DNA of 64,000 nucleotides from a virus (IMGVR_UViG_3300045988_174371:192001-256000), one strand, 5' to 3'; shown: positions 1 to 64,000, counted from the first letter of the stretch. The notes: generated from the letters alone by a model not told the origin. A program made the numbers and translations.

Positions 1-399
1 TGGTCGTTCTTCGGCAAGTCGCATGAGCCCAAGGAGCCATGCCTTGACCTTGGTGGTGAGTCGTTTATTCCCTCCGGTATTTGGGTAGAGGTCTACCATT
101 CCCATAAGGTCTACGCTTATGCCGTTGCCTACTAGCGAGGTTGCGACGTTCCTGTAGGCGCTAATGGCATTGATTGCGTCTTCTTTGCTGACCCCGGCGA
201 CGCGGCGCGCTTCATTTGCGGCGACATCCATTAAGTCGTCATGCTTGATGCGGTAGTATTCGCCGCGCTGTTTCGTGTTCATCTTGTAGATGCGCAGAGG
301 AAGTTCCATCTCTTCGGGCTCGGGCTCCCATCTGTGCTGGTTGTTTAGGAGCGCGTTCTCTACGATGGTATACCCGTAGGGGTTTCGTTTGCGTGGCAT
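1..399 (-). CDS. hypothetical protein, N-terminal 133 codons only (gene continues past the left edge); weak HU/IHF-like stretch
   Basis: Own translation of the minus strand from ATG (399-397) stays open to position 1: MPRKRNPYGYTIVENALL...GVSKEDAINAISAYRNVATSLVGNGISVDLMGMVDLYPNTGGNKR. An AGGAA SD-like motif lies ~8 nt upstream. Absent from the supplied track because it is truncated. Confidence 0.4.
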   Translation of the reverse strand, partial: MPRKRNPYGYTIVENALLNNQHRWEPEPEEMELPLRIYKMNTKQRGEYYRIKHDDLMDVAANEARRVAGVSKEDAINAISAYRNVATSLVGNGISVDLMGMVDLYPNTGGNKRLTTKVKAWLLGLMRLAEERP

Positions 400-420
400 A
401 ATAGGTTTCCTGTCCGTCGG

Positions 421-1014
421 CTAGTGGTGCTGGTCAAGTATCTTGTAGGAGGTGATTCCGTACTTGATGGCGCAGTCGATAGCGTCTATGACCCTGTTTT
501 CGATGAATTGCTCTACTTCTTCGGCGGGGGTTACGAGTTTCTTCCCGCGTTCCGGCTTGTCCTTGGTCAGGTTGAGAGTGTTATGGTTCCAGTGAATCCA
601 TTGCCCCTTGGTAAGTTTCTGCCACTGCTTGATGGTTGGGACGATGTATTTCGTTCCGTCGTGTTCGTAGGTGGGCTCTTCTAGACCTGGGAGGGATAGC
701 GGGGCGGGTTGCCCGCTGGTATCTTGCTTCCCTACTGGGGATTCTGTTGCGAACCGGACATGGACGTTTTTGGAGTTGGCGGTAAGGTTAGGGTCATTAC
801 TGTAGATGCGCAGAGCTTCAAGAGCTTGCGCTTGCGCGTCTTTCTTAAGTTTCTTCATTCGAAGGATTTGTTCGTGCTGTGGGTCGTCACTCTTAGCACT
901 TGGGGGCAAGAGGTTGTAGATGCTTTCCTTGTGGTGCGCGAAAAGTCGGTCAAAGGTTGCCTCTAGGGTGTCTTTGATGGGGGTAATGCGGAGCGTTAGC
1001 GTGGTGGTAGTCAT
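421..1014 (-). CDS. hypothetical protein (197 aa)
   Basis: Longest ORF at this locus, co-oriented and tightly spaced with the neighbouring minus-strand genes. Overlapping plus-strand ORFs look like shadow frames. No motif recognised. Confidence 0.5.
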   Translation of the reverse strand: MTTTTLTLRITPIKDTLEATFDRLFAHHKESIYNLLPPSAKSDDPQHEQILRMKKLKKDAQAQALEALRIYSNDPNLTANSKNVHVRFATESPVGKQDTSGQPAPLSLPGLEEPTYEHDGTKYIVPTIKQWQKLTKGQWIHWNHNTLNLTKDKPERGKKLVTPAEEVEQFIENRVIDAIDCAIKYGITSYKILDQHH

Positions 1015-1113
1015 GCCTGCCTTGTGCCTTATCTTTTGTGTGGGGCTAGTATTGCTGTAACAGGTACATTCTAATGTGTCGCAGGTTATAGTTCAAGGCG
1101 GTTTGGGCATAGT

Positions 1114-1151
1114 TTAGGGGACGCGCAAGAATTTTCTTGCGCGTCCCCTAA
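1114..1151 (-). terminator. perfect 16-18 bp palindrome downstream of the Rad50-like gene
   Basis: TTAGGGGACGCGCAAG-aatttt-CTTGCGCGTCCCCTAA. It lies ~200 nt after the stop at 1347. There is no clear U-tract, so it could also be a protein-binding palindrome. Confidence 0.45.
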
Positions 1152-1346
1152 GGTGCAGTTTCGGATGACCTGCTTTTCAGCTTTGCTGTGTGCTCTTAGT
1201 GCTTAGCGGGTTGTTGCATTGATGCTATTTCTATTCCCCAGGTACGAGCTTGTCGTTCTTGCGGGGCTTGGTTGGCAACTTTCCCGTTTGTATCTGATGA
1301 GCCGCTTTGTAGGTTTCATCCTGTATGCATTTATTATAGCAGAGTG

Positions 1347-3617
1347 TTAGCCAAGTTCCACTCGGTAGTCTGCTACAGCGTCCACCGTGTCGTTGTGCGC
1401 GATGATAAGAATCTGTTGCGCGTTCATGATGCTACGGATGGTTTTAATGGTGGCATCCATGTTCCTTGGGTCGTATGCGGTGAATGCTTCGTCCAGGATT
1501 AGGGTGCTGGTTGTTCCGCCGAACACCTTTGCGATTCCCAAGCCGATTGCCAGCGATACTGCGGACAGCTCGCCGCCGGAGAGTAGTTGAACTTCGCGAG
1601 TCTTGCCGTTGGCAAAGTGTGCGAGGATTTTAAACTCTTCGGTTATGGTGATACCGATAATTGTTCCGTTGGTGAAGCCAGCGATGAGCTCGGATGCGAA
1701 CTGGGTTAGTCGCGGGATGGCGGTGGCGGTGACTGCTTTGCGGAACTCTTTGAGGGTAGCCTCGGCATAGTGGATGCTTTCCTTCTCTAGGAGGAGGGAA
1801 GCATATGCTACTGCGTCTTCCTCTTCTTGCTTGAGCTGGGTTGCTAGTCTTGCATGTTCAGTTGCAACACGGGTATGTTCCGTGTTGGTATTCTGACCGT
1901 TAGAGGTGTTTTCGGCTATCTTCTTGTCCAGGGTGGCGAGTTGTTCCTTGGCGTTGGCTAGGGCGTGCTCGGTGACGTTTGGGGTGTTTGTAATGGTTTC
2001 CTTGAGGGAGTTCATCTTGTCGTTGAGCGAGGCGATGGAGTTCAACATCTGTTGTTTCACCTGGTTCTGGTTGCCCAGTTCGCGGGTGAGGTTTTCAATT
2101 TCCTTAGCGTCATTGTAGACGTTAAGGGCTGAGTTGTATTCTTCCTCCGCCTTGGCATAGTTCCGCTTAGCCTTGGTGAGTTGCCTCTTTGTGGTTTTAA
2201 GGCTCTCGGTTGCCTCCTTTTCTGCTTGGTAGGCATCTAGAATGTCTAGCGCTTGTGCGATGGAGCCGGTTAGCGCGGTTAGACTCTCTTGTGCAACTTC
2301 GCGGGCTTCCAGCTTTTCCGCCAGCTCATCCTTTAGGGAGGCTATAGTCTCAGCCAGCGGCTTGAGAACTGCTTCCTTGTTCTTGATGATTTGCTGGCAG
2401 GTGGGGCAGGTTCCACTGAGATTAGCTATTTCATTGTAGCTACGCTCAGCTTCAGGTAGTTTAGCCTGCTGGATGATGCTAATACGCTCATTGAGGGAGT
2501 GGACTGCGCTTTTGAGCTGTACTTCCTGCTCGGATTGCTCCCTGTGGGCATCCTGCGCCTCCTCCGCACTCTTATACGGGTTATTCTCAGTGAGAGTGTT
2601 TTTCGCACGGTTGAGCTTGTCCTCCAGGGAGGCTATGGCACTCTCTAGAGTGGTTTGATTCACACGGGCATCTTGTAGTGCTTCAAGCTTCTGCTGGTAT
2701 GCGGCTTCTACAAGCTGGTAATCTAACGCTACACCCTTACCGCCTGTGATACGCAGTTCCAGCTCCTCAGCGGCTTTCTGAGCCTGCTTGAGGCGTTCCT
2801 TGGCTTCGTTGCGGCGCTCCTCTACATTGGCGAGGTTCGACTTGGCGGTAGTTAGGGTCATGTAGTTCTGTTGAAGCTCAGAAACCTTAGCAGTAAGAGC
2901 TGTCCTTTGAGCCATTAGGCTCCTATACATCTCCCGCTGAGCGGTTAGGGACTCAAACAGCTTCAACTCTCGCTCCGCAAGGTCGGCTACGATTTTCCTG
3001 TGCGCGTCAAGACCTGCCCTGTCCACAGTTTTGCTGTCAAGCTCACGCTTGTTAATGCGACGGTGGATGCCACATTCTTCTAGCGCTTGAGAGTTAGCGG
3101 TAATGCCTGTGAGCTGTTCGATGATGTCGCGTCGAACTTCCGGCTTGGAATTGATGAATCTATCCGTTTCTTTCTGACGGAAGAAGACGGTGTTCATAAA
3201 GATGCTTTCGCCTACACCGAGGGTGCGGATGATTGCCTTGGTACCGTCACCTACGGAAGGTCCTGCAATATGGTGAGTGGAACCGTTATCTTCAATCTTC
3301 TCTAGGGTGACCTGCGTAGTACCCCTATAGTTCATAGTTCGGGTGGCAGTGTATGTTTCGCCGTCTACTTTGTAGGTTACTTTGACGGAGGTGGGCTCAT
3401 TTTTCGGGGTACCTTCTCTTCGAAGGTCGAGGTTACGGGTGATGTCTGCTGGGCGGGTTCCGTATAGAGCCCAAGGTACAGCATTGACGATAGTTGATTT
3501 CCCTGCGCCGTTGCCGCCGGTAATATGAGTGATACCGCTTTCCGGGAACGTTTCCGTGAAGTATTTGTGACTACGGAGGTTATGGATTTCTATCGTCTTA
3601 ATGGTTAGTGAAGTCAA
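1347..3617 (-). CDS. sbcC: SbcC/Rad50-family SMC-like ATPase with zinc hook
   Basis: N-terminal Walker A ITGGNGAGKSTIV. Long heptad-rich coiled-coil middle with a central CxxC hook (GTCPTCQQ). C-terminal signature LLSGGELSAVSLAIGL and Walker B TLILDEAF. Confidence 0.85.
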   Translation of the reverse strand: MTSLTIKTIEIHNLRSHKYFTETFPESGITHITGGNGAGKSTIVNAVPWALYGTRPADITRNLDLRREGTPKNEPTSVKVTYKVDGETYTATRTMNYRGTTQVTLEKIEDNGSTHHIAGPSVGDGTKAIIRTLGVGESIFMNTVFFRQKETDRFINSKPEVRRDIIEQLTGITANSQALEECGIHRRINKRELDSKTVDRAGLDAHRKIVADLAERELKLFESLTAQREMYRSLMAQRTALTAKVSELQQNYMTLTTAKSNLANVEERRNEAKERLKQAQKAAEELELRITGGKGVALDYQLVEAAYQQKLEALQDARVNQTTLESAIASLEDKLNRAKNTLTENNPYKSAEEAQDAHREQSEQEVQLKSAVHSLNERISIIQQAKLPEAERSYNEIANLSGTCPTCQQIIKNKEAVLKPLAETIASLKDELAEKLEAREVAQESLTALTGSIAQALDILDAYQAEKEATESLKTTKRQLTKAKRNYAKAEEEYNSALNVYNDAKEIENLTRELGNQNQVKQQMLNSIASLNDKMNSLKETITNTPNVTEHALANAKEQLATLDKKIAENTSNGQNTNTEHTRVATEHARLATQLKQEEEDAVAYASLLLEKESIHYAEATLKEFRKAVTATAIPRLTQFASELIAGFTNGTIIGITITEEFKILAHFANGKTREVQLLSGGELSAVSLAIGLGIAKVFGGTTSTLILDEAFTAYDPRNMDATIKTIRSIMNAQQILIIAHNDTVDAVADYRVELG

Positions 3618-3644
3618 GTGACGCTCCTATTAGCTGTTTCGGGT

Positions 3645-3695
3645 ATAAGAAACCCCCTATGCGCTTTCCATTGTATCGCATAGGGGGTTTCTTAT
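3645..3695 (-). terminator. intrinsic terminator (19-bp perfect stem)
   Basis: ATAAGAAACCCCCTATGCG-13 nt loop-CGCATAGGGGGTTTCTTAT. The GC core is followed by a U-rich tail on either strand. It sits 8 nt after the stop of 3703..4413. Confidence 0.7.
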
Positions 3696-3702
3696 GGTAG
3701 CT

Positions 3703-4413
3703 CTACTGGGCGGGTGATGCAGTGGGGGTTGCGGTGGCGTTTAGCGCCTGGTTAATTTGGGCAAGCATGAGCACCTGAGTCACAAGGGGGTAGCCGTCAA
3801 TCTTCCACGTCTTAGACTCGTCGTCGTATGCCATCGTGACGGTCACGTCGTGGTTAGTCTTGGTGTAGATGCTCTGGGGGATGTGGACAATTCCTCGCTC
3901 AGTAACAGCTTCAGTCGAGCTGATGACCGCTTGTTCACTGATGGGCTTGATGTTGTCCGCCCCGCCGACGGAGTTACCTATCCCAGCCGAGAGGTAAATC
4001 ATTGCAACCATAGTTGCCCGGCGAGTCTCTTCGCTACCTGATACGACAGAGTTCTTGAGGATTTCAGGAGCCCTATCGTAGTTGCCTTCGGCTACTTCAG
4101 CGGCGATTGAGTTGGGGTCTGCGGTCTGAGCAATTGCTTTGTGAATTTCGGTAAGCTTTGCGACTGCTTCCCGCTTATCTGTGTCTGCGTCATTGCCGGT
4201 GAAAGTGCGGGTGACTTTCTGCAATGTAGCCTGAGAAGTGGGCGCACCGTTGTTACTGTTGGGTGCGGGTAGGACACCACCATAGACTAGTCCTGCGAGA
4301 GTGCTTGCACCCAGGATGAATGCGAGTAGGAGGAAGCCGATGGTTCGGATGAGTGGCGGTTTTGTCGCAGTGACAGGAGTAACGTAAGGGCTGTCTTCGG
4401 TCTTGTTAGCCAT
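3703..4413 (-). CDS. membrane-anchored extracytoplasmic protein (236 aa)
   Basis: One N-terminal TM segment (IGFLLLAFILGASTLAGLVYGGV) followed by a soluble domain. The start overlaps the stop of the upstream ORF by 8 nt, suggesting translational coupling. Confidence 0.55.
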   Translation of the reverse strand: MANKTEDSPYVTPVTATKPPLIRTIGFLLLAFILGASTLAGLVYGGVLPAPNSNNGAPTSQATLQKVTRTFTGNDADTDKREAVAKLTEIHKAIAQTADPNSIAAEVAEGNYDRAPEILKNSVVSGSEETRRATMVAMIYLSAGIGNSVGGADNIKPISEQAVISSTEAVTERGIVHIPQSIYTKTNHDVTVTMAYDDESKTWKIDGYPLVTQVLMLAQINQALNATATPTASPAQ

Positions 4414-4729
4414 GTGGGTTAGTTTCCTTCCGTGGTCTGGTGGCTAGGGTTGTTATGAGGGGGATGAGTGTCCAACAGGTTAGGAACACTGCTCCTATTA
4501 TGACATACCTTATGTCGTAAATCTCCTGAAATGGCATGTGGGTTGGGTTCTCACCGTATGCGGACGATACAGCGAGGAGCCCGCTTGCGCGCAGGTTCTC
4601 ATAGCGCTGTGCGATATTCAGGATAATGCTGGTGACGATGATGGGAATGAAGAATAAGGCGATGATGCTTGTCAGGGCTATTTTCCCCATTCGGCGGTAT
4701 GTTTTCGGTGGCGGCTGTTGCACTCTCAT
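4406..4729 (-). CDS. small two-TM membrane protein (107 aa)
   Basis: Two hydrophobic spans (IALTSIIALFFIPIIVTSIILNI and VIIGAVFLTCWTLIPLITTL). Overlaps the downstream gene. Confidence 0.5.
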   Translation of the reverse strand: MRVQQPPPKTYRRMGKIALTSIIALFFIPIIVTSIILNIAQRYENLRASGLLAVSSAYGENPTHMPFQEIYDIRYVIIGAVFLTCWTLIPLITTLATRPRKETNPHG

Positions 4730-4753
4730 TTTCCCCCTCTTTCCTGGTGTTAG

Positions 4754-6118
4754 CTAGTGGCGGTTGATGCTCTCTGAGCGGCGCACCCGGTAGTTTTCCG
4801 CAAGCTTCTTCTTGTAGCTATTGGGGATGTCGCGCAGGGCAATGAGGTCTGCGGTAGCTCCGCTGGTTACAAGGGCTGAGAGGCAGTCTTCCGTCGTATT
4901 GATGTCGTCTAGCTGGATGCCGGTGTCGAGGATAGCTAGAAGCATGTCTGTTGCCGCTTCCATATCTCGAACGTTGGACTTGGCTGGGTCTAGATGATGC
5001 GTGATACGCTCTTGCCCGTTATCTTTCCAGGTGAGCTCTTCCACTGTCCGCATTTTCACCCAGTTTTCGTTGGATTCCTTGTGGCTGAGGTATTCAGCCA
5101 ATGGTATCTCCATCTGCTGAGCGAGCTCTTCGTCGGTGTACCTGTGACCTTGGGGGTTGCCGTGCTTCTGGTTAAGCTCTTTGATTGCGCGTTTTCGGTT
5201 GCGCTGGAAGTTTGCCAGTGGCGCACCTAGGATATGCGTGGGCAGGTCGTTTACCCAGTTTGGGGCTGAGGATGCTAGGTAAGCGGCATAGGGTACGCCG
5301 CCAGACTCGTTGTACTTTGCGTATCCTTCGGCGGCGATTCCCACGTAGTAGGCGGCTTGCTCTTCAGGGTTCTTCCCTAGTAGTACGTTTACTGTCTCGC
5401 GGTGGCTGGGTGAGATTAGCCCCTGCACGAACATGCCGTAGAACTCGATAAGTCCGCCGTAGAACTCTTGAGGAACGTCGGTACCTTCGCGGCGGAATAC
5501 TGGGTATGCGACGCGGACAGGTTCGGGGGCGTTGTGCGCTTCGGCAATGTCTTTCATGATGGTGTACGCGGGTTCGGGAGTTGCGGCGCGTACAACGATT
5601 CGCCCGTCTCGCCCGGTGGTAACGATGCCAATTCCGGCGAGAGCTTCTTGAAGCTCCTTATATACACCGTTCGCGTCCTTGAGCGTCAGGTTTGCGACTG
5701 GGCGTAGGGGGGCGAGCTGAAAGCCTTCCGTTTCGGTTAGTCCACCGTAGAGGCGGGTGGGTAGGTTTTTGTCGATGAGCTTTAGCCCTAGCCGTAGCTT
5801 AGGCTCATCTTTTTGTCGCTCTGTAAACCACTCTTCGATTGCTTTACCTGTCATTGCGTAGGAGCTTCCGTTTGGGGACTTGTACGCTTTTTTCTCAGCA
5901 ACGAGGCTTTCTAGCCAACTGGTAGCTTCATCCAAGATGTTCGGATTGGCTTTCAACTCCTTCTTGGTGAGGGTTGTTTCGATAAGCTTTTCTGGGGTTA
6001 TCCAGATGCCGTCGCTGACGCGGATAGCCCATCTTTCTTGGATGGGGAATGCGTAGAACTGCGCATTAGTGTAGTAGGGCTTGAGATTAACGAGGCAGTG
6101 GTTGTACTTTTCTACCAT
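4754..6118 (-). CDS. hypothetical protein (454 aa); C-terminal half weakly sigma-70-like
   Basis: Long ORF in the operon. The stretch GIAAEGYAKYNESGGVPYAAYLASSAPNWV...RAIKELNQKHGNPQGHRYTDEELAQQMEIPLAEYLSHKE resembles sigma regions 2.x and 3.0 in pattern only. Confidence 0.5.
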   Translation of the reverse strand: MVEKYNHCLVNLKPYYTNAQFYAFPIQERWAIRVSDGIWITPEKLIETTLTKKELKANPNILDEATSWLESLVAEKKAYKSPNGSSYAMTGKAIEEWFTERQKDEPKLRLGLKLIDKNLPTRLYGGLTETEGFQLAPLRPVANLTLKDANGVYKELQEALAGIGIVTTGRDGRIVVRAATPEPAYTIMKDIAEAHNAPEPVRVAYPVFRREGTDVPQEFYGGLIEFYGMFVQGLISPSHRETVNVLLGKNPEEQAAYYVGIAAEGYAKYNESGGVPYAAYLASSAPNWVNDLPTHILGAPLANFQRNRKRAIKELNQKHGNPQGHRYTDEELAQQMEIPLAEYLSHKESNENWVKMRTVEELTWKDNGQERITHHLDPAKSNVRDMEAATDMLLAILDTGIQLDDINTTEDCLSALVTSGATADLIALRDIPNSYKKKLAENYRVRRSESINRH

Positions 6119-6133
6119 TGGGATGGACGTTCC

Positions 6134-6487
6134 TTATGGGTTGAGCGGGGTGAACGTGGATAGGGTGTCTTCACTCGTGACGGAGACATTGTAGCCGCAT
6201 AGTCGAAGGTCTTCTACGATGTCTTTTAGTGCCGCGAGGCTGGCTGTTCCTCGGGGTTTCCCAGCAAGGTGGTATGGGCGGGTTATCTGCAAGGTGTCCT
6301 GCTCCTCATTGAGTGCAAGTGCGCCCAGCTCACCCAGCGGGTTTCTGGGTGCGTCTTTAAGACTCTCGATAGTGGAGAGGATGCACGCCTTGACGGTTGC
6401 GTAGGGAGTATCGTATGGGCTTGCGTGGGTAATCGCTAGGTATAGCGTGGGGGGTTCTGTATTGTTATCCATTTCATCATTATGCAA
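6134..6487 (-). CDS. hypothetical protein (117 aa)
   Basis: ORF co-oriented with the operon, 15 nt upstream of the next gene. No motif recognised. Confidence 0.45.
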   Translation of the reverse strand: MHNDEMDNNTEPPTLYLAITHASPYDTPYATVKACILSTIESLKDAPRNPLGELGALALNEEQDTLQITRPYHLAGKPRGTASLAALKDIVEDLRLCGYNVSVTSEDTLSTFTPLNP

Positions 6488-6683
6488 CCGTAGTGTGGTG
6501 TACGCAACTCGTTTTAGGGAACTTTTTGCGTGACTAGCGGGGTTATTGGTGTTCAGCCTTGAATTTCCGGGGGTTCCGTTTCGAAATTTCTATCCGTCAA
6601 TGAATATTTATGCCACGAATTGTTGCAGTATATAGCCACCTATGCAATCTTTCGCTGGGTTGATATGTGGGTTAGTTGGACAG

Positions 6684-6732
6684 AGTGTTGCCGGGCAGAG
6701 CTCCTTAGTTGGGAGTTCTGCCCGGCAACACT
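6684..6732 (-). terminator. intrinsic terminator (16-bp stem)
   Basis: AGTGTTGCCGGGCAGA-17 nt-TCTGCCCGGCAACACT, 13 nt after the stop at 6745. Confidence 0.6.
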
Positions 6733-6744
6733 GTTATTAGTTCT

Positions 6745-7725
6745 TTATGCGGTTGGGCTGGCTGTAGCGGCAGGCGCTACGGCGGATGAATTGTCGGTGG
6801 GGACAATCGTTCCGACCTTGGTGAAGCCTGTGTTCTGAGACTCTGCGTAGTCGCTGGATTTAAACTCTGCCCAGGTTGCCAGCAGGTATTGCTTAGTGCC
6901 GCTCTGAGAATAGAGATACCATTTGTCGTTCGACTCGACGAGCTCCATCTTAACCACGGCGGGGTGTTCCTTTTCTAGTACCGCAAAAGCCCCATCTGAC
7001 CCAACCCCATCTGCCTCCTGAATGCGGACAGTCTCTATTGAGGTGAAGTCCACTTCTACTGAGACGCGCCTGTGGGTTGTGCCGATACTGTCAATGTAAT
7101 AGGTGCCAGATGGCTCAAAGTGAACCTTCACTTCCCCTCGAACTTGGAACGTAGGCATACGTGCGTCTTCTAGGTAGGATTCTTTACTCCAACGTGAAAC
7201 TGTTTCAGCGTCGTAGTAGACGGGTGAGCCTTCCCAGATTGAACTTCTTACGCTTCGGTAAGCGTCAGCGCGTGTCCTCAAGTAGGCGTTGTAGCCGCTG
7301 TTCTTAGTTTTGACGAGGTATCGGACGTTTCGGATGGTAGCTGGAGTTAGCTTGCTGTCGTCTACGCCGAAGTTCCCGGCGGACTTCATGAATGATTCGA
7401 TGAAGTCCGAAATTTTTCGGGTGTCTTCCTCAGTTAGGGTGAATGATGCGGGTGCTGTTTCTTTCACCTTGTCTTCGGTTTTCCACGGCTGGGAGATGAA
7501 GATGGCTGGGACAGCGATAGCCGCCGCCACGCCACCCCCGAGCAGAAGCATCTCTCTGCGGGTAAGCTTCTGCTTTTTGGCAGGCTCCGTTTCAGGCTCC
7601 TGCTCCTTTTCCGCAGAGTTGTCAGGGGTGGGCGTTACGGGGACAGTATCTTTTGGGCGACCAAGGAGGCGAACGTAAGTGTTACCAGAAAGCTGGTCGT
7701 CAGCGTTGTTATTATCATTAGCCAT
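6745..7725 (-). CDS. membrane-anchored extracytoplasmic protein (326 aa)
   Basis: Charged N-terminus, one TM (MLLLGGGVAAAIAVPAIFI), then a ~240-aa soluble domain. Confidence 0.55.
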   Translation of the reverse strand: MANDNNNADDQLSGNTYVRLLGRPKDTVPVTPTPDNSAEKEQEPETEPAKKQKLTRREMLLLGGGVAAAIAVPAIFISQPWKTEDKVKETAPASFTLTEEDTRKISDFIESFMKSAGNFGVDDSKLTPATIRNVRYLVKTKNSGYNAYLRTRADAYRSVRSSIWEGSPVYYDAETVSRWSKESYLEDARMPTFQVRGEVKVHFEPSGTYYIDSIGTTHRRVSVEVDFTSIETVRIQEADGVGSDGAFAVLEKEHPAVVKMELVESNDKWYLYSQSGTKQYLLATWAEFKSSDYAESQNTGFTKVGTIVPTDNSSAVAPAATASPTA

Positions 7726-7779
7726 ACGTCTATACTACCCTCCTTTTCTGTTTTTCGCTGTCTGGTTTGGGTGTGTTCA

Positions 7780-9267
7780 TTACGCCTTGTCGGTAGGGGT
7801 TCCACTATTCGCGCCCACGTATCGGTATACCTTGTACTTCTGCCCGAGCAGGTCAGTAAGGTCTTCCGACCAGCGGTATTCGATGGGGTGGATAGCGCCT
7901 ACTTCGTTGCGCCATGAGCCCTGCGCCACTGAGGGCTTGCCGTCATGGTCGCCAATGAATATGGCGGTATGACCGGCTGTGCCGCCGGGTCCACCTGCGA
8001 TGAGGATGTCGCCGGGTTGCAGGTCGGAACGTTTGCCGGTTACGTCTTTCCAGTCCGAAGACTGTGCGTAGTATTCCGCCTGTTGCCCAGTTGCACCCCA
8101 AGGAACCTTAGGGTCTACCGTGTTCTTCACGACGGTTGCGACGAAGCGGTCGCATGAGGCGTATAGGGCTTCCGCTCCAGGGCGTTCAGTGTGGGTGTCC
8201 TTGCCGCCCTTTTCTTCTGCCTTTTTCTTGGCTTCTTTGTAGGCTGGCTTTGCATTTTCTACCCCGTCGGGGTCTGCGTCGGAGACCGGGATTCGCTTTG
8301 CTTCGTCTGGCTTGTTGGAGTCCCATGCGATGCTCTTTGCGAGTTCTACGATGCCGGACATGTCTGCGCTGGATTCGCCGCCGAGGAAGCATGAGCCGCC
8401 GCCCTTGGAGAGGGAGGAGCTACCGCTAGACTTCATGCCGGGCTTGAAGTCCTTGATGAAGTCTTCACCGAAGGCGATACGGCGAGGCATGTTGGGGTGA
8501 CCTGAGCGTTCGAACTTGTTGTTGAAGATGGCGACAAGTTCAGCTACGCTCTTGGAGTCGTCTGCGAAGCCGCTTGCGATGAGGTTTGCGCCTTCGCCGC
8601 CTTCGAGCTCCTGCTTCAGGAAGTCCATCTGCGTACCAAGGTCAGACCAGTGGGAGTTATTAGCTTTGGCGAAATTTACAAGGTTGATGCGGCGGTCGCC
8701 GTCCCACTGCGCAAAACCAATAGCTTTACCGGAAACGTTACCTTGCGCAAGAATTTCGTCATTGCTCATTTTGGAGTTCAGCCCGGAGCCGCCCTGAGTG
8801 AGTTCGGAGTTGAACCCGGACTCCTGCCCAAAGTTTCCCATTAGCCCGGCTATCATTTTGGTGGTGAATGGTTTGTTTCCCCATTCACCACCGAAGGTGG
8901 TTGATGATAGCCAGGTTGCGACGTTTTGGACATTTTCGGCTGGGTCTTCGCTGTGTTTCAGCCCCGATTTGCTTTTGCCGCTGTTCTGGCTGATGCCGTA
9001 GCACCCGTCAGCATTATCATTTTTACCCCACACCTGGGCGGCTGGGATGCCGGTGACCAGGAGTAGGATGAAGAGTGCGATAATGCCTAGGATTACCCAT
9101 GTGGCTGGGTTGGTGAGGGTGGATACGGTTGCTGTGGTTGCGGCACTAACGTTCTTTGCCGTCTTGACGGCTTTCTGTGCTGTTTCTGCGGTCTTCACAG
9201 CCTTGTCTGCCACTGTTTCCCGTGCTGGGGTATTTGGCGGCTGTGTGGGTTCGTTATTGGCTGTCAT
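7780..9267 (-). CDS. bifunctional cell-wall hydrolase (phage-tail-lysozyme-like domain plus NlpC/P60- or CHAP-like peptidase), T4SS-associated
   Basis: N-terminal TM. Lysozyme-like block MIAGLMGNFGQESGFN...AIGFAQWDGDRRINLVNFAK...QMDFLKQELEG. C-terminal Cys/His peptidase pattern (ASCDRFVATVV ... GHTAIFIGDHDG). Confidence 0.75.
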   Translation of the reverse strand: MTANNEPTQPPNTPARETVADKAVKTAETAQKAVKTAKNVSAATTATVSTLTNPATWVILGIIALFILLLVTGIPAAQVWGKNDNADGCYGISQNSGKSKSGLKHSEDPAENVQNVATWLSSTTFGGEWGNKPFTTKMIAGLMGNFGQESGFNSELTQGGSGLNSKMSNDEILAQGNVSGKAIGFAQWDGDRRINLVNFAKANNSHWSDLGTQMDFLKQELEGGEGANLIASGFADDSKSVAELVAIFNNKFERSGHPNMPRRIAFGEDFIKDFKPGMKSSGSSSLSKGGGSCFLGGESSADMSGIVELAKSIAWDSNKPDEAKRIPVSDADPDGVENAKPAYKEAKKKAEEKGGKDTHTERPGAEALYASCDRFVATVVKNTVDPKVPWGATGQQAEYYAQSSDWKDVTGKRSDLQPGDILIAGGPGGTAGHTAIFIGDHDGKPSVAQGSWRNEVGAIHPIEYRWSEDLTDLLGQKYKVYRYVGANSGTPTDKA

Positions 9268-12200
9268 CTACCCTCCTAGTGGGTGTCTCGTTTTTAGGTG
9301 GCGTGTTGATGGGGCTTCCCTGCGGTTGGCGGATTGGTTGAGGCGCTTTTTTGAAGAACTTCTTGCCGCCGGTAGCTGGTTCTGCCTGATTGTTGAGGGG
9401 GTTTCTGCGGGGTTGCGCCTCCTGAGCTTTCTTAGGGCTTGGTGTGACGGTGGGGATGGGTGCAGTTTTCGCCTCAGCAGGAACAGGCTTGGGGACTTCC
9501 ACCTTCGGCTTTTCGGGCTGAGGTGGTGCCTGTTTTGTCTCAGTCTTTGCCGTGGGGTTGGGGGTTACCTCTGTTTTCGCTGACGGGGTGCCTGCTGGCT
9601 TAGGTGCCGCTACCGGCTTTTGGGCGGTGGCGGGTGCCTGCTGGTCGTTTGCGGTAGTTGGAGGTACTTCCTTTTTCACGGGTGGCTGAGGTTTCGGTAG
9701 AGTGTTTCCTTCCTGTTTGTTTAGCGGCGGGGTTGCGGGCTTGGGCTGAGTTGCCTGTGGTTGAGGCTGTTCAGTTTTCGGCTCGGAGTTTCCGCTGTTG
9801 GGGTTGGTGCTATTACCCAGCTTTTGTTCGAATTTCGGCTGGATGGGCGGGGTGAACGTGCGGACAGGTTCCTCAGTCTGCTGTTGTGAGCCTGTTGAGT
9901 TGTCGGTGTGGGTGGATTGGTTTCCGGGGTTGCCGTCGTTGCCTTGATGAGTCAGAGGGTTCTTTGGAAGGTTGCTAAATGCTTCATCCCACTCGTCGTT
10001 TTCCTGCTGTCGGCGGCGTTCTTCCTCCTCACGTTTACGACGCTCTTCCTCTTCCTTCTTACGACGTTCCTCCTCTTCGCGCTTGCGGCGCTCTTCCTCC
10101 TTAAGACGCTCTTGTTCATCGAGCAGGCGTTGCTTGTGCTCTTCAGGTGTGGATAGGGTTTGGAGCGGCGTTTCGAGGCGGTTAAGCTGAGGCATCTTGA
10201 GAGCCAGACCTTCGCGCTCTTCGATTTCGTTCTCTGCCAAGTATTTCTTGATAGCGGCATTTTCTGCCTTGTCGAGGAACGCGAGAGCTTCAGCCTTGCC
10301 CATCTTCTTCACCTCAGGGTTGTTCTGAGCCAGAGCGCGGGCGCGCTGACCTGCAAGCTGTGCCTGCTCCTGGTGTTCCTTCTCCAACAGACCGTCAAGC
10401 GACTTGTTGGCGTTGGTGGATGCGCGGTAGGTTTCCATACCTGCCTGGGTTGCTTGCAAATCGAGGGCGCGTGCCTGTGCGAACTCGTCTTCGATAGCGG
10501 ATTTGTTCTTTGCCAGTAGCGGGTCTGCTTGGAAGAGGCGGTTGAGCTCTTCGCCGTATGCATTGCGCTGTTCCATAGTGAGGCTTTCCTCGTACATGCC
10601 CTTGAGGGCGCGTGCCTGGTTGTATTCGGCGCGTGCCTGCGTTGCGGCATATTCGTCGCCAACAACTTCAGCGAGTTTACGCTTGTGGCTGGCGGTTTGC
10701 ATTGCCTGCTCTGCACGGAAGATGTCTGCGAAGGTTTCGCGGTAGAAGCGGTCGGTGCCGTCGCCGCTGTTAGCAAATTCGAGTACCAAACGCTGAACGT
10801 TCTCGGTGGTTCGGCGCATGGTGTTTGCGGCGTTGTTTGCGTTGGACGCGACAACTTGTTCGAGGTTTGCTTGTGCGGTGGTGGCGTTCTGACCGTACTG
10901 GACGGTGTTGGATGCGAGTTCTCGGTCGCTCCTGACGTTTTCCATCTCGCTCTTCTTCGCGGTTTCGTAGCGCTGTAGCTCTTCCATCTTTTCAGCTTCG
11001 AGCTTGCGGCGCGTGCTGAGGGCGACTGCCGCCATGCTGTTAGGCTTCTTGCTGAGGATGCTCTGCTCTGCGGCAAGCTTACCTGCGTCTTGCATGTTCT
11101 CGCGGACTGCGCGGAGGAAGCCGGAACGTTCACCTGCTTCGTTCACGTGGTTGCGGTTGCGCCATGCGCTACGGAAGTTAGCGCCACTGACGGCACCCAC
11201 GACGCTGTTGCGGAGGGTGTTAGCAGAGTTGGAGCGGTCGAGAACGTTGCCGATGGCGTTACCGACGTAGTTGTTGCTGAACGGGTTTGACCTTTCTGCT
11301 AGGGTGAGAATCTGACGGCGTTGCTTCCAGAGTGCGGCGGCAACGATAATGTTGAAGACCATGACGAGTGCAAGGTCTGCTACAGTATCGATGATTGCCG
11401 ATAGGATAATGACACCGACCGCGAGGAGGGTGCTGTATAGAATGAAGCTGAGGATTGCGCCCAGCATGAAGCCGCCATAGCGCTTTGCGATGGACAGACC
11501 TCTCTGCTTATCCAGCAGGCAGAGCATGATGAACGGCAGGAGAATCATCATGAGTACGACGGTGAACAGCTGAATAATAGATGCGATTGAGAATAGGAGC
11601 ATCACAATAGCGATGGGCACAAAGGAGAGCATGGCGACGGTGGTCACCATGAATCGGTTGCTTGCGGAAGTCCAGCTGTATGACCAGTTGTCCCACAGCC
11701 TGTCGTCTGCGTGGGCTACAGCAACGACGTTGTACCAGCGGGGGTCTACGCCGTGCTTGCGTTCGTTCGCCTTGTCGCCTAGTTGCGCGTCAGTCTGTAG
11801 GTACATCTGATATGCGGCTAGGTTGCAGACCTTATGGTTACTTTCCTCTAGCTTGAGGGTCTTGTTGCGGTGCTCTGCGGGGGTGCCTACTACCTTAAGG
11901 GGTACACAGAAGGTGTTGGGGTCTACTTCAGCCTTCTTGATGATTTCTGCCATTGCTGGGTCTTTTACGTCCAGCTGTGCGAAGGGTCGCCCAAATTGGG
12001 CGCGGGCGTAGGGGTCTAGCCTTACGACGCGCCAAATGGTGCAGGTCATGGAGTTAATGCTGAGGACAGTCTTCTCGGAGTTGCTGAGGTTGTCAGCGGT
12101 AGACTTACAGATGGCGGATGCGCTGGAGGTGTTTCCATCTTTGCTTGCGCCTGTTTCTTCGTTGCCTGCGCTGGTGCTGATGCTCATTGCCGCGCCACCC

Positions 12201-13117
12201 ATTTCCTGCATGACCTTGATGGGTAGGCTGGTGAACATGCCTGCGTTCATGAGGATTGCGAAGCCTGCCAGACCTGCACCTACAACGTAGAGGGCGTTGA
12301 TAGCGCCGCGCATGAGGCTCTTGTTCTTAAAGCCGAAGAAGTAAATACCTACTAGGATGATGATAAGCGCAATGGGGCCTACAAAGGGGTAATAGGCGCT
12401 GTTGGTGACCGCCCCTATAAGGCCCTTGTCATCCTTGCCGTCACCTGAGACTAGCTTGGTGACGTTGAATACACAGTCTTTGTCCTTGGGGTCAGAGCAC
12501 ACAGTGTGCGGGTTGAATGCGGCGGTTACGAAGTTCTGCGTCAGGTCGTATGCAAGACCAGTTACACCGTTGAGAGTGTCCGCGATACCGTTAAGTGCGC
12601 CGCCCACGAGGATAGTGCCCACTGAGCGTAGCTTAGTGAGCTTTTCGGAGTCTTTATTGATGGTTTTGGGTGCGCCTTCCATACGGTTGGGGTCGGCGGC
12701 TACCACGCCGTCTTCACCTTCGCCTTCACCTTCGTAGTTGGTGAATTTAATGTTGCCACCTACGGCTTCTTTAAGGGTGAAAATACGTCCTGTCTTGTCT
12801 TGCAGTGGTATGTTACTGAAGCTGTTTTCCCAGGCGTTTGGGTTATTCATGCCATGCCCGAGGTTTTGGGCTCCACCAAAGATGCCGATACCGCCTGCGC
12901 GGGCGGTTTCGGTGATGGTGATGGCGGGGCTTGAGCTACCGCTGGGTATGGTGACGCTCTTGGTAGTATTTGAGCCGCCGGTGGCTAGGTATATGGTCAG
13001 CAGGAGAAGCGATATGATGGCGGCAATGAGCGCCGCCGGGGTGTATCGGCGGCGTTCTTTCGTGGCTCCCTCATCTGGTGTTGGAGCTGAGCTGAGTGAT
13101 GTCTTGTTGAGTGCCAT
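9254..13117 (-). CDS. giant polytopic membrane protein (1287 aa), VirB6/TrbL/ConG-like position, with coiled-coil, E/R/K helix and Pro/Thr-rich tail
   Basis: About 7 hydrophobic spans in the first ~640 aa. The rest is a long helical Ala/Gln/Glu-rich region, the block EERRKREEEERRKKEEEERRKREEEERRRQQ, and a ~250-aa P/T/K/Q-rich C-terminus. No P-loop. Overlaps the hydrolase gene by 14 nt. Confidence 0.55.
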   Translation of the reverse strand: MALNKTSLSSAPTPDEGATKERRRYTPAALIAAIISLLLLTIYLATGGSNTTKSVTIPSGSSSPAITITETARAGGIGIFGGAQNLGHGMNNPNAWENSFSNIPLQDKTGRIFTLKEAVGGNIKFTNYEGEGEGEDGVVAADPNRMEGAPKTINKDSEKLTKLRSVGTILVGGALNGIADTLNGVTGLAYDLTQNFVTAAFNPHTVCSDPKDKDCVFNVTKLVSGDGKDDKGLIGAVTNSAYYPFVGPIALIIILVGIYFFGFKNKSLMRGAINALYVVGAGLAGFAILMNAGMFTSLPIKVMQEMGGAAMSISTSAGNEETGASKDGNTSSASAICKSTADNLSNSEKTVLSINSMTCTIWRVVRLDPYARAQFGRPFAQLDVKDPAMAEIIKKAEVDPNTFCVPLKVVGTPAEHRNKTLKLEESNHKVCNLAAYQMYLQTDAQLGDKANERKHGVDPRWYNVVAVAHADDRLWDNWSYSWTSASNRFMVTTVAMLSFVPIAIVMLLFSIASIIQLFTVVLMMILLPFIMLCLLDKQRGLSIAKRYGGFMLGAILSFILYSTLLAVGVIILSAIIDTVADLALVMVFNIIVAAALWKQRRQILTLAERSNPFSNNYVGNAIGNVLDRSNSANTLRNSVVGAVSGANFRSAWRNRNHVNEAGERSGFLRAVRENMQDAGKLAAEQSILSKKPNSMAAVALSTRRKLEAEKMEELQRYETAKKSEMENVRSDRELASNTVQYGQNATTAQANLEQVVASNANNAANTMRRTTENVQRLVLEFANSGDGTDRFYRETFADIFRAEQAMQTASHKRKLAEVVGDEYAATQARAEYNQARALKGMYEESLTMEQRNAYGEELNRLFQADPLLAKNKSAIEDEFAQARALDLQATQAGMETYRASTNANKSLDGLLEKEHQEQAQLAGQRARALAQNNPEVKKMGKAEALAFLDKAENAAIKKYLAENEIEEREGLALKMPQLNRLETPLQTLSTPEEHKQRLLDEQERLKEEERRKREEEERRKKEEEERRKREEEERRRQQENDEWDEAFSNLPKNPLTHQGNDGNPGNQSTHTDNSTGSQQQTEEPVRTFTPPIQPKFEQKLGNSTNPNSGNSEPKTEQPQPQATQPKPATPPLNKQEGNTLPKPQPPVKKEVPPTTANDQQAPATAQKPVAAPKPAGTPSAKTEVTPNPTAKTETKQAPPQPEKPKVEVPKPVPAEAKTAPIPTVTPSPKKAQEAQPRRNPLNNQAEPATGGKKFFKKAPQPIRQPQGSPINTPPKNETPTRRVDDSQ

Positions 13118-13172
13118 TCGCTTCTCCGGGCTTATGTGGTGTGGACGTATTTTTGGGTTCTTTAGGTTATAG

Positions 13173-13219
13173 CAGAAGCACTGGAATCTACCGGCGTTTC
13201 GGGTGGATTCCAGTGCTTC
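13173..13219 (-). terminator. intrinsic terminator (15-bp stem)
   Basis: AGAAGCACTGGAATC-17 nt-GATTCCAGTGCTTCT, 12 nt after the stop at 13231. Confidence 0.6.
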
Positions 13220-13230
13220 TTAGAAGGGAG

Positions 13231-14109
13231 TTAGCTGTTGCAGGTCTGAAGCCCCTTTTGCAGGGCGCTCTTGTCTGCTTGGGTGATGCTCAGGTCATAT
13301 TTGGTGGCGGTGTCTATCCACAGCTGGGAGTAGTGGCACTGCTCACTGCTCTGAGGCATATACCCGGCAGGGGACTTACCATCCTTAGCTTTCGCTGACT
13401 CAGCAGATACGACGAGTAGCTGGCTGGTGTCGTTGGCGAAAGCTTCCTTCTTCTCTGCGTCCCAGTCCTTTGCGCCGTGGGTGGCGGCGTATTTCGGTGA
13501 GATTACATGGTCTACGCTAATGTTCTTGCGTAGACCAGTAGGGTCTTCGCCTGGCTTTACGGAGAAGGTGGTTCCGTCATAGATGCCAGCCCAGTTGCCG
13601 CTGGTGATGTCGCATGATGCTGGGTCATTATCCTTAGTGGTGACATCCTTGCCTTGCGCTTTGAGGACTTCTGCGCGGGTGGTGCATCCGTTGTTGTTGG
13701 TTGCCCAGATGTTCCACTCTGCGGGGGTGTACTCTACGTCTTCGGCTTTAGCTACTTTAAGGTTGTCTAGTGCTTTGCCGTAGGCGGTAACGGCTTCAGC
13801 ATCCTTTTTAGCTGGCTTATTGGGAAGGGCTGGTTCGGATAGCGCGCCACCTGCGCCTGCGCCCGTGCCGCCAATTCCGGGTGCTGTCAGCTTACACTCT
13901 TTACTGCTGTCTACCACGCTTTCGATGCACCTACCCGCCGCATCACCGAAAGTTTTGAAGGTGTAGGGGTAGGCGACTAGGGGGCTGAGGTTCTTAGTGT
14001 GGCTGACCCCGTATAGGTAGGGTAGACCGAAGGTGGCGATAATGATGACGGAGGCGAGTATTGTTTTAAATACACCTTTCCTATTTCCGTCTTGCTGGGG
14101 TTTGGGCAT
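13231..14109 (-). CDS. secreted/anchored DUF1524 (HNH-type, GmrSD C-terminal-like) protein, motif partly degenerate
   Basis: N-terminal signal/anchor (ILASVIIIATFGLPYLYG). C-terminal ISVDHVISPKYAATHGAKDWDAEKKEAFANDTSQLLVVSAESAKAKDGKSPAGYMP follows the DHV...W...FAND...L..V....N..K...P..W.P pattern, but has A where the second conserved N is expected. Confidence 0.45.
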   Translation of the reverse strand: MPKPQQDGNRKGVFKTILASVIIIATFGLPYLYGVSHTKNLSPLVAYPYTFKTFGDAAGRCIESVVDSSKECKLTAPGIGGTGAGAGGALSEPALPNKPAKKDAEAVTAYGKALDNLKVAKAEDVEYTPAEWNIWATNNNGCTTRAEVLKAQGKDVTTKDNDPASCDITSGNWAGIYDGTTFSVKPGEDPTGLRKNISVDHVISPKYAATHGAKDWDAEKKEAFANDTSQLLVVSAESAKAKDGKSPAGYMPQSSEQCHYSQLWIDTATKYDLSITQADKSALQKGLQTCNS

Positions 14110-14135
14110 GGCGGCGGCTCCTTACATGGGTCGTT

Positions 14136-15644
14136 TTAGATGCGGGGGGCTGTACTGTCGCGTAGCGCGTTAGGTCGCAGGTCGTCTCCGAGGTTTGCGG
14201 CGAAGTTCAGACCCAGGTACCCGGTGAACTGGTTGGTGAGGATGTGGTTATTGGTCACGCCGCCCACGTACAGGCTTGAGCCGGGGAATGCAGACATGAA
14301 GAGCTCTAGCTGGTTATTGCGCGTCCAGCGCAGGTTGATGTTCTGCGAGCGGTATTCCTGCTTGAGCTTTTCAAACTGGGTTTCCAGGTCTTCGTAACTG
14401 TCGCCGTATACGCGGATGTGGATACTGCCACGAACCCAGGGCTCACCGATGGTATCGTTCGCTTCCATCAGCTCTTCGAGTCGGAGGTTGGACTTCTGAA
14501 GCTCAGTGATGCCTGCGTGACCATATTCCTGAATCTGTTCAGCGCTCTTCTTGAGGTCTTCAGCTTCAAGGATGTGTTGCTGGCGGACGAAGCTAAATGC
14601 TTCTTTCATAATGTTGTTGGGCACGATTGCTAGTCGCGCAAATACGCTTGCTTGAGAGACCGCTGAGTTAGCGACTTCCGCGAAGGGTGCGATGTTTGGG
14701 AACTCTAGCACCTCAGGTAGCTGTGAGACGGTGAATGTCGCCACGTATTTCTTGAGGGTTGCTTTAGTGTATTCCTGGGTGATGACTAGGCAGGTGTTGC
14801 GGGAGTTGTCAATGAGATGCGCGTACTCGTAGGCGATTTGGTGGCTTCCGATACGTCCACCGGGCTCAATCTCCAAAGGGGGAACTGGAACTCCGGGGTG
14901 TAGGAGGCTCTTGGTGGCGAGAAGGATTTCGTCACGTGTTAGGGGTTCGCAAGAGAGAGCGCTTTGGCGCAATGCGCGGCGAATGGTTCGTTCACGCTTG
15001 GCGGCGTTGCGCTCTTCAAGTTCGGAAACGTTCTCACTGTAAATGCCGAGGAATATCTTTGCGTGTTCGGCAAGGAAGGCGGAGCCTTTCTTCATGCCGC
15101 TCATAAAAGCTTTCTTCGCATCTTCAAGGCTTTCCTCTGGCTCTTCCGACTCGTCAGCAATCTGCGTCTTCTGGAATTTCTTTCGGTCGCCAAGAAGTAC
15201 TCCTAGGTATGCGTCCTGCATGGTAATTCTAGATTCCTTCAGGATGTTTGCCTGGTACTTCATGATGCTGTCGTATTGTGGGTTCACCATTGCTTGCGCG
15301 GGGCTGTACGAGGTGGCGAGGAATGCGTTTGCGTCTAGTGGCGTGGATAGCGTGAACGGGAAGATGTGGATGGGGCCTGTCTCGCCTTTTAGGTTTAGTA
15401 GGCTTGCGTATGCCGCTGATGACATGTGTAGGAGTGCCGATTTGATGTCGGTTGATTCGAAGTCGAACTGAGCGCTGGACATGCGGTAGAACGCCCACAC
15501 TTCGGAGTCGCTGAAGACCATGTTGCGGGCGATAGTTTTCTGTGGGATGTCCAGTTCTCGCGGCTTGGTTCGAGTTTCAGGGCGTGCCAGCTTCTTCTCG
15601 CCGGGGAATCCTTTAAGCGGGTTGAAGGGGAAAGTGCTTGCCAT
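14136..15644 (-). CDS. VirB4/TraC-family N-terminal domain protein lacking the ATPase domain (502 aa)
   Basis: Sits directly after a small TM protein, the usual VirB3-VirB4 order. N-terminus IARNMVFSDSEVWAFYRMSSAQFDF and C-terminus QLELFMSAFPGSSLYVGG...NQFTGYLGLNFAANLGDD resemble the VirB4 N-domain up to the point where the P-loop domain normally begins. No GxxxxGK[ST] anywhere in the protein. Confidence 0.4.
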   Translation of the reverse strand: MASTFPFNPLKGFPGEKKLARPETRTKPRELDIPQKTIARNMVFSDSEVWAFYRMSSAQFDFESTDIKSALLHMSSAAYASLLNLKGETGPIHIFPFTLSTPLDANAFLATSYSPAQAMVNPQYDSIMKYQANILKESRITMQDAYLGVLLGDRKKFQKTQIADESEEPEESLEDAKKAFMSGMKKGSAFLAEHAKIFLGIYSENVSELEERNAAKRERTIRRALRQSALSCEPLTRDEILLATKSLLHPGVPVPPLEIEPGGRIGSHQIAYEYAHLIDNSRNTCLVITQEYTKATLKKYVATFTVSQLPEVLEFPNIAPFAEVANSAVSQASVFARLAIVPNNIMKEAFSFVRQQHILEAEDLKKSAEQIQEYGHAGITELQKSNLRLEELMEANDTIGEPWVRGSIHIRVYGDSYEDLETQFEKLKQEYRSQNINLRWTRNNQLELFMSAFPGSSLYVGGVTNNHILTNQFTGYLGLNFAANLGDDLRPNALRDSTAPRI

Positions 15645-15705
15645 CTGCGTCTATTTCCTTTGTGGTTCTCCGTAGGGGTGGTTAGTGTCTCTATATCTCA
15701 TAGCA

Positions 15706-15746
15706 GAAACCCCCTCTTGCTCTGTTTTCAGGTAAGAGGGGGTTTC
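15706..15746 (-). terminator. intrinsic terminator (13-bp stem)
   Basis: GAAACCCCCTCTT-15 nt-AAGAGGGGGTTTC, 45 nt after the stop at 15791. Confidence 0.6.
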
Positions 15747-15790
15747 GGGTGCCTATTTATGCGTTAGTGCACCTTTTTCTGGCTGGAGGC

Positions 15791-16075
15791 TTAGCCGTTG
15801 CCACTCAGAAGGTCGGTGCCCACCTTCTCACCTGTGCCCGCAACCGTTTGCACAAATGCGTTGTCGGGGATGAGCCAGTTCGATGCGGCATATACAGCGA
15901 CGGCGATAAGGAGGACGGCGACAACCAGCGCGAAGCCCTTCTTGAAGTCAGTCTGCTTGATAATGGGTACCGCAGGGATGAGGATGAGCACCGTCACAAC
16001 AATTGCGATAATGGTGCTGACCAGGTTCTTCGTAATCACAAGCGCGAAAGGAAGAAGAAGTGAAGAGCTAATCAA
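15791..16075 (-). CDS. small polytopic membrane protein (94 aa), VirB2/VirB3/PrgI-like position
   Basis: Two to three hydrophobic spans. Located between the TcpC-like and VirB4-N-like genes. The two overlapping plus-strand ORFs are judged to be shadows. Confidence 0.45.
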   Translation of the reverse strand: MISSSLLLPFALVITKNLVSTIIAIVVTVLILIPAVPIIKQTDFKKGFALVVAVLLIAVAVYAASNWLIPDNAFVQTVAGTGEKVGTDLLSGNG

Positions 16076-16135
16076 GGTATTTCTCCAAAAGTAATGTAAG
16101 CGTTAGCATTGTCCCTGTATATATATCAGAGATTA

Positions 16136-17362
16136 TTACTCGCCAGTGCTTACTGTTCTAACAATGTCGGAAGAGTCGGTGTCGTAAATGTCCGGTTCCA
16201 TGTTCGACACCAGGAACTTCTTATTGGGTTGCTGAGAGAGCGTCACTTTATATGTAACCGGGTAGGTGATGCTCTGCTTAGCGCTTTCCTTTGTTTCTGT
16301 GTCGGTACTGCCTCCTAGCTCATCAACCAGTTCGAGGTTTACCTTGGCGATGATGTCGCCGTTAGACTGTCGGTAAGCTTCGTAGGTGATGCTGTTGGTA
16401 TTGACGGTGTACTGACCACCGAAGCCGATGGTAGCTACACTCGACTTCTTAATATCAACGACATACTGAGATAGGTCGCCCGGCTTCTCGGGGGTAGCCG
16501 CCACATATGCCTTGAAATAGCCTTGAATGACGCTATCAAGGTCTGCGCTAGGTTGAACCCTTTCACCAGGGATGGTCTTGCTCTTCACTAGCTCTTGTGA
16601 CTTGCCCATTGAGAGTGAGGGGACGATGGCGGGGTGTGGGGTTGCGACGTAGTACTTGGAAGTTTTCTCGTTGTACGCTACGGTTACGGACATTGAGATT
16701 TGCTTCAGCTCAGCATTCTGGTTGTTGTTCTTAGCCGCATCCTTCACGGTGGTGCCTGTGCCGGTTGCGGATGGCTTGACCAGCGCTACCACACGGTAGG
16801 TTGCCAATGCGGAGTTCTTGTGTACGGCGACTCGCGTTACTTGTGGTGTGCCGATGACCTGCTGGGCTGAGTTGGCGGTGCTTGAGCGGATGTTGCTTGC
16901 GCCGTTATTGTCAGATGCCGATGATAGGCTGTCTCCGGTGAGGTAGAAGGCGAGCTGTTTCTCGGCGGTTTCGTCGGTTTTAAGGCTAAGGTATGCCTTG
17001 ACATAGTTCACGGCTATCTCTTCGCCAGCGGCTTTATTGAACCCGGTTTCTCCGTTTGCCGCGCGTGCTTTTGCGGCGAACTCTGCGTCGCTGAGCGTTT
17101 TAGGTAGGGTGTATGGGTGGATGATAGCGCTTGCAACACATGCGGCGAGTAGACCGCACACGGCAAAGGCGGTGATTCGCCCACGGGTTGCCCAGTTCTT
17201 ACTCTCTTTATAGAGAGGGTCGCCCAGGAATGAGACAGCGCCTTTTTCATTGTTGTTGGCGTAGAGGGTTTCCTCTTCGTCTGCGTGGAATGTGATGGGC
17301 TGTTCGGTGGGCGGTGTGGGCTTTACCGTTCGTTTGGAGCTGTGCTGACGACTGATAGCCAT
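16136..17362 (-). CDS. conjugal transfer protein, TcpC/ConB (VirB8-like) candidate (408 aa)
   Basis: ~70-aa cytoplasmic N-terminus, a single TM (ITAFAVCGLLAACVASAII), then a ~320-aa extracytoplasmic region. The start overlaps the coupling-protein stop by 1 nt. Confidence 0.4.
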   Translation of the reverse strand: MAISRQHSSKRTVKPTPPTEQPITFHADEEETLYANNNEKGAVSFLGDPLYKESKNWATRGRITAFAVCGLLAACVASAIIHPYTLPKTLSDAEFAAKARAANGETGFNKAAGEEIAVNYVKAYLSLKTDETAEKQLAFYLTGDSLSSASDNNGASNIRSSTANSAQQVIGTPQVTRVAVHKNSALATYRVVALVKPSATGTGTTVKDAAKNNNQNAELKQISMSVTVAYNEKTSKYYVATPHPAIVPSLSMGKSQELVKSKTIPGERVQPSADLDSVIQGYFKAYVAATPEKPGDLSQYVVDIKKSSVATIGFGGQYTVNTNSITYEAYRQSNGDIIAKVNLELVDELGGSTDTETKESAKQSITYPVTYKVTLSQQPNKKFLVSNMEPDIYDTDSSDIVRTVSTGE

Positions 17363-19953
17363 TAGGGGGTGCCTTCCTTTGGTGTGCTTTGGTCTTTGCG
17401 GGTTTGGACGCTTTCAGAGATGACTCCGCTCATGTTTCGCGGCTGGAATTTGACGGGCGGTAGTTGCTCTGATGCCGGTTTAGCGGGTTGGGTTAGTCGC
17501 GGCTTTTTGGGTGTTTGCGGGGGTGTTCCTTTCGGAGCTTGAACGATTTTAGGTTTCTTCACCTTGTTCATAGCGCCTGCGGGGGTACTTGGGCGAGGTG
17601 GTGCCACCGGGGGCGTTACGGGAACTGCTACCTGCGGAGCTACCGGGGGCTTGCTCTTCGGTGCTTGAGCCTTGCTTACAGTGGGTTTGGTTCGCGCTGT
17701 GGTCGGCTTGCTCTCCCTACGCTTAGGCGTTGTGGTACCCTCTTGGGTCTGTGCCTTAACGCGGGGCTTTGGGTAGCGTTTCGGGGTGGTTGTTGTGGTG
17801 GGCGGGGTGACGGGTTCAGATGGTACGCGGGGGAGCTTGGTGAGTACCTGTTCGGGGAGGATGATGTGGGTGAGCGTACCGTCCATCCTTTCGCGTATTT
17901 CCTTGGTGATGGGGTCAGTGTAGGGGGTTTTGCGGATTATCATGCCTTCGGTGTAGAAGGAGCCCTTGTCTGGGTTTGGGCGGCGGAGGTTGATGAGCTG
18001 TTCCTCAGACACGCGGGGCACGATAGCCTTTTCGGAGGACTTGTAGTAGCGTCGGTTGTCGTCCCACTGGAGGAGGTTCTTCCAGATAACACGCTCTCGC
18101 TTTGAGTCCACCTTGTAGCGCCTGATTTCTTTGGTTCCAACGAGGGAGACGATTCGCTTTGCGGTTTCGCCGCCCTTCATGCCACCGAGCACTACTAGGG
18201 TATCTGCGTTTACGAGGAGGCTGTTCACTGCCGCAGGGTCGTTTTTCTCGTAGAGCTGTTCAAGGTTCTGCTGTCCAAGAGAGATGCCGACGTTAGATGA
18301 GCGCGCTTTTTCGAGTAGACCTGCGATGCTGGTTAGCGGGATGGTCTGAAACTCGTCAAAGAATATTTGGATGACGTTGAGTTTCTGGGTGTCGTCGCGG
18401 CGGCGGTGGGATGACATGCTTGTTAGGAGGCTTGCGAGCATTTTGCCGAAGCCGGTACTGACTTCCACTTCGGAGTCCGCGTTGAAGTCGAGCAGGACAA
18501 TGGATGGCTTCGCGCCGGGTGCGACGATTTCGTCAAAGTTGATGTATGGCTCTCCATTCTGGGGCAGACCTAGCCAGCGTCCGTATGCTGAATTAAGCAT
18601 GATGCTGACGTTTCCTCGGGGAGTCTCCCAGGAGTTCTTGATGTTGCCGGATGCACCTTCTAGGATGCGGCGGCGGAGGTCTGCGCCGGTTTTATTGCCT
18701 TCGGGAAGGTGGTTGAGTATGGCTTCCGGGTGCATGAGAGCGCCGCAGAATCGACGGAACTCACCGTTATGCCAAGGGACACCTGCTTGTTCCAGTTCGT
18801 CTGCGATGAGTGCGTATTCTGCGGGGTTACTGCGTTCTTTGCGTTTCATGTACACTTCAAGCTCATCTAGTGAGTTGAGGAGTATTTGGAGGGTTGCCCA
18901 AACGTCGTTCTTATATTTCTGAGCGTCGTCTTGGTACTTCTGGAAGCCGATTGCGATGTCCAGCTTCTCGGAAGGCTTCAACCCTGCGAAGGGGTCTAGG
19001 AATGCTGGGCCATGTGGATTGTAGGCGTTGTCGTATTCGCCGGTTTCGGGGTTACCTTGGGTGAAGTGGTAGAAGTTAATGTCTTCTTCGGCGGCGTAGT
19101 TCGCAAGTTTTCGGGCAAGCGCGAGGTCTGCCTTCATGTTCACTAGGATGCTGGTAATGCCTAGCTTTGCGTTGGCGCGGATTTCGCTTTCGGTGGTGGC
19201 GGTCTTACCGCTACCTGGGGAGCCGACTTTGATGACGTGGCGGGGAATTTCGGGGACGGTAAACCATACGCCTTCGCCTGACTCTTCGTTAATACCGTAG
19301 GCTACACCGGGGGACATGTCAGAGCGTTCGCCGGGTAGGATGAAGTTAGCGCCGGAGACGATTTGAGCTTCGAGCTTGTCGCGCTTGCGGCGTTGGAATG
19401 GGGTTAGGCGGTATTTGAACTTCTTCTCGCTCATCCAGAGTGAGTCGTTGTATTTAATCTCTTCGTTGTGGTCGTAGTCGTATTGGATTCTTACGGCTAG
19501 GAGCCAGCCTAGGAGCGACCCGAGGATGATGCCGCCTATGGTGAATGGCGCGCTGAATGAGCCCACCAGGTCGAAGATACCTGAGGGGCTGAGAAGGTAG
19601 TTGCCGGGGTTCTTGGTGAAGGCTGAGAAGGCGGCTGAGAACTTTTGAGGGATGTTCAGGATGAACCATAGTGCCAGCCCGACAAGGGCTGTTCCTCCCA
19701 TATAGAGTCCCACCTCGGATGCCTGCATCATCTTTTTGCGGGTGAGGTAGTAGTATGACCAGCTCACAATGATGATTACAGCGAACAGGGCGGGGCTACA
19801 GAGCACGAGTGCAACCAAGATGAGCGCCCATTTGGTGAGGGTGTATAGCAGACCTGAGATGAGGTCGCCGCCGCTGGAGCTATTTGAGGGGGGTGAGGTG
19901 TCGTTAGGGACTTCGTTACCTTCGCGCTGGTAGTTCAACGCTTCCTGGTTCAT
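17362..19953 (-). CDS. type IV coupling protein (VirD4/TraG/TraD family) with Pro-rich C-terminal tail
   Basis: N-terminal TM helices. Walker A KVGSPGSGKTATT. Walker B and TraG-D_C-like block VIQIFFDEFQTIPLTSIAGLLEKARSSNVGISLGQQNLEQLYE...ETAKRIVSLVGT. The last ~170 aa are P/T/K/Q-rich. Confidence 0.8.
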   Translation of the reverse strand: MNQEALNYQREGNEVPNDTSPPSNSSSGGDLISGLLYTLTKWALILVALVLCSPALFAVIIIVSWSYYYLTRKKMMQASEVGLYMGGTALVGLALWFILNIPQKFSAAFSAFTKNPGNYLLSPSGIFDLVGSFSAPFTIGGIILGSLLGWLLAVRIQYDYDHNEEIKYNDSLWMSEKKFKYRLTPFQRRKRDKLEAQIVSGANFILPGERSDMSPGVAYGINEESGEGVWFTVPEIPRHVIKVGSPGSGKTATTESEIRANAKLGITSILVNMKADLALARKLANYAAEEDINFYHFTQGNPETGEYDNAYNPHGPAFLDPFAGLKPSEKLDIAIGFQKYQDDAQKYKNDVWATLQILLNSLDELEVYMKRKERSNPAEYALIADELEQAGVPWHNGEFRRFCGALMHPEAILNHLPEGNKTGADLRRRILEGASGNIKNSWETPRGNVSIMLNSAYGRWLGLPQNGEPYINFDEIVAPGAKPSIVLLDFNADSEVEVSTGFGKMLASLLTSMSSHRRRDDTQKLNVIQIFFDEFQTIPLTSIAGLLEKARSSNVGISLGQQNLEQLYEKNDPAAVNSLLVNADTLVVLGGMKGGETAKRIVSLVGTKEIRRYKVDSKRERVIWKNLLQWDDNRRYYKSSEKAIVPRVSEEQLINLRRPNPDKGSFYTEGMIIRKTPYTDPITKEIRERMDGTLTHIILPEQVLTKLPRVPSEPVTPPTTTTTPKRYPKPRVKAQTQEGTTTPKRRESKPTTARTKPTVSKAQAPKSKPPVAPQVAVPVTPPVAPPRPSTPAGAMNKVKKPKIVQAPKGTPPQTPKKPRLTQPAKPASEQLPPVKFQPRNMSGVISESVQTRKDQSTPKEGTP

Positions 19954-20051
19954 GGTGTCCTTTACTTTCGTGAGTGTTTAGGGTTTACGGTTACTTTTCC
20001 TATAGCGTTTGTTGCGGGTGGGGCGTATTCCTCGATGTGCCCTGCGGCTGA

Positions 20052-20060
20052 TGGTAGAAT
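20052..20060 (+). promoter_or_regulatory. candidate extended -10 element (TGGTAGAAT) for the plus-strand 401-aa gene
   Basis: TGGTAGAAT lies 38 nt upstream of the ATG at 20098, in the 144-nt divergent intergenic region. No good -35 element. Confidence 0.25.
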
Positions 20061-20097
20061 TACTTTTATCTACTACTTCTTTTGAAAGGATTGCGCA

Positions 20098-21303
20098 ATG
20101 ATTTACGATGCGTTGGATTGGGGTGGCTTCGAGTTTCCCAAGGTTGAGGATTTCTTGAGGTTGCGCTCGCTTGGCTTGAAGGATTGCAGGTCTAAGTGCG
20201 ACTTTGAGGATTACAATTCTGGGCTTATAACGGATGTTCTGGGCGTTCCGACTGATTGGTTTGGTTGGCGTGTCAGTAATGCCTTTGGTGGTGGCGCTGA
20301 TGGGTGGTATGACGATATGAGGTCTGAGTATGGTTTCAAGGTGTGTGATGTTGCTGAGTTCTCAGGTCTTTCAGAGGATAATGTGGTTCAGCTGTATCGG
20401 GAAGGATGCCTGCTCGCTGAGCGTTCGTTGAAGGATGGGGAGCTACTTTTCCCGCCTATTCAGTTTGAGGATGTGGATGAGACGCGGCGCATTTCGCCTG
20501 AGTTCTTTGAGTGTGCCAAGATTTTGACGCGAGGCGGTTTTGGTGGTGAGCGGAGCGTGCATTTCTTGTTCTTTCCCACCACTAATTACGGGCTACTTAC
20601 TGCCGCTGAGTTGTTGAAGACTGGTGATGACGGCTTGCGGGCAATGGTTATTGCGGACACTCATAATTATGTTCTGAACACTTATGTTGAGAAGAGCGCG
20701 AACGAGTGGGTTGAAGTGACGAAGGGTTCGGTGCCTAATCCTGCTGTGGTTCAGGCTTTTGCTGGGTCTGGGTTCTTGGATGATTCGATGGTGGGCGAGT
20801 CAGATGGTGAGTTCATGTTTTCGGATGTTAGTAGGGTGTTGAAGATGAGTGAGGGGTTGATGCTTGCTCGGTCGCAGAGGGGAAGATGGGGTTATTCGGC
20901 GCGCTGGGGGCATGGGCTGTGTCATACGAGTGTTGCGCGTGCTTTAGGTTTGCCTGCTGAGGATGTTGTTTCGCTCTGCAAAAGCGGGGAATTGGTGGTT
21001 CTAGATGTGCAGGATATAGATGATGATTTCGAAGAAGCCTCTAGCTTGGAGTACACGGTGGCTGACTTTCACCTGCTGAGGGAAGGCTCTTGGGAAGAGG
21101 GCATTAAGGTTAGCTTGTGCCCTGCTTCTGTGAGGTTGGGTAGGGCGCTTCGGGAGTTGGGATGGTCACCTAGAGGTATTGCAAGCTTTATGGATTCGCC
21201 TTCGCCGTGGTTTGGTGTTGTGCCTCCGATAAGGTATGCGCGTCTTGGTGAGGAGTATGAGGCGACTGTGATTGCGGTTGCCGCCGCTTTGCCTTGCAGG
21301 TAA
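20098..21303 (+). CDS. hypothetical protein with two internal HTH-plus-antitoxin-like (DUF2384-like) repeats; candidate regulator
   Basis: Two similar units: VCDVAEFSGLSEDNVVQLYREGCLL ... FLFFPTTNYGLLTAAELLKTGDDGLRAMV, and TSVARALGLPAEDVVSLCKSGELVVLD ... FMDSPSPWFGVVPPIRYARLGEEYEATV. Transcribed divergently from the T4SS operon. Confidence 0.45.
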   Translation: MIYDALDWGGFEFPKVEDFLRLRSLGLKDCRSKCDFEDYNSGLITDVLGVPTDWFGWRVSNAFGGGADGWYDDMRSEYGFKVCDVAEFSGLSEDNVVQLYREGCLLAERSLKDGELLFPPIQFEDVDETRRISPEFFECAKILTRGGFGGERSVHFLFFPTTNYGLLTAAELLKTGDDGLRAMVIADTHNYVLNTYVEKSANEWVEVTKGSVPNPAVVQAFAGSGFLDDSMVGESDGEFMFSDVSRVLKMSEGLMLARSQRGRWGYSARWGHGLCHTSVARALGLPAEDVVSLCKSGELVVLDVQDIDDDFEEASSLEYTVADFHLLREGSWEEGIKVSLCPASVRLGRALRELGWSPRGIASFMDSPSPWFGVVPPIRYARLGEEYEATVIAVAAALPCR

Positions 21304-21320
21304 TTAGGAAGGTGCGCAGG

Positions 21321-21363
21321 GAAGAGCCCTCTACTTGGTTTTTTGCCAGGTAGAGGGCTCTTC
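21321..21363. terminator. bidirectional terminator between convergent genes
   Basis: GAAGAGCCCTCTAC-15 nt (T-rich)-GTAGAGGGCTCTTC, between the stop of 20098..21303 (+) and the stop of dnaG (-). Confidence 0.65.
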
Positions 21364-21376
21364 TTGTGTTTTGGGG

Positions 21377-23131
21377 CTATCGGCGGTTGCGGCGGTTTGC
21401 GCGGGTTAGCATTTTGAGGGTTGTGTTGAACTCGCGGGTGACTTGTTCGGGGGTGAGAGTTGTGCTGTCCGCTTTGGTGGGGGTGATGAGTAGTTCTGCT
21501 AGGGGTGGGTTGGTGAAGTTGTCTGGGTGGAGGGTTTTACCGGCATGGGTGAGCTGTACGGCTTCGTTGTAGAGGTGCTGGATGGTGGCTGGTAGTTCGT
21601 TCCAGACTGGTAGTTCGATGAGTTGTGCGTATGCGCCGTAGTATAGGGCAAGATGAAGGAGTTTGCGGGCGGCGAGTAGTTGCCTGTTGCCTGCTTCTAT
21701 TAGGGCGAGGGTGTTTGTGTAGGTGACTTCATCTTGGGTGTTTGTCCATTGGCGGGTTAGTGTGGTTTTGTTGGTTCCTTGGTGTTGGGTTTGCTGGCTG
21801 GGTTTGCGGTGGGTGGTGGCGTGGTTCGTGAGGGCTCGCTCTGCTTGGTAGGTGTTGGTGTTGGTGTATTGGGCTGTGGTGGTGATGATGAGTTGTTGGA
21901 GGGAGGGGGTTGTGGTGTTGTTCAGCATTGTTGCCGCTTCGTTGAGGAATGCGGTTTGGGTGGTGAAGCTTTGGGGGTTGTAGATGTTTGCGTAGTAGTT
22001 GAGCGCGGCGATGGTTAGCGGCTGGATTGCGGTGTTGAGGTGGTTGGAGAAGTTGGCTTGCCCGTACTGTTGGAGGTAGTCGCATGGGTCGAGGTTTTCG
22101 GGCATGGCTACTGCCCACGACTGCGCTTGGGCTTGTGGGGCAGTGTGGTATGCGGCGGCGGTGGCTTTCATGCCTGCCTTGTCGCCGTCGAGGATGTAGA
22201 TGATGTTCCCAGTTTCTCCGATAAGTCGCTGGAGGATTTTGATGTGTTGGGCGGTGATTGCGGTACCGCTGGTGGCGTAGACGTTGGTGTACCCGTTGTC
22301 GTACATTGCGATGACATCGAATTGTCCTTCTACGATGTAGCAGATGTTTGTTTCACGGGTGCGCTGGTTTGCGTGGGAGATGTTGGGGTTGTATAGAAGC
22401 TTTTCTTTTTCGAATATTGGGGTTGCGCGACCGTTCACGTATTTGCGTTCTTCGTCGGGGTTGAGGGCACGTCCAGTGAACGATACGGGGGTTCCGTGCA
22501 TGTCGGTAATGGCAAACATGAGGCGGTCGCGCCAGAAGTCGTATAGTTCGCCGGTGTCTTTGTTCTGGGAGCAGACTCCGGCTAGGGTTAGTTCGTGGGG
22601 GGTGTAGGTTTGGGTGAGATGCTTGGTGAGTGCGTTGCCGCCGGGGGCGTACCCGTAGTGAGGCAGGTTTGGGTTGAGGGCGCGTTTGGTGACCTGAGCT
22701 TTCGCGGGGTGGTTCTCAGGGAGGTTATCGTATTGTGCGGTGTAGAAGTTCCATGCGGCTGTGGTGATTTCTTTGAGTCGGCGGTTGCTGGTGACGTTGC
22801 CTTCGTCGGGGTTTCTTTTGGGTAGTTCGATGGGCGGTTGCGCTGTCTCGGCTAGGTATTCGATAGCGTCGGTGAAGTTGCCGCCGTTGGTTTCCATTAC
22901 GAGGCTGATAACGTCGCCGGATTCGCCGCAACCGAAGCAGTGGTATGTTCCGGTGAGGGTGTTCAGGTTGAAGGATGGGGTGTTCTCGTCGTGGAAGGGG
23001 CAGAGGGCTTTGGCGTTTACGCCGCTGATTTGGACGGCGGTGTCTTTGGTGTCGCGGAAGGTTTGTTCGAACACGTCGATGATGTCGTGTGCTTCACGTA
23101 CTTTCTGGATTAGTTCTTGGCTGTAGCGCAT
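21377..23131 (-). CDS. dnaG: DNA primase DnaG
   Basis: CHC2 zinc finger CPFHDENTPSFNLNTLTGTYHCFGCGESGD. Toprim motifs YIVEGQFDVIAMYDNG and ILDGDKAGMKAT. The C-terminal third is T/N/Q-rich low complexity followed by a helical domain. Confidence 0.85.
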   Translation of the reverse strand: MRYSQELIQKVREAHDIIDVFEQTFRDTKDTAVQISGVNAKALCPFHDENTPSFNLNTLTGTYHCFGCGESGDVISLVMETNGGNFTDAIEYLAETAQPPIELPKRNPDEGNVTSNRRLKEITTAAWNFYTAQYDNLPENHPAKAQVTKRALNPNLPHYGYAPGGNALTKHLTQTYTPHELTLAGVCSQNKDTGELYDFWRDRLMFAITDMHGTPVSFTGRALNPDEERKYVNGRATPIFEKEKLLYNPNISHANQRTRETNICYIVEGQFDVIAMYDNGYTNVYATSGTAITAQHIKILQRLIGETGNIIYILDGDKAGMKATAAAYHTAPQAQAQSWAVAMPENLDPCDYLQQYGQANFSNHLNTAIQPLTIAALNYYANIYNPQSFTTQTAFLNEAATMLNNTTTPSLQQLIITTTAQYTNTNTYQAERALTNHATTHRKPSQQTQHQGTNKTTLTRQWTNTQDEVTYTNTLALIEAGNRQLLAARKLLHLALYYGAYAQLIELPVWNELPATIQHLYNEAVQLTHAGKTLHPDNFTNPPLAELLITPTKADSTTLTPEQVTREFNTTLKMLTRANRRNRR

Positions 23132-23178
23132 CTGCGGTTCCTTTGTCTGAGTGGTGGGGTGCCGGTTACTGTGAGAGT

Positions 23179-23697
23179 TTAGTAGTACGTGCCGAAGTCG
23201 TGTTGTCGGCAGACGTAGCCGAATCGGGCGGGGAGACCGTCTTTCGTAACGGGTTTAGCTTTCTTTGTCTGTTCCCATTGTTCGACTGCTTGGCTCCATT
23301 CTTTGAAGATGTTGTCGTATTGGCTGTTGAGAGCCATGAGCTCTTCGATGGTTTCCTGAGGCTGTTCTTCGTTGGAGTGTTCTAGGTGCGCGCGCTGGGC
23401 GGCTTCGAGCCTGGGCTTTGCAACTTCCAGCAGGTTCCTCATCTTATTGGTGGCTTCAGTAGCGGCGGTGGCGATGGTGCGGCGGCTACTGTCTTTAGTT
23501 TTGGATGCCCAGGCTTCAATTTCTCGGTTGGTGACCGACATAGAGGTGAGGATGCTAGTGACGGAGTTGGTGAGGGCGGTGTATCCGACAAGGATAAGAG
23601 GCGGGACAGTACTCATGATGTGGGAGTCTTTCTTTTGGATGTGTTTAGAGAGTCGTGCGGCACCCCTGAAACCAGTAGGTAGACAGGGGTGCCGCAT
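23179..23697 (-). CDS. hypothetical protein (172 aa; true start may be the internal Met of MSTVPPL)
   Basis: ORF co-oriented between nrdH-like and dnaG. No motif recognised. Confidence 0.4.
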   Translation of the reverse strand: MRHPCLPTGFRGAARLSKHIQKKDSHIMSTVPPLILVGYTALTNSVTSILTSMSVTNREIEAWASKTKDSSRRTIATAATEATNKMRNLLEVAKPRLEAAQRAHLEHSNEEQPQETIEELMALNSQYDNIFKEWSQAVEQWEQTKKAKPVTKDGLPARFGYVCRQHDFGTYY

Positions 23698-23715
23698 TTG
23701 TTGTGTGGGGAGCTG

Positions 23716-24069
23716 TTACTGCTCGCTGGATTCGCTGATTGCCACCTTGAGCACGTCGGGGATGAAACCTGAGAAGCAGATTTCGTTCTCGTCGCTTTCA
23801 TGCTGGCTCACTCCGGGGAGGCTGAGGTAGCGTTCGGGGTGTTCCGTGCGGATGGTCACGATAGGTGCCTGCATGATGTTCGGGTAGCGGCTCTTGATGT
23901 ATTCCAGCTTCTCGGGCTGTTCGTCTACCTTGTAGTTGTCGTAGGTGATGCCTGCGCCGTCTAGTACTCGTGCAGTCTGCTTGCACTGGATGCATTTGTT
24001 CTTGCTGTAGACGGTAATCGTCGGAGTAGCCATCGGGTTTTCTCTCCCTGGTTGTAGTTGGTGGGACAT
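23716..24069 (-). CDS. nrdH: NrdH/glutaredoxin-like redoxin with C-terminal extension
   Basis: ITVYSKNKCIQCKQTARVLDGAGITYDNYKVDEQPEKLEYIKS...QAPIV is a thioredoxin-fold pattern with a CxxC (CIQC). An alternative start at MATPTITVY is possible. Confidence 0.6.
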   Translation of the reverse strand: MSHQLQPGRENPMATPTITVYSKNKCIQCKQTARVLDGAGITYDNYKVDEQPEKLEYIKSRYPNIMQAPIVTIRTEHPERYLSLPGVSQHESDENEICFSGFIPDVLKVAISESSEQ

Positions 24070-24205
24070 TCATATTCTACGTGTTCCGCCTTGGGTTTCA
24101 CAAGGCGGTTAGGTGGGGCGTAAGTATTTTTCTTCTAGCCCCAGTATGTCATAGCGGTTTCATTGTGGTTCTAAGGGGTGTTTGGGTGGGTCTCTGGTGT
24201 GCTCT

Positions 24206-24327
24206 GTGGCTATTTTGTGGGGAGAGTGGCTATTCGTGGTGCCTTAGGGACTTTTCGGGGTTATATGGATGGTTTTTCGGTAGTGGTTTTTTGGTAGGTT
24301 TTTGGGGTTTGGGTGGTTTTTCGGTAG
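24206..24327 (+). repeat. iteron-like short direct repeats in a C-depleted intergenic tract
   Basis: GTGGCTATT at 24206 and 24226 (20-bp spacing). TGGTTTTTCGGTAG at 24270 and 24314 (perfect), plus the one-mismatch copy TGGTTTTTTGGTAG at 24284. Confidence 0.55.
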
Positions 24328-24540
24328 CTGAGGGTAGGTGTGGGTGGCGTGTTGCGTGGCGTGTTTGCGGGGGTCGGGGTGTGTTGTGGGGTGGTTCTAC
24401 TATTGATTAGTGATAAGACTTATCCGGGGGTGGTGTTTTTGAGGCTGTTTAGGGCTTTGCGATGGTCGGCTTTGATGATTTGCGCTCTGCCGCTGTGGGG
24501 TTAGTTGATGCTAGGCGGAGCCGTTGGTCTGCTGACGTTT

Positions 24541-24569
24541 TTAAAAATAAAGGCGCAAGGGGGTATAAT
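24541..24569 (+). promoter_or_regulatory. candidate sigma-70-type promoter for the Rep-like gene
   Basis: TTAAAA (24541-24546), a 17-nt spacer, then TATAAT (24564-24569). This would give a ~165-nt leader. GGAGG at 24725-24729 precedes the GTG at 24737. Confidence 0.35.
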
Positions 24570-24736
24570 GGTGGTTGAGTTTTTGGGGCGACCGTCGGTA
24601 TCCTGTAGGTGAGGAAAAGCTGATGGTGAGTGAAAATGGTTTTGCCGTCCTATTGGTGGTGTGCTAGACTGTTCCCAATCACATGTTATGAAGTAATCTG
24701 TTTGTTTTAAGTACCTCGGAGAAAGGAGGGTCACTC

Positions 24737-27283
24737 GTGGCTATGTCAGCAGTACGTGATGAAGACGCGGTTATGGTTCCGGTGGAGCCTGAGTCCGCGT
24801 CTGTTTTTGTGCCTGTAAACTCTGCCAAGGCGTTCACGGGTGACTCACTGTATCTGCGTGCCCGCCGTGAGGCTGTCCTTGCTCATGCTGAGAATAGGCG
24901 TGAGCAGGGTGCTGGTTATAGCCCGTACAGTGTCGTGGACTCTGACGGGTGCCTACTTCCTGAGAACGTTTCTGCTGAAGATGCTTTTGGAATGTATGTT
25001 GAGCGTGAGGCGTGGGTTCTGCCGCTTGCTTATGTGCATGGCGGTTTGCCGGTGTCTGCGCGTTCTGTTTCGGCTGGCTCTGCGTTTAATGAGCAGGGCG
25101 TGTGGGAGCGTTCTTCGTTGGCGCGTGTCGTTCAGCATGTGCCCTCTCCTGTTCTTGGGCTGAGTGGCGTTGAGTTGCTGGAGATGCCTTCGGGTGTGAT
25201 GGCGCGTCGTGCTTTGGCGTTTATTGCTTCACGTGTTCTGGAGACTGGTGCACGTGAGTTTGTTGTGCCTTCTCAGCCGCGTGCTTTGGCGCGTGTTGCT
25301 GGTGTTCCGGCGCTTTCTGCTGACGGGTATCGCCGGTTTGCTGAGGTGTTCCGTATGTGCCTTGGATTGAGGACTGCTGTTTATGACCGTGCGGCTGATG
25401 GTGGGCGTGGGGAGCTTCTTCATGCGTTCAGTGTTGGCGCGGATGTCTCTGACTCTTCGATGGGTATCATGTACAGCTTGGAGGGTAACGACTCTGGGTT
25501 CGCTGTGGTACGTGTTTCGGATGAGTTCTTTGATTACGTGAGCGGTAGCAATGTTGTGGCTATCCCTGCGTCTATGTGGGGTAGCCGGGTTGTGCGTTCT
25601 TCTGCTGTGGCGTTGGATGTTTTGGCGCTAGTTTTGGCGCGAGCTTCTGCCATGCGTGGCTCTTCTAAGGGCGGTAAGGCTTGGGTTGCTTGGTCGCATC
25701 TGGCGCGTCAGTTCGCTGTGTTCTCTTCCTCTGTACACAAGATGCATAGTGTGTACCGTAACGCGGTGAATGCTGTGCGTTCGCTGTTCGTACTGGAAGG
25801 CTCTGAGGACGTTGTTTCTCTTGTTGGTGGTAAGGGTAAGCGTGGTTTCTCTGGTTTCATGATTCAGGCGTACCGTTCTGCCCTGAAAGTTCTGCGCCCT
25901 CACGCCGTGAAGGTGGGCGATACGCTCTCTAAGCAGGTGCGTGGCGATGTTCAGAGGGAGACTTTGAATGAGTCTGCCGCTAAGGGTGAGCAGGTGCTTA
26001 TCCCTATCCGTGCACCCCGCAAGGGTAACATTTACCGTGCTGTAGACCTTGACCTGCTCTCTACCAAGATGAGCGGTAAGCTGGGCATTTACTTGCCTGC
26101 AATTAGCGAAGAATGGGAGCGTATTGTTGATACTGTTATCGACAGGTACGCCGCTTCCGCGCGCAACGGCAACCTCAAGAAGGTGAACAGCTGGCAGGCG
26201 TATGTTGAAGCGTCTATTAAGAACCAGCCCGCCCTCATGGACACCCCGAAGGAAGCGTCCACCCCTGTACGCCCCTCTCGCGCAATCCAGACCCCGAAGG
26301 TAACCGAAGACACTACCACTACCGAAAAGGCTGTCCAGGAGCCGCATGTAGCCGCTGACGGTCTACCGCGCCGCAACAGCGAGCAGACCCCGAAGACTTC
26401 CGCCGCTAAGCGTAAGGACAGCAACTTCGGTGCACCCTCACCCGTCTACATGTCCGAAGCGTTGGTGAAGAACTCCACCGTGAACACTTTCGACCTTCTC
26501 GATGAGAACTTCCTCAAGCAGTACATGAACGAAGACTGCATCATCACCCTTGACGTGGACACCCCCGAGTACTACGCATACTCTGACGCGCTACAGGCAG
26601 GAGCCGTGCCCGTAAATAACTACGAGCAGTGGAAGAAGGGCGTAAAGTTCCCCCCTGTCCGCGTGAAGCTCCCCTCCGGCGGCTACACCTACCTGAACGC
26701 CGGTAGCCGCTACACCAAGGGCGACGAATACTACTGCCGCGTCCTCCTCACCGAAGACTTCAGCAAGGACATCAAACGCACTATCTCCAACATCCGTGGA
26801 GACCGCCCTGTCACCCCCACCGAAGTTCCCATCCCCCCCGCGCCCGCCCCGGTTGCCCCTGTAGCGACTCCTGCACCCGTAACTCAGGTAGCAGAAACCA
26901 TTCCTCCGCGCCCTGAGTCGAAAAAGGAAGAGTCTGCTCCGGTATCTGAGCCTGCCGCACCCAAGAAGCGGAAGATTTGCTCCAACATGCCTAAGCATGT
27001 CGCTGAATCCCTCGCACCCTGGGACAAGGTGGACGCACACTACACCTACGTAGACGCGGAAGAAACCCTCGACGGCTACCTTGCGAACTTCAACGCTGAC
27101 CCGCTAGAGGCTGAAGTCATCAATGAGGCATCCCTGCCGCCTGTGGCTAACGAGGAGGAAGCAGAAGCTCGCGCCGCTATTCTGAAGTGGATTAACAACT
27201 CGAAGGACAGGAAGCCCCTACTGGATAGCATTATGAACCCCGCTCCTGAGCCTGACGACGAGTACCCCATCCTCAAGTACTAG
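24737..27283 (+). CDS. candidate plasmid-type replication initiator (RepA/TrfA-like winged-helix N-terminal half) with long Pro-rich C-terminal half
   Basis: Pattern similarity only: GVMARRALAFIASRVLETGAREFVVPSQPRALARVAGVPALSADGYRRFAEVFRMCLGLRTAVYD, then SAVALDVLALVLARAS...KAWVAWSHLARQFAVFSSS...YRNAVNAVRSL. Sits immediately downstream of the iteron-like tract. GTG start with a GGAGG SD. Confidence 0.4.
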   Translation: MAMSAVRDEDAVMVPVEPESASVFVPVNSAKAFTGDSLYLRARREAVLAHAENRREQGAGYSPYSVVDSDGCLLPENVSAEDAFGMYVEREAWVLPLAYVHGGLPVSARSVSAGSAFNEQGVWERSSLARVVQHVPSPVLGLSGVELLEMPSGVMARRALAFIASRVLETGAREFVVPSQPRALARVAGVPALSADGYRRFAEVFRMCLGLRTAVYDRAADGGRGELLHAFSVGADVSDSSMGIMYSLEGNDSGFAVVRVSDEFFDYVSGSNVVAIPASMWGSRVVRSSAVALDVLALVLARASAMRGSSKGGKAWVAWSHLARQFAVFSSSVHKMHSVYRNAVNAVRSLFVLEGSEDVVSLVGGKGKRGFSGFMIQAYRSALKVLRPHAVKVGDTLSKQVRGDVQRETLNESAAKGEQVLIPIRAPRKGNIYRAVDLDLLSTKMSGKLGIYLPAISEEWERIVDTVIDRYAASARNGNLKKVNSWQAYVEASIKNQPALMDTPKEASTPVRPSRAIQTPKVTEDTTTTEKAVQEPHVAADGLPRRNSEQTPKTSAAKRKDSNFGAPSPVYMSEALVKNSTVNTFDLLDENFLKQYMNEDCIITLDVDTPEYYAYSDALQAGAVPVNNYEQWKKGVKFPPVRVKLPSGGYTYLNAGSRYTKGDEYYCRVLLTEDFSKDIKRTISNIRGDRPVTPTEVPIPPAPAPVAPVATPAPVTQVAETIPPRPESKKEESAPVSEPAAPKKRKICSNMPKHVAESLAPWDKVDAHYTYVDAEETLDGYLANFNADPLEAEVINEASLPPVANEEEAEARAAILKWINNSKDRKPLLDSIMNPAPEPDDEYPILKY

Positions 27284-27292
27284 GCAGAGGCA

Positions 27293-27337
27293 CAGAAAAC
27301 CCCACCCACGCTTTCTATACGTGGGTGGGGTTTTCTG
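27293..27337 (+). terminator. intrinsic terminator (18-bp stem plus T-tract)
   Basis: CAGAAAACCCCACCCACG-9 nt-CGTGGGTGGGGTTTTCTG followed by TTG. Begins 10 nt after the stop at 27283. Confidence 0.75.
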
Positions 27338-27382
27338 TTGAGCCACGTACTGAAGGTATGCTCAGCTCAGGTTGGAGAAACA

Positions 27383-27421
27383 CTTACGCCCCCAAACCTT
27401 AGGAAGGCTTGAGGGCGTAAG
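27383..27421 (-). terminator. candidate terminator downstream of the rpf-like gene
   Basis: CTTACGCCC-21 nt-GGGCGTAAG. Lies ~80 nt after the stop at 27499. Confidence 0.3.
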
Positions 27422-27498
27422 CTGTGAGAAGGCGGGGCACTCAACCCCTACCCAAACAATAGTTAAGCTATTGTCAGCTGTGTAATTATTATTCTACA

Positions 27499-28281
27499 CT
27501 AGCTTCCCGGAATGGTCAAGACCTGACCCGGAAAAATAAGATTCACATCGTAAATCACATCCACATTAGCGTCCGCAATAGCCTGATAGCCGCCTGCAAC
27601 ACCCAAACGGCTTGCAATGAGCGATAGCGTATCACCAGCAACAACCTGGTACGTGGAAGAAGCCGCAACCGGAGCCTTCACAGGGGCAACGGCAGGAGCC
27701 GGAGCCTCAGTAGCAACCGGGGCGACCGGAGCAGACTCAACAGCCGCAGTAGAAGCCGCATCTGCCGAAACAGCAGGAGCCTCAACAACAGGGGTAACTG
27801 GAGTAGCTACAGCAGGAGCCGCCGGAACGGTGGCAGGAGCCGGAGCTACCGGAGTCTGCACAGTGCCCTGAGGAGCAACTACCGTAGAAGTAGTAGCCGC
27901 CGGAGCAGACTGAACTGCACCAGAGTTAGAGTAGGTGGGGGTTGCCGCGCCAGACAAACCGTACTTGGCAGTACAAGCGGGCCATGCGCCCCAACCCTGC
28001 AAAGCTAGAAGACGCTCACCAGCTTCAATCTGAGCCTCCTTGGAAGCGGTGTGCGGAGAACCGCTCATACCTACACCATTCCAAGACTGCTGAGTGAACT
28101 GCAAACCGCCATAGAAACCGTTACCAGTATTGATAGACCAGTTACCACCCGACTCACACTGAGCGAGCTTTTCCCACGTAGCAAGGTCAGCGGCATTAGC
28201 CGAAGGAACCGCAAGTGCCCCAACGGAAAGACCACCAAGTGCAAGAGCTACAGCGGTACGACGAATGGAAGTGTTCTTCAT
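27499..28281 (-). CDS. rpf: resuscitation-promoting-factor (Rpf) transglycosylase-like domain protein with C-terminal LysM
   Basis: Signal peptide. Rpf core WEKLAQCESGGNWSINTGNGFYGGLQFTQQSWNGVG...EAQIEAGERLLALQGWGAWPAC. An Ala/Pro/Val-rich linker. LysM YQVVAGDTLSLIASRLGV...NLIFPGQVLTIPG. Confidence 0.85.
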   Translation of the reverse strand: MKNTSIRRTAVALALGGLSVGALAVPSANAADLATWEKLAQCESGGNWSINTGNGFYGGLQFTQQSWNGVGMSGSPHTASKEAQIEAGERLLALQGWGAWPACTAKYGLSGAATPTYSNSGAVQSAPAATTSTVVAPQGTVQTPVAPAPATVPAAPAVATPVTPVVEAPAVSADAASTAAVESAPVAPVATEAPAPAVAPVKAPVAASSTYQVVAGDTLSLIASRLGVAGGYQAIADANVDVIYDVNLIFPGQVLTIPGS

Positions 28282-28620
28282 AATACTCCTTAGGGGTGCC
28301 CTCGCTCGCCCCGTCCCCAGGGCTCAAACGCGCCTCCGCCCGCCCCTCTTTGTTAAAGTGGGCTAAGTTTCTAGTTCAGCTTCGTGGGCGGCTCATCACC
28401 CCATCAAAATCACCTTTGAACAGTACCAGCCGTAAAGCGCGTGCTCTCAGCTAACACTAAGGTGACCATCCGGCGTGAGGGCGTGAAGAAGAACCGGGCA
28501 CCTTCACCATCTAACCAAACGGTATGTGGCGAAGATACGAGTAACTGCTAGTCAAAGCGGTTACCAGAAAACATGATACCTGGGTTACCTGCTAGAGGCA
28601 ACCCAGCTCTACACATATAG

Positions 28621-28657
28621 CAAACGCCGGAAGCTCACAGGGAACTCCCAGCGTTTG
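28621..28657 (-). terminator. candidate terminator downstream of ligA
   Basis: On the minus strand, CAAACGCUGG-17 nt-CCGGCGUUUG, a 10-bp stem including one G-U pair. Lies 36 nt after the ligA stop. The U-tract is weak. Confidence 0.35.
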
Positions 28658-28692
28658 AAGGTTCAAGTTTTTTCGGTGTGCCACGCGCCTGC

Positions 28693-30831
<2,139 letters not shown>

Positions 30832-30860
30832 CTATCCTACAAACCTCCTTCATAAATGCT

Positions 30861-30900
30861 GATGGTTCCCCGGCACTCCTAAAAGCACCAGGGAACCATC
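30861..30900 (-). terminator. candidate terminator (10-bp stem)
   Basis: GATGGTTCCC-20 nt-GGGAACCATC, 13 nt after the stop at 30913. Confidence 0.4.
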
Positions 30901-30912
30901 ACAAAACAATAC

Positions 30913-31842
30913 TTAGCCCAACACTCCAGCAGGAACCCTATCCACCCAACCAGAGCCAGAGAAGGCACCGGCGGGCAACCCGCAAGCAGACTCCAAAGCG
31001 CGAGCATACTCACGCCCCCTCAGCCTAGCAGACCGTGCGACATGAAGCATAGCCTGCACATCATTACGGGAATACGCCGCCCGCATCTTACGAACACACA
31101 TCTCCACATAATCATTAACATTGGGCTTCGGCGGCTCCACCCTAAAATCAAGCACCCTCACAAGCTCACAAGGAACCGGCGAACCTACCTGACCAGTAAA
31201 CGTCTTCATCACATGCCAAGCATCTACAGCCCACACCTGAGCCGTAGAGCCATCAGGAAGCTTCACCGGCACCTTCTTAGCGAAGCCACGGTCAATAACC
31301 CACTGACGCGGCTTCCCCAACTTCCGTTCCCGAGAACCACACGGCTGTTCACGGTCAATATGGAACCACCAACCACCATCAGCCATAAGCGCCCTAAAAG
31401 CCCCCGGCGACAAGTGAAAATAAGGTGCAATCATATGGGGCAACACAAATACGCCAGGCTTAACATTCGCAGGAATGGTCTGGTTCACTGGAATACGCTT
31501 CACATGCACCGGCGAGTTTACTTGCAGAACACGCAACAGCTCCTTCATGTTCCACAACTGCTGGCGGTCACAGAAAGCAACAATCTGAGAACGGCTCATC
31601 TTCTCAGTCGTCTTACCGCCCGCAAGGTAACCGCCACGGGTTAGTGCGGCAAGAACCTCATCCCGCCCAATGTTGAAGCCAGCGACCGCCTGCTGAGGCG
31701 GCAAATACATCGGCTTAGCCCCCGAAGTATGCAAAGCAATCGGCGTAGGAAGGGTCTTCACCTGCAACTCACGCTGAGACTTAGTGCGCATATAGAATCT
31801 CCTCAATGTCTTTAATAACGAGTTATGGCAACTTCCAAACAA
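30913..31842 (-). CDS. hypothetical protein (309 aa; probable start at MRTKSQ)
   Basis: ORF co-oriented with its neighbours. No motif recognised. Confidence 0.45.
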   Translation of the reverse strand: MFGSCHNSLLKTLRRFYMRTKSQRELQVKTLPTPIALHTSGAKPMYLPPQQAVAGFNIGRDEVLAALTRGGYLAGGKTTEKMSRSQIVAFCDRQQLWNMKELLRVLQVNSPVHVKRIPVNQTIPANVKPGVFVLPHMIAPYFHLSPGAFRALMADGGWWFHIDREQPCGSRERKLGKPRQWVIDRGFAKKVPVKLPDGSTAQVWAVDAWHVMKTFTGQVGSPVPCELVRVLDFRVEPPKPNVNDYVEMCVRKMRAAYSRNDVQAMLHVARSARLRGREYARALESACGLPAGAFSGSGWVDRVPAGVLG

Positions 31843-31887
31843 GCCCCCACATTTACAGACAATGGGACATTCACCAACCGCCGGTAT

Positions 31888-33807
31888 CTACGAGGTCTTG
31901 CTAGAAGAAAATACTCCCTCAATTATCGCATAAACCAGCTTGGAAAGCACACTAATCAGCAAGAAGACAGGAATGAGGACACCAGAAACCAACGAAGTCA
32001 TCACCACACCCAAAACGGTCTGGATAGGCGACTCAAAAGTCACCGCCCCATACCCATGAGACTTCACCTCACGAGCACGCTTCCACCACAGCCACAACCC
32101 ACTCAGAAACCTCACCAGCAAAGCAGAACAAGGAATCCCCCAAATGATACCCCTAAAACCAACAACAACAGCAGTCATATGCTCAGGCACCCCTTCAGGG
32201 AACAACGAAGTTACAGCCCAGGCGGTGATGCTAGGCGCGGCAAACCACCACCCCAAAGCAACAATCAAAGAAGCTAAGAGCGAGACCCACCAGATAGGCA
32301 CAGCCCTATAACTAGAAACCCACGGCATCGAACGAGGATTCTCAGCAGACAGAGCATCAAACGCAATACTGTACGAGCCGCCCTTCAAAAGCTCCATGAT
32401 AGGCGGGCGAGGTATCGAAGCGCCATCGTTATCAACAACCGCCAACCTACCCGAAATCTTCTCCAACTCAGGCGGCTCACCAGGCAACCTGCCGCCATTA
32501 GCAGACGCACCCTGCCCTGCCGCCGTATTACCCTGCTGAGGCGTAGCACCCTGATAAGCCTGACCCTGCGTGCCCTGACCAACGATTACCGGCGGAGCAA
32601 CTGTCTTCTTCATCGTCAGGGCAGACATTAGACTAGGCGGCTGTACACCAGGAGTCGCCTTCTTCGCCTTAGACTCACGCTTAGCCTGCTTCTTCTCAGC
32701 CTTCGCCAAAATAGCAGACATATCCTCAGCAGACTTATCCTCACCCCAAATGTCAGCATCCGGCTTGCGCGAAGCAAAACGGCACATAGGGCAAGAGGAA
32801 CCGTCACGCACATCCCACCAATGCAGAGGCGACACAGAGCACTGCTTTAAATTCACGTACCCGTCCGCGTCACGCGCGAACAGCCCATCGAAAACCTCGA
32901 TAACAGCATCAAACGTGGGGCGCTTCGCAGGGTCACCCGAAAGCCCCGCCCCAATCAAAGCATGAACCCTACTAGGGATAGCCTCATACTCCAAGTCATC
33001 AAGCTTTGAAAAGCCACGCGGCAACTTCGGAACAAAAGTCGGATACACACCCAAGTCGATAAGCTCGGTCACATCCTTATGCTCGCCTTTGTAATTACAA
33101 GCCGTGGGGTGCGCACGCCCCATCAACGCATTAAAGAGCATCACAACGAACGCATACATATCCGTAGCGACAGTGCGACGGTTACGCTCCTCCGCATAAC
33201 TGCCTTTACTAATCTCCGGCGCTGTAAACTCAGGCTTGCCAACTACACAAGGGTAGACAGTATTCCCTTCGCTAATCTGAACACTATCAGCGTCCACAAT
33301 GCGGACAGTAGCGTCCTTCGCAACCAGCACATTAGACTCATTCACATCGCCAACCATATGCCCGGCGGTGTGCACAGCGTCAATAGCCACAGCAAGGTTT
33401 CTAGCCATTAGCAAGGCGTGCATGACAGACCATTCAGGGAAACGCTTACGCCTATGGCGAGTATGGGCAACCTCCATAAAGCTACGGTAAACATCCATCT
33501 GAAGCTTCTTCATCAAGAAGCCCGCAAATTTACCCTCAGAATCATAAAGGTTCCCCAAATTCCACACAATCGAATCTGTCTGCGGAACACTACTGACCAT
33601 CGCCAAACACTTAGCTTCACGTGCCGCACGTTTACTCTCGTCCTGATGGTAAACCTTGCCCACCAAATCGCCAGCAGAACCCAACACAGACGAACCTACC
33701 GAAGCCACCCCATAAACAGAGCCTTCGCCGCCACGCCCAAGCGGTGAATCCTCCAGACGGACAGGGAAAGAACTCCCATCCGCCAAACGGACCGTATAGT
33801 TAGCCAC
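31888..33807 (-). CDS. Ser/Thr protein kinase-like protein with zinc ribbon and C-terminal multi-TM region (TerY-triad type)
   Basis: G-loop LGRGGEGSVYG and Lys in VGKVYH. Atypical catalytic loop GDVNESNVLV. Metal-binding IVDADS. APE-like FTAPE. CxxC ribbon (SSCPMCRF). A Gln/Gly/Ala/Pro-rich linker, then ~4 TM helices. Confidence 0.7.
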   Translation of the reverse strand: MANYTVRLADGSSFPVRLEDSPLGRGGEGSVYGVASVGSSVLGSAGDLVGKVYHQDESKRAAREAKCLAMVSSVPQTDSIVWNLGNLYDSEGKFAGFLMKKLQMDVYRSFMEVAHTRHRRKRFPEWSVMHALLMARNLAVAIDAVHTAGHMVGDVNESNVLVAKDATVRIVDADSVQISEGNTVYPCVVGKPEFTAPEISKGSYAEERNRRTVATDMYAFVVMLFNALMGRAHPTACNYKGEHKDVTELIDLGVYPTFVPKLPRGFSKLDDLEYEAIPSRVHALIGAGLSGDPAKRPTFDAVIEVFDGLFARDADGYVNLKQCSVSPLHWWDVRDGSSCPMCRFASRKPDADIWGEDKSAEDMSAILAKAEKKQAKRESKAKKATPGVQPPSLMSALTMKKTVAPPVIVGQGTQGQAYQGATPQQGNTAAGQGASANGGRLPGEPPELEKISGRLAVVDNDGASIPRPPIMELLKGGSYSIAFDALSAENPRSMPWVSSYRAVPIWWVSLLASLIVALGWWFAAPSITAWAVTSLFPEGVPEHMTAVVVGFRGIIWGIPCSALLVRFLSGLWLWWKRAREVKSHGYGAVTFESPIQTVLGVVMTSLVSGVLIPVFLLISVLSKLVYAIIEGVFSSSKTS

Positions 33808-33894
33808 AAATCACTCCAAAATACGAGAAACAAAACAAAGGGTGCCCACCCCGCCTACCAGATAGGCAGACCAGGCAGGCACCCTCCCAAAACA

Positions 33895-34779
33895 CTAATC
33901 GTCCAACTTCAACCTGAAGCCGTCAATGAACCCATAGTCACCAGGGACAATGACGAACTCATTAGACTCAGCTACCATACTCAAGCCACCCGCAGGCGGC
34001 TTATTCAAGCAACCAGCCATAACGAACGTCGTATCATCGTCCAAATACTTCTCACGCTCAAGATGCGCCAAGAAATCATCCGTATGAGTAGGCGAAAAAA
34101 GCACCAAATACAGAGGCGGCTCACCCGCCGCCCCCTCACGGAACAACGAATCCTCAAGCACCTCATCAGACTCAGCCGTAGCCGCCTTCACCAAAGGATT
34201 CTTCATCCCATCCGAAGCAACCATGCACCACGTAGCATTAGTACCACAAGAAGCAATCACACGCGGGTCATCCGACGTAGTAAACGTAGTAATGTTCGGG
34301 GCATCCCACATCTCAACATACGACTGATACTTAGGGGTGGAGCCCGCATAATCACCCGAGAGGACGAACGCATCACCAAGTGTCACATAAGCGAAGACCC
34401 CCTCGCAAAGAAGCGCCGCCGCAACGGTACAACCCATCTTGGCAGAATCCTTCGCCGCCCACACGGTATTCATCGCAACCGACAATACCGACAAAAGCTC
34501 ATCACGTAGCTTCAGCGCGTCAGCCTCACTCTCATCCGAAAGAGTGAAACGCTCCAGCACCGAACGCCCCTCAGAAACAATCGTGTCAGCAACTAGCCGA
34601 GCCCCTTCGCGGGACTTCGGCAAAGACCCCGCGCCGTCACAAGTAACAATAACGGCTCGACCAGCCTCATCATGCCAAGAACCATAAGCGTCCTGGTTGG
34701 TATCGTTGTCATGGTATACAGGCTTAGGGACAGACCTGCCCGAAATTAAACACCAGTCGTACAGAAAAGAATCAGTCAC
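33895..34779 (-). CDS. PP2C-family protein phosphatase
   Basis: VIVTCDGAGS and MVASDGMKNPL metal-binding Asp clusters, ~290 aa. Lies between the kinase and vWA genes. Confidence 0.6.
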   Translation of the reverse strand: MTDSFLYDWCLISGRSVPKPVYHDNDTNQDAYGSWHDEAGRAVIVTCDGAGSLPKSREGARLVADTIVSEGRSVLERFTLSDESEADALKLRDELLSVLSVAMNTVWAAKDSAKMGCTVAAALLCEGVFAYVTLGDAFVLSGDYAGSTPKYQSYVEMWDAPNITTFTTSDDPRVIASCGTNATWCMVASDGMKNPLVKAATAESDEVLEDSLFREGAAGEPPLYLVLFSPTHTDDFLAHLEREKYLDDDTTFVMAGCLNKPPAGGLSMVAESNEFVIVPGDYGFIDGFRLKLDD

Positions 34780-34831
34780 AGACCGCGCCTTCCAAAATCA
34801 ATCTCCAAAAACAGTTTAAGATGAGGATACC

Positions 34832-35638
34832 TTATGCCCCTGGCATAACCCAACCAGAAGCATCCGGGAAGGTCACCGATTCCGTAGTGCGAGACGCAGA
34901 GCGCTTCTGCATAGACTCAGAAACCCACTTAAAGAACTCAATCATATTCCCAGGGTTCAAAGCCACAGGCGGGACAGGTGCGGTGGGGTAGATAGATAGC
35001 GACTCTCGAATCTCAGCATCATACTTCTCCGAACCAGTCGAAATATAGATAGGAATGAACGTCCACTTACCATTAGGCGCAACCCTATCCCTCAACGCAG
35101 AGATAGCCGCCTGACGCATCGTAACATCCGTATCATAAACATCGTTATCGTCGTTACTCTGACCATCAGTGATAAGGAAAATCATAGGGGCATAATGGGG
35201 GACGCTATTGCCGTAATGCTTCAGCCTCTCCTCGATAGCATCAACAGCCGCGAGAATTGCCTTATTGGTCGAGGTGTACCCCATGTCCTTGAAGTCAAGC
35301 TTATTAAACTTAGCCTCCTCCTGAGTAGCACTATCGCACTCGCCAGGGGTAGCAAACATTGTGGCAGGCGCTACATCAGTACCATACATGATGTACGACA
35401 TATCGGCACGCTCTGAAGCAACTACATCCTCCAAAAGTTCCATCTGCAACAGCTCATGACCGCGCTTCAACTCGTCAATCATCGGGTAATCACCCATGAA
35501 CATAGAACGAGAGCAATCGTAAATCATCACCACAGGGCAACGCGGGTCGCGGTTCTTCACGAACTGCTTCCGGGCAATCTCCACCTTATCATTCGCATCA
35601 AGCAGAGCAATCTGTTCGTGTGCCATAAAGAAAACCAC
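34832..35638 (-). CDS. cytoplasmic von Willebrand factor A (TerY-like) protein
   Basis: MIDAS DxSxS (IYDCSRSM) and a distal LITDGQSNDD. No signal peptide or sorting signal. Confidence 0.7.
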   Translation of the reverse strand: MVFFMAHEQIALLDANDKVEIARKQFVKNRDPRCPVVMIYDCSRSMFMGDYPMIDELKRGHELLQMELLEDVVASERADMSYIMYGTDVAPATMFATPGECDSATQEEAKFNKLDFKDMGYTSTNKAILAAVDAIEERLKHYGNSVPHYAPMIFLITDGQSNDDNDVYDTDVTMRQAAISALRDRVAPNGKWTFIPIYISTGSEKYDAEIRESLSIYPTAPVPPVALNPGNMIEFFKWVSESMQKRSASRTTESVTFPDASGWVMPGA

Positions 35639-35702
35639 CTAACGGTCTAAAGAAGATACTCTCTAAAGACATAGCGTTAGGTGGTTCTTATCCGCCTGGA
35701 AA

Positions 35703-37079
35703 CTACCGGCTAGAGCTCCTACTAGAGGTGGGCTTCGCCGTAGCGGTAGCGCTGGCAGAAGGTTTATTGTTCGGTGTAGCTGTAGACGTTGAGCGAGTAG
35801 CGGCAGGCGCAGGAGTCGCCGTCGCCCTACTAATAGGCGTAACAGCAGAGTTATTAGAACTGACGCTCTTCTCCGAGTTATTATTAGCCGCAACAGCCGG
35901 TGTAGCCTCCACAGGCGGCACAACAGCCGGATTAGTAGTAACCGCAGGGGCAGGAGTTGAGACAATCTCAGGGGGCGCTACAGGCTCAGCAGAAGGAGCA
36001 GGCTCCGGGGCAGTAGATACTGTAGGTTGAGGAGTCGGGGTAGCCGTCTCCGTCGCCGTAGCAGGAATTTCCGTAACAACCGGCTTCCGAACACCGTCAG
36101 ACGGGGATGGAGTAGGCTTCGGGTAACTTCCCTCAACCGGCGTACCCTCAACCACAAGGTTAAACTCATAATTGAAAAGGAACGTTGAGGAAGCCTCCTG
36201 AGTACCATCCGTGCCTACCGAACTTCCCGAGCAGGTAATGAAATAAGCCTTCTTGTCCCCATCCTTGCGCCACAGCTCAGAATGAGATGCCAAGTCTTCC
36301 TGCTTCACAAGATACATGCCAGTTACCACGAACTCGTGGCGGTCGCCATGCTCATCATTCATGTAAATGTGCGCACACTTATCAAGACGATGCAGATACC
36401 CCCACGGCGACAATGAGCCATCGTTAAGGTTGATATGCCCAGCAAGAATTGAAGCGCCAGAATTAGAGCTTAGCGGGGAACCAGACGCATACCAAATGCC
36501 GTTCGGGGCGGCAGGCAACGTGACATTATTGTTACTGAAACCAGATGGTGTAACTTGAGCGCCCTGAACAATCTGCGTGCGTGTCCTCAACGAAGGAGCC
36601 CACCAGCCAGCCGCCCTATTACCGACACTCTTGGGAGCATCAGCAGACGAGCCGTTCACTGCCGCCGGATACAGCGGGCAAGCCTCATTCTTAAACTCTG
36701 TAGCAGGCTTAGGGGCGTACAGCAGACCATTATCAGTGACACCCATACTGTCAGCACCAGCATATGTGACAACACCACCATGACCGTCATCACCCTTAAT
36801 CTGCGCCTTAATCCCAAAGAAATCATCCAAGCCGCTGTACATCCCGTCAGCCGCCGACCCGACCGCACCATACGTGCGCGTCAAATAGGTAGCATCGCCC
36901 AAATGAACACCCCACCCTGTGAAGAAGAGTGCAGACCCTACACAGCCAGCAATAGCCGAAGAAACGACCGACTTACGCTTCCACCACACCGGCTTCTGCT
37001 CGTCAGTCTCCTTATCGGCGGAAACCTCTCCCCCGGCAGGTTTTACTCGCCATGTACGAAAATCTTTCACTCTCATCAC
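35703..37079 (-). CDS. class F sortase with N-terminal TM and Pro/Thr/Ala-rich C-terminal tail
   Basis: ILAGHINLNDGSLSPWGYLHRL (His), AYFITCSGS (Cys), then FNYEFNLVVEG matching the class F Y-x-x-N-x-V-V pattern. N-terminal anchor VVSSAIAGCVGSALFFTGW. Confidence 0.7.
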   Translation of the reverse strand: MMRVKDFRTWRVKPAGGEVSADKETDEQKPVWWKRKSVVSSAIAGCVGSALFFTGWGVHLGDATYLTRTYGAVGSAADGMYSGLDDFFGIKAQIKGDDGHGGVVTYAGADSMGVTDNGLLYAPKPATEFKNEACPLYPAAVNGSSADAPKSVGNRAAGWWAPSLRTRTQIVQGAQVTPSGFSNNNVTLPAAPNGIWYASGSPLSSNSGASILAGHINLNDGSLSPWGYLHRLDKCAHIYMNDEHGDRHEFVVTGMYLVKQEDLASHSELWRKDGDKKAYFITCSGSSVGTDGTQEASSTFLFNYEFNLVVEGTPVEGSYPKPTPSPSDGVRKPVVTEIPATATETATPTPQPTVSTAPEPAPSAEPVAPPEIVSTPAPAVTTNPAVVPPVEATPAVAANNNSEKSVSSNNSAVTPISRATATPAPAATRSTSTATPNNKPSASATATAKPTSSRSSSR

Positions 37080-37108
37080 CTCACAAAACAGCGTACTACC
37101 AACAAAGA

Positions 37109-37155
37109 AAGCACCTGCCTCCTGTCACTAAACTCAGCGAAGGAAGCAGGTGCTT
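37109..37155 (-). terminator. candidate terminator downstream of the LPVTG protein gene
   Basis: AAGCACCTGCCTCC-19 nt-GGAAGCAGGTGCTT (one mismatch), 11 nt after the stop at 37166. Confidence 0.45.
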
Positions 37156-37165
37156 CACAAAACAA

Positions 37166-38461
37166 CTAGTCACGCTTACGGTTCTTTAGCTTAGAAACAC
37201 CCATAAGAGTACCAGCTAGAACCAGCGAACCGCCAGCCAAACCCAGCGGAATAGCCGCAGGAGTAATACCCGTCACAGGCAGATTAGCGACACCAGCGGC
37301 ACCAGTACGCAAAGTCTGACCCTTCACAGTATTCACCCCCGAAGTGGAAGACTTAGCGGTAGGAGAAGTTACGCTCGCATTAGACACTGCAACCTTAGGT
37401 GCCGCAGAAACCACCGGCTCACCAGTAGTTGTCACCGTAGAACCCAAAGTGCTCTCAACAACCTCACCCGAGGAGGTAGTAGTCACAGCGCCACCATCCT
37501 CAAAAGTGGTGACGGTGTTACCAGTCTGAGCGTCAGTCTTAATGTCCTTCACCTGCGCAGTACTCACCACACGACCAGCGGCATCATGGCGAGTAGCGTT
37601 ATCGTCAGGAACAGCCAGCGGCGCGGGAGCCTTATAGACAGCATTCGCCTTAGCGGACACTTCCTCAGCACTCACCACAGGAGCCGTGTTCTCAGGCTTC
37701 TTCTCCTCTACAGGGGTGGGGGTAGAGTCAGGAGCAGGGGTAGTAGCATCATCCGACGGCTGAGGGGTCTCAGGCGAAGGAGTAGGAGTAGGTTCCTCAG
37801 TCTTCTCAGGGGTAGGTTCAGGGGTTGGCTCCGGGGTGGGCTCGGGGGTAGGAGCGGGAGCAGGGGCAACATCCTGCACAACGCTCAGACGCGCCTCACC
37901 ACCAGAAATCAAATTCGGAACATACCAGTAATCCTTATCCGCCTCTACCAGCTCAGCAGGAGCAATATTGCTCTCAACCAAAGCAGAACCCTTAGCAATC
38001 TCGCCAGAGTTAGCACCTGAAGTCGAACCAAACGTTGCACCCTCAGGCAGATTAGCGCGCAAGCTATCCAGAGAGACCCACGTGTGATTACTTACCGTGT
38101 CCGACGTATTCACTAGGACAATATCCGTATACGCGCTACCTGAGGAAGCCTGCGCCCTCTCTATACGGAAACGAGCATCCAGCGCCGAAGAATAAACCAC
38201 GCCACCGTCAGTCTCAGCGGCATACGGGGCGAGCGCCCCACCAGCAACAGCGCCAGCAGTCTCAGACTCAGCCGCCGGAGCAACAGCCGCCGGTGGGGTA
38301 GCATCAAGCTCATCAGCAATCAACGGAGCCAGCGGGGAACCAGCAATAACAGCCAAAGCAACCGTAGCGCCAGCCTTCTTAGAAATACCCAAAACAAAAC
38401 CTCCATTTAGTCGGGTAAGCATTAGCAAAAACGAAACCCCACCCAAAGATGCATCGAGCAC
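37166..38461 (-). CDS. cell-wall-anchored surface protein (LPVTG sorting signal)
   Basis: N-terminal signal peptide. PTPEPTPEPTPEPTPE linker. C-terminal LPVTG, a hydrophobic span (AAIPLGLAGGSLVLAGTLMGV) and the positive tail KLKNRKRD. Confidence 0.8.
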   Translation of the reverse strand: MLDASLGGVSFLLMLTRLNGGFVLGISKKAGATVALAVIAGSPLAPLIADELDATPPAAVAPAAESETAGAVAGGALAPYAAETDGGVVYSSALDARFRIERAQASSGSAYTDIVLVNTSDTVSNHTWVSLDSLRANLPEGATFGSTSGANSGEIAKGSALVESNIAPAELVEADKDYWYVPNLISGGEARLSVVQDVAPAPAPTPEPTPEPTPEPTPEKTEEPTPTPSPETPQPSDDATTPAPDSTPTPVEEKKPENTAPVVSAEEVSAKANAVYKAPAPLAVPDDNATRHDAAGRVVSTAQVKDIKTDAQTGNTVTTFEDGGAVTTTSSGEVVESTLGSTVTTTGEPVVSAAPKVAVSNASVTSPTAKSSTSGVNTVKGQTLRTGAAGVANLPVTGITPAAIPLGLAGGSLVLAGTLMGVSKLKNRKRD

Positions 38462-38502
38462 CTACAGGTAAAGGTTATAGAACCTATATAGCGGGCGGCG
38501 GC

Positions 38503-38661
38503 TTACGCGGCGACAGTAGCAGGGTAGTCACTATCACCAAGCCATCTATCGATAAACTCCGGCGAAGCAAAGAAGCCCGCAGTATCATAAAGCTTGCCGT
38601 TAATGTAGATAAACCCCGCAGAGCTAGAAGATTCTGCGGTAACGTCGTCAATATGGCACAT
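38503..38661 (-). CDS. unannotated 52-codon ORF, paralog of the C-terminal tail of the FtsK-like protein at 42990..43976
   Basis: Own translation: MCHIDDVTAESSSSAGFIYINGKLYDTAGFFASPEFIDRWLGDSDYPATVAA. GGAGG lies 7 nt upstream of the ATG. Matches GMVYLNGKLYDFQGFFAAPEFIDNWLS of the 328-aa protein. Too short for the supplied track. Confidence 0.5.
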   Translation of the reverse strand: MCHIDDVTAESSSSAGFIYINGKLYDTAGFFASPEFIDRWLGDSDYPATVAA

Positions 38662-38704
38662 ATTAAAACCTCCTATGATGCTTATAGCTAAGTAAAGTCG
38701 CCAT

Positions 38705-40114
38705 TTAGTCGGCAGTCAAAGGCGCAATATGAGGAACAAAGTCCGGCTGACCAGCGGCAACCTCCGCACCCTTACCGCTATGCGGCTGGAACTGAGGGCA
38801 CATCTTCGCCAAAGGACACCACGAGCAGAGGAACGACGGCGCAAACGGGAATACCCCCGAAGAAGCCAGCTCATCCACCTTCTCATCAGCCGTAGAATAT
38901 GCCTCCTTAACCCACGCATCAAAAGCAACAGCCTCATCTGAAGGGTTTTCCACCGAAGAGAGCAACGGGGGAACCGGGGCTACATTCAACGCATCATCCA
39001 CAGCGGGGAACAGCAACTCAGCCTGAGTAGCGCCCAGCCCGTTCTGCTCAGCGAGAACCAGATAGCTGTACTGCTGGAATGCCTCACGGAAACCATCAGG
39101 GATACTCCAAGACTCCAAACCCTCACGCGACACAGTGACCTCAGGAAGACGAGGGATAGTCTTACCCGCATTCTTACCAGAACGCTTAGTGATAGACAGG
39201 TTATAGGGCTTCATCTTCGAGCCTGTCTTATAATCCTGCACGACAACAGACCCATCCGGGGCAACCGCAATACGGTCAATGATACCGAAAGTCTCTCGCT
39301 TAGCACCGCCAATCGAGCCAGAAATGGGCACCTCCAACGGAAGCTTCCCATCAGGCATCTCAAAAAGAACCGTATCAGCCGGAGACTCAGGAGACTGCCC
39401 AGGACGGCGGAAACTAAACGCCTTCTCCACCGTCTCAGAAAGCCACTTAATCTGCTCAGGGTCACCTGAGATAAGCTCATACTTCCGACTCGAAAGCACT
39501 TCCTCAGTAAACTTCTTAGCCCGCTCAGTAGTGCGCTCTTCAGCAGGAAGCGCCATCAACTTCTCAAACACCTCATGGAAAGCACTGCCACGCTTCATCT
39601 CAGCAGAATCAGTATCCAGACCAAAAGCCCATGAGAAGCGCTTCACCGCGAAGCTACCCAAACACCCATACAGTGACATGACAAGCGACGGAGACAGCTT
39701 CGCATTAGCCAAACGCCTCAACAAGTCAGCATCCTCAATCACCAAAGCGTCACGAGTCATCACAGCCTTAACCTCCCCCACCTCAGGTGAAACAGCAGGG
39801 GCAGGGTTACCGGAACCTGACGCGCGCGCAAGCACCTCCAGGCGGCGCAACAAATTAGACCTCAAAACATCACGCGGCGATGAGCAACCGCCCACCCCCG
39901 GCGCAAACAGCGACGGCAAAGGTGCAGAAAGCTCAGCCTGAGACAATGCCCGCCCACTCAACAGCGAATCACCCAACTGAGTAGCCAACGGCGGGCGGTC
40001 AGCCACGAACTTCAAAACCCTACCTTGAGAATCAGATAGCATACAGTAAACTCCAAATAAAGATAATGGGCTCAGCACCCATAAAGTACTGAACCCATTA
40101 TACCAACAAACCAA
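38705..40114 (-). CDS. PD-(D/E)XK nuclease of the Cas4/RecB/AddB type with a 4-Cys Fe-S cluster motif
   Basis: IIDRIAVAPDGSVVVQDYKTG (D...D/E-x-K). C-terminal CSWCPLAKMC (C-x2-C-x5-C) plus an upstream Cys (LYGCLGSFAVKRF). Confidence 0.65.
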   Translation of the reverse strand: MVCWYNGFSTLWVLSPLSLFGVYCMLSDSQGRVLKFVADRPPLATQLGDSLLSGRALSQAELSAPLPSLFAPGVGGCSSPRDVLRSNLLRRLEVLARASGSGNPAPAVSPEVGEVKAVMTRDALVIEDADLLRRLANAKLSPSLVMSLYGCLGSFAVKRFSWAFGLDTDSAEMKRGSAFHEVFEKLMALPAEERTTERAKKFTEEVLSSRKYELISGDPEQIKWLSETVEKAFSFRRPGQSPESPADTVLFEMPDGKLPLEVPISGSIGGAKRETFGIIDRIAVAPDGSVVVQDYKTGSKMKPYNLSITKRSGKNAGKTIPRLPEVTVSREGLESWSIPDGFREAFQQYSYLVLAEQNGLGATQAELLFPAVDDALNVAPVPPLLSSVENPSDEAVAFDAWVKEAYSTADEKVDELASSGVFPFAPSFLCSWCPLAKMCPQFQPHSGKGAEVAAGQPDFVPHIAPLTAD

Positions 40115-40121
40115 TTTAAGG

Positions 40122-40973
40122 TCACGCAGTCAATATCACCAAAGCACTAGCAAGGTTATACAACATATGCGCCACCAGACTAGGAACTAGCGAGCCAGAG
40201 AACCAGCGAGCAACGCCAAAAAGAACGCCGATGAATGCAAGCACCCAGAACTTCGCCAAATCCACTAGCGTCAAACTGGAAGCCAAATCGAAATGCATTG
40301 CGGCAAACAGCAACCCCTGCGTAAGAACCGCGAACACTGTTGAAGCTCCCACCGAGACGAGCCCCTTCAATATGTACCCGCGCCATATTATCTCCTCAAG
40401 GAGTGGGCCAACCACTACGAGTATGAGTACCCGAACTGGAATCGCCAACGCCAGCAGAGAAGCCGTATTAGGAGAAGGCACCCCTGCAAGCTCAGGATGA
40501 ACCCAATAAAACAAACTCATCCCAAGCCATGCCACGCCCAAAGCTACAGCCCCAACAAGAACACCCAGCGCAACATTGCGGACACTGAAATCGAACCACC
40601 GGAAATCATGGTCATCCCTCAACGCATACTTCCTAATAAACGTGGAATTATGCGCCAAGACATGCACAACACCCACTAGCGCGAAACATGCGGCATACAC
40701 CACAAGCGCAATACCGTCAGACCCGCCAGGGTAAGCCACGGTGAAACAGCCCGCCAAAACACCCAACGTTGCCGCCACATGCAACGACAACACTAGCATC
40801 CAAGAAGCACCCCAATACGACTGATGCATCCACGGAAACAAAATCTCTCGCCACGTAACCCTGCCAACAGGAAGGGCATCTTTACTATCAGTTACACTCA
40901 TGCAAGAAGTATAGCTAGAACACCCGGAAAGAGCCCCTGAAAAGGTGTACTCAGTGGTGCCACGGTGGTACAA
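40122..40973 (-). CDS. CPBP (CAAX/Abi) family intramembrane metalloprotease
   Basis: Multi-TM protein. Motifs [13 protein letters not shown] and HMLYN. Confidence 0.75.
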
Positions 40974-41072
40974 TTGATATGTGCGTTAAACCCGCTAATG
41001 CCTCACGGCATCGCCCGAGGAGTTAGCGGCAGAAAGCACGACAAAGCAACCTCACGAAAGGAACCCCGCCAT

Positions 41073-42269
41073 ATGGCAAAGGCACCCAAGCACACCACCG
41101 CCCCCACCAAGCAGGAGCCCGGCGAAGGTAGAAATAAAGCCCTTGAAGCTGTCATGGGGCAGATTGAGAAGAGCTACGGCAAGGGCGCTATTATGCGTCT
41201 CGACCAGAACGTAAACCGTGTCGAAGCTATTAGTACCGGCGCACCCTCACTTGACGCGGCGCTAGGTATTGGTGGCATCCCCAAGGGGCGAGTTATCGAG
41301 ATTTACGGTCCTGAATCCTCCGGTAAGACCACCGTTGCACTCCAAGCAATCGCCAACGTCCAGAAAGCAGGCGGCGTGGCGGCGTTCATCGACGCAGAGC
41401 ACGCACTTGACCCCATCTACGCCGCAAAGCTAGGTGTAGACATTGACAACCTCCTCGTATCTCAGCCTGACACTGGCGAGCAGGCTTTGGAAATCATGGA
41501 CATGCTCGTCGGCTCCGGCGCAGTGGAAATTGTTGTCCTCGACTCCGTAGCCGCCCTCGTCCCCCGCGCCGAAATCGAAGGTGATATGGGCGACTCCCAC
41601 GTCGGTCTACAGGCACGTCTCATGAGCCAGGCACTACGCAAGATTACTGGTCGCCTCAACGCAACCGGCACCACCGCAATCTTCATCAACCAGCTACGCG
41701 AGAAAATTGGCGTGTTCTTCGGCTCCCCCGAAACCACCACCGGCGGTAAGGCACTTAAGTTCTACGCATCTGTCCGAATCGACATCCGCCGCATTGAAAC
41801 CCTCAAGGACGGCGCGAACCCCATCGGTAACCGTACCCGCGCCAAGATTGTGAAGAACAAGATGGCTCCGCCGTTCAAGCAGGCAGAGTTTGACATCATG
41901 TATGGTGAAGGCGTATCAGCCATCTCCAGCATCGCTGACCTTGCCGTTGAATACAACATCGTGAAGAAGGGTGGTGCATGGTTTAGGTACCCGCCCAACT
42001 CAGATGAGCCCATCTTGAACATTAACGCAAGGTCTAACTTCATCAAGGAGCTCTCTAAGCCCGAGAACTACGAGACTCTGTTGGAGATTGGCAATCAGGT
42101 CGCCGCTAAAATTCTCCCAGACCAAGACTATGTGCTATACGCCCGCCAGTTCGAAGAGCCAGTCATCGACTACCACCCGGACACCTACACTCCTCCCACC
42201 CACACAACCTCCGCTGTAGCAGATACGGCGGAAGAAGGATTTGCTGAGGGCTTCCTCGACATCGACTAG
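41073..42269 (+). CDS. recA: recombinase RecA
   Basis: [21 protein letters not shown], Walker [10 protein letters not shown], Walker [11 protein letters not shown], loop motifs, [12 protein letters not shown]. Start chosen at MAKAPKH (in frame, 36 codons inside the track ORF) because the longer form overlaps the CPBP gene start. Confidence 0.9.
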
Positions 42270-42288
42270 CGTATCCTCGCAACAGCTT

Positions 42289-42350
42289 AAGCGCGCTACA
42301 GGCAAAGATAGATATACCAATTAAGGTCATTCTTTACCTGTAGCGCGCTT
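42289..42350 (+). terminator. stem-loop between recA and recX (possible attenuator)
   Basis: AAGCGCGCTACAGG-34 nt-CCTGTAGCGCGCTT, a 14-bp perfect stem starting 20 nt after the recA stop. No U-tract. Confidence 0.35.
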
Positions 42351-42388
42351 CGCTACAGCCTCCACCACGAAAGAGAGAAGGGGAACCT

Positions 42389-42874
42389 GTGACACTGCAA
42401 ACAATTGACATCGACCGCATCCGAAAGAAGCTCTCCAAGAAGGACGCACCCACACAGAGCATCATCGAACAGCTGGACGCGCTAGGCGCAGACCCCGAAA
42501 CCATTATCAGTGTCGTGGAAGACCTCACCTCTGAAGGATACCTAGACGATAGGCGCTACGCTGAGGAAGCTTTCTACAGCGACCAGAGGAAAGGCAAATC
42601 ATCTCTGCACACCTCAATGAGACTTGCCTCCGAAGGTATCCCTCCAACTATCATCGAGGGGGTCTCTAAAGCGCTGAACACCCAAGAGGTAGACGCTGAG
42701 AACGTCGTAAACCTCGCCGCGAAGTTCCTCAATCAGGAGCTAAACAAGAGCGAAGGTCAGGCAGAATGGCAACCCGATAAAGCTATCCAGCGGATACTAG
42801 GGAAGCTTGCCCGCCGTGGATACGACGAAGCAACAGCTGTTGAAGCTATTCGACAAGCACAACAGTCACTCTAG
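42389..42874 (+). CDS. recX: RecX-like regulator of RecA
   Basis: ~160-aa helical-repeat protein directly downstream of recA. GYLDDRRYAEEAFYSDQRKGKS and RILGKLARRGYDEATAVEAI resemble RecX repeats. GTG start. Confidence 0.6.
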   Translation: MTLQTIDIDRIRKKLSKKDAPTQSIIEQLDALGADPETIISVVEDLTSEGYLDDRRYAEEAFYSDQRKGKSSLHTSMRLASEGIPPTIIEGVSKALNTQEVDAENVVNLAAKFLNQELNKSEGQAEWQPDKAIQRILGKLARRGYDEATAVEAIRQAQQSL

Positions 42875-42896
42875 CCCAGCGAATAAGCCATAAAGC

Positions 42897-42950
42897 AATT
42901 GGTGAGGCACCCCATCAAGAAACTATTCTTGACAGGGTGCCTCACCAATT
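42897..42950. terminator. bidirectional terminator (16-bp perfect stem) between convergent recX and FtsK-like genes
   Basis: AATTGGTGAGGCACCC-22 nt-GGGTGCCTCACCAATT. Confidence 0.65.
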
Positions 42951-42989
42951 CTGCATCTTACCGTGGCAGTCGCAACACCTCAGCGGCTA

Positions 42990-43976
42990 CTACTCCATAC
43001 CGCGAGAACCATGCTCACTAATGTACTCCATGTCCTCGCCCCATTCAGACATGACAACCTCATCTTCATCAATCTTCTCACCGAAGACAAGGGTCTGAGC
43101 GTTACCCTCAGCGTCAGTTTCGCCAGTGTGAACAATCGTCTGTCCGTCCACGACTTCCTGCGTAACATTGTGAGCATCTGCGTCCTGGGCGTTCTGGCTC
43201 AGCCAGTTATCGATAAACTCCGGCGCGGCAAAGAAGCCCTGGAAGTCATACAGCTTACCGTTAAGGTAAACCATACCTCTACCCTTAACGTTCGGGTCAA
43301 TCATCGTACCAGCACCAGACTCCAACGTCATAGCACTAGCCGCTGAAGTCAAGACACCCGCCGCAATACGACACATGAAGTTCGAACGAATTTCACCAGA
43401 GATAATCTTCGCATCCGGTCTCTGCATAGCCAGAACCAGGTGAACACCAGCCGCACGACCAAGACGCGCAATAGAGCCGATAAGAGTAAGCGCTTCACCC
43501 TTAAGAAGGTCATCTGCCTTACCCTCATCGGTCTTAACGCCAGTAGGTGAAAGAAGCTCAGCTGCCTCATCGACCATCACCATCACACGCTGACGGGAAC
43601 CGCCATCCTCAAGCTCTGGCAAGTCAATGTAGTTCTGGACACCATGACGCTCCATCAACTCATAACGTTGCATCATGGTCTGTTGCGCAAACCTAAGAAC
43701 CGTCAGCGCATCTTCCAGCGTGGTAGCGATACCCAACACCACGGGGACGTAAGGGCGGTAGACCGAAAGCTCAACCTTCTTGAGGTCAATACCCAAGAAG
43801 CGCCATGCATCCGGGCGCATAATACACTGGAAAACGAAGTTCCTCTGAAGGACGCTGTTGTGCGTAACAATAGACACACCATCGTCGCCACCAGAGCGAT
43901 ACAGCTTCTTCTTAGAACCTACGACAAAGCATCTTGACGGTACTGGCTCAACTTCTTCAATACTGGCTATCTGCAT
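42990..43976 (-). CDS. FtsK/SpoIIIE-family ATPase-domain protein with degenerate Walker A
   Basis: Retains FLGIDLKKVELSVY, LRFAQQTMMQRYELM, Walker B VMVMVDEAAELL and IARLGRAAGVHLVLAMQRPDAKIISGEIRSNFMCRIA. Where GxxGxGKS is expected it reads GVSIVTHNSVLQ. A GGAGG SD precedes the ATG, so the N-terminus is not truncated by annotation. Confidence 0.65.
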   Translation of the reverse strand: MQIASIEEVEPVPSRCFVVGSKKKLYRSGGDDGVSIVTHNSVLQRNFVFQCIMRPDAWRFLGIDLKKVELSVYRPYVPVVLGIATTLEDALTVLRFAQQTMMQRYELMERHGVQNYIDLPELEDGGSRQRVMVMVDEAAELLSPTGVKTDEGKADDLLKGEALTLIGSIARLGRAAGVHLVLAMQRPDAKIISGEIRSNFMCRIAAGVLTSAASAMTLESGAGTMIDPNVKGRGMVYLNGKLYDFQGFFAAPEFIDNWLSQNAQDADAHNVTQEVVDGQTIVHTGETDAEGNAQTLVFGEKIDEDEVVMSEWGEDMEYISEHGSRGME

Positions 43977-44107
43977 AAAACCTCCGCCAAGCTCAGGCGC
44001 GCAATAATCGTTTAATCAATCCATCCCACACCCCGAAACTCCCAAACGTTTCACGACGCAAAAGCCAGCAATATAGCCAAGCCAGAGGAAGAAAAGGTAA
44101 ACAAAAT

Positions 44108-44142
44108 GGGTGTGGCGACGGTAAAACACCGCCACCACACCC
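44108..44142 (-). terminator. candidate terminator
   Basis: GGGTGTGGCGACGGT-5 nt-ACCGCCACCACACCC (13 of 15 paired), ~50 nt after the stop at 44192. Confidence 0.4.
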
Positions 44143-44191
44143 ATAGCAAAGGTGCATAGCTAAACAGCTAGATTACCTAACGGTAAACCCG

Positions 44192-44755
44192 CTAGGAGTC
44201 AAAGATAAGTTCCACTCCCGCCGCTGTGCCAAGACGGGTGATAGTGCCAATAATGTGAACAGCTTCCGCCTCTGGTGAACCTTCTTCAAAGTCGGACTCC
44301 ACAACAGGGGCTACATCCCAAAGAGCTCGCGGCAACACTACCCTAAGTCGAGTGTGTTTGCCATTCGGAATAGCTGACGCTGGGAGGTCGCTGTACCTAG
44401 CTACAGCGTTAGATTCCATTAGCGTGTAGCGCTGGCAGATTGTCTCTTCTACGAAGCGAAGCAAGTCAAGCTCACTCTCAAGCACGCGGAACTTGCGTTC
44501 AGATGCAGGCATGTAAGGAAAGTCCTGCTCTGAAGGCAGGAGATGAGTATACCCCCAGCCGTTGTCAAGGTCATTCCCTAGAAAACGTCGCCACGCTTCC
44601 CTATTAACTAGCAAATAGAAATTGAGCGGCGGTTGCCCGCCAGTAGGATACGGGCGCGCTTCAAGGTGAATGTTGCGACTCGCGCAATTATCTTCCATAT
44701 AAGATGAAGTCATACCGTACTCCTTAAAAAGTATCTTCGTCAGATTGGGCATCAC
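44192..44755 (-). CDS. truncated FtsK-like paralog (187 aa) lacking Walker A and Walker B
   Basis: LDLLRFVEETICQRYTLMESNAVARYSDLP...EAEAVHIIGTITRLGTAAGVELIF aligns by eye with the 328-aa protein. RLRVVLP replaces the VDE Walker B. Confidence 0.5.
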   Translation of the reverse strand: MMPNLTKILFKEYGMTSSYMEDNCASRNIHLEARPYPTGGQPPLNFYLLVNREAWRRFLGNDLDNGWGYTHLLPSEQDFPYMPASERKFRVLESELDLLRFVEETICQRYTLMESNAVARYSDLPASAIPNGKHTRLRVVLPRALWDVAPVVESDFEEGSPEAEAVHIIGTITRLGTAAGVELIFDS

Positions 44756-45275
44756 AAAACCTACAGCGCGAAGGCACCACCGGCAGGATGAGCTCTATTT
44801 CCGCCGGTGCACCGAGGCGCGCAATGGAGCCAATGATGCGGATAGCTTCTGCCTCATTCGAGCCTTCCTCAACCTCTTCGACGTTAGTATTATTTATCGC
44901 CTGCGCGGTCGAAGGCGACAGCTCCAACCTAAACCGAGTGTTCTTGCCATCTGGAAGAGCCGACACCGGAATGTCCTTGTATTCGTGGACGGAGAACTCC
45001 TCCATCATCTTGTAACGCTCCATCATCGTCTGTAGCGCAAACCTAAGCACCTTAAGGTCATCCTCAGACACCTCAAAACGTTCACGCTTAGATGCAGGCG
45101 CATAAGAAGCCATCTCAACCTTTTTAAGGTCAATGCCCAAGAACTCCCAGTCTGCCGGGCTCATGATGTGCTGGTAGACGAAGTTCTTATCCAGGATATT
45201 GTTGCCCGTTACCGTAGGCACAGATTCACTGGTAGTGCAGTCGCCACAGTTAGAAGGGCTGGAAGATGAAGTCAT
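44724..45275 (-). CDS. truncated FtsK-like paralog (183 aa) lacking Walker A and Walker B
   Basis: NFVYQHIMSPADWEFLGIDLKKVEMASY...LKVLRFALQTMMERYKMMEEF...EAEAIRIIGSIARLGAPAEIELIL. Overlaps the next paralog by 32 nt. Confidence 0.5.
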   Translation of the reverse strand: MTSSSSPSNCGDCTTSESVPTVTGNNILDKNFVYQHIMSPADWEFLGIDLKKVEMASYAPASKRERFEVSEDDLKVLRFALQTMMERYKMMEEFSVHEYKDIPVSALPDGKNTRFRLELSPSTAQAINNTNVEEVEEGSNEAEAIRIIGSIARLGAPAEIELILPVVPSRCRFCDAQSDEDTF

Positions 45276-45364
45276 AACGTACTCCTCAAAGTTATTGTGT
45301 GTATTGTGCGAAAAGGTGTGTGACAGCAGTACCTATTACTGCCGTCACACACCTCAAGTCTAGG

Positions 45365-46063
45365 TTAGTCAAGCAGGGAGCTGACGAGGCTCACCTTCTC
45401 ATTCAAAGCGGGGAAAGTAATCGCAAGAATCTGCGGAACATCCAAATAGCGCCCCACCAGACCCGTAAAACGAGTATCCTCCTGAACAAGCTGAGGGTTA
45501 TACGCCTCCAGCGCATCAATATAAGCCTTAACAGGCTTACTCAGCGAAGCCAACTGCTTAGGCGGAACGTTCGTCACATCAGTTTCACCCTCAGGCAAAT
45601 CACCAGCAGTGTACAGGCGGTACTGTGCGCTCGAAGTGCTCTGACCGAAACCCTGAGCCTTCGCCTCATCAACCTCAGTGATGAACCACGCAGAGCTAGG
45701 CTCATGCTCACGCAAGATGTCCTGAAGCTCAAGGATAAGACGAACCTGACGAGCCTGCTCCTCAACAAGAGCCAAAGCCTCAAGCATGGATTCCACATGC
45801 ACCATGTCAGAAGACTTCACGATGAAAGACGAAGTGCTCTTCGACCATTCAACGTTAATGAACGCGCTAGGAACCTTACGGACAGCCTGCGAAATGAGGG
45901 TATCCTTCTTCTTCAGGTCAGGATTGCCGCGCAGACCCATCCACTCGGAAGCCTGCAAGAACCCCTCAGGGGAGCCTTCAGCAATGAAGCTGAAGTTCTT
46001 CTGCAACCAGCCGCGCACCTTCTCGTAGTTAGCCTCATTGCGGATAGGTGAGTAAAGACTCAT
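45365..46063 (-). CDS. hypothetical protein (232 aa)
   Basis: ORF co-oriented with its neighbours. The 250-aa plus-strand ORF over it is R/L/S/H-rich and looks like a shadow frame. No motif recognised. Confidence 0.45.
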   Translation of the reverse strand: MSLYSPIRNEANYEKVRGWLQKNFSFIAEGSPEGFLQASEWMGLRGNPDLKKKDTLISQAVRKVPSAFINVEWSKSTSSFIVKSSDMVHVESMLEALALVEEQARQVRLILELQDILREHEPSSAWFITEVDEAKAQGFGQSTSSAQYRLYTAGDLPEGETDVTNVPPKQLASLSKPVKAYIDALEAYNPQLVQEDTRFTGLVGRYLDVPQILAITFPALNEKVSLVSSLLD

Positions 46064-46122
46064 TAGGTTTTCTCCTTAAAAATAGTGAACACAGTCCATA
46101 GTTTCTATAGCGGGAAACAGGG

Positions 46123-47259
46123 TTATTGGAAGCCTGCCAGCTTATCCCCAAAGAACTCACTAGCGCGGGTTCGCTTCTTCACAGGCGTGCGGGCAACCAG
46201 CGTGACTAGCCCAACATCAATATACCCCTTCTCGCTTTCAGGAAGCTCACTATAGAACTTGTCCAGAATCTTAGTGAAGCGCGGCGCGTCGATAGGCTTA
46301 AAGTCGGACTCATGCCACTCATCAACCATCAAGAACCTCACCGCCCCAGGGATGTACTCTGGCTCATCCGGGTTCATCCCATTATGCTCAGGGTTCTTCA
46401 CATCCTTAGGATGTATGTTCACAATGCCGCGAACATACCCACGCTTCTTGCCGCCAATGTAGTTCTGCCAGAGATACATTGCCTGCTTCATGCGCACATA
46501 CCTAGGGTACTTCTGCCCCGGCACGACGATAGAGTAGTTACTCTTATTCGTCTTAGGATTCTTCTTCTTAAATGAGTATACGGCACGAGGGTCATTCAAA
46601 TCCACCCCCGCTTTCCACATTTTCGAGTCGATAATCCACACCTGCGAACCAACCACGAGCACATGGTCAGTATCCGGCGAATCCACGACACCCAACTCCT
46701 CATCCGGGGAGCTGATGCTCTTCTGCTCCTCCGCCAATTCCTCAGGTGACTCCTCATTCAGGGGGACAATTTCAATCTCAGTCTTGACATCATCACCCTC
46801 TTTGCGGGGAATCGACACAGAATGACAAATCACCACATCCGGCTTATCATCAGCCCACTGCGCTAAAGCCTTGGCGGTCAGCTCTTCACCTTCGATACCG
46901 GCTTTAATCTTGCCGGTATTCGACGGTGAGTTCTTCCAATTCTTAGGCGGAAACTCTAGCGTGTTGTACAAGCTAGTTGCAGGTACGCCGAAGGTTCTAA
47001 TCGCCGCCTTCGCGCCAGGCTTCGACAAGTCGGCATCCTCCGGTATGTTCTTAAGATGCTCAACCACCGCTTCTACGCGCGCCTCCGCTTTACGTGCTCG
47101 CGTCGCGCCAATGTGGTCAAAGTATCCCTCCGGCGGCATCAATAGAGGCGCATAAATCTCAGGGTTCTCACTAGGCACTAGACCAGGGTCTACTTCCTGA
47201 GGCTCCTCGTGGCTCTTCTCGAACTGGGCAAATGCCTCTTCAAAGCTAATGGGTGACAT
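46123..47259 (-). CDS. NERD-domain-like (nuclease-related) protein
   Basis: AGIEGEELTAKALAQWADDKPDVVICHSVSIP ... DTDHVLVVGSQVWIIDSKMWKAG fits the NERD G-x-x-GE ... D-h-h-h ... (D/E)-x-K layout, with an acidic insert. Confidence 0.45.
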   Translation of the reverse strand: MSPISFEEAFAQFEKSHEEPQEVDPGLVPSENPEIYAPLLMPPEGYFDHIGATRARKAEARVEAVVEHLKNIPEDADLSKPGAKAAIRTFGVPATSLYNTLEFPPKNWKNSPSNTGKIKAGIEGEELTAKALAQWADDKPDVVICHSVSIPRKEGDDVKTEIEIVPLNEESPEELAEEQKSISSPDEELGVVDSPDTDHVLVVGSQVWIIDSKMWKAGVDLNDPRAVYSFKKKNPKTNKSNYSIVVPGQKYPRYVRMKQAMYLWQNYIGGKKRGYVRGIVNIHPKDVKNPEHNGMNPDEPEYIPGAVRFLMVDEWHESDFKPIDAPRFTKILDKFYSELPESEKGYIDVGLVTLVARTPVKKRTRASEFFGDKLAGFQ

Positions 47260-48714
47260 CTACACCTCCTCACTCTCAATAGTCAGCTCAGTAAAGGACA
47301 TTGTGCCCTTACCAGACATGTCAGCGTCACAACTCAGGGGTATCTGAACCTCTGCCCCCGCCTTCACTGTGTCAGCACGGAAAGTGCAAGTACCCAAGTC
47401 TGCCTTATTGAACCAGCTCAAAGGGTTGTACGCCTCGGAACCTGAAGCATGTACAGACCCATAAACACGGTGAGCATTCGTACTACCTTCGTTCTTGAGC
47501 ACAGCATAGTAGCCGCCGTCCTTACGCGCCACCCCCGTAACGGTAACCTTACCATTATCTGCAAGCTCAACACTAGAAGAACCAGACGGACTGAAGACCC
47601 TATCGCCAGTAATCTGACCGTTAATGAAACCACCTAGCAGGAAAACGAGTATCGCCAACGCAACCCCTGCCATACCGCGACCAGTTGGGGTGCCGGGGAC
47701 TGACTTCTTAAAAAGCCTGCCTAGGAGCGGTATTTTCCCGCCCTTCTGTAGGGCACCTGCAACCGTATCCAGGGCACGCAAGAAGAACGCCTTCACGCCA
47801 CCACTAGACCCCTTGGAAGACCCCTTCACGGCATCATCTGCCCCGATTTGTGCAGGTGGCGCAGGGGTTGCAGGTTTTTCATCCGGCTCATCCGCTAGAG
47901 GTTCGGCAATGTCATCATCAGCTAAAATTCCTTCGTTTAGCTCTTCCCATCGGATGAAGTCGTCCGGCTGAAGACTCTCCATTGCCTCGCTCTCGTTGAG
48001 GTCTTGCAGGAAAGTGTCAGCCCAACCAAAATATTCCCCATCTGCGTCCTTGAGCACGTATGCACCATCTGCATCTCGTGCAATGTCATCAGGGGGTGTT
48101 TCGCTTAGGTCGTTATCGGGTGCATCTTCAAAGTCGTCATCGAAGATGTCTTCCCAGCCTTCTTCTCCCTCTTCATCATCCGTATCAGCCTCAGAATGAG
48201 AGGTTTCTTCCGCTTCAGAGGATAGTTCACGGTAGATTTGCGATAAGTAGTCATCATCATCTTCTCCCTCTGCATCATCGTCATTAGTGATAGCTGGAGA
48301 GTAGTCGTCGTCCGGGCTGAAGCTTTCCTCTACAACGGAAGCCGCACGCTCGCTAGGGGACATTGCGTAATAGTCATCGTCTTCGTCCCAGTCGTCATCG
48401 TCATCCCAGGCTTCTTCTAAATCATCTGGCTCTTCTTCCTCAGTAGTGTAATCCTCAACTTGCTCATCATCAAAGACACCGAATTGAGCTGAATCACCTT
48501 GCAGGCTCGCCAATATAGCATTACCTGCTTCAGCCTCAGGGGTAGCATCCGACGTTTCTAGCGTGGCATCTTGCTCCGTTTCAGGGGCAGGGGCATCTTC
48601 CAGCAGAGGGAAGTCATCGGGGTTAATTCCCTCTGCTTCATCGCCTGCTACAGCTGTAGGTGGCGGCACAGGGACGACGGTAGAAGCCCTAAGTTTAGAA
48701 AGACGTATAGCCAT
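47260..48714 (-). CDS. highly acidic N-terminal domain, single TM, small beta-rich C-terminal domain (484 aa)
   Basis: ~270 aa dominated by D/E runs (EAWDDDDDWDEDDDYY, GEDDDDY, TDDEEGEEGWEDIFDDDFED). TM MAGVALAILVFLLGGFINGQI. ~120-aa C-terminal domain. Its stop abuts the start of the NERD-like gene. Confidence 0.55.
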   Translation of the reverse strand: MAIRLSKLRASTVVPVPPPTAVAGDEAEGINPDDFPLLEDAPAPETEQDATLETSDATPEAEAGNAILASLQGDSAQFGVFDDEQVEDYTTEEEEPDDLEEAWDDDDDWDEDDDYYAMSPSERAASVVEESFSPDDDYSPAITNDDDAEGEDDDDYLSQIYRELSSEAEETSHSEADTDDEEGEEGWEDIFDDDFEDAPDNDLSETPPDDIARDADGAYVLKDADGEYFGWADTFLQDLNESEAMESLQPDDFIRWEELNEGILADDDIAEPLADEPDEKPATPAPPAQIGADDAVKGSSKGSSGGVKAFFLRALDTVAGALQKGGKIPLLGRLFKKSVPGTPTGRGMAGVALAILVFLLGGFINGQITGDRVFSPSGSSSVELADNGKVTVTGVARKDGGYYAVLKNEGSTNAHRVYGSVHASGSEAYNPLSWFNKADLGTCTFRADTVKAGAEVQIPLSCDADMSGKGTMSFTELTIESEEV

Positions 48715-48823
48715 TAAAACCAGCTTTCATCAGGTGTAAATAGTAAGAGAAAATGTCGGGGTAATGAAGTGTTACAAAGAATATATCTGCAACATTCCAA
48801 TACCCCGACATTAAAGGCAAGGT

Positions 48824-51535
48824 TTAAGCGACTCGGGTATGACCCCAATCGAAAGAACCCTCACCAAACATTCTCACCAAAGCGCTCTTAGTAGCGTTCA
48901 CAAAAGGAACATGGATAGGAACCTCCACATAGCCCATCATGTCCGCCAAATCGTCCATAGAAGCGCTAGAAGCTTCTAGCGGGGCAACTGGAACGTCAGC
49001 CCATGAACGCCCCTCAGAAGGGGCTTCAGTCGCCGCATAAGCGAACTTACTCGGCAAATCGACACCATACCCCAGTTTGGACGAGTCATACACCGCCACT
49101 TTAAGCGGCACCCTCCGCGTCGTGTCAGCCACAGCCAACCCGCCAACAGCAGACTGAACCATGCCCACAGCTTCCTCCAAGGAGCCACCGCGTGAGATGT
49201 CTACTCGAAGCCTAGCGCACATCTCACCTGATGCGGAAAGCGGAACCTGCCGAGTGTTCAAGATGTTCAGGTATGGTGGACGGTAGCTAACCTCCCCCTC
49301 ATCATTAACAATCTTCCGGGCGGGCGTGTAATTCACATGCAGGGAATACACCTGATAAGGCTCTAGTTTAGGGCTAGACCTAACCGACGCAGAGGTTACC
49401 CTGGCAACATCTGCCGCATCAGCATGAACACCTTGCAGAAAGGCGTTCTTCACATTCTGCTCAGAGACCCACAAATCCTCGCGCGTAAGCAAACTGTTAG
49501 ACACATACCCAGCGATAGTACCAGTACCGTCATCTAGCGTTGCCAGAACCTTGCGTCCAAACTTCTTATGCGTCTTATCTTCTAGTGCTACAATCGCCGC
49601 CATAACAACAGCACCCTTTACAGGGTGCTCAGAGGACAATAGCTCACCAACAGTACAAGCACGCATCACCGGAACACGCGGAGGAATTGAAGCCATCGGG
49701 TGACCAGTCATATACTGACCAGCTACCTCAGCCTCATACCTCAGCCTCTCAACCAAGGGATAATCCTCCACAGAGAGAGAAACGTCATCCGGTAGCGACT
49801 CCCCCGTAACCAGCTCAGCATCAGCCGACAGCGCGACCCCCGAATCTTTAGCCGCCTTCAATGCCTGACGTTTAAGCTTAGCCCGCTCTTTACGTAGCAA
49901 ATCCAAGTAGCCAGGGATAGCTTCAAGAACCGCCTTGCGGGAGACACCAAACACATCAAATGCGCCCGCCTTCGCCAAGCCTTCATAGGTAGTCTTAGTG
50001 ACCTTACCGGCATTAAACGTGCGAACAACAAAGTCCTTCACGCCGCGATAAAGTCCGCCACGCTCACGCTCAGACACGATAACCTCAGCATCCTTCGACC
50101 CTACACCCTTGAGCATAGAGAACCCGAAAGCGAGATTACCCTCACCGTTCAACCCAATGTCAGCACTGGAGAAATTCACGTCAGGAACATCCAAACGCAC
50201 CCCGCGCCGCCGAGCGTCCTCAATAAGCTCCTGAACCTTGTCTCGACCTGCTGACCCCATCGTAACCTTACGGGCAATAGCCGCCGCATAGAACTCCGCA
50301 GGATAATGCGCCTTCATATACAAGGCAAGATAAGCCATCGCCGCATACGCATCCGAGTGCGATTTATTGAAGCCATACTCTGCAAAGCCAACAATCCTAT
50401 CCCACAACGTCTGCATCGCCTCACGGCTGAAGCCATTAGATGCGCCGCCTGAGATGAAACGCTCAGCATATGCCAGCATCAAGTCGTGCTTCTTCTTGCC
50501 AATCGCTCGACGCAAATCATCGCCCTCTTGGGGAGTCATCCCAGCAATCAGAGAAGCAATAGACATCACCTGCTCCTGATAGACCAGAAGACCGCTCGTA
50601 TCTGCAAGAATGTCATCAAGAGCCGAACCTACGAAGTCAGGGTGAATTGGCTTCACTTCCTCACGACCAGCTCGACGCTCCACATACTGAATATGACTAC
50701 CAGCACTCATAGGCCCTGGACGATACAGCGCCGTAATAGCCGAAATGTCACCCAGCGTGCTAGGGGCGAACTTCGTGAAAAGGTCAGCAACAGCAGAATT
50801 ACCTAGCTGGAAGATACCAACCGTATCACCCTTACCCAGCAGACGGAACGTCTCAGCATCATCAAAGCGGCTTTCTCGAACCATCTTCCTGAAGTCAGGG
50901 ACATCTTTCCCCGCCTGGACTGCTAGACGTGCCGCATCACACAGAATATCAACAGTATCCAGCCCCAAAAAGTCGAACTTAATAAGCCCCATGCTTTCGC
51001 ACGCACCATACTCAAACCCCGCAACAACAGACCCATCCTTCGCCGTATCAACGGGAACATGATGATGCAGAGGGCTTGACGAGATAAGCAATCCGCAAGC
51101 ATGAACACCACGACCACGGATGCGACCTTCAAGGGCTTTCGCGCAAGCGATTGGCTTCTCCCAGAACGGCGTGTCTACAGCCTCACGGAAACGTGCAGAG
51201 CCAGCATACTCTTCACTATCAGGGTCATAGACCTTAGCGAAAGTAATTCCGAGGCTATCCGGCAAGAGACTTGTCACGTAGTTCGCCTGAGCGGGAGGCA
51301 CCCCGTAGACACGCGCACCGTCTTTAATCGACGCGCGCGTCTTGAGCATCTGATTAGTTGGCAACCTTGCAGAATGGTCAGCCCCATATAGCTGAGCAAC
51401 ATGCTCAAACGCGGCATCTCTATGCGCAGTATGAAAGTCAGTGTCAATATCCGGTGGAGAACCAGGGTGTACAACCTTATTGCTCGTGACGCGAACGTAC
51501 ACCTTGCCCTCAACAACTCTTTTCTCTACACCCAC
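48824..51535 (-). CDS. dnaE: DNA polymerase III alpha subunit, C-terminal fragment (palm/fingers/beta-binding/OB), separate ORF
   Basis: After a 24-26-aa head (MGVEKRVVEGKVYVRVTSNKVVHPGS) it starts with PPDIDTDF. Also HACGLLIS, GLIKFDFLGLDTV, FNKSHSDAYAAMAYLALYMKAHYP and an OB-like KGAVVMAAIVALEDK. GTG start 2 nt after the dnaX stop, with GGAGG 7 nt upstream. Confidence 0.85.
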   Translation of the reverse strand: MGVEKRVVEGKVYVRVTSNKVVHPGSPPDIDTDFHTAHRDAAFEHVAQLYGADHSARLPTNQMLKTRASIKDGARVYGVPPAQANYVTSLLPDSLGITFAKVYDPDSEEYAGSARFREAVDTPFWEKPIACAKALEGRIRGRGVHACGLLISSSPLHHHVPVDTAKDGSVVAGFEYGACESMGLIKFDFLGLDTVDILCDAARLAVQAGKDVPDFRKMVRESRFDDAETFRLLGKGDTVGIFQLGNSAVADLFTKFAPSTLGDISAITALYRPGPMSAGSHIQYVERRAGREEVKPIHPDFVGSALDDILADTSGLLVYQEQVMSIASLIAGMTPQEGDDLRRAIGKKKHDLMLAYAERFISGGASNGFSREAMQTLWDRIVGFAEYGFNKSHSDAYAAMAYLALYMKAHYPAEFYAAAIARKVTMGSAGRDKVQELIEDARRRGVRLDVPDVNFSSADIGLNGEGNLAFGFSMLKGVGSKDAEVIVSERERGGLYRGVKDFVVRTFNAGKVTKTTYEGLAKAGAFDVFGVSRKAVLEAIPGYLDLLRKERAKLKRQALKAAKDSGVALSADAELVTGESLPDDVSLSVEDYPLVERLRYEAEVAGQYMTGHPMASIPPRVPVMRACTVGELLSSEHPVKGAVVMAAIVALEDKTHKKFGRKVLATLDDGTGTIAGYVSNSLLTREDLWVSEQNVKNAFLQGVHADAADVARVTSASVRSSPKLEPYQVYSLHVNYTPARKIVNDEGEVSYRPPYLNILNTRQVPLSASGEMCARLRVDISRGGSLEEAVGMVQSAVGGLAVADTTRRVPLKVAVYDSSKLGYGVDLPSKFAYAATEAPSEGRSWADVPVAPLEASSASMDDLADMMGYVEVPIHVPFVNATKSALVRMFGEGSFDWGHTRVA

Positions 51536-51537
51536 AA

Positions 51538-52827
51538 TTAGCCTCCCTGAGGTGCCTTAGTCTGACTCTGCTTAGCCGTAATGACCGAGCGCATACGCAT
51601 AGTCACATCAATCCACAGAATCTCAAAGATAATGTTCTCGTCACTGGTATTCCAGAATCCCTGGAAAGACCTCTCCAGAGTCTTTAGGAGCTTCATCGCC
51701 ATATCTGGCGGCAAATGACGGCGCATCTCCTGCAATCCAATGTCCTGTTTAGGCAAGTCAGCAAACGGCAAATCCGCGTTGCTGACCGTTGCCCCGTAAA
51801 CCCAGGTGATGTAATGGCGAAGCTGACCCATAACCTCCTCCGTGCCATCACGCAAGGATGCCTCATGCTCCTTCGCGTCCTCCAGAGCCTCGTGGATACG
51901 AATAATATCGCCGTAAATTAGGCACCTCAACAGGCTAGTAGCCGTCGATTCGGTACCACTGTACATGTCTGGGTTGCGCAGGTACTCTTCAAGCTTCTTG
52001 AGCGCGCCACGTGCAGAGCCCTTTGCCGCCCTAGCGCACCATGCCGCGCCCGAGTCAGAGATTTCTTTATGCTCGCGCGCCGCAATGTCACGAACATACT
52101 TCTCCAAAGTAGCTACAGGGATATTCTTAAGCTTATACTCCTGAACTCGCGTAAGAATCTCATCCTTGATGCCGTTCATCTTCGTAGTGCAGAAAAAGAT
52201 GGGCACATAGTCGGCGCTATCCTTATTCTCCAGGTACGGCAAGAAAGCGTTCCATGCAGGCTCAGACAGCGCATGACACTCATCAATGATGATGAACGGA
52301 GCTTTCTGCATCTGCTTAACTGAACCGTTACTGACGATACGTCTAGTATCTTCCACACCACTCTTAAGTGCGGCAACGAAATGGTTCATACCACCATTGG
52401 CGGAGGCATCGAAAGCAAGGCACGCATCACAGGTCAAGCAAGGGTCTGCCGAGTCAGCAGGGCGACCCGTGCAGTTCATAGCCTTAGTGAAGACCTTCAC
52501 AATACTAGACTTACCCACGCCAGGCTTACCGCGAAGCAAACGCCCCTGAACGCGGCGATTCTTAATGATGTCCTCCTTCAGCTGGGCAATAATCTCTTCC
52601 TGCCCAACAAAGTCACCCCATACTCGCGGCTGGTACTTACGGTGGAACTCAACGTATTCCTCATCGCCCTCCTGAGGCTCTTCTGCCTCATCGGTAGGTT
52701 CTAGTACCTCAGCATCAGAAACCGTCTCGTCGCTAAAGGGCTCAATCGCGCCACCAGGGTCGCCCACAGACTCCAAAGGCAACGTCTCTTCCCCTAGGGG
52801 CAAAGTGTCATGCATCTCTTCAGTCAT
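51538..52827 (-). CDS. dnaX: DNA polymerase III gamma/tau (clamp-loader ATPase) DnaX-like
   Basis: HRKYQPRVWGDFVGQEEI, Walker A LRGKPGVGKSSIV, zinc module CLTCDAC, Walker B FIIIDECHALS, sensor FFCTTKMNGIKDEILTRV. Acidic N-terminal extension. Confidence 0.8.
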   Translation of the reverse strand: MTEEMHDTLPLGEETLPLESVGDPGGAIEPFSDETVSDAEVLEPTDEAEEPQEGDEEYVEFHRKYQPRVWGDFVGQEEIIAQLKEDIIKNRRVQGRLLRGKPGVGKSSIVKVFTKAMNCTGRPADSADPCLTCDACLAFDASANGGMNHFVAALKSGVEDTRRIVSNGSVKQMQKAPFIIIDECHALSEPAWNAFLPYLENKDSADYVPIFFCTTKMNGIKDEILTRVQEYKLKNIPVATLEKYVRDIAAREHKEISDSGAAWCARAAKGSARGALKKLEEYLRNPDMYSGTESTATSLLRCLIYGDIIRIHEALEDAKEHEASLRDGTEEVMGQLRHYITWVYGATVSNADLPFADLPKQDIGLQEMRRHLPPDMAMKLLKTLERSFQGFWNTSDENIIFEILWIDVTMRMRSVITAKQSQTKAPQGG

Positions 52828-52842
52828 AACCTATCTTCCTCA

Positions 52843-54345
52843 CTAATCCAAAGTCTCACTAATAACGTCACCTAGTGTCGTACCGGGCTCTAGGAGAACC
52901 CAATCGCCGGGAAGTACCTGGTGAACATACTTCTCCAACTCTGCGCCGCCATCCGTCAGTACTTTAACTTTCTCGGAGACAGGCAAAACGGCAGAGCTTT
53001 CATCTCCAAACCTCAGCTCTGCCTGGTCTACACGACCTGCTGAGATGAAACGTTCAAAGAACAAGCCGAACTCGATAGGGTCAATGTCAGTAATGCCCAG
53101 CAGATAAGCGACGATAGAGCCTCCAGCAGAGCCACGAGCGATACCTACCGCACTCATCACAATCTCATCAGCCGCATTACGGACACTGAACGATTCACGG
53201 AACCAATTCACGTATTCAGCCACGATAACCATGTAGCCACAATAGTTTGCTGAGGCTAGGGCATCAAGCTCTTTCTTTGCACGCTCCAACACCAGAGAGT
53301 ACTTATCCTTGTCATGGTGAAACTGCTCATAAGCGAGCGACGTAACCGTCCTACGCAAGTAGCTTTCCTCAGTCTCGTCCGCCGGAATGAGTGGCACAGG
53401 ACGCAAATCAGACCTGTACTCAAACAGCGAGAATCCTTGCACCTTGCCCGCAAGCTCAGCTGTATTAGTTACTGCACCTGGGTACTCCGTATCCGGGAAA
53501 AGACGCATCATCTCGTCTGCGCTCTTGAGGTAGTACTGGTCGCCGTCAAAGCAAAACCTGCGACCACCCTGTTCCTTCGGCAAGTCATTCATTGTTGAGC
53601 CTGTACCGATAGCAAGCATCTCCTCATGGTGGGGTGCATCCTGAGGCAATGCATAATGGCAATCGTTAGTTGCCAGTAGGCGCAACCCCAAATCCTTAGC
53701 GAGTGCGACCTGCTTCACCAGCAGGGACCGCTCCAAATCTGAAGACATCGAATGGTTCATAACCTCTACGAAGACGTTCTCGACACCGTAAATGTCGATA
53801 AGAGTCTGCGCATAGGAATAAGCCTCAGCATCCTGCCCCAAACGGAAACGGGTAGAAATCTCACCAGAGGGACATCCAGTAGATACCACAATGCCCGACG
53901 AATATTCCCTCATCATCTCCAAATCGATACGGGGGTACCCGCCGCGCTTATGCTCAGGGGAAGCCGCCAACATCTGCAACGTAAACATATTACGCAGACC
54001 CTCATCATTGACAGCCCACATCGTCAAATGCAGATAGTTACCCCTGCCAGACACATCCCCAACAGCCCCAGGCGCACCGTAAAAAACGGGAGTCTTCACT
54101 TTAGCACCCTCAGGGTTAATCGGTGCGACGTAGAACTCACAACCTGGTACGGGGGTGACACCAGCCTTTTGGCAACCCGTCACAAGTTCATAGATGCCGT
54201 GCATGTTGCCGTGGTCAGTGATACCCAGAGCAGTCTGACCTGCATCAACTGCACGCTGAATGTACTCGCTGACACTAGAGAAGCCGTCTAGCGTGGAGTA
54301 TGTTGAGTGCGTATGAAGGTTTACGAAAGATTCAGGGGAAACCAA
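52843..54345 (-). CDS. dnaE: DNA polymerase III alpha subunit, N-terminal fragment (PHP domain and start of palm), separate ORF
   Basis: FVNLHTHSTYSTLDGFS, ITDHGNMHG ... IARGSAGGSIVAYLLGITDIDPIEFGLFFERFISAGR, then a ~62-aa non-DnaE tail ending at a TAG. Confidence 0.85.
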   Translation of the reverse strand: MVSPESFVNLHTHSTYSTLDGFSSVSEYIQRAVDAGQTALGITDHGNMHGIYELVTGCQKAGVTPVPGCEFYVAPINPEGAKVKTPVFYGAPGAVGDVSGRGNYLHLTMWAVNDEGLRNMFTLQMLAASPEHKRGGYPRIDLEMMREYSSGIVVSTGCPSGEISTRFRLGQDAEAYSYAQTLIDIYGVENVFVEVMNHSMSSDLERSLLVKQVALAKDLGLRLLATNDCHYALPQDAPHHEEMLAIGTGSTMNDLPKEQGGRRFCFDGDQYYLKSADEMMRLFPDTEYPGAVTNTAELAGKVQGFSLFEYRSDLRPVPLIPADETEESYLRRTVTSLAYEQFHHDKDKYSLVLERAKKELDALASANYCGYMVIVAEYVNWFRESFSVRNAADEIVMSAVGIARGSAGGSIVAYLLGITDIDPIEFGLFFERFISAGRVDQAELRFGDESSAVLPVSEKVKVLTDGGAELEKYVHQVLPGDWVLLEPGTTLGDVISETLD

Positions 54346-54375
54346 TGGTTCTTATTCCTCAATTAGTCAGGTAGC

Positions 54376-54421
54376 AACGTGAGGGCACGCTCCAAAAGAT
54401 GATGGAACGTGCCCTCACGTT
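54376..54421 (-). terminator. intrinsic terminator (14-bp stem) upstream of dnaE-N
   Basis: AACGTGAGGGCACG-18 nt-CGTGCCCTCACGTT, between the stop at 54527 and the dnaE-N start at 54345. Confidence 0.55.
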
Positions 54422-54526
54422 ATTCACTACTTAATCACTTAACACTAGAAGCAAGGAGGTACCGTGTCTTCCAACATTAGCCATAATAGCACATGCCTGT
54501 GGTGCGGCACCAAGGCAATAGGGGTA

Positions 54527-55756
54527 TTAAATTTTGGTTCGACGCAACCGAGTCTGAGTCTTCTCATCAAGCTTCGGCTTCACCTGGTAGATTCTCTCTG
54601 CCATTTGAACAAGGGGAAGAGCCTTTGCAGACTTACCCACTGCGCTACCATTAACGATACCAACATCAAGATAGCGAGTAGGATTACCTTGAGCATCGAG
54701 AGGGGAATCTGGCATCGCCAGCGTAATGTTACGCTTGTCTGCGGGGCATGTGTTACCTACATCCATTAGGATAGGGATAACGCCAGGCGGTGTGCGGGAG
54801 ATGACCTTATCGAAGAGCCACGGCTCAACAGGTTTCCCTGCATAGGTAAGTCGTCGAGACTTTACCTTATCCCCAAAAAGACCGACCTTTTCTTCCAATA
54901 CGAAGGATGTTTCCATCTTTACGGGGAAGAATAGGTATGCCCTCTGCCCTACCACGAAGACCGGCGCCGGAGCGCCATTGCGAGGCGCAGTATAGGGGTA
55001 GTAGTACCATTCAGAGTCGTACTTATTCTTATGCTCCTCATTTAGGAGCGCGGCTTCTTCCTTGACTTTCTTCTCCAAATGCTTAGGCTGTACGAACACT
55101 GGCATCTTCGCGCGCCAGTAGAACATCTTAACGCCGTAGCGATACCACAAAGAAGAAATGCCCACAGAGAGAAGCATTAGAACGCCGCCACCAAGAGCTG
55201 GGTTTAGCGTAGAAGCCGTCGTGATAACGCCAGCAGTAGTAGCGAGAACGGTCACCCACGGCTGATGCGTCCAACGGGACACCCCATAAACTCCGAACAA
55301 GGAGATGGTGTATGAAATTCCTAGAGCCAGCAGTGGGGAGAAACCTGCGAAGAACTCCCAGCCGCTATACGGCGAAGCGAAAACCGCCACATCATGCATC
55401 GTCACCATACAATAACCAACAATGGTTAATGTCACAAGAACTTTAATGATGACGACGGAACGGCTCAGCACGAACAGGAACCCGGCAGACACCACGAGCC
55501 AGACCCACGGAGCCCACCAAGACAACCCCTGAATACGGGATGAGACAATAGAGAGGAAGAGCGTAATCGAAACAGCGGGAAGTGCGAATCGCCCATACGA
55601 GCCTTCCAGGAACTCTACAAGCCACTTACTGAGCCTGCGGAACGCTGAAATGCACCTGTCTCTAAATGTCTTCTTCACCCCATCGCTGGAACTTTCAACC
55701 GTATCACCTGTAGAAATGTCCACAAGGGATTCCTCAGCATTAGCTTTCTTCTTCAT
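54527..55756 (-). CDS. polytopic membrane protein with soluble C-terminal domain (409 aa)
   Basis: ~7 hydrophobic spans in residues ~50-230, then a ~180-aa soluble domain. The start overlaps the MazG-like stop by 17 nt. Confidence 0.5.
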   Translation of the reverse strand: MKKKANAEESLVDISTGDTVESSSDGVKKTFRDRCISAFRRLSKWLVEFLEGSYGRFALPAVSITLFLSIVSSRIQGLSWWAPWVWLVVSAGFLFVLSRSVVIIKVLVTLTIVGYCMVTMHDVAVFASPYSGWEFFAGFSPLLALGISYTISLFGVYGVSRWTHQPWVTVLATTAGVITTASTLNPALGGGVLMLLSVGISSLWYRYGVKMFYWRAKMPVFVQPKHLEKKVKEEAALLNEEHKNKYDSEWYYYPYTAPRNGAPAPVFVVGQRAYLFFPVKMETSFVLEEKVGLFGDKVKSRRLTYAGKPVEPWLFDKVISRTPPGVIPILMDVGNTCPADKRNITLAMPDSPLDAQGNPTRYLDVGIVNGSAVGKSAKALPLVQMAERIYQVKPKLDEKTQTRLRRTKI

Positions 55757-56498
55757 TCGTCACCCAGCTTCCCATATGCTTAGTCTTGCCACCTTCAAGT
55801 ACCGGAGCAAGATTCGGAGGGACGAAGTTCTCGCCTTTAAGAATTTTTCCATCCTCACGGTAGATAGGCTTGCCGTCAGCCCCCAACTTCGTCATATTAG
55901 ACGCATGGATTTCCTGGTTCACATGCTCCAACGGTACACCCATAGCAACAAACGTGCCGGTGTTAATGTACCGGATGTCACCCAGCGCATCAAGGATAGC
56001 CAGCTTATCTACAGGAAGCTCATCAAGGGGCTTCGCGCCAACGATAGCGTTCAACGCCGCCTTGAAAATCATAAACGCTGGCATCAAAGCAGACTTAACA
56101 GCCTCCTTATTCTGCACATCACTGGACTCAGCCGCAACATCCAGCACCACGTCGAGAAGAGGGACGACAGACTTCAATGCGCTTTCAAGAGACTCTCTGT
56201 TGATGGAAAGCTCCTCAAGAGACTTCGCCTGAACAATAAAATCAAGGCAAGCCTCAAAAAGCAGAGCCATCGGATTGCCGAAAATACCTTCAGTTAGTTC
56301 CCCAGACTCCTCACCATGCAAGGTGTAGCGGCGAACTAGTTCACGCTTGCCCTCGACGCTTTCCAAATCGATAGGGTTAGTGAACCCATTCTGATGCCCG
56401 AACGTATCATGAAACTGGCGCAATGCGCGAGACTCATACTCTTCACTAGGGTGAATCTTCGGGGGAAGCGCGGGAATTTCGAACTTAGACATATTCAT
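55740..56498 (-). CDS. MazG-like nucleoside triphosphate pyrophosphohydrolase family protein
   Basis: GEESGELTEGI (E-x-x-E metal motif). C-terminal EIHASNMTKLGADGKPIYREDGKILKGENFVPPNL is typical of phage or all-alpha NTP-PPases. Confidence 0.55.
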   Translation of the reverse strand: MNMSKFEIPALPPKIHPSEEYESRALRQFHDTFGHQNGFTNPIDLESVEGKRELVRRYTLHGEESGELTEGIFGNPMALLFEACLDFIVQAKSLEELSINRESLESALKSVVPLLDVVLDVAAESSDVQNKEAVKSALMPAFMIFKAALNAIVGAKPLDELPVDKLAILDALGDIRYINTGTFVAMGVPLEHVNQEIHASNMTKLGADGKPIYREDGKILKGENFVPPNLAPVLEGGKTKHMGSWVTNEEES

Positions 56499-56649
56499 GT
56501 CTCCTTCTAGTAACGTGATAGATGTTTTGCGCCGCGCACAAAGAAGAATGTAGCGTCTTCCCTGTGCGCGGCAAAAAGAAGCTAATGAGGGATGCGAGTC
56601 CCCTGTTAGCCATATCTCAATTATGAGCTAGTACCAGCTTACCACTACT

Positions 56650-57549
56650 CTAGCTAAACTGCTCAGTGGAGAAGAACTCCACATTCTTAGCCTGGCTAAA
56701 CTCGTCAGGCAATGAAAGCACACGCGGAACAACGAAGGTCTCAGAGCCGTCAGTTGCGCTTACCGCAACGTCCTTAGAGTCATTGCGTACATGCCAGTGA
56801 CCATGAACAAGTACGCGCGGCTTCGCGGCAACAACCGCATCTGCAATATTAGCGCGGCTCCGCTCCGCTCGGGCAAGCACTCTAGCCGGAACATTACTCA
56901 GGGAGCTCTGTACGCGGCTCTGGGGCACTGGCGCAGTCGGCGGCGCATCATGTGTCAGCATCATATCAACGACCCCTCCAAGGCGCTCTACGCCGCCCTT
57001 AACTCGCTGAACATCTTCAGTGGTGACCTGCTCGTTGATAGACCAATAACGGCGCATCTGCTCAAACTCAATATTGATACTTCCAGCGCCACCACAAGCC
57101 AAGAAGCTCATGCCTCGCTTACCGCCAGCGGTACCTAGGCGGGCAGTAGCGCCTCGCGTCGCCCAAACCACACGGGGAGTGATGAAGACAAAGCCGTCCT
57201 CATTCGCGGTATCGCGCAAATCATTTAGACCTGCGCGAGTCAAGACAGCATCGCTAGAATATGCTGGGGTTCCAGAGGAAGCATACTGCTCATGATTACC
57301 ATCAATGAAGAGCACAAAATAATCATGTAACTTAGCACGATTCGTAATCATAGAAACATACTCTTCATACCCAGGCAATGACGGGTAGTAGCCAAAATCA
57401 CCCACATGCAGAATGACATCCACGCCCTTACTCTCCACGTAGGTAAGCACCTTATTCACGCGCTCCGTATTCATATGCCAGTCTCCGGCAACAGCAACGG
57501 TCTTAGCATTAGCTAGATGCTCATAGAAATTCTCCATACATTTCTCCAT
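56650..57549 (-). CDS. calcineurin-like metallophosphoesterase
   Basis: VAGDWH, HVGDFGY, DGNHE, LTHDAP, VHGHWH. Confidence 0.7.
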   Translation of the reverse strand: MEKCMENFYEHLANAKTVAVAGDWHMNTERVNKVLTYVESKGVDVILHVGDFGYYPSLPGYEEYVSMITNRAKLHDYFVLFIDGNHEQYASSGTPAYSSDAVLTRAGLNDLRDTANEDGFVFITPRVVWATRGATARLGTAGGKRGMSFLACGGAGSINIEFEQMRRYWSINEQVTTEDVQRVKGGVERLGGVVDMMLTHDAPPTAPVPQSRVQSSLSNVPARVLARAERSRANIADAVVAAKPRVLVHGHWHVRNDSKDVAVSATDGSETFVVPRVLSLPDEFSQAKNVEFFSTEQFS

Positions 57550-57574
57550 TCAAATAGTAGGTTCACGCATCCCC

Positions 57575-58840
57575 TTATAGTGATGCGTTCTTCTCGAAAA
57601 CTCGTTCTTCGCCGCGCTTCAGATAAGCCTCTGCAAGGTCAGTAGCTCTCTTACGCGCTTCCGGGTCAGCAATGCTATTCAGAGTCTCTGAGCGTTCCGT
57701 CCAGGCGTGGTAAGCCGCGCCCAGACCACCACCCTGAATGAGCGGGATGTCTACAGCATCATCTTTCACCTCGGCTTCGGAAGGTAGCTTCTCTTCTTTT
57801 GCCGCGCGTGGCGCAAGGTTATAAGAGAGTGCAAACTTCGACGCATCATCGATAAGAGTCTGGTCGCGCGCGGCAAACACGGAAGGGGTAGCCCCAAATA
57901 CGCGCTGACGCAAGATAGGCGCATTAGCAGGGTCGTACTCAAGACCCTCACTAGCAGGCGGCAAATTCGCCAAAATAGCCTCAGTGAGCGCCACAGAATC
58001 AAGACCCTCAGCATAGATGGGCGGCAAATCCTCCTGAGGGCGCTGACGGACGTTCTTCATCTCACGAGTAACGGAGCCGTCCGGCGCAATATGCCACAGC
58101 GTATAGCCGCGCCCAAGAGCGCCCTTCGCATCAGCGAAGCCGCGCCTAATTAGTGAGCCGTTATAGAAGATGCCGCTATGTTCATCGCCAACAAAGCCGC
58201 GCTCATGAATATGCCCAAGCATCATCGCATCCCAACCCGCATAAAGGAACGAGTCAGGAATAACTACCTCGCGCACAGTATCATTTACGCGGATACGCTC
58301 TTTCAACAAAGGGTCAATGAGTGAGCCGTGCGTCGTAAGGATATTGATAGCCCCCTTAACCGGCTCGACCTTCTTCATCACATCTACACTCTCTGTGTAC
58401 ATGTGATGACTCACCATATGTAGGGCAATATCATCGTTAATGTGATACAGCTGGTAGGGGTTAGCGTGAGAGTAGATGCCCATCTGCGGTAGATGCAAGT
58501 TCCTTGTAAACGCAACATCACTCTTTACGTCGTTCACGTCATGATTTCCCGTAATGTTGTAGACAGGGATTCCTGCCTCAGCAAGCCGCATCAGTCCAAG
58601 ACGCATATGCAGGCGAGCACGGTCGGACGGGTTCGGCTCATGCCCAATATCGCCAGCAATGACTACGGCATCCACTTCATCAGCGATAATGCCATCGATA
58701 GCTTCTTCCCATGCCAGGTAGCCGTCAAGCTCACGTAGCGGGATAAGCATCCCATCGTCGGGGTCTTCGCCTAGGCGGTTCAAAGACGAGTTATCGCGGT
58801 ACCCTAGATGCAGGTCTGATAGATGAGCAATCGTAAACAA
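57575..58840 (-). CDS. sbcD: Mre11/SbcD-family nuclease
   Basis: AHLSDLHLGYR, VIAGDIGH, ITGNHD, TTHGS, LGHIHERG. Confidence 0.75.
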   Translation of the reverse strand: MFTIAHLSDLHLGYRDNSSLNRLGEDPDDGMLIPLRELDGYLAWEEAIDGIIADEVDAVVIAGDIGHEPNPSDRARLHMRLGLMRLAEAGIPVYNITGNHDVNDVKSDVAFTRNLHLPQMGIYSHANPYQLYHINDDIALHMVSHHMYTESVDVMKKVEPVKGAINILTTHGSLIDPLLKERIRVNDTVREVVIPDSFLYAGWDAMMLGHIHERGFVGDEHSGIFYNGSLIRRGFADAKGALGRGYTLWHIAPDGSVTREMKNVRQRPQEDLPPIYAEGLDSVALTEAILANLPPASEGLEYDPANAPILRQRVFGATPSVFAARDQTLIDDASKFALSYNLAPRAAKEEKLPSEAEVKDDAVDIPLIQGGGLGAAYHAWTERSETLNSIADPEARKRATDLAEAYLKRGEERVFEKNASL

Positions 58841-58848
58841 TTCTTAAG

Positions 58849-58917
58849 TCTTTCAGTGGTATAGGAAGAACGGGCACCCATTCATCTGGTGCCCGTTCAA
58901 ATTATACCACTGAAAGA
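58849..58917 (-). terminator. compound stem-loop (nested 14-bp and 11-bp stems)
   Basis: TCTTTCAGTGGTAT...GAACGGGCACC-9 nt-GGTGCCCGTTC...ATACCACTGAAAGA, between the stop at 58923 and the sbcD-like start at 58840. Confidence 0.55.
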
Positions 58918-58922
58918 ATAAG

Positions 58923-59165
58923 TTACACACCCTGAACTCGGGCGATAACCTCCTGAACCCTCTCCTGAACTTCGGGAGATAGCTTACTCATGTCGCCCTG
59001 AATCTTCTGGAACAGGTCTGCGTAGGTGGTAGCCGCCTTAATGAACTTGGCGACGTTACTTTTCAGCGTGTACTGGGCGTTAGTCTCAGTGAGCTTAGTG
59101 ATGGCGGCAAGCTGGCTGGGGCCCGAAAGAGTCTCAATGTCGTGGTAAGTTGCGTTAGGTGTCAT
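58923..59165 (-). CDS. small helical hypothetical protein (80 aa)
   Basis: ORF bracketed by two strong terminators. No motif recognised. Confidence 0.4.
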   Translation of the reverse strand: MTPNATYHDIETLSGPSQLAAITKLTETNAQYTLKSNVAKFIKAATTYADLFQKIQGDMSKLSPEVQERVQEVIARVQGV

Positions 59166-59192
59166 AGGTATATGCCTTTCTCGTCAAAAAAA

Positions 59193-59235
59193 TAGTTACT
59201 GTGTTCTCGCTATCTCAACGAGAACACAGTAACTA
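59193..59235 (-). terminator. classic intrinsic terminator (17-bp stem plus U7 tract)
   Basis: Minus strand: TAGTTACTGTGTTCTCG-9 nt-CGAGAACACAGTAACTA followed by TTTTTTT. Lies 34 nt after the helicase stop. Confidence 0.8.
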
Positions 59236-59268
59236 TACCACATGTTTCGGCAGGCGTGCAAGTTCTGG

Positions 59269-61308
59269 TTAGAGACCAGCCATCAACGCATACTCTTCCA
59301 TCATATCCACCATAAGAGCAACCATAGCGTCAGCATCACCAGTAGCTCGAATATGAGCCATACGCGCATTGAACGCCTCGACAGATGAGCGAGCATCTGG
59401 AACCTCAGCGTTATGCAGTGGCTCTAAGCGCTGGCACACCAGCCAGCCTCGCTTCAACGACTCACGAGACACGGGCGTACCTGAAAGCCCACCTCCATTA
59501 GAGTTACCCTCAGCCGAAGCCACAGACTGACCATTAGAGTCAGTGGAAGCATCGCTGGAATCAGATACAAAGGTGCGCTCAGGCACCTCAGTAATCACAA
59601 GGTTATTCTTCTTACCCAAGAAAGCAAACGCCTTATACGCATCGTCATAGTCCGTAATGTTATCACGGAAAGACTTCGCATCCTCAGCCGCCCAAGCAGT
59701 AATAGAAGCCATAATCCTAACCGACTCCTCATCCACCTGCCAAGACTTCGGGTTAGAACCCAAAATGTAAGCAGTATCAAGACGGCGCACACGTGAAAGT
59801 GCCACATAGCCCAGCCCCTCAGTAAACGAAGAACTCAGGTCTAGAACAGCTCCATCATAGGTCTGCCCCTGAGACTTGTGAACCGTAATCGCGTAACCAG
59901 GCTTCAGAGGGAACATTGAACTATGCGCATAGGAAGAGCTAACCCACTTACCGTCATCTTTCTGGATTGGGCGTTCAAGGGTGCTCTCCTCATTTACAAC
60001 AAGGAACAGCCCATCACCGAACTGGACAACAGGCGAAACATCCGCAGACTTAGGAATGTCGGCAACAGACTCGTAATAGTCTTCACCATCAACTGTCGCG
60101 AAAGCCCTCACGTACCCCATAGAGCCATTGGTGATTTTAGTGGTGGAATCCGTAATCCAGAAATTGCGGGCAATATTCTCGTCGTCAGCCCTGCCTCCGT
60201 AGAACGCCGCGATAGGCATGTCAGCAACAACTTTAGTGCCAATCTTCAGCTCAATCTCATGCTCAGCTCTATTCTTTAGGGACTTCCACTGAGCCTTCTG
60301 CGTGGGAGTGAGCGTATCCTCAACGGTCATCAACGCGGCATCTGACTTGAAGATAAGAGATTCGCCCTCTAGTTCAGCAATGCGCTTCGCATTATGCTGA
60401 GCAACCTCAATATTGCGGGTGTAGATGCGGATAGTAGGCTCCGCATCCTTACCATGCTCCTTGTCAAGCCTATCAGCTTCCTCGGGAGTGATGGAGCGCT
60501 TGGCTAGGCTATTAAAATCTTCCGTGGTCAAGGAGTTAGAAGACATATGCTTGATGATGCGCGCCAGCTCAGGGTCAGTGGCACGGTGAGCCTCGGTAAG
60601 GAAGCAGTAGCGGAAGCCAGCATCTTCCCAAGCGGGGGTGCTAAATGGGAAGCCTGAATAATGTTTGCCCTGAAAGTCCCTATCAGGAACAGCCTTGAGC
60701 TGATTAAAGTCGCCTACCGCAACAATCTGAAGTCCGCCGAAAGCCTTGTCGCTCTTGCGGATACGACGCAAATATGCGTCCATCTCCTGCCATAGCTGAC
60801 CGTAAATCATAGAGACCTCATCAATAATGAGGACATCAATCTCACGCAGTCGCTCTGACTTGTGGAAGACATACGAAGGGTTGCCGTCTGCATCCCAATG
60901 CTTGCTCTTACCTACACCAAAGAGGCTATGAATAGTCGCTCCCTTGATGTTTTCTGCCGCCGCGCCAGTAGATGCAGTAACCTCATACTTGACGTTATGC
61001 ATATCGAACACTCGGCAAGCCAGGTGCACGATAGAGCTTTTGCCGGTTCCAGGCCCACCGGCAATAAATACGTTCTCGCCTACAAGGATTCGGGTAAGCG
61101 CCTCAAACTGACTGGTTCCCTTAGCGCTATTAGCCGCTTCCAGAGCGTTAGCAAACCCAAGATAAAGCTCGTTGTCGCCGCCGTCAGAGCCTACAAGCCG
61201 GGCGTATGCCTCCTGGAAGTTAAGCTCTTCAACCTCAGCGAGAAGAGGAAGTCGAGACTTATTCGCCTCGGCTGAAGGAATCTGCTTGTCCTTCTTGCTT
61301 TTAGTCAT
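59269..61308 (-). CDS. RecD/Pif1-like SF1B helicase
   Basis: FIAGGPGTGKSS (Walker A), LIIDEVSMI (Walker B), VGDFNQLKAV, ITVHKSQGQTYD, GYVALSRVRR. Confidence 0.8.
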   Translation of the reverse strand: MTKSKKDKQIPSAEANKSRLPLLAEVEELNFQEAYARLVGSDGGDNELYLGFANALEAANSAKGTSQFEALTRILVGENVFIAGGPGTGKSSIVHLACRVFDMHNVKYEVTASTGAAAENIKGATIHSLFGVGKSKHWDADGNPSYVFHKSERLREIDVLIIDEVSMIYGQLWQEMDAYLRRIRKSDKAFGGLQIVAVGDFNQLKAVPDRDFQGKHYSGFPFSTPAWEDAGFRYCFLTEAHRATDPELARIIKHMSSNSLTTEDFNSLAKRSITPEEADRLDKEHGKDAEPTIRIYTRNIEVAQHNAKRIAELEGESLIFKSDAALMTVEDTLTPTQKAQWKSLKNRAEHEIELKIGTKVVADMPIAAFYGGRADDENIARNFWITDSTTKITNGSMGYVRAFATVDGEDYYESVADIPKSADVSPVVQFGDGLFLVVNEESTLERPIQKDDGKWVSSSYAHSSMFPLKPGYAITVHKSQGQTYDGAVLDLSSSFTEGLGYVALSRVRRLDTAYILGSNPKSWQVDEESVRIMASITAWAAEDAKSFRDNITDYDDAYKAFAFLGKKNNLVITEVPERTFVSDSSDASTDSNGQSVASAEGNSNGGGLSGTPVSRESLKRGWLVCQRLEPLHNAEVPDARSSVEAFNARMAHIRATGDADAMVALMVDMMEEYALMAGL

Positions 61309-61355
61309 ATGTGTTAGTGTCCTTCAAGTAGTGGTGATGTGGAATATGGTGGGCG

Positions 61356-62273
61356 TTACATGCACAAAGCGAGGCAGAAACGCTTAAATTCTTCCACCGT
61401 ATACGACCTGTACGGGTTGCGAAGAAAGCTCTGTAGGTCGTTCGCAATAGCTAGTATACCTTGAAGTTTCACTCTTCGCGACAGATTGTAGGGCTCTTTA
61501 AGTGACCAGGTACTTCCACCTAGAGCTGTAACTACGTCACTGAGCTTAGCTTCAGGATGAACTTCAAGATAAGAGGCAACCCTCAAAGTGTCTGAAATCT
61601 TACTTTTCAGGACAGCTACAGGGAATGTTGCCCCGCTACCTGCCCTGTCAATAATGCTGTTCACTCGCGCAATGTCCTTCTTCACGAGAGCATCTAGAAT
61701 GTCCCAAGGGGCGCGAGTCCCAGGCTCCATCGGAATGTAACGGTCTACATCGTGAATCGTCAGTTGCTTCTTCTCTTCATCAGAAATAGTCGCAACAAAG
61801 TCGAGGAGCCTGACAATGAGCCTCAGCTCCTCCCCTGCATGTTCAGCCATGAAGTTAATAACTGGACGAGGAAGACCTGCTTTCTCAAGCTCATGACGCA
61901 CACGGTTCTTGGAAGCGGTGGGCTTGATGACCGTGACCCCCATCTTCTCCGAGCTCTTCAGGATACCTCTCAGTGAGTTTAGTGGGGCACCTGTAGAAAT
62001 GATAAGACCACCCCAAGGTTCAGTCCTGCAATTCTGCAAGGTCTTCACCGCAACCTCAGCATCCTGCTTCAACGGACAAGACACAGAATAGACGTGAACG
62101 CCACCAAAAAGGTCTACAGCGGTAGCTTCTCGAACTGCCGAGACAAGCACCGAATCGCCACCCGTCTTGGCGCGCATCTCACGCCTAACCTTACGGACAA
62201 GATAATCACGGAAAGCGTCGTTAGGCTCAGCGATAAAGACTACCCGCTCAAATTTACGAGCCAACAGAATCAC
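61356..62273 (-). CDS. DNA polymerase III delta subunit (HolA)-like
   Basis: ~300 aa. INFMAEHAGEELRLIVRLLDFV...LTIHDVDRYI...PWDILDALVKKDIARVNSII follows the layout of delta domains II-III. Pattern-level only. Confidence 0.45.
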   Translation of the reverse strand: MILLARKFERVVFIAEPNDAFRDYLVRKVRREMRAKTGGDSVLVSAVREATAVDLFGGVHVYSVSCPLKQDAEVAVKTLQNCRTEPWGGLIISTGAPLNSLRGILKSSEKMGVTVIKPTASKNRVRHELEKAGLPRPVINFMAEHAGEELRLIVRLLDFVATISDEEKKQLTIHDVDRYIPMEPGTRAPWDILDALVKKDIARVNSIIDRAGSGATFPVAVLKSKISDTLRVASYLEVHPEAKLSDVVTALGGSTWSLKEPYNLSRRVKLQGILAIANDLQSFLRNPYRSYTVEEFKRFCLALCM

Positions 62274-62947
62274 CTATCCTTCACTGTAGGGGACGCGCCA
62301 TGCGCCTTAACCGAACTGACCTGAACTAGGACAGCTGAGCTATCATCAGTTTTTCCACTACATAGAACACTTAAAGAGTCCAGGGAATTACTCCGGTTGT
62401 CACCTAGTAGGAACAGTTCACCAGCGGCAAGAGTATGTTCGTATGCCTCCGTTTTACAGGTGGGTAGAACATCAGTAACCTGCACACCGTTTACATGGAC
62501 AGCCCCGGCAACAACCGACACCGTATCACCTTCAGTGGCGGCTACACGCTTCACTACAGCGCCTTGCGTGGCAGAGGCATACTGCCACGCTGTAGGCATC
62601 TCAGCTACCACTATGTCGCCCCTGCGGATAGGGGAGCTCTGGTCGTTCTCAAACAATAGAACTTGACCATCCGCATAAGTGGGGAGCATTGAATCGCCAG
62701 CAACTCGATACTGAGTAACAGTCGGCGCTACCTTGCTAACGATGGCATCAGGGGTTACTCCACTCTGGTACGCCATATACCCCACGCCTGAGACAGTAGC
62801 CGCGCCAGTCAGAAAATAAGCCAAGAAACGCGGGAAACGGCGACACCTACGCACCTTCACATATTCCGTATCAGGTGGTGGCGGCGCTGACACGGCAGAA
62901 GCTCTAATTGAGCTCATCATATCTGACGATGAGAGGCGGTTAGGCAT
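62270..62947 (-). CDS. signal peptidase I (S26 family; LepB/TraF-like)
   Basis: N-terminal TM. VAGDSMLPTYADGQ (Ser box), VVKRVAATEGDTV (Lys box), LLGDNRSNSLDS. Overlaps the holA-like start by 4 nt. Confidence 0.75.
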   Translation of the reverse strand: MPNRLSSSDMMSSIRASAVSAPPPPDTEYVKVRRCRRFPRFLAYFLTGAATVSGVGYMAYQSGVTPDAIVSKVAPTVTQYRVAGDSMLPTYADGQVLLFENDQSSPIRRGDIVVAEMPTAWQYASATQGAVVKRVAATEGDTVSVVAGAVHVNGVQVTDVLPTCKTEAYEHTLAAGELFLLGDNRSNSLDSLSVLCSGKTDDSSAVLVQVSSVKAHGASPTVKDR

Positions 62948-62967
62948 ATGGAGAAAATCCCTTCAAG

Positions 62968-63594
62968 TTACTTACGCGATTTGCTTCGCGCATCTGCATT
63001 AAGCGCTGAACGCGCATTCTTATAGACTGCATCAGTAGTATTCAGCAGAGTTCGTTCATTATTAGTGAGTGAATTGATAGCGCTAACCTCACCACGGATG
63101 ATGTTCACCTCAGTAGAAGCAGTGCGCAATGCGTCGGAAGCCATAACCTTATCCACGGCATAACCTTTACAGCGTAGCGTTGCCAGCTCTTTAACCTCGG
63201 TCTCAGTCAGGCGGCGACCCCTGCCACCACCTTCAGCGGCTTCGTCGGTGGCGTGGACTCCAGTCCTCACCTCATGACAGGCGATATTGAACGCATTGTC
63301 GTAGGCGTATGCCGCCGCCGCATATTTACGCTTAGCGTGCATCTCTCGAAGTAGCGCCTCACGTAGCTTCTTCATATACTCAATAATCATTGACGAAAGC
63401 ACAGCTAGACTCTCCAAGTCACGCTCTTCAAGCTCTGCCTCAAGCTCCTCTACAGAGAACGTCGTATTGTTCTCCTCCTGCGCTTCAAGCGAGGACACAA
63501 TTTCATCGGCAGTAGATGCCGCGCCGTTAGCTGTACCGTATCCAGGGCGCGGCATATTGTAATGGGTTGCGCGCTTATCGTCGTTCTTCGACAA
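62968..63594 (-). CDS. hypothetical protein (208 aa), coiled-coil rich
   Basis: First gene of the minus-strand string, with a divergent intergenic region upstream. No motif recognised. Confidence 0.45.
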   Translation of the reverse strand: MSKNDDKRATHYNMPRPGYGTANGAASTADEIVSSLEAQEENNTTFSVEELEAELEERDLESLAVLSSMIIEYMKKLREALLREMHAKRKYAAAAYAYDNAFNIACHEVRTGVHATDEAAEGGGRGRRLTETEVKELATLRCKGYAVDKVMASDALRTASTEVNIIRGEVSAINSLTNNERTLLNTTDAVYKNARSALNADARSKSRK

Positions 63595-63643
63595 ATCTTA
63601 CTCCTCTAACCTAAGCGTAGGGGCGTAGTGCCTCTACGTGAGA

Positions 63644-63649
63644 TATAAT
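63644..63649 (+). promoter_or_regulatory. candidate -10 hexamer (TATAAT) for the plus-strand Tat-signal gene
   Basis: TATAAT lies 58 nt upstream of the ATG at 63708 in the 113-nt divergent intergenic region. No convincing -35. Confidence 0.2.
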
Positions 63650-63707
63650 GTACTAACTATTGTAACACCTGAGCAGGTGGTACACGACTGAAAGAAAGCA
63701 GGTAGGC

Positions 63708-64000
63708 ATGACTGAAAAGCAGACCAAAGCATCCCGTCGAGACATCCTCAAATTCCTTGGCGTAACTGCCGCCGCAGGCGCACTAGGTGGCGGCGCGGGA
63801 TATTTATTCGAACAGGTGAACCAAACTGAAACAAACGCACAAGCACGGAAAATTAGTGCCCCTAGCGAGTCTCAGGTAGCAGAGATTCGCCAGCAAAATA
63901 GTGAAAGTGCCAACATTACCCCGACACCCGCCCAACCATCACCTGTCGAAGCCACCGAAACCCCTAAGGCATACTTCGCGGAAACAAGCGGCGACATCGA
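63708..64000 (+). CDS. exported protein with twin-arginine (Tat) signal, N-terminal part only
   Basis: Own translation: MTEKQTKASRRDILKFLGVTAAAGALGGGAGYLFEQ... The SRRDILKF motif plus a hydrophobic core. The ORF runs off the right edge. Confidence 0.55.
   Translation, partial: MTEKQTKASRRDILKFLGVTAAAGALGGGAGYLFEQVNQTETNAQARKISAPSESQVAEIRQQNSESANITPTPAQPSPVEATETPKAYFAETSGDI

Follow-up and report, generated by a model that had tools for sequence, protein, structure and literature searches.

DnaE of this huge-phage lineage is made in two pieces, and we consider it probable, at roughly 60%, that the extra sequences at the break are a miniaturised, catalytically dead remnant of a split intein, which would now act as a non-covalent clasp for the two-piece polymerase. 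In the window, a 64,000-nucleotide stretch of viral DNA, three back-to-back minus-strand ORFs at 48824-54345 encode DnaE-N, DnaX and DnaE-C, and ORF calling gave lengths of 500, 429 and 903 aa, exactly as the original prediction had described them. The extra sequences are called here the tail (of DnaE-N) and the head (of DnaE-C).

52843..54345, minus strand: DnaE-N gene, 500 aa, TTG start; PHP domain, N-terminal half of the palm and tail
52846..53031, minus strand: tail of DnaE-N, aa 439-500, 62 aa; outside DnaE homology
52828..52842, minus strand: 15-nt spacer between DnaE-N and dnaX; SD-like GAGGAAG upstream of the dnaX ATG
51538..52827, minus strand: dnaX-like clamp-loader ATPase gene, 429 aa, ATG start; gamma-length, no tau C-terminal domains
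48824..51535, minus strand: DnaE-C gene, 903 aa, GTG start; head, PDIDTDF, rest of the palm, thumb, fingers and HhH
51458..51535, minus strand: head of DnaE-C, aa 1-26; outside DnaE homology, which begins at aa 26
51434..51457, minus strand: PPDIDTDF, palm catalytic aspartate motif directly after the head; read from the translation, aligns from PF07733 position 100 on

DnaE sequence in the N fragment ends at R438 (...FERFISAGR), after which comes the 62-aa tail, VDQ...ETLD; the C fragment opens with the 26-aa head, MGVEKRVVEGKVYVRVTSNKVVHPGS, and goes on to PPDIDTDF, the aspartates of which we take to be the catalytic Asp residues of Pol III alpha (D401 and D403 in E. coli). Profile coverage of the two fragments is complementary, both for Pfam PF07733 (positions 2-100 in aa 329-440 of DnaE-N, positions 100-260 in aa 26-191 of DnaE-C) and for NCBIfam PRK05673 (4-399 and 400-1038). 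Positions 399 and 400 of the DnaE profile are the exact flanks of the break, which lies immediately before the catalytic PDxDxD, at a site that is highly conserved in an essential protein. Pfam places a PHP domain at aa 10-198 of DnaE-N, and the fingers (aa 222-368) and HHH_6 (aa 445-535) in DnaE-C, whose translation contains PPDIDTDF and KFDFLGLD; the DnaE domain set (PHP, palm PDxDxD, third Asp motif, fingers, HhH) is complete and in order across the two ORFs. The AF2 model of DnaE-N has a pLDDT >90, and its predicted fold agrees in Foldseek with solved DnaE1 and Pol III alpha structures, the best match being M. tuberculosis DnaE1 (7pu7, E 5e-36).

That the split is no sequencing frameshift, as the original prediction held, and no chance feature follows from its recurrence. 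Split, tail and head are present in 120 of the best 120 N-fragment and 119 of the best 119 C-fragment homologues, and the split recurs at 121 fetched tail-bearing loci, part of them redundant, none of which has a contiguous DnaE. The arrangement is common to hundreds of metagenomic huge-phage relatives from independent assemblies, and DnaE is not a single polypeptide here or in any close relative, all of which have two ORFs. The closest annotated relatives, with 35-40% identity across both halves, are DnaE proteins of phages of Streptomyces, Mycobacterium and Gordonia (actinophages). They differ in being a single ORF without any insert at the break: homology to them runs out at aa 439 of the N fragment and is picked up again at aa 26 of the C fragment.

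The gaps of 15 nt and, from the dnaX stop to the GTG start of DnaE-C, 2 nt are confirmed in the sequence, as is a Shine-Dalgarno-like site for each downstream ORF (tGAGGAAGataggttATG ahead of dnaX; cAGGGAGGcTAAttGTG, which includes GGGAGG upstream of the GTG, ahead of DnaE-C). That an essential gene is split at all, and that a group I intron interrupts a different DnaE near this site, could be read as signs of a frameshift, an assembly error or decay, or of repair at the RNA level by an intron, trans-splicing or ribosomal bypass. Such accounts are effectively refuted by the sharing of the architecture among independent assemblies, by strong purifying selection on both halves as well as on tail and head, by the start codon and SD of each ORF, and by the complete, conserved protein-coding gene between the halves. 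A search of Rfam over 48500-54700 at E<=1 gave zero matches, with no intron, ribozyme or RNA element.

Across the family, DnaE-N ends in an acidic tail of ~50-62 aa and DnaE-C begins with a basic head of ~14-26 aa, most members having ~50 and ~14 aa; the two together come to 88 aa here and ~64 aa in typical relatives. Net charge is -9 for the tail and +3 for the head in the window, and the family means are -8 for tails (99% negative) and +3.2 for heads (94% positive). The tail comprises a conserved core (aa 439-485) and a clade-specific, fast-evolving extension (aa 486-500); its conserved residues among the 120 homologues are Y, D-G, E, S, Y-x-H-Q-L and G-D. The consensus of the head is KKIxSIxVVxPG followed by the extein S, and the head here ends in ...VVHPG before that Ser. 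Values of dN/dS (0.08-0.14 for the tail core, 0.18-0.27 for the head) indicate purifying selection on both ends.

AF2 modelling covered the clade of the window alone, whose tail and head exceed those of most of the family in length, and tail and head were fused in cis, the head without alignment rows. In such a fusion, tail and head alone are predicted to form a single beta domain (mean pLDDT 88.2, pTM 0.72), to which the tail, as putative N-part, contributes five strands and one helix and the head, as putative C-part, three beta-strands, and the head is packed confidently against the tail without DnaX. Within the model of the whole N fragment the module has a pLDDT of 87-94, the cis-fused head reaching 91 without alignment rows. 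When the tail-plus-head model was compared with the PDB by Foldseek, the high-probability matches were all Hint-fold proteins: inteins (RadA, TFIIB, PolII, CDC21, VMA, GyrA, DnaB, KlbA and the Aes123 PolB1 split intein), the Hedgehog HINT and a BIL domain. Mini-inteins also appeared in the search with the whole model, and those in BFVD were to viral proteins that contain inteins and to one entry named 'Hint module'. Over 85-95 of the 93 query residues, the PDB matches reach a TMq of 0.53-0.59; their E-values are modest, at 0.016-0.2 with none <=1e-3, and with a TMt of ~0.3 they cover only about half of a mini-intein.

From these models we infer that tail and head fold into one Hint-like beta domain; the match is one of predicted fold only, and it suggests a Hint ancestry for both. 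A degenerate split intein and beta-strand complementation had originally been offered as separate hypotheses; the predicted fold merges them into one explanation, with the amendment that the intein would be catalytically dead. Charge has a role in natural split inteins (PMC2677866), whose known polarity is acidic N and basic C. Among the traits of naturally split inteins, separate genes and this polarity are present here, and association is predicted in cis only.

The junction is also the kind of site that inteins target, as had been proposed. A viral DnaE, L079 (IMGVR_UViG_3300017971_000250), carries a 402-aa intein at identical boundaries (...GR/C...SN/S..PDID, strokes marking the junctions), its extein sequences being ...FERFxxxGR before and S..PDIDxDF after the insert; the group I intron mentioned above, in L016, contains a LAGLIDADG ORF and lies six codons upstream of the break. 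The L079 insert differs from tail and head in that it lies in frame, starts at Cys1, ends in Asn and shows Pfam Hint_2 and Intein_splicing signals. Between it and tail and head there is no detectable sequence similarity (pairwise z-scores of only 0.7-2.8).

Other sequence cues did not hold. The original prediction had pointed to a Hint-like V-x-T-D-G-G...G-D-x-V-L pattern in the tail and had proposed a profile-HMM search, which detected no intein: Pfam at E<=10 found no Hint family in tail or head, and hhalign against the family's own inteins gave probabilities of 7.7% (local) and 0.4% (global). The 'VVH' near the end of the head is no better a cue, as its last position is not conserved and varies between S, K, T, H, D and R. 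This lack of a Hint sequence signal in Pfam, hhalign and the comparison with L079 would fit another history, in which a lineage-specific beta domain was inserted into a palm loop of a contiguous DnaE and fission later passed through it, the likeness to Hint being convergent or a matter of small-beta-sandwich geometry; the halves would still pair by strand complementation. The modest Foldseek E-values and the missing half of the Hint fold point the same way, as does a weak, sub-threshold match to the Tudor-like Pfam family PF21743 (E 7e-4) on the first hairpin of typical tails. We regard this history as possible but doubtful. No contiguous DnaE bearing a tail- or head-like insert was found in 236 loci, 240 proteins and GTDB representatives, the structure matches are almost exclusively to Hint and not to SH3/Tudor or other small beta folds, the boundaries equal those of the real intein of L079 to the residue, and the acidic-N/basic-C polarity is that of split inteins.

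It is very unlikely that the module is a still-working, atypical split intein that yields a contiguous ~150-kDa alpha through trans-splicing or cleavage by non-canonical chemistry, despite its Hint-like predicted fold. The original prediction was right that a nucleophile is missing at the N-junction and that the head does not end in HN. The residue after ...GR (position 1) is G in 114 of 120 homologues and V in 6, including here, and never C, S, T or A; the head ends in P/A-G, with G in 119 of 119, and never in H-N/Q/D. No block B TxxH is conserved in tail or head, and the one conserved His (YIHQL, ~81%), which might speak for activity, does not stand in a TxxH context, although the mapping of blocks is uncertain. 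No Cys is conserved anywhere in the tails of the best 120 N-fragment homologues or the heads of the best 119 C-fragment homologues. The first C-extein residue is Ser in 117 of 119, as a working intein could use at +1, but this is uninformative because Ser is also the ordinary DnaE residue there (VSMPD). Moreover, canonical inteins (C1...HN followed by S or C) occur elsewhere in the same proteins, which shows the chemistry of this lineage's real inteins to be canonical. To our knowledge, a module of 64-88 aa is far below the size of any functional Hint domain, the smallest active inteins that we know of being about twice as large.

We therefore favor the dead split-intein remnant and propose the following model. 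The Pol III alpha of this huge phage and of a large clade of relatives comes as two polypeptides, divided directly ahead of the catalytic PDxDxD strand, and as neither half of the palm is of use without the other, N and C must assemble. Tight spacing and separate ribosome-binding sites may ensure their co-expression with a gamma-like clamp-loader subunit. The acidic 62-aa tail and basic 26-aa head would co-fold, through charge-guided capture and then strand complementation, much as real split inteins do when their parts associate, into a small beta domain whose topology is Hint-like (intein-type). A split intein that once occupied this exact site most likely shrank to this domain; with every splicing residue lost, the clasp would now be non-covalent and would restore the active site without forming a peptide bond. 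The two-piece polymerase would assemble non-covalently and be active. As to origin, it is perhaps an even bet that a selfish split intein was domesticated in the huge-phage clade, losing its chemistry and about half of its fold and leaving stubs that became an obligatory non-covalent device for polymerase assembly.

In the middle ORF, TIGR02397 (dnaX_nterm) is matched from position 1 to 352 of 355 (E 9.5e-48), though at 163 bits, under the 250-bit equivalog cut-off; Pfam PF13177 and AAA matches are also present, and the best PDB matches are E. coli gamma/tau. Walker A (GKPGVGKS), the zinc module (CLTCDAC), DECH, and LTRV replacing SRC are read in the translation, and the AAA+ module, Walker A/B, zinc module, Arg-finger motif and domains I-III of a DnaX are all found. 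The protein extends no further than the counterpart of domain III, with full-length tau models matched to ~360-374, and so lacks domains IV-V, the C-terminal part of tau that binds DnaB and alpha.

The original prediction gave dnaX a headline role and raised co-translational assembly with the clamp loader; neither is supported by the survey of gene order in relatives that it had suggested. Among the 121 tail-bearing loci, part of them redundant, N and C are directly adjacent in 47, with an ATGA-type overlap and no dnaX between, the C fragment is elsewhere in 36, and the N-dnaX-C order recurs in 31, only about a quarter. We conclude from these counts that dnaX between the DnaE halves is an incidental passenger in this lineage and no part of the mechanism. 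One could still hold that the gene order is the point, in that the placement of dnaX enforces co-translational or stoichiometric assembly of polymerase and clamp loader, with tail and head binding DnaX. The order is kept with minimal spacers in relatives only 46-52% identical, and a gamma-length DnaX might need another contact, since it is without the domains through which E. coli tau binds alpha. This seems improbable to us, however: the 47 loci without dnaX between N and C have the same tail and head, some lineages have the C fragment 5-8 kb or more away or extra DNA between N and dnaX, and AF2 needs no DnaX to pack head on tail.

Polymerases in two pieces have precedents. The split family-B polymerase gp43A/43B of the T4-related phage Aeh1 reportedly works as a non-covalent complex, and we know of no intein-derived ends in it. 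In Aeh1, as in the cases of the Aes123 PolB1 split intein (PDB 9hth) and N. equitans PolB (PMC2677866), a mobile element has invaded the gene of a replicative polymerase, which is now encoded by two cistrons. All three differ from the present case in polymerase family (B) and break point, and those of Aes123 and N. equitans splice. The cyanobacterial split DnaE inteins (Ssp/Npu) are closer, in that a Pol III alpha gene is in two, each part with a Hint-type piece at the break that is acidic on the N side and basic on the C side. They differ in retaining Cys1, TxxH, Asn and the +1 nucleophile, all of which are absent here, and in ligating the halves; they are also ~135-140 aa long and lie at other DnaE positions, against 64-88 aa just before PDxDxD. 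In 'fractured genes' (Dassa et al. 2009, PMC2677866) the halves are neighbors with a homing endonuclease gene between them; here, too, another gene can lie between neighboring halves, but it is dnaX, when present.

In the literature searched, we found no description of a two-piece DnaE with an intein-remnant clasp. If our reading is true, the domain is a minimal 'split-Hint clasp' of natural origin, and it would be the first example of an intein remnant that its host protein has retained for structure. In T4-like jumbo phages a minimal Pol III alpha is split into one part that binds NTP and another that binds Mg and DNA, and the two are predicted to reconstitute it (Iyer et al. 2021, PMC7824862); these phages share with ours a Pol III alpha-type catalytic module in two parts. 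Theirs is without PHP and the other DnaE domains, the genes for its halves are far apart, no intein-like ends are described for it, and it accompanies a family-B replicase (PMC7824862), whereas here the full-length PHP-DnaE is evidently the replicase.

In this virus DnaE is encoded in two pieces, with a clamp-loader gene between them. The three ORFs are consecutive:

52843-54345, minus strand: DnaE-N, 500 aa; PHP domain and PF07733 positions 2-100 (Pfam)
51538-52827, minus strand: dnaX, 429 aa, gamma-length; TIGR02397 positions 1-352 of 355, E 9.5e-48
48824-51535, minus strand: DnaE-C, 903 aa; PF07733 positions 100-260, fingers domain and HhH (Pfam)

The cut is clean, since the fragments cover complementary parts both of PF07733 and of PRK05673, the NCBIfam DnaE model (4-399 in DnaE-N, 400-1038 in DnaE-C). 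On its N-terminal side the DnaE sequence runs to ...FERFISAGR, ending at R438, and on the other side it resumes with the catalytic PPDIDTDF. Two stretches fall outside all DnaE homology: the 62 residues that follow R438 (the tail) and residues 1-26 of DnaE-C (the head). The ORFs, the cut and the intergenic gaps of 15 nt and 2 nt, with a Shine-Dalgarno-like site before each downstream ORF, are as the original prediction described them. The best solved relatives of the DnaX are E. coli gamma/tau, and the tau C-terminal domains are absent. The surroundings are those of a phage replication module, with SbcC/SbcD-like proteins, a primase, an NAD-ligase and a Dda-like helicase, and a 307-kb IMG/VR viral contig (L001) is near-identical to the window.

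Some features of the neighbouring genes deserve mention. The DnaX carries a very acidic N-terminal extension of about 57 aa (aa 1-57, window 52657-52827; EE.., DE..), and the alignments of relatives to it begin only at aa 46-59. Directly downstream of DnaE-C, a 484-aa ORF (47260-48714) is extremely acidic and low-complexity in its N-terminal two-thirds, followed by a hydrophobic segment and a beta-looking C-terminal region, and matches no Pfam family. The gene after it (46123-47259) has a weak NERD nuclease match, and distant relatives have these neighbours too.

The split characterises a whole family and is no accident. Among 5.8 billion proteins searched, 391 were N-fragment relatives at E<=1e-10; the best 120 of these all stop shortly past the same Arg and carry a conserved tail whose median length is 50 aa (consensus G-ATYRITYDDGTxEEIIVSxxKKV...KYIHQLxVGDxV). 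Among the matches listed, the C-fragment relatives all open with a short head, KKIxSIxVVxPG, followed by S-x-PDxDxDF. The contigs that carry split-DnaE relatives reach ~700 kb. Annotated phage records (50,697) yielded no such relative, and their nearest DnaE is contiguous and <=40% identical; megablast of the region against INPHARED phages gave no match, and tblastn with the window halves and a typical family member returned only contiguous DnaE at 40% identity or less. In GTDB representative genomes we found no split DnaE, just ordinary bacterial DnaE sharing FERFxSxGRG by chance. The viral scan with alignment A1 was dominated by generic DnaE, and a tail-only alignment was used instead; two candidate contiguous genes with a tail (loci L033 and L083) proved to be ordinary DnaE without an insert.

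Codon analysis against two relatives gave dN/dS values of 0.08-0.14 for the tail core, 0.18-0.27 for the head and 0.04-0.07 for the DnaE core. Nearly saturated synonymous sites make these values rough; the final 15 residues of the tail are fast-evolving. That the split is an artefact, or is mended at the RNA level, is scarcely credible, and Rfam, with zero matches in the split region at E<=1, leaves RNA-level repair unsupported.

Many tails have short His/Cys-rich ends (...HC, ...HEHC, ...HHH, ...HEH; for example in proteins P0011, P0013, P0015, P0065 and P0113 and loci L188 and L190), which suggest a C-terminal tag that binds metal or has some other function; they are not present in the window's clade. 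Two loci (L022, L028) represent a more divergent split-DnaE lineage with a longer, different-looking tail (GRMGNWEERPLFSFQLEDGS...GDDIIKY), a head reading MKVVKVVEKTGLKLQQGS/LPDID and 220-830 nt between the genes. Here the same process may have run independently, or be at an earlier stage.

The dnaX gene is a passenger. The original prediction put its insertion in the headline, and the order N-dnaX-C does recur in relatives, but in only 31 of 121 tail-bearing loci from viral and metagenome scans (some redundant; 41 unique tail/head pairs). The N and C fragments are directly adjacent in 47, typically with an 8-nt ATGA-type overlap, and 36 have N-dnaX with no C within ~5 kb; seven are truncated or otherwise arranged, and a contiguous gene containing the tail occurs in none. 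One lineage (L236) has DnaE-C behind RNR-small and ADP-ribosylglycohydrolase genes, with no N or dnaX closer than 8 kb. The N-dnaX-C order and its flanks (PRA-PH/MazG-like upstream, NERD-like downstream) are kept in relatives just 46-52% identical, so the order is old within that branch. As tail and head are alike with or without dnaX between the halves, the split and its ends are independent of dnaX, and an assembly role centred on DnaX is correspondingly improbable. In four loci (L126, L156, L169, L187), 1.8-4 kb of extra DNA separates DnaE-N from dnaX.

What, then, are the tail and head? We modelled a fusion of the window N fragment with residues 1-200 of the C fragment, using an alignment of 83 N-fragment homologues. 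The tail (pLDDT 87-94) and head (pLDDT 91, without alignment rows of its own) are predicted to form one beta-rich unit; the C part beyond residue 526 is unfolded, as expected without alignment rows. The 93-residue module of tail plus head, modelled alone, has a mean pLDDT of 88.2 and pTM of 0.72. Both models join tail and head in cis and represent the window clade only, whose tail and head exceed the usual length in the family. Foldseek of the module against the PDB places Hint-fold proteins at essentially every high-probability rank: mini-inteins of RadA, TFIIB, PolII, CDC21, VMA, GyrA, DnaB and KlbA, the phage Aes123 PolB1 split intein, the Hedgehog autoprocessing domain and a BIL domain. 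Query-normalised TM-scores are 0.53-0.59 over 85-95 columns, with only ~0.3 of each target covered; the E-values (0.016-0.2) are weak one by one, and the list is very uniform. Against viral models, the module matches intein-bearing terminases, ribonucleotide reductases and polymerases and a protein named 'Hint module', and the whole-model search returns the same mini-inteins below Pol III alpha matches.

The primary sequence gives no such signal. The Hint-like pattern of the original prediction did not survive profile searches: Pfam at E<=10 on tail, head and fusion returned no Hint family and only a sub-threshold Tudor-like match, and hhalign of a tail-plus-head profile against genuine inteins of the same gene family gave 7.7% local and 0.4% global probability, which is not significant. 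Its cue of VVH at the head end sits at a position that varies among the C-fragment relatives listed. Residual, non-canonical splicing by tail and head is very unlikely. The equivalent of intein residue 1 is G in 114 and V in six of the best 120 of the 391 N-fragment relatives, and the head ends in P/A-G (G in 119/119 among the C-fragment matches listed). There is no conserved TxxH or Cys in tails or heads of these 120 N- and 119 C-fragment relatives, while genuine inteins of the same gene family, at three other sites, all have canonical junctions. Tails average a net charge of -8 and are negative in 99% of cases (per residue, -0.15 compared with -0.04 in the N core); heads average +3.2 and are positive in 94%. 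Natural split inteins have this polarity, their acidic N part and basic C part being guided together by charge (PMC2677866).

The split site is itself a hot spot for homing elements, as shown by an intein at the site and a group I intron nearby. Among all fetched loci, we looked for in-frame inserts lying between the FERF and PDxDxD motifs. In an 85-kb viral contig (L079) the DnaE reads FERFLAPGR/CFPGETLV...GGILVSN/SDLPDIDCDF (slashes mark boundaries), with a 402-aa insert bearing Cys1 and a terminal Asn. Two sub-threshold Pfam matches bracket it: a Hint_2 N-block on its opening residues and an Intein_splicing C-block that stops exactly where PF07733 restarts (position 99). The extein boundaries are the same two residues that flank tail and head. 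Pairwise alignment of tail and head with this intein reaches only z = 0.7-2.8, so we claim no block-by-block mapping. The middle of the intein appears low-complexity and is possibly a decayed endonuclease, and the 1787-aa ORF (L079:4654-10017) has a second insertion of ~420 aa between the fingers and HhH domains. Another viral DnaE, of the contiguous type, is interrupted at LLFER/FLNPHRISMPDVDLDF, six codons upstream of the split, by ~1 kb (L016:9299-10354); this stretch matches the group I intron model RF00028 over its full length (E 5e-8, below gathering) and harbours a free-standing LAGLIDADG-type ORF.

Split-family members carry canonical inteins at three other sites: GRG/C...VHN/S, in the GxGRGS motif, VHA/C...AHN/C and FNK/C...SHN/S. 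They occur in N fragments P0025, P0038, P0078, P0085, P0118 and P0120 and in C fragments P0135-P0149 and P0203-P0234, and some include TnsA-like or other endonuclease domains. Intein Pfam matches in longer homologues (P0025, P0120 and others), considered as split-site inteins, lie at these other sites.

We propose that the tail and head are the remnant of a dead split intein, serving as a non-covalent clasp of a two-piece DnaE, and give this combined reading a probability of about 0.6. The nucleotide-binding half of the palm resides on DnaE-N and the catalytic aspartates on DnaE-C; with the palm so divided, neither chain should be able to polymerise alone. Most likely, the acidic tail binds the basic head and the two fold together as a half-Hint beta domain that projects from the palm loop; this would re-create the polymerase active site without peptide-bond formation. 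Non-covalent assembly through tail and head is the more secure part of this proposal, and we consider it probable. Intein ancestry rests on the fold match, the identical insertion site and the charge polarity, and not on sequence similarity. The alternative, that an unrelated insertion domain was cut later by gene fission, strikes us as possible but doubtful.

Split DnaE with active split inteins is known from cyanobacteria, and split family-B polymerases are also known. In 'fractured' DnaE genes a homing endonuclease lies between active split-intein halves (PMC2677866), and in T4-like jumbo phages a minimal Pol III alpha that lacks PHP is divided over distant genes (PMC7824862). In none of these systems does a full-length PHP-DnaE occur together, as here, with a break immediately ahead of PDxDxD and with miniature, non-splicing ends predicted to be Hint-like; full-text literature searches turned up no account of such an arrangement, though this does not prove that none exists. 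Inteins are usually seen as selfish elements, either active or lost. If our reading is correct, such a remnant, widespread and under selection but no longer splicing, would clearly exemplify exaptation, would set a lower size limit for a Hint-type association module and would mean that a C-family replicase can function with an active site built from two chains, raising the question of whether assembly is regulated during infection. The dozens of diverged, small, charge-complementary tail/head pairs might find use as orthogonal heterodimerisation tags without a covalent scar. Annotation at present labels such genes as a pair of separate 'DNA polymerase III alpha' fragments, and they may be mistaken for pseudogenes.

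Elsewhere in the window (profile over 1-64000), GC and AT skew change sign sharply at ~26 kb (region 20000-28000), GC skew running from +0.1 to +0.4 before this point and from -0.1 to -0.25 after it, with the cumulative skew maximum there. Verified genes flank the switch, SbcC-like and primase on one side and NAD-ligase and Dda-like helicase on the other, all of them minus-strand. The pattern looks like a replication-related strand asymmetry, an origin or terminus, and not a coding-strand effect.
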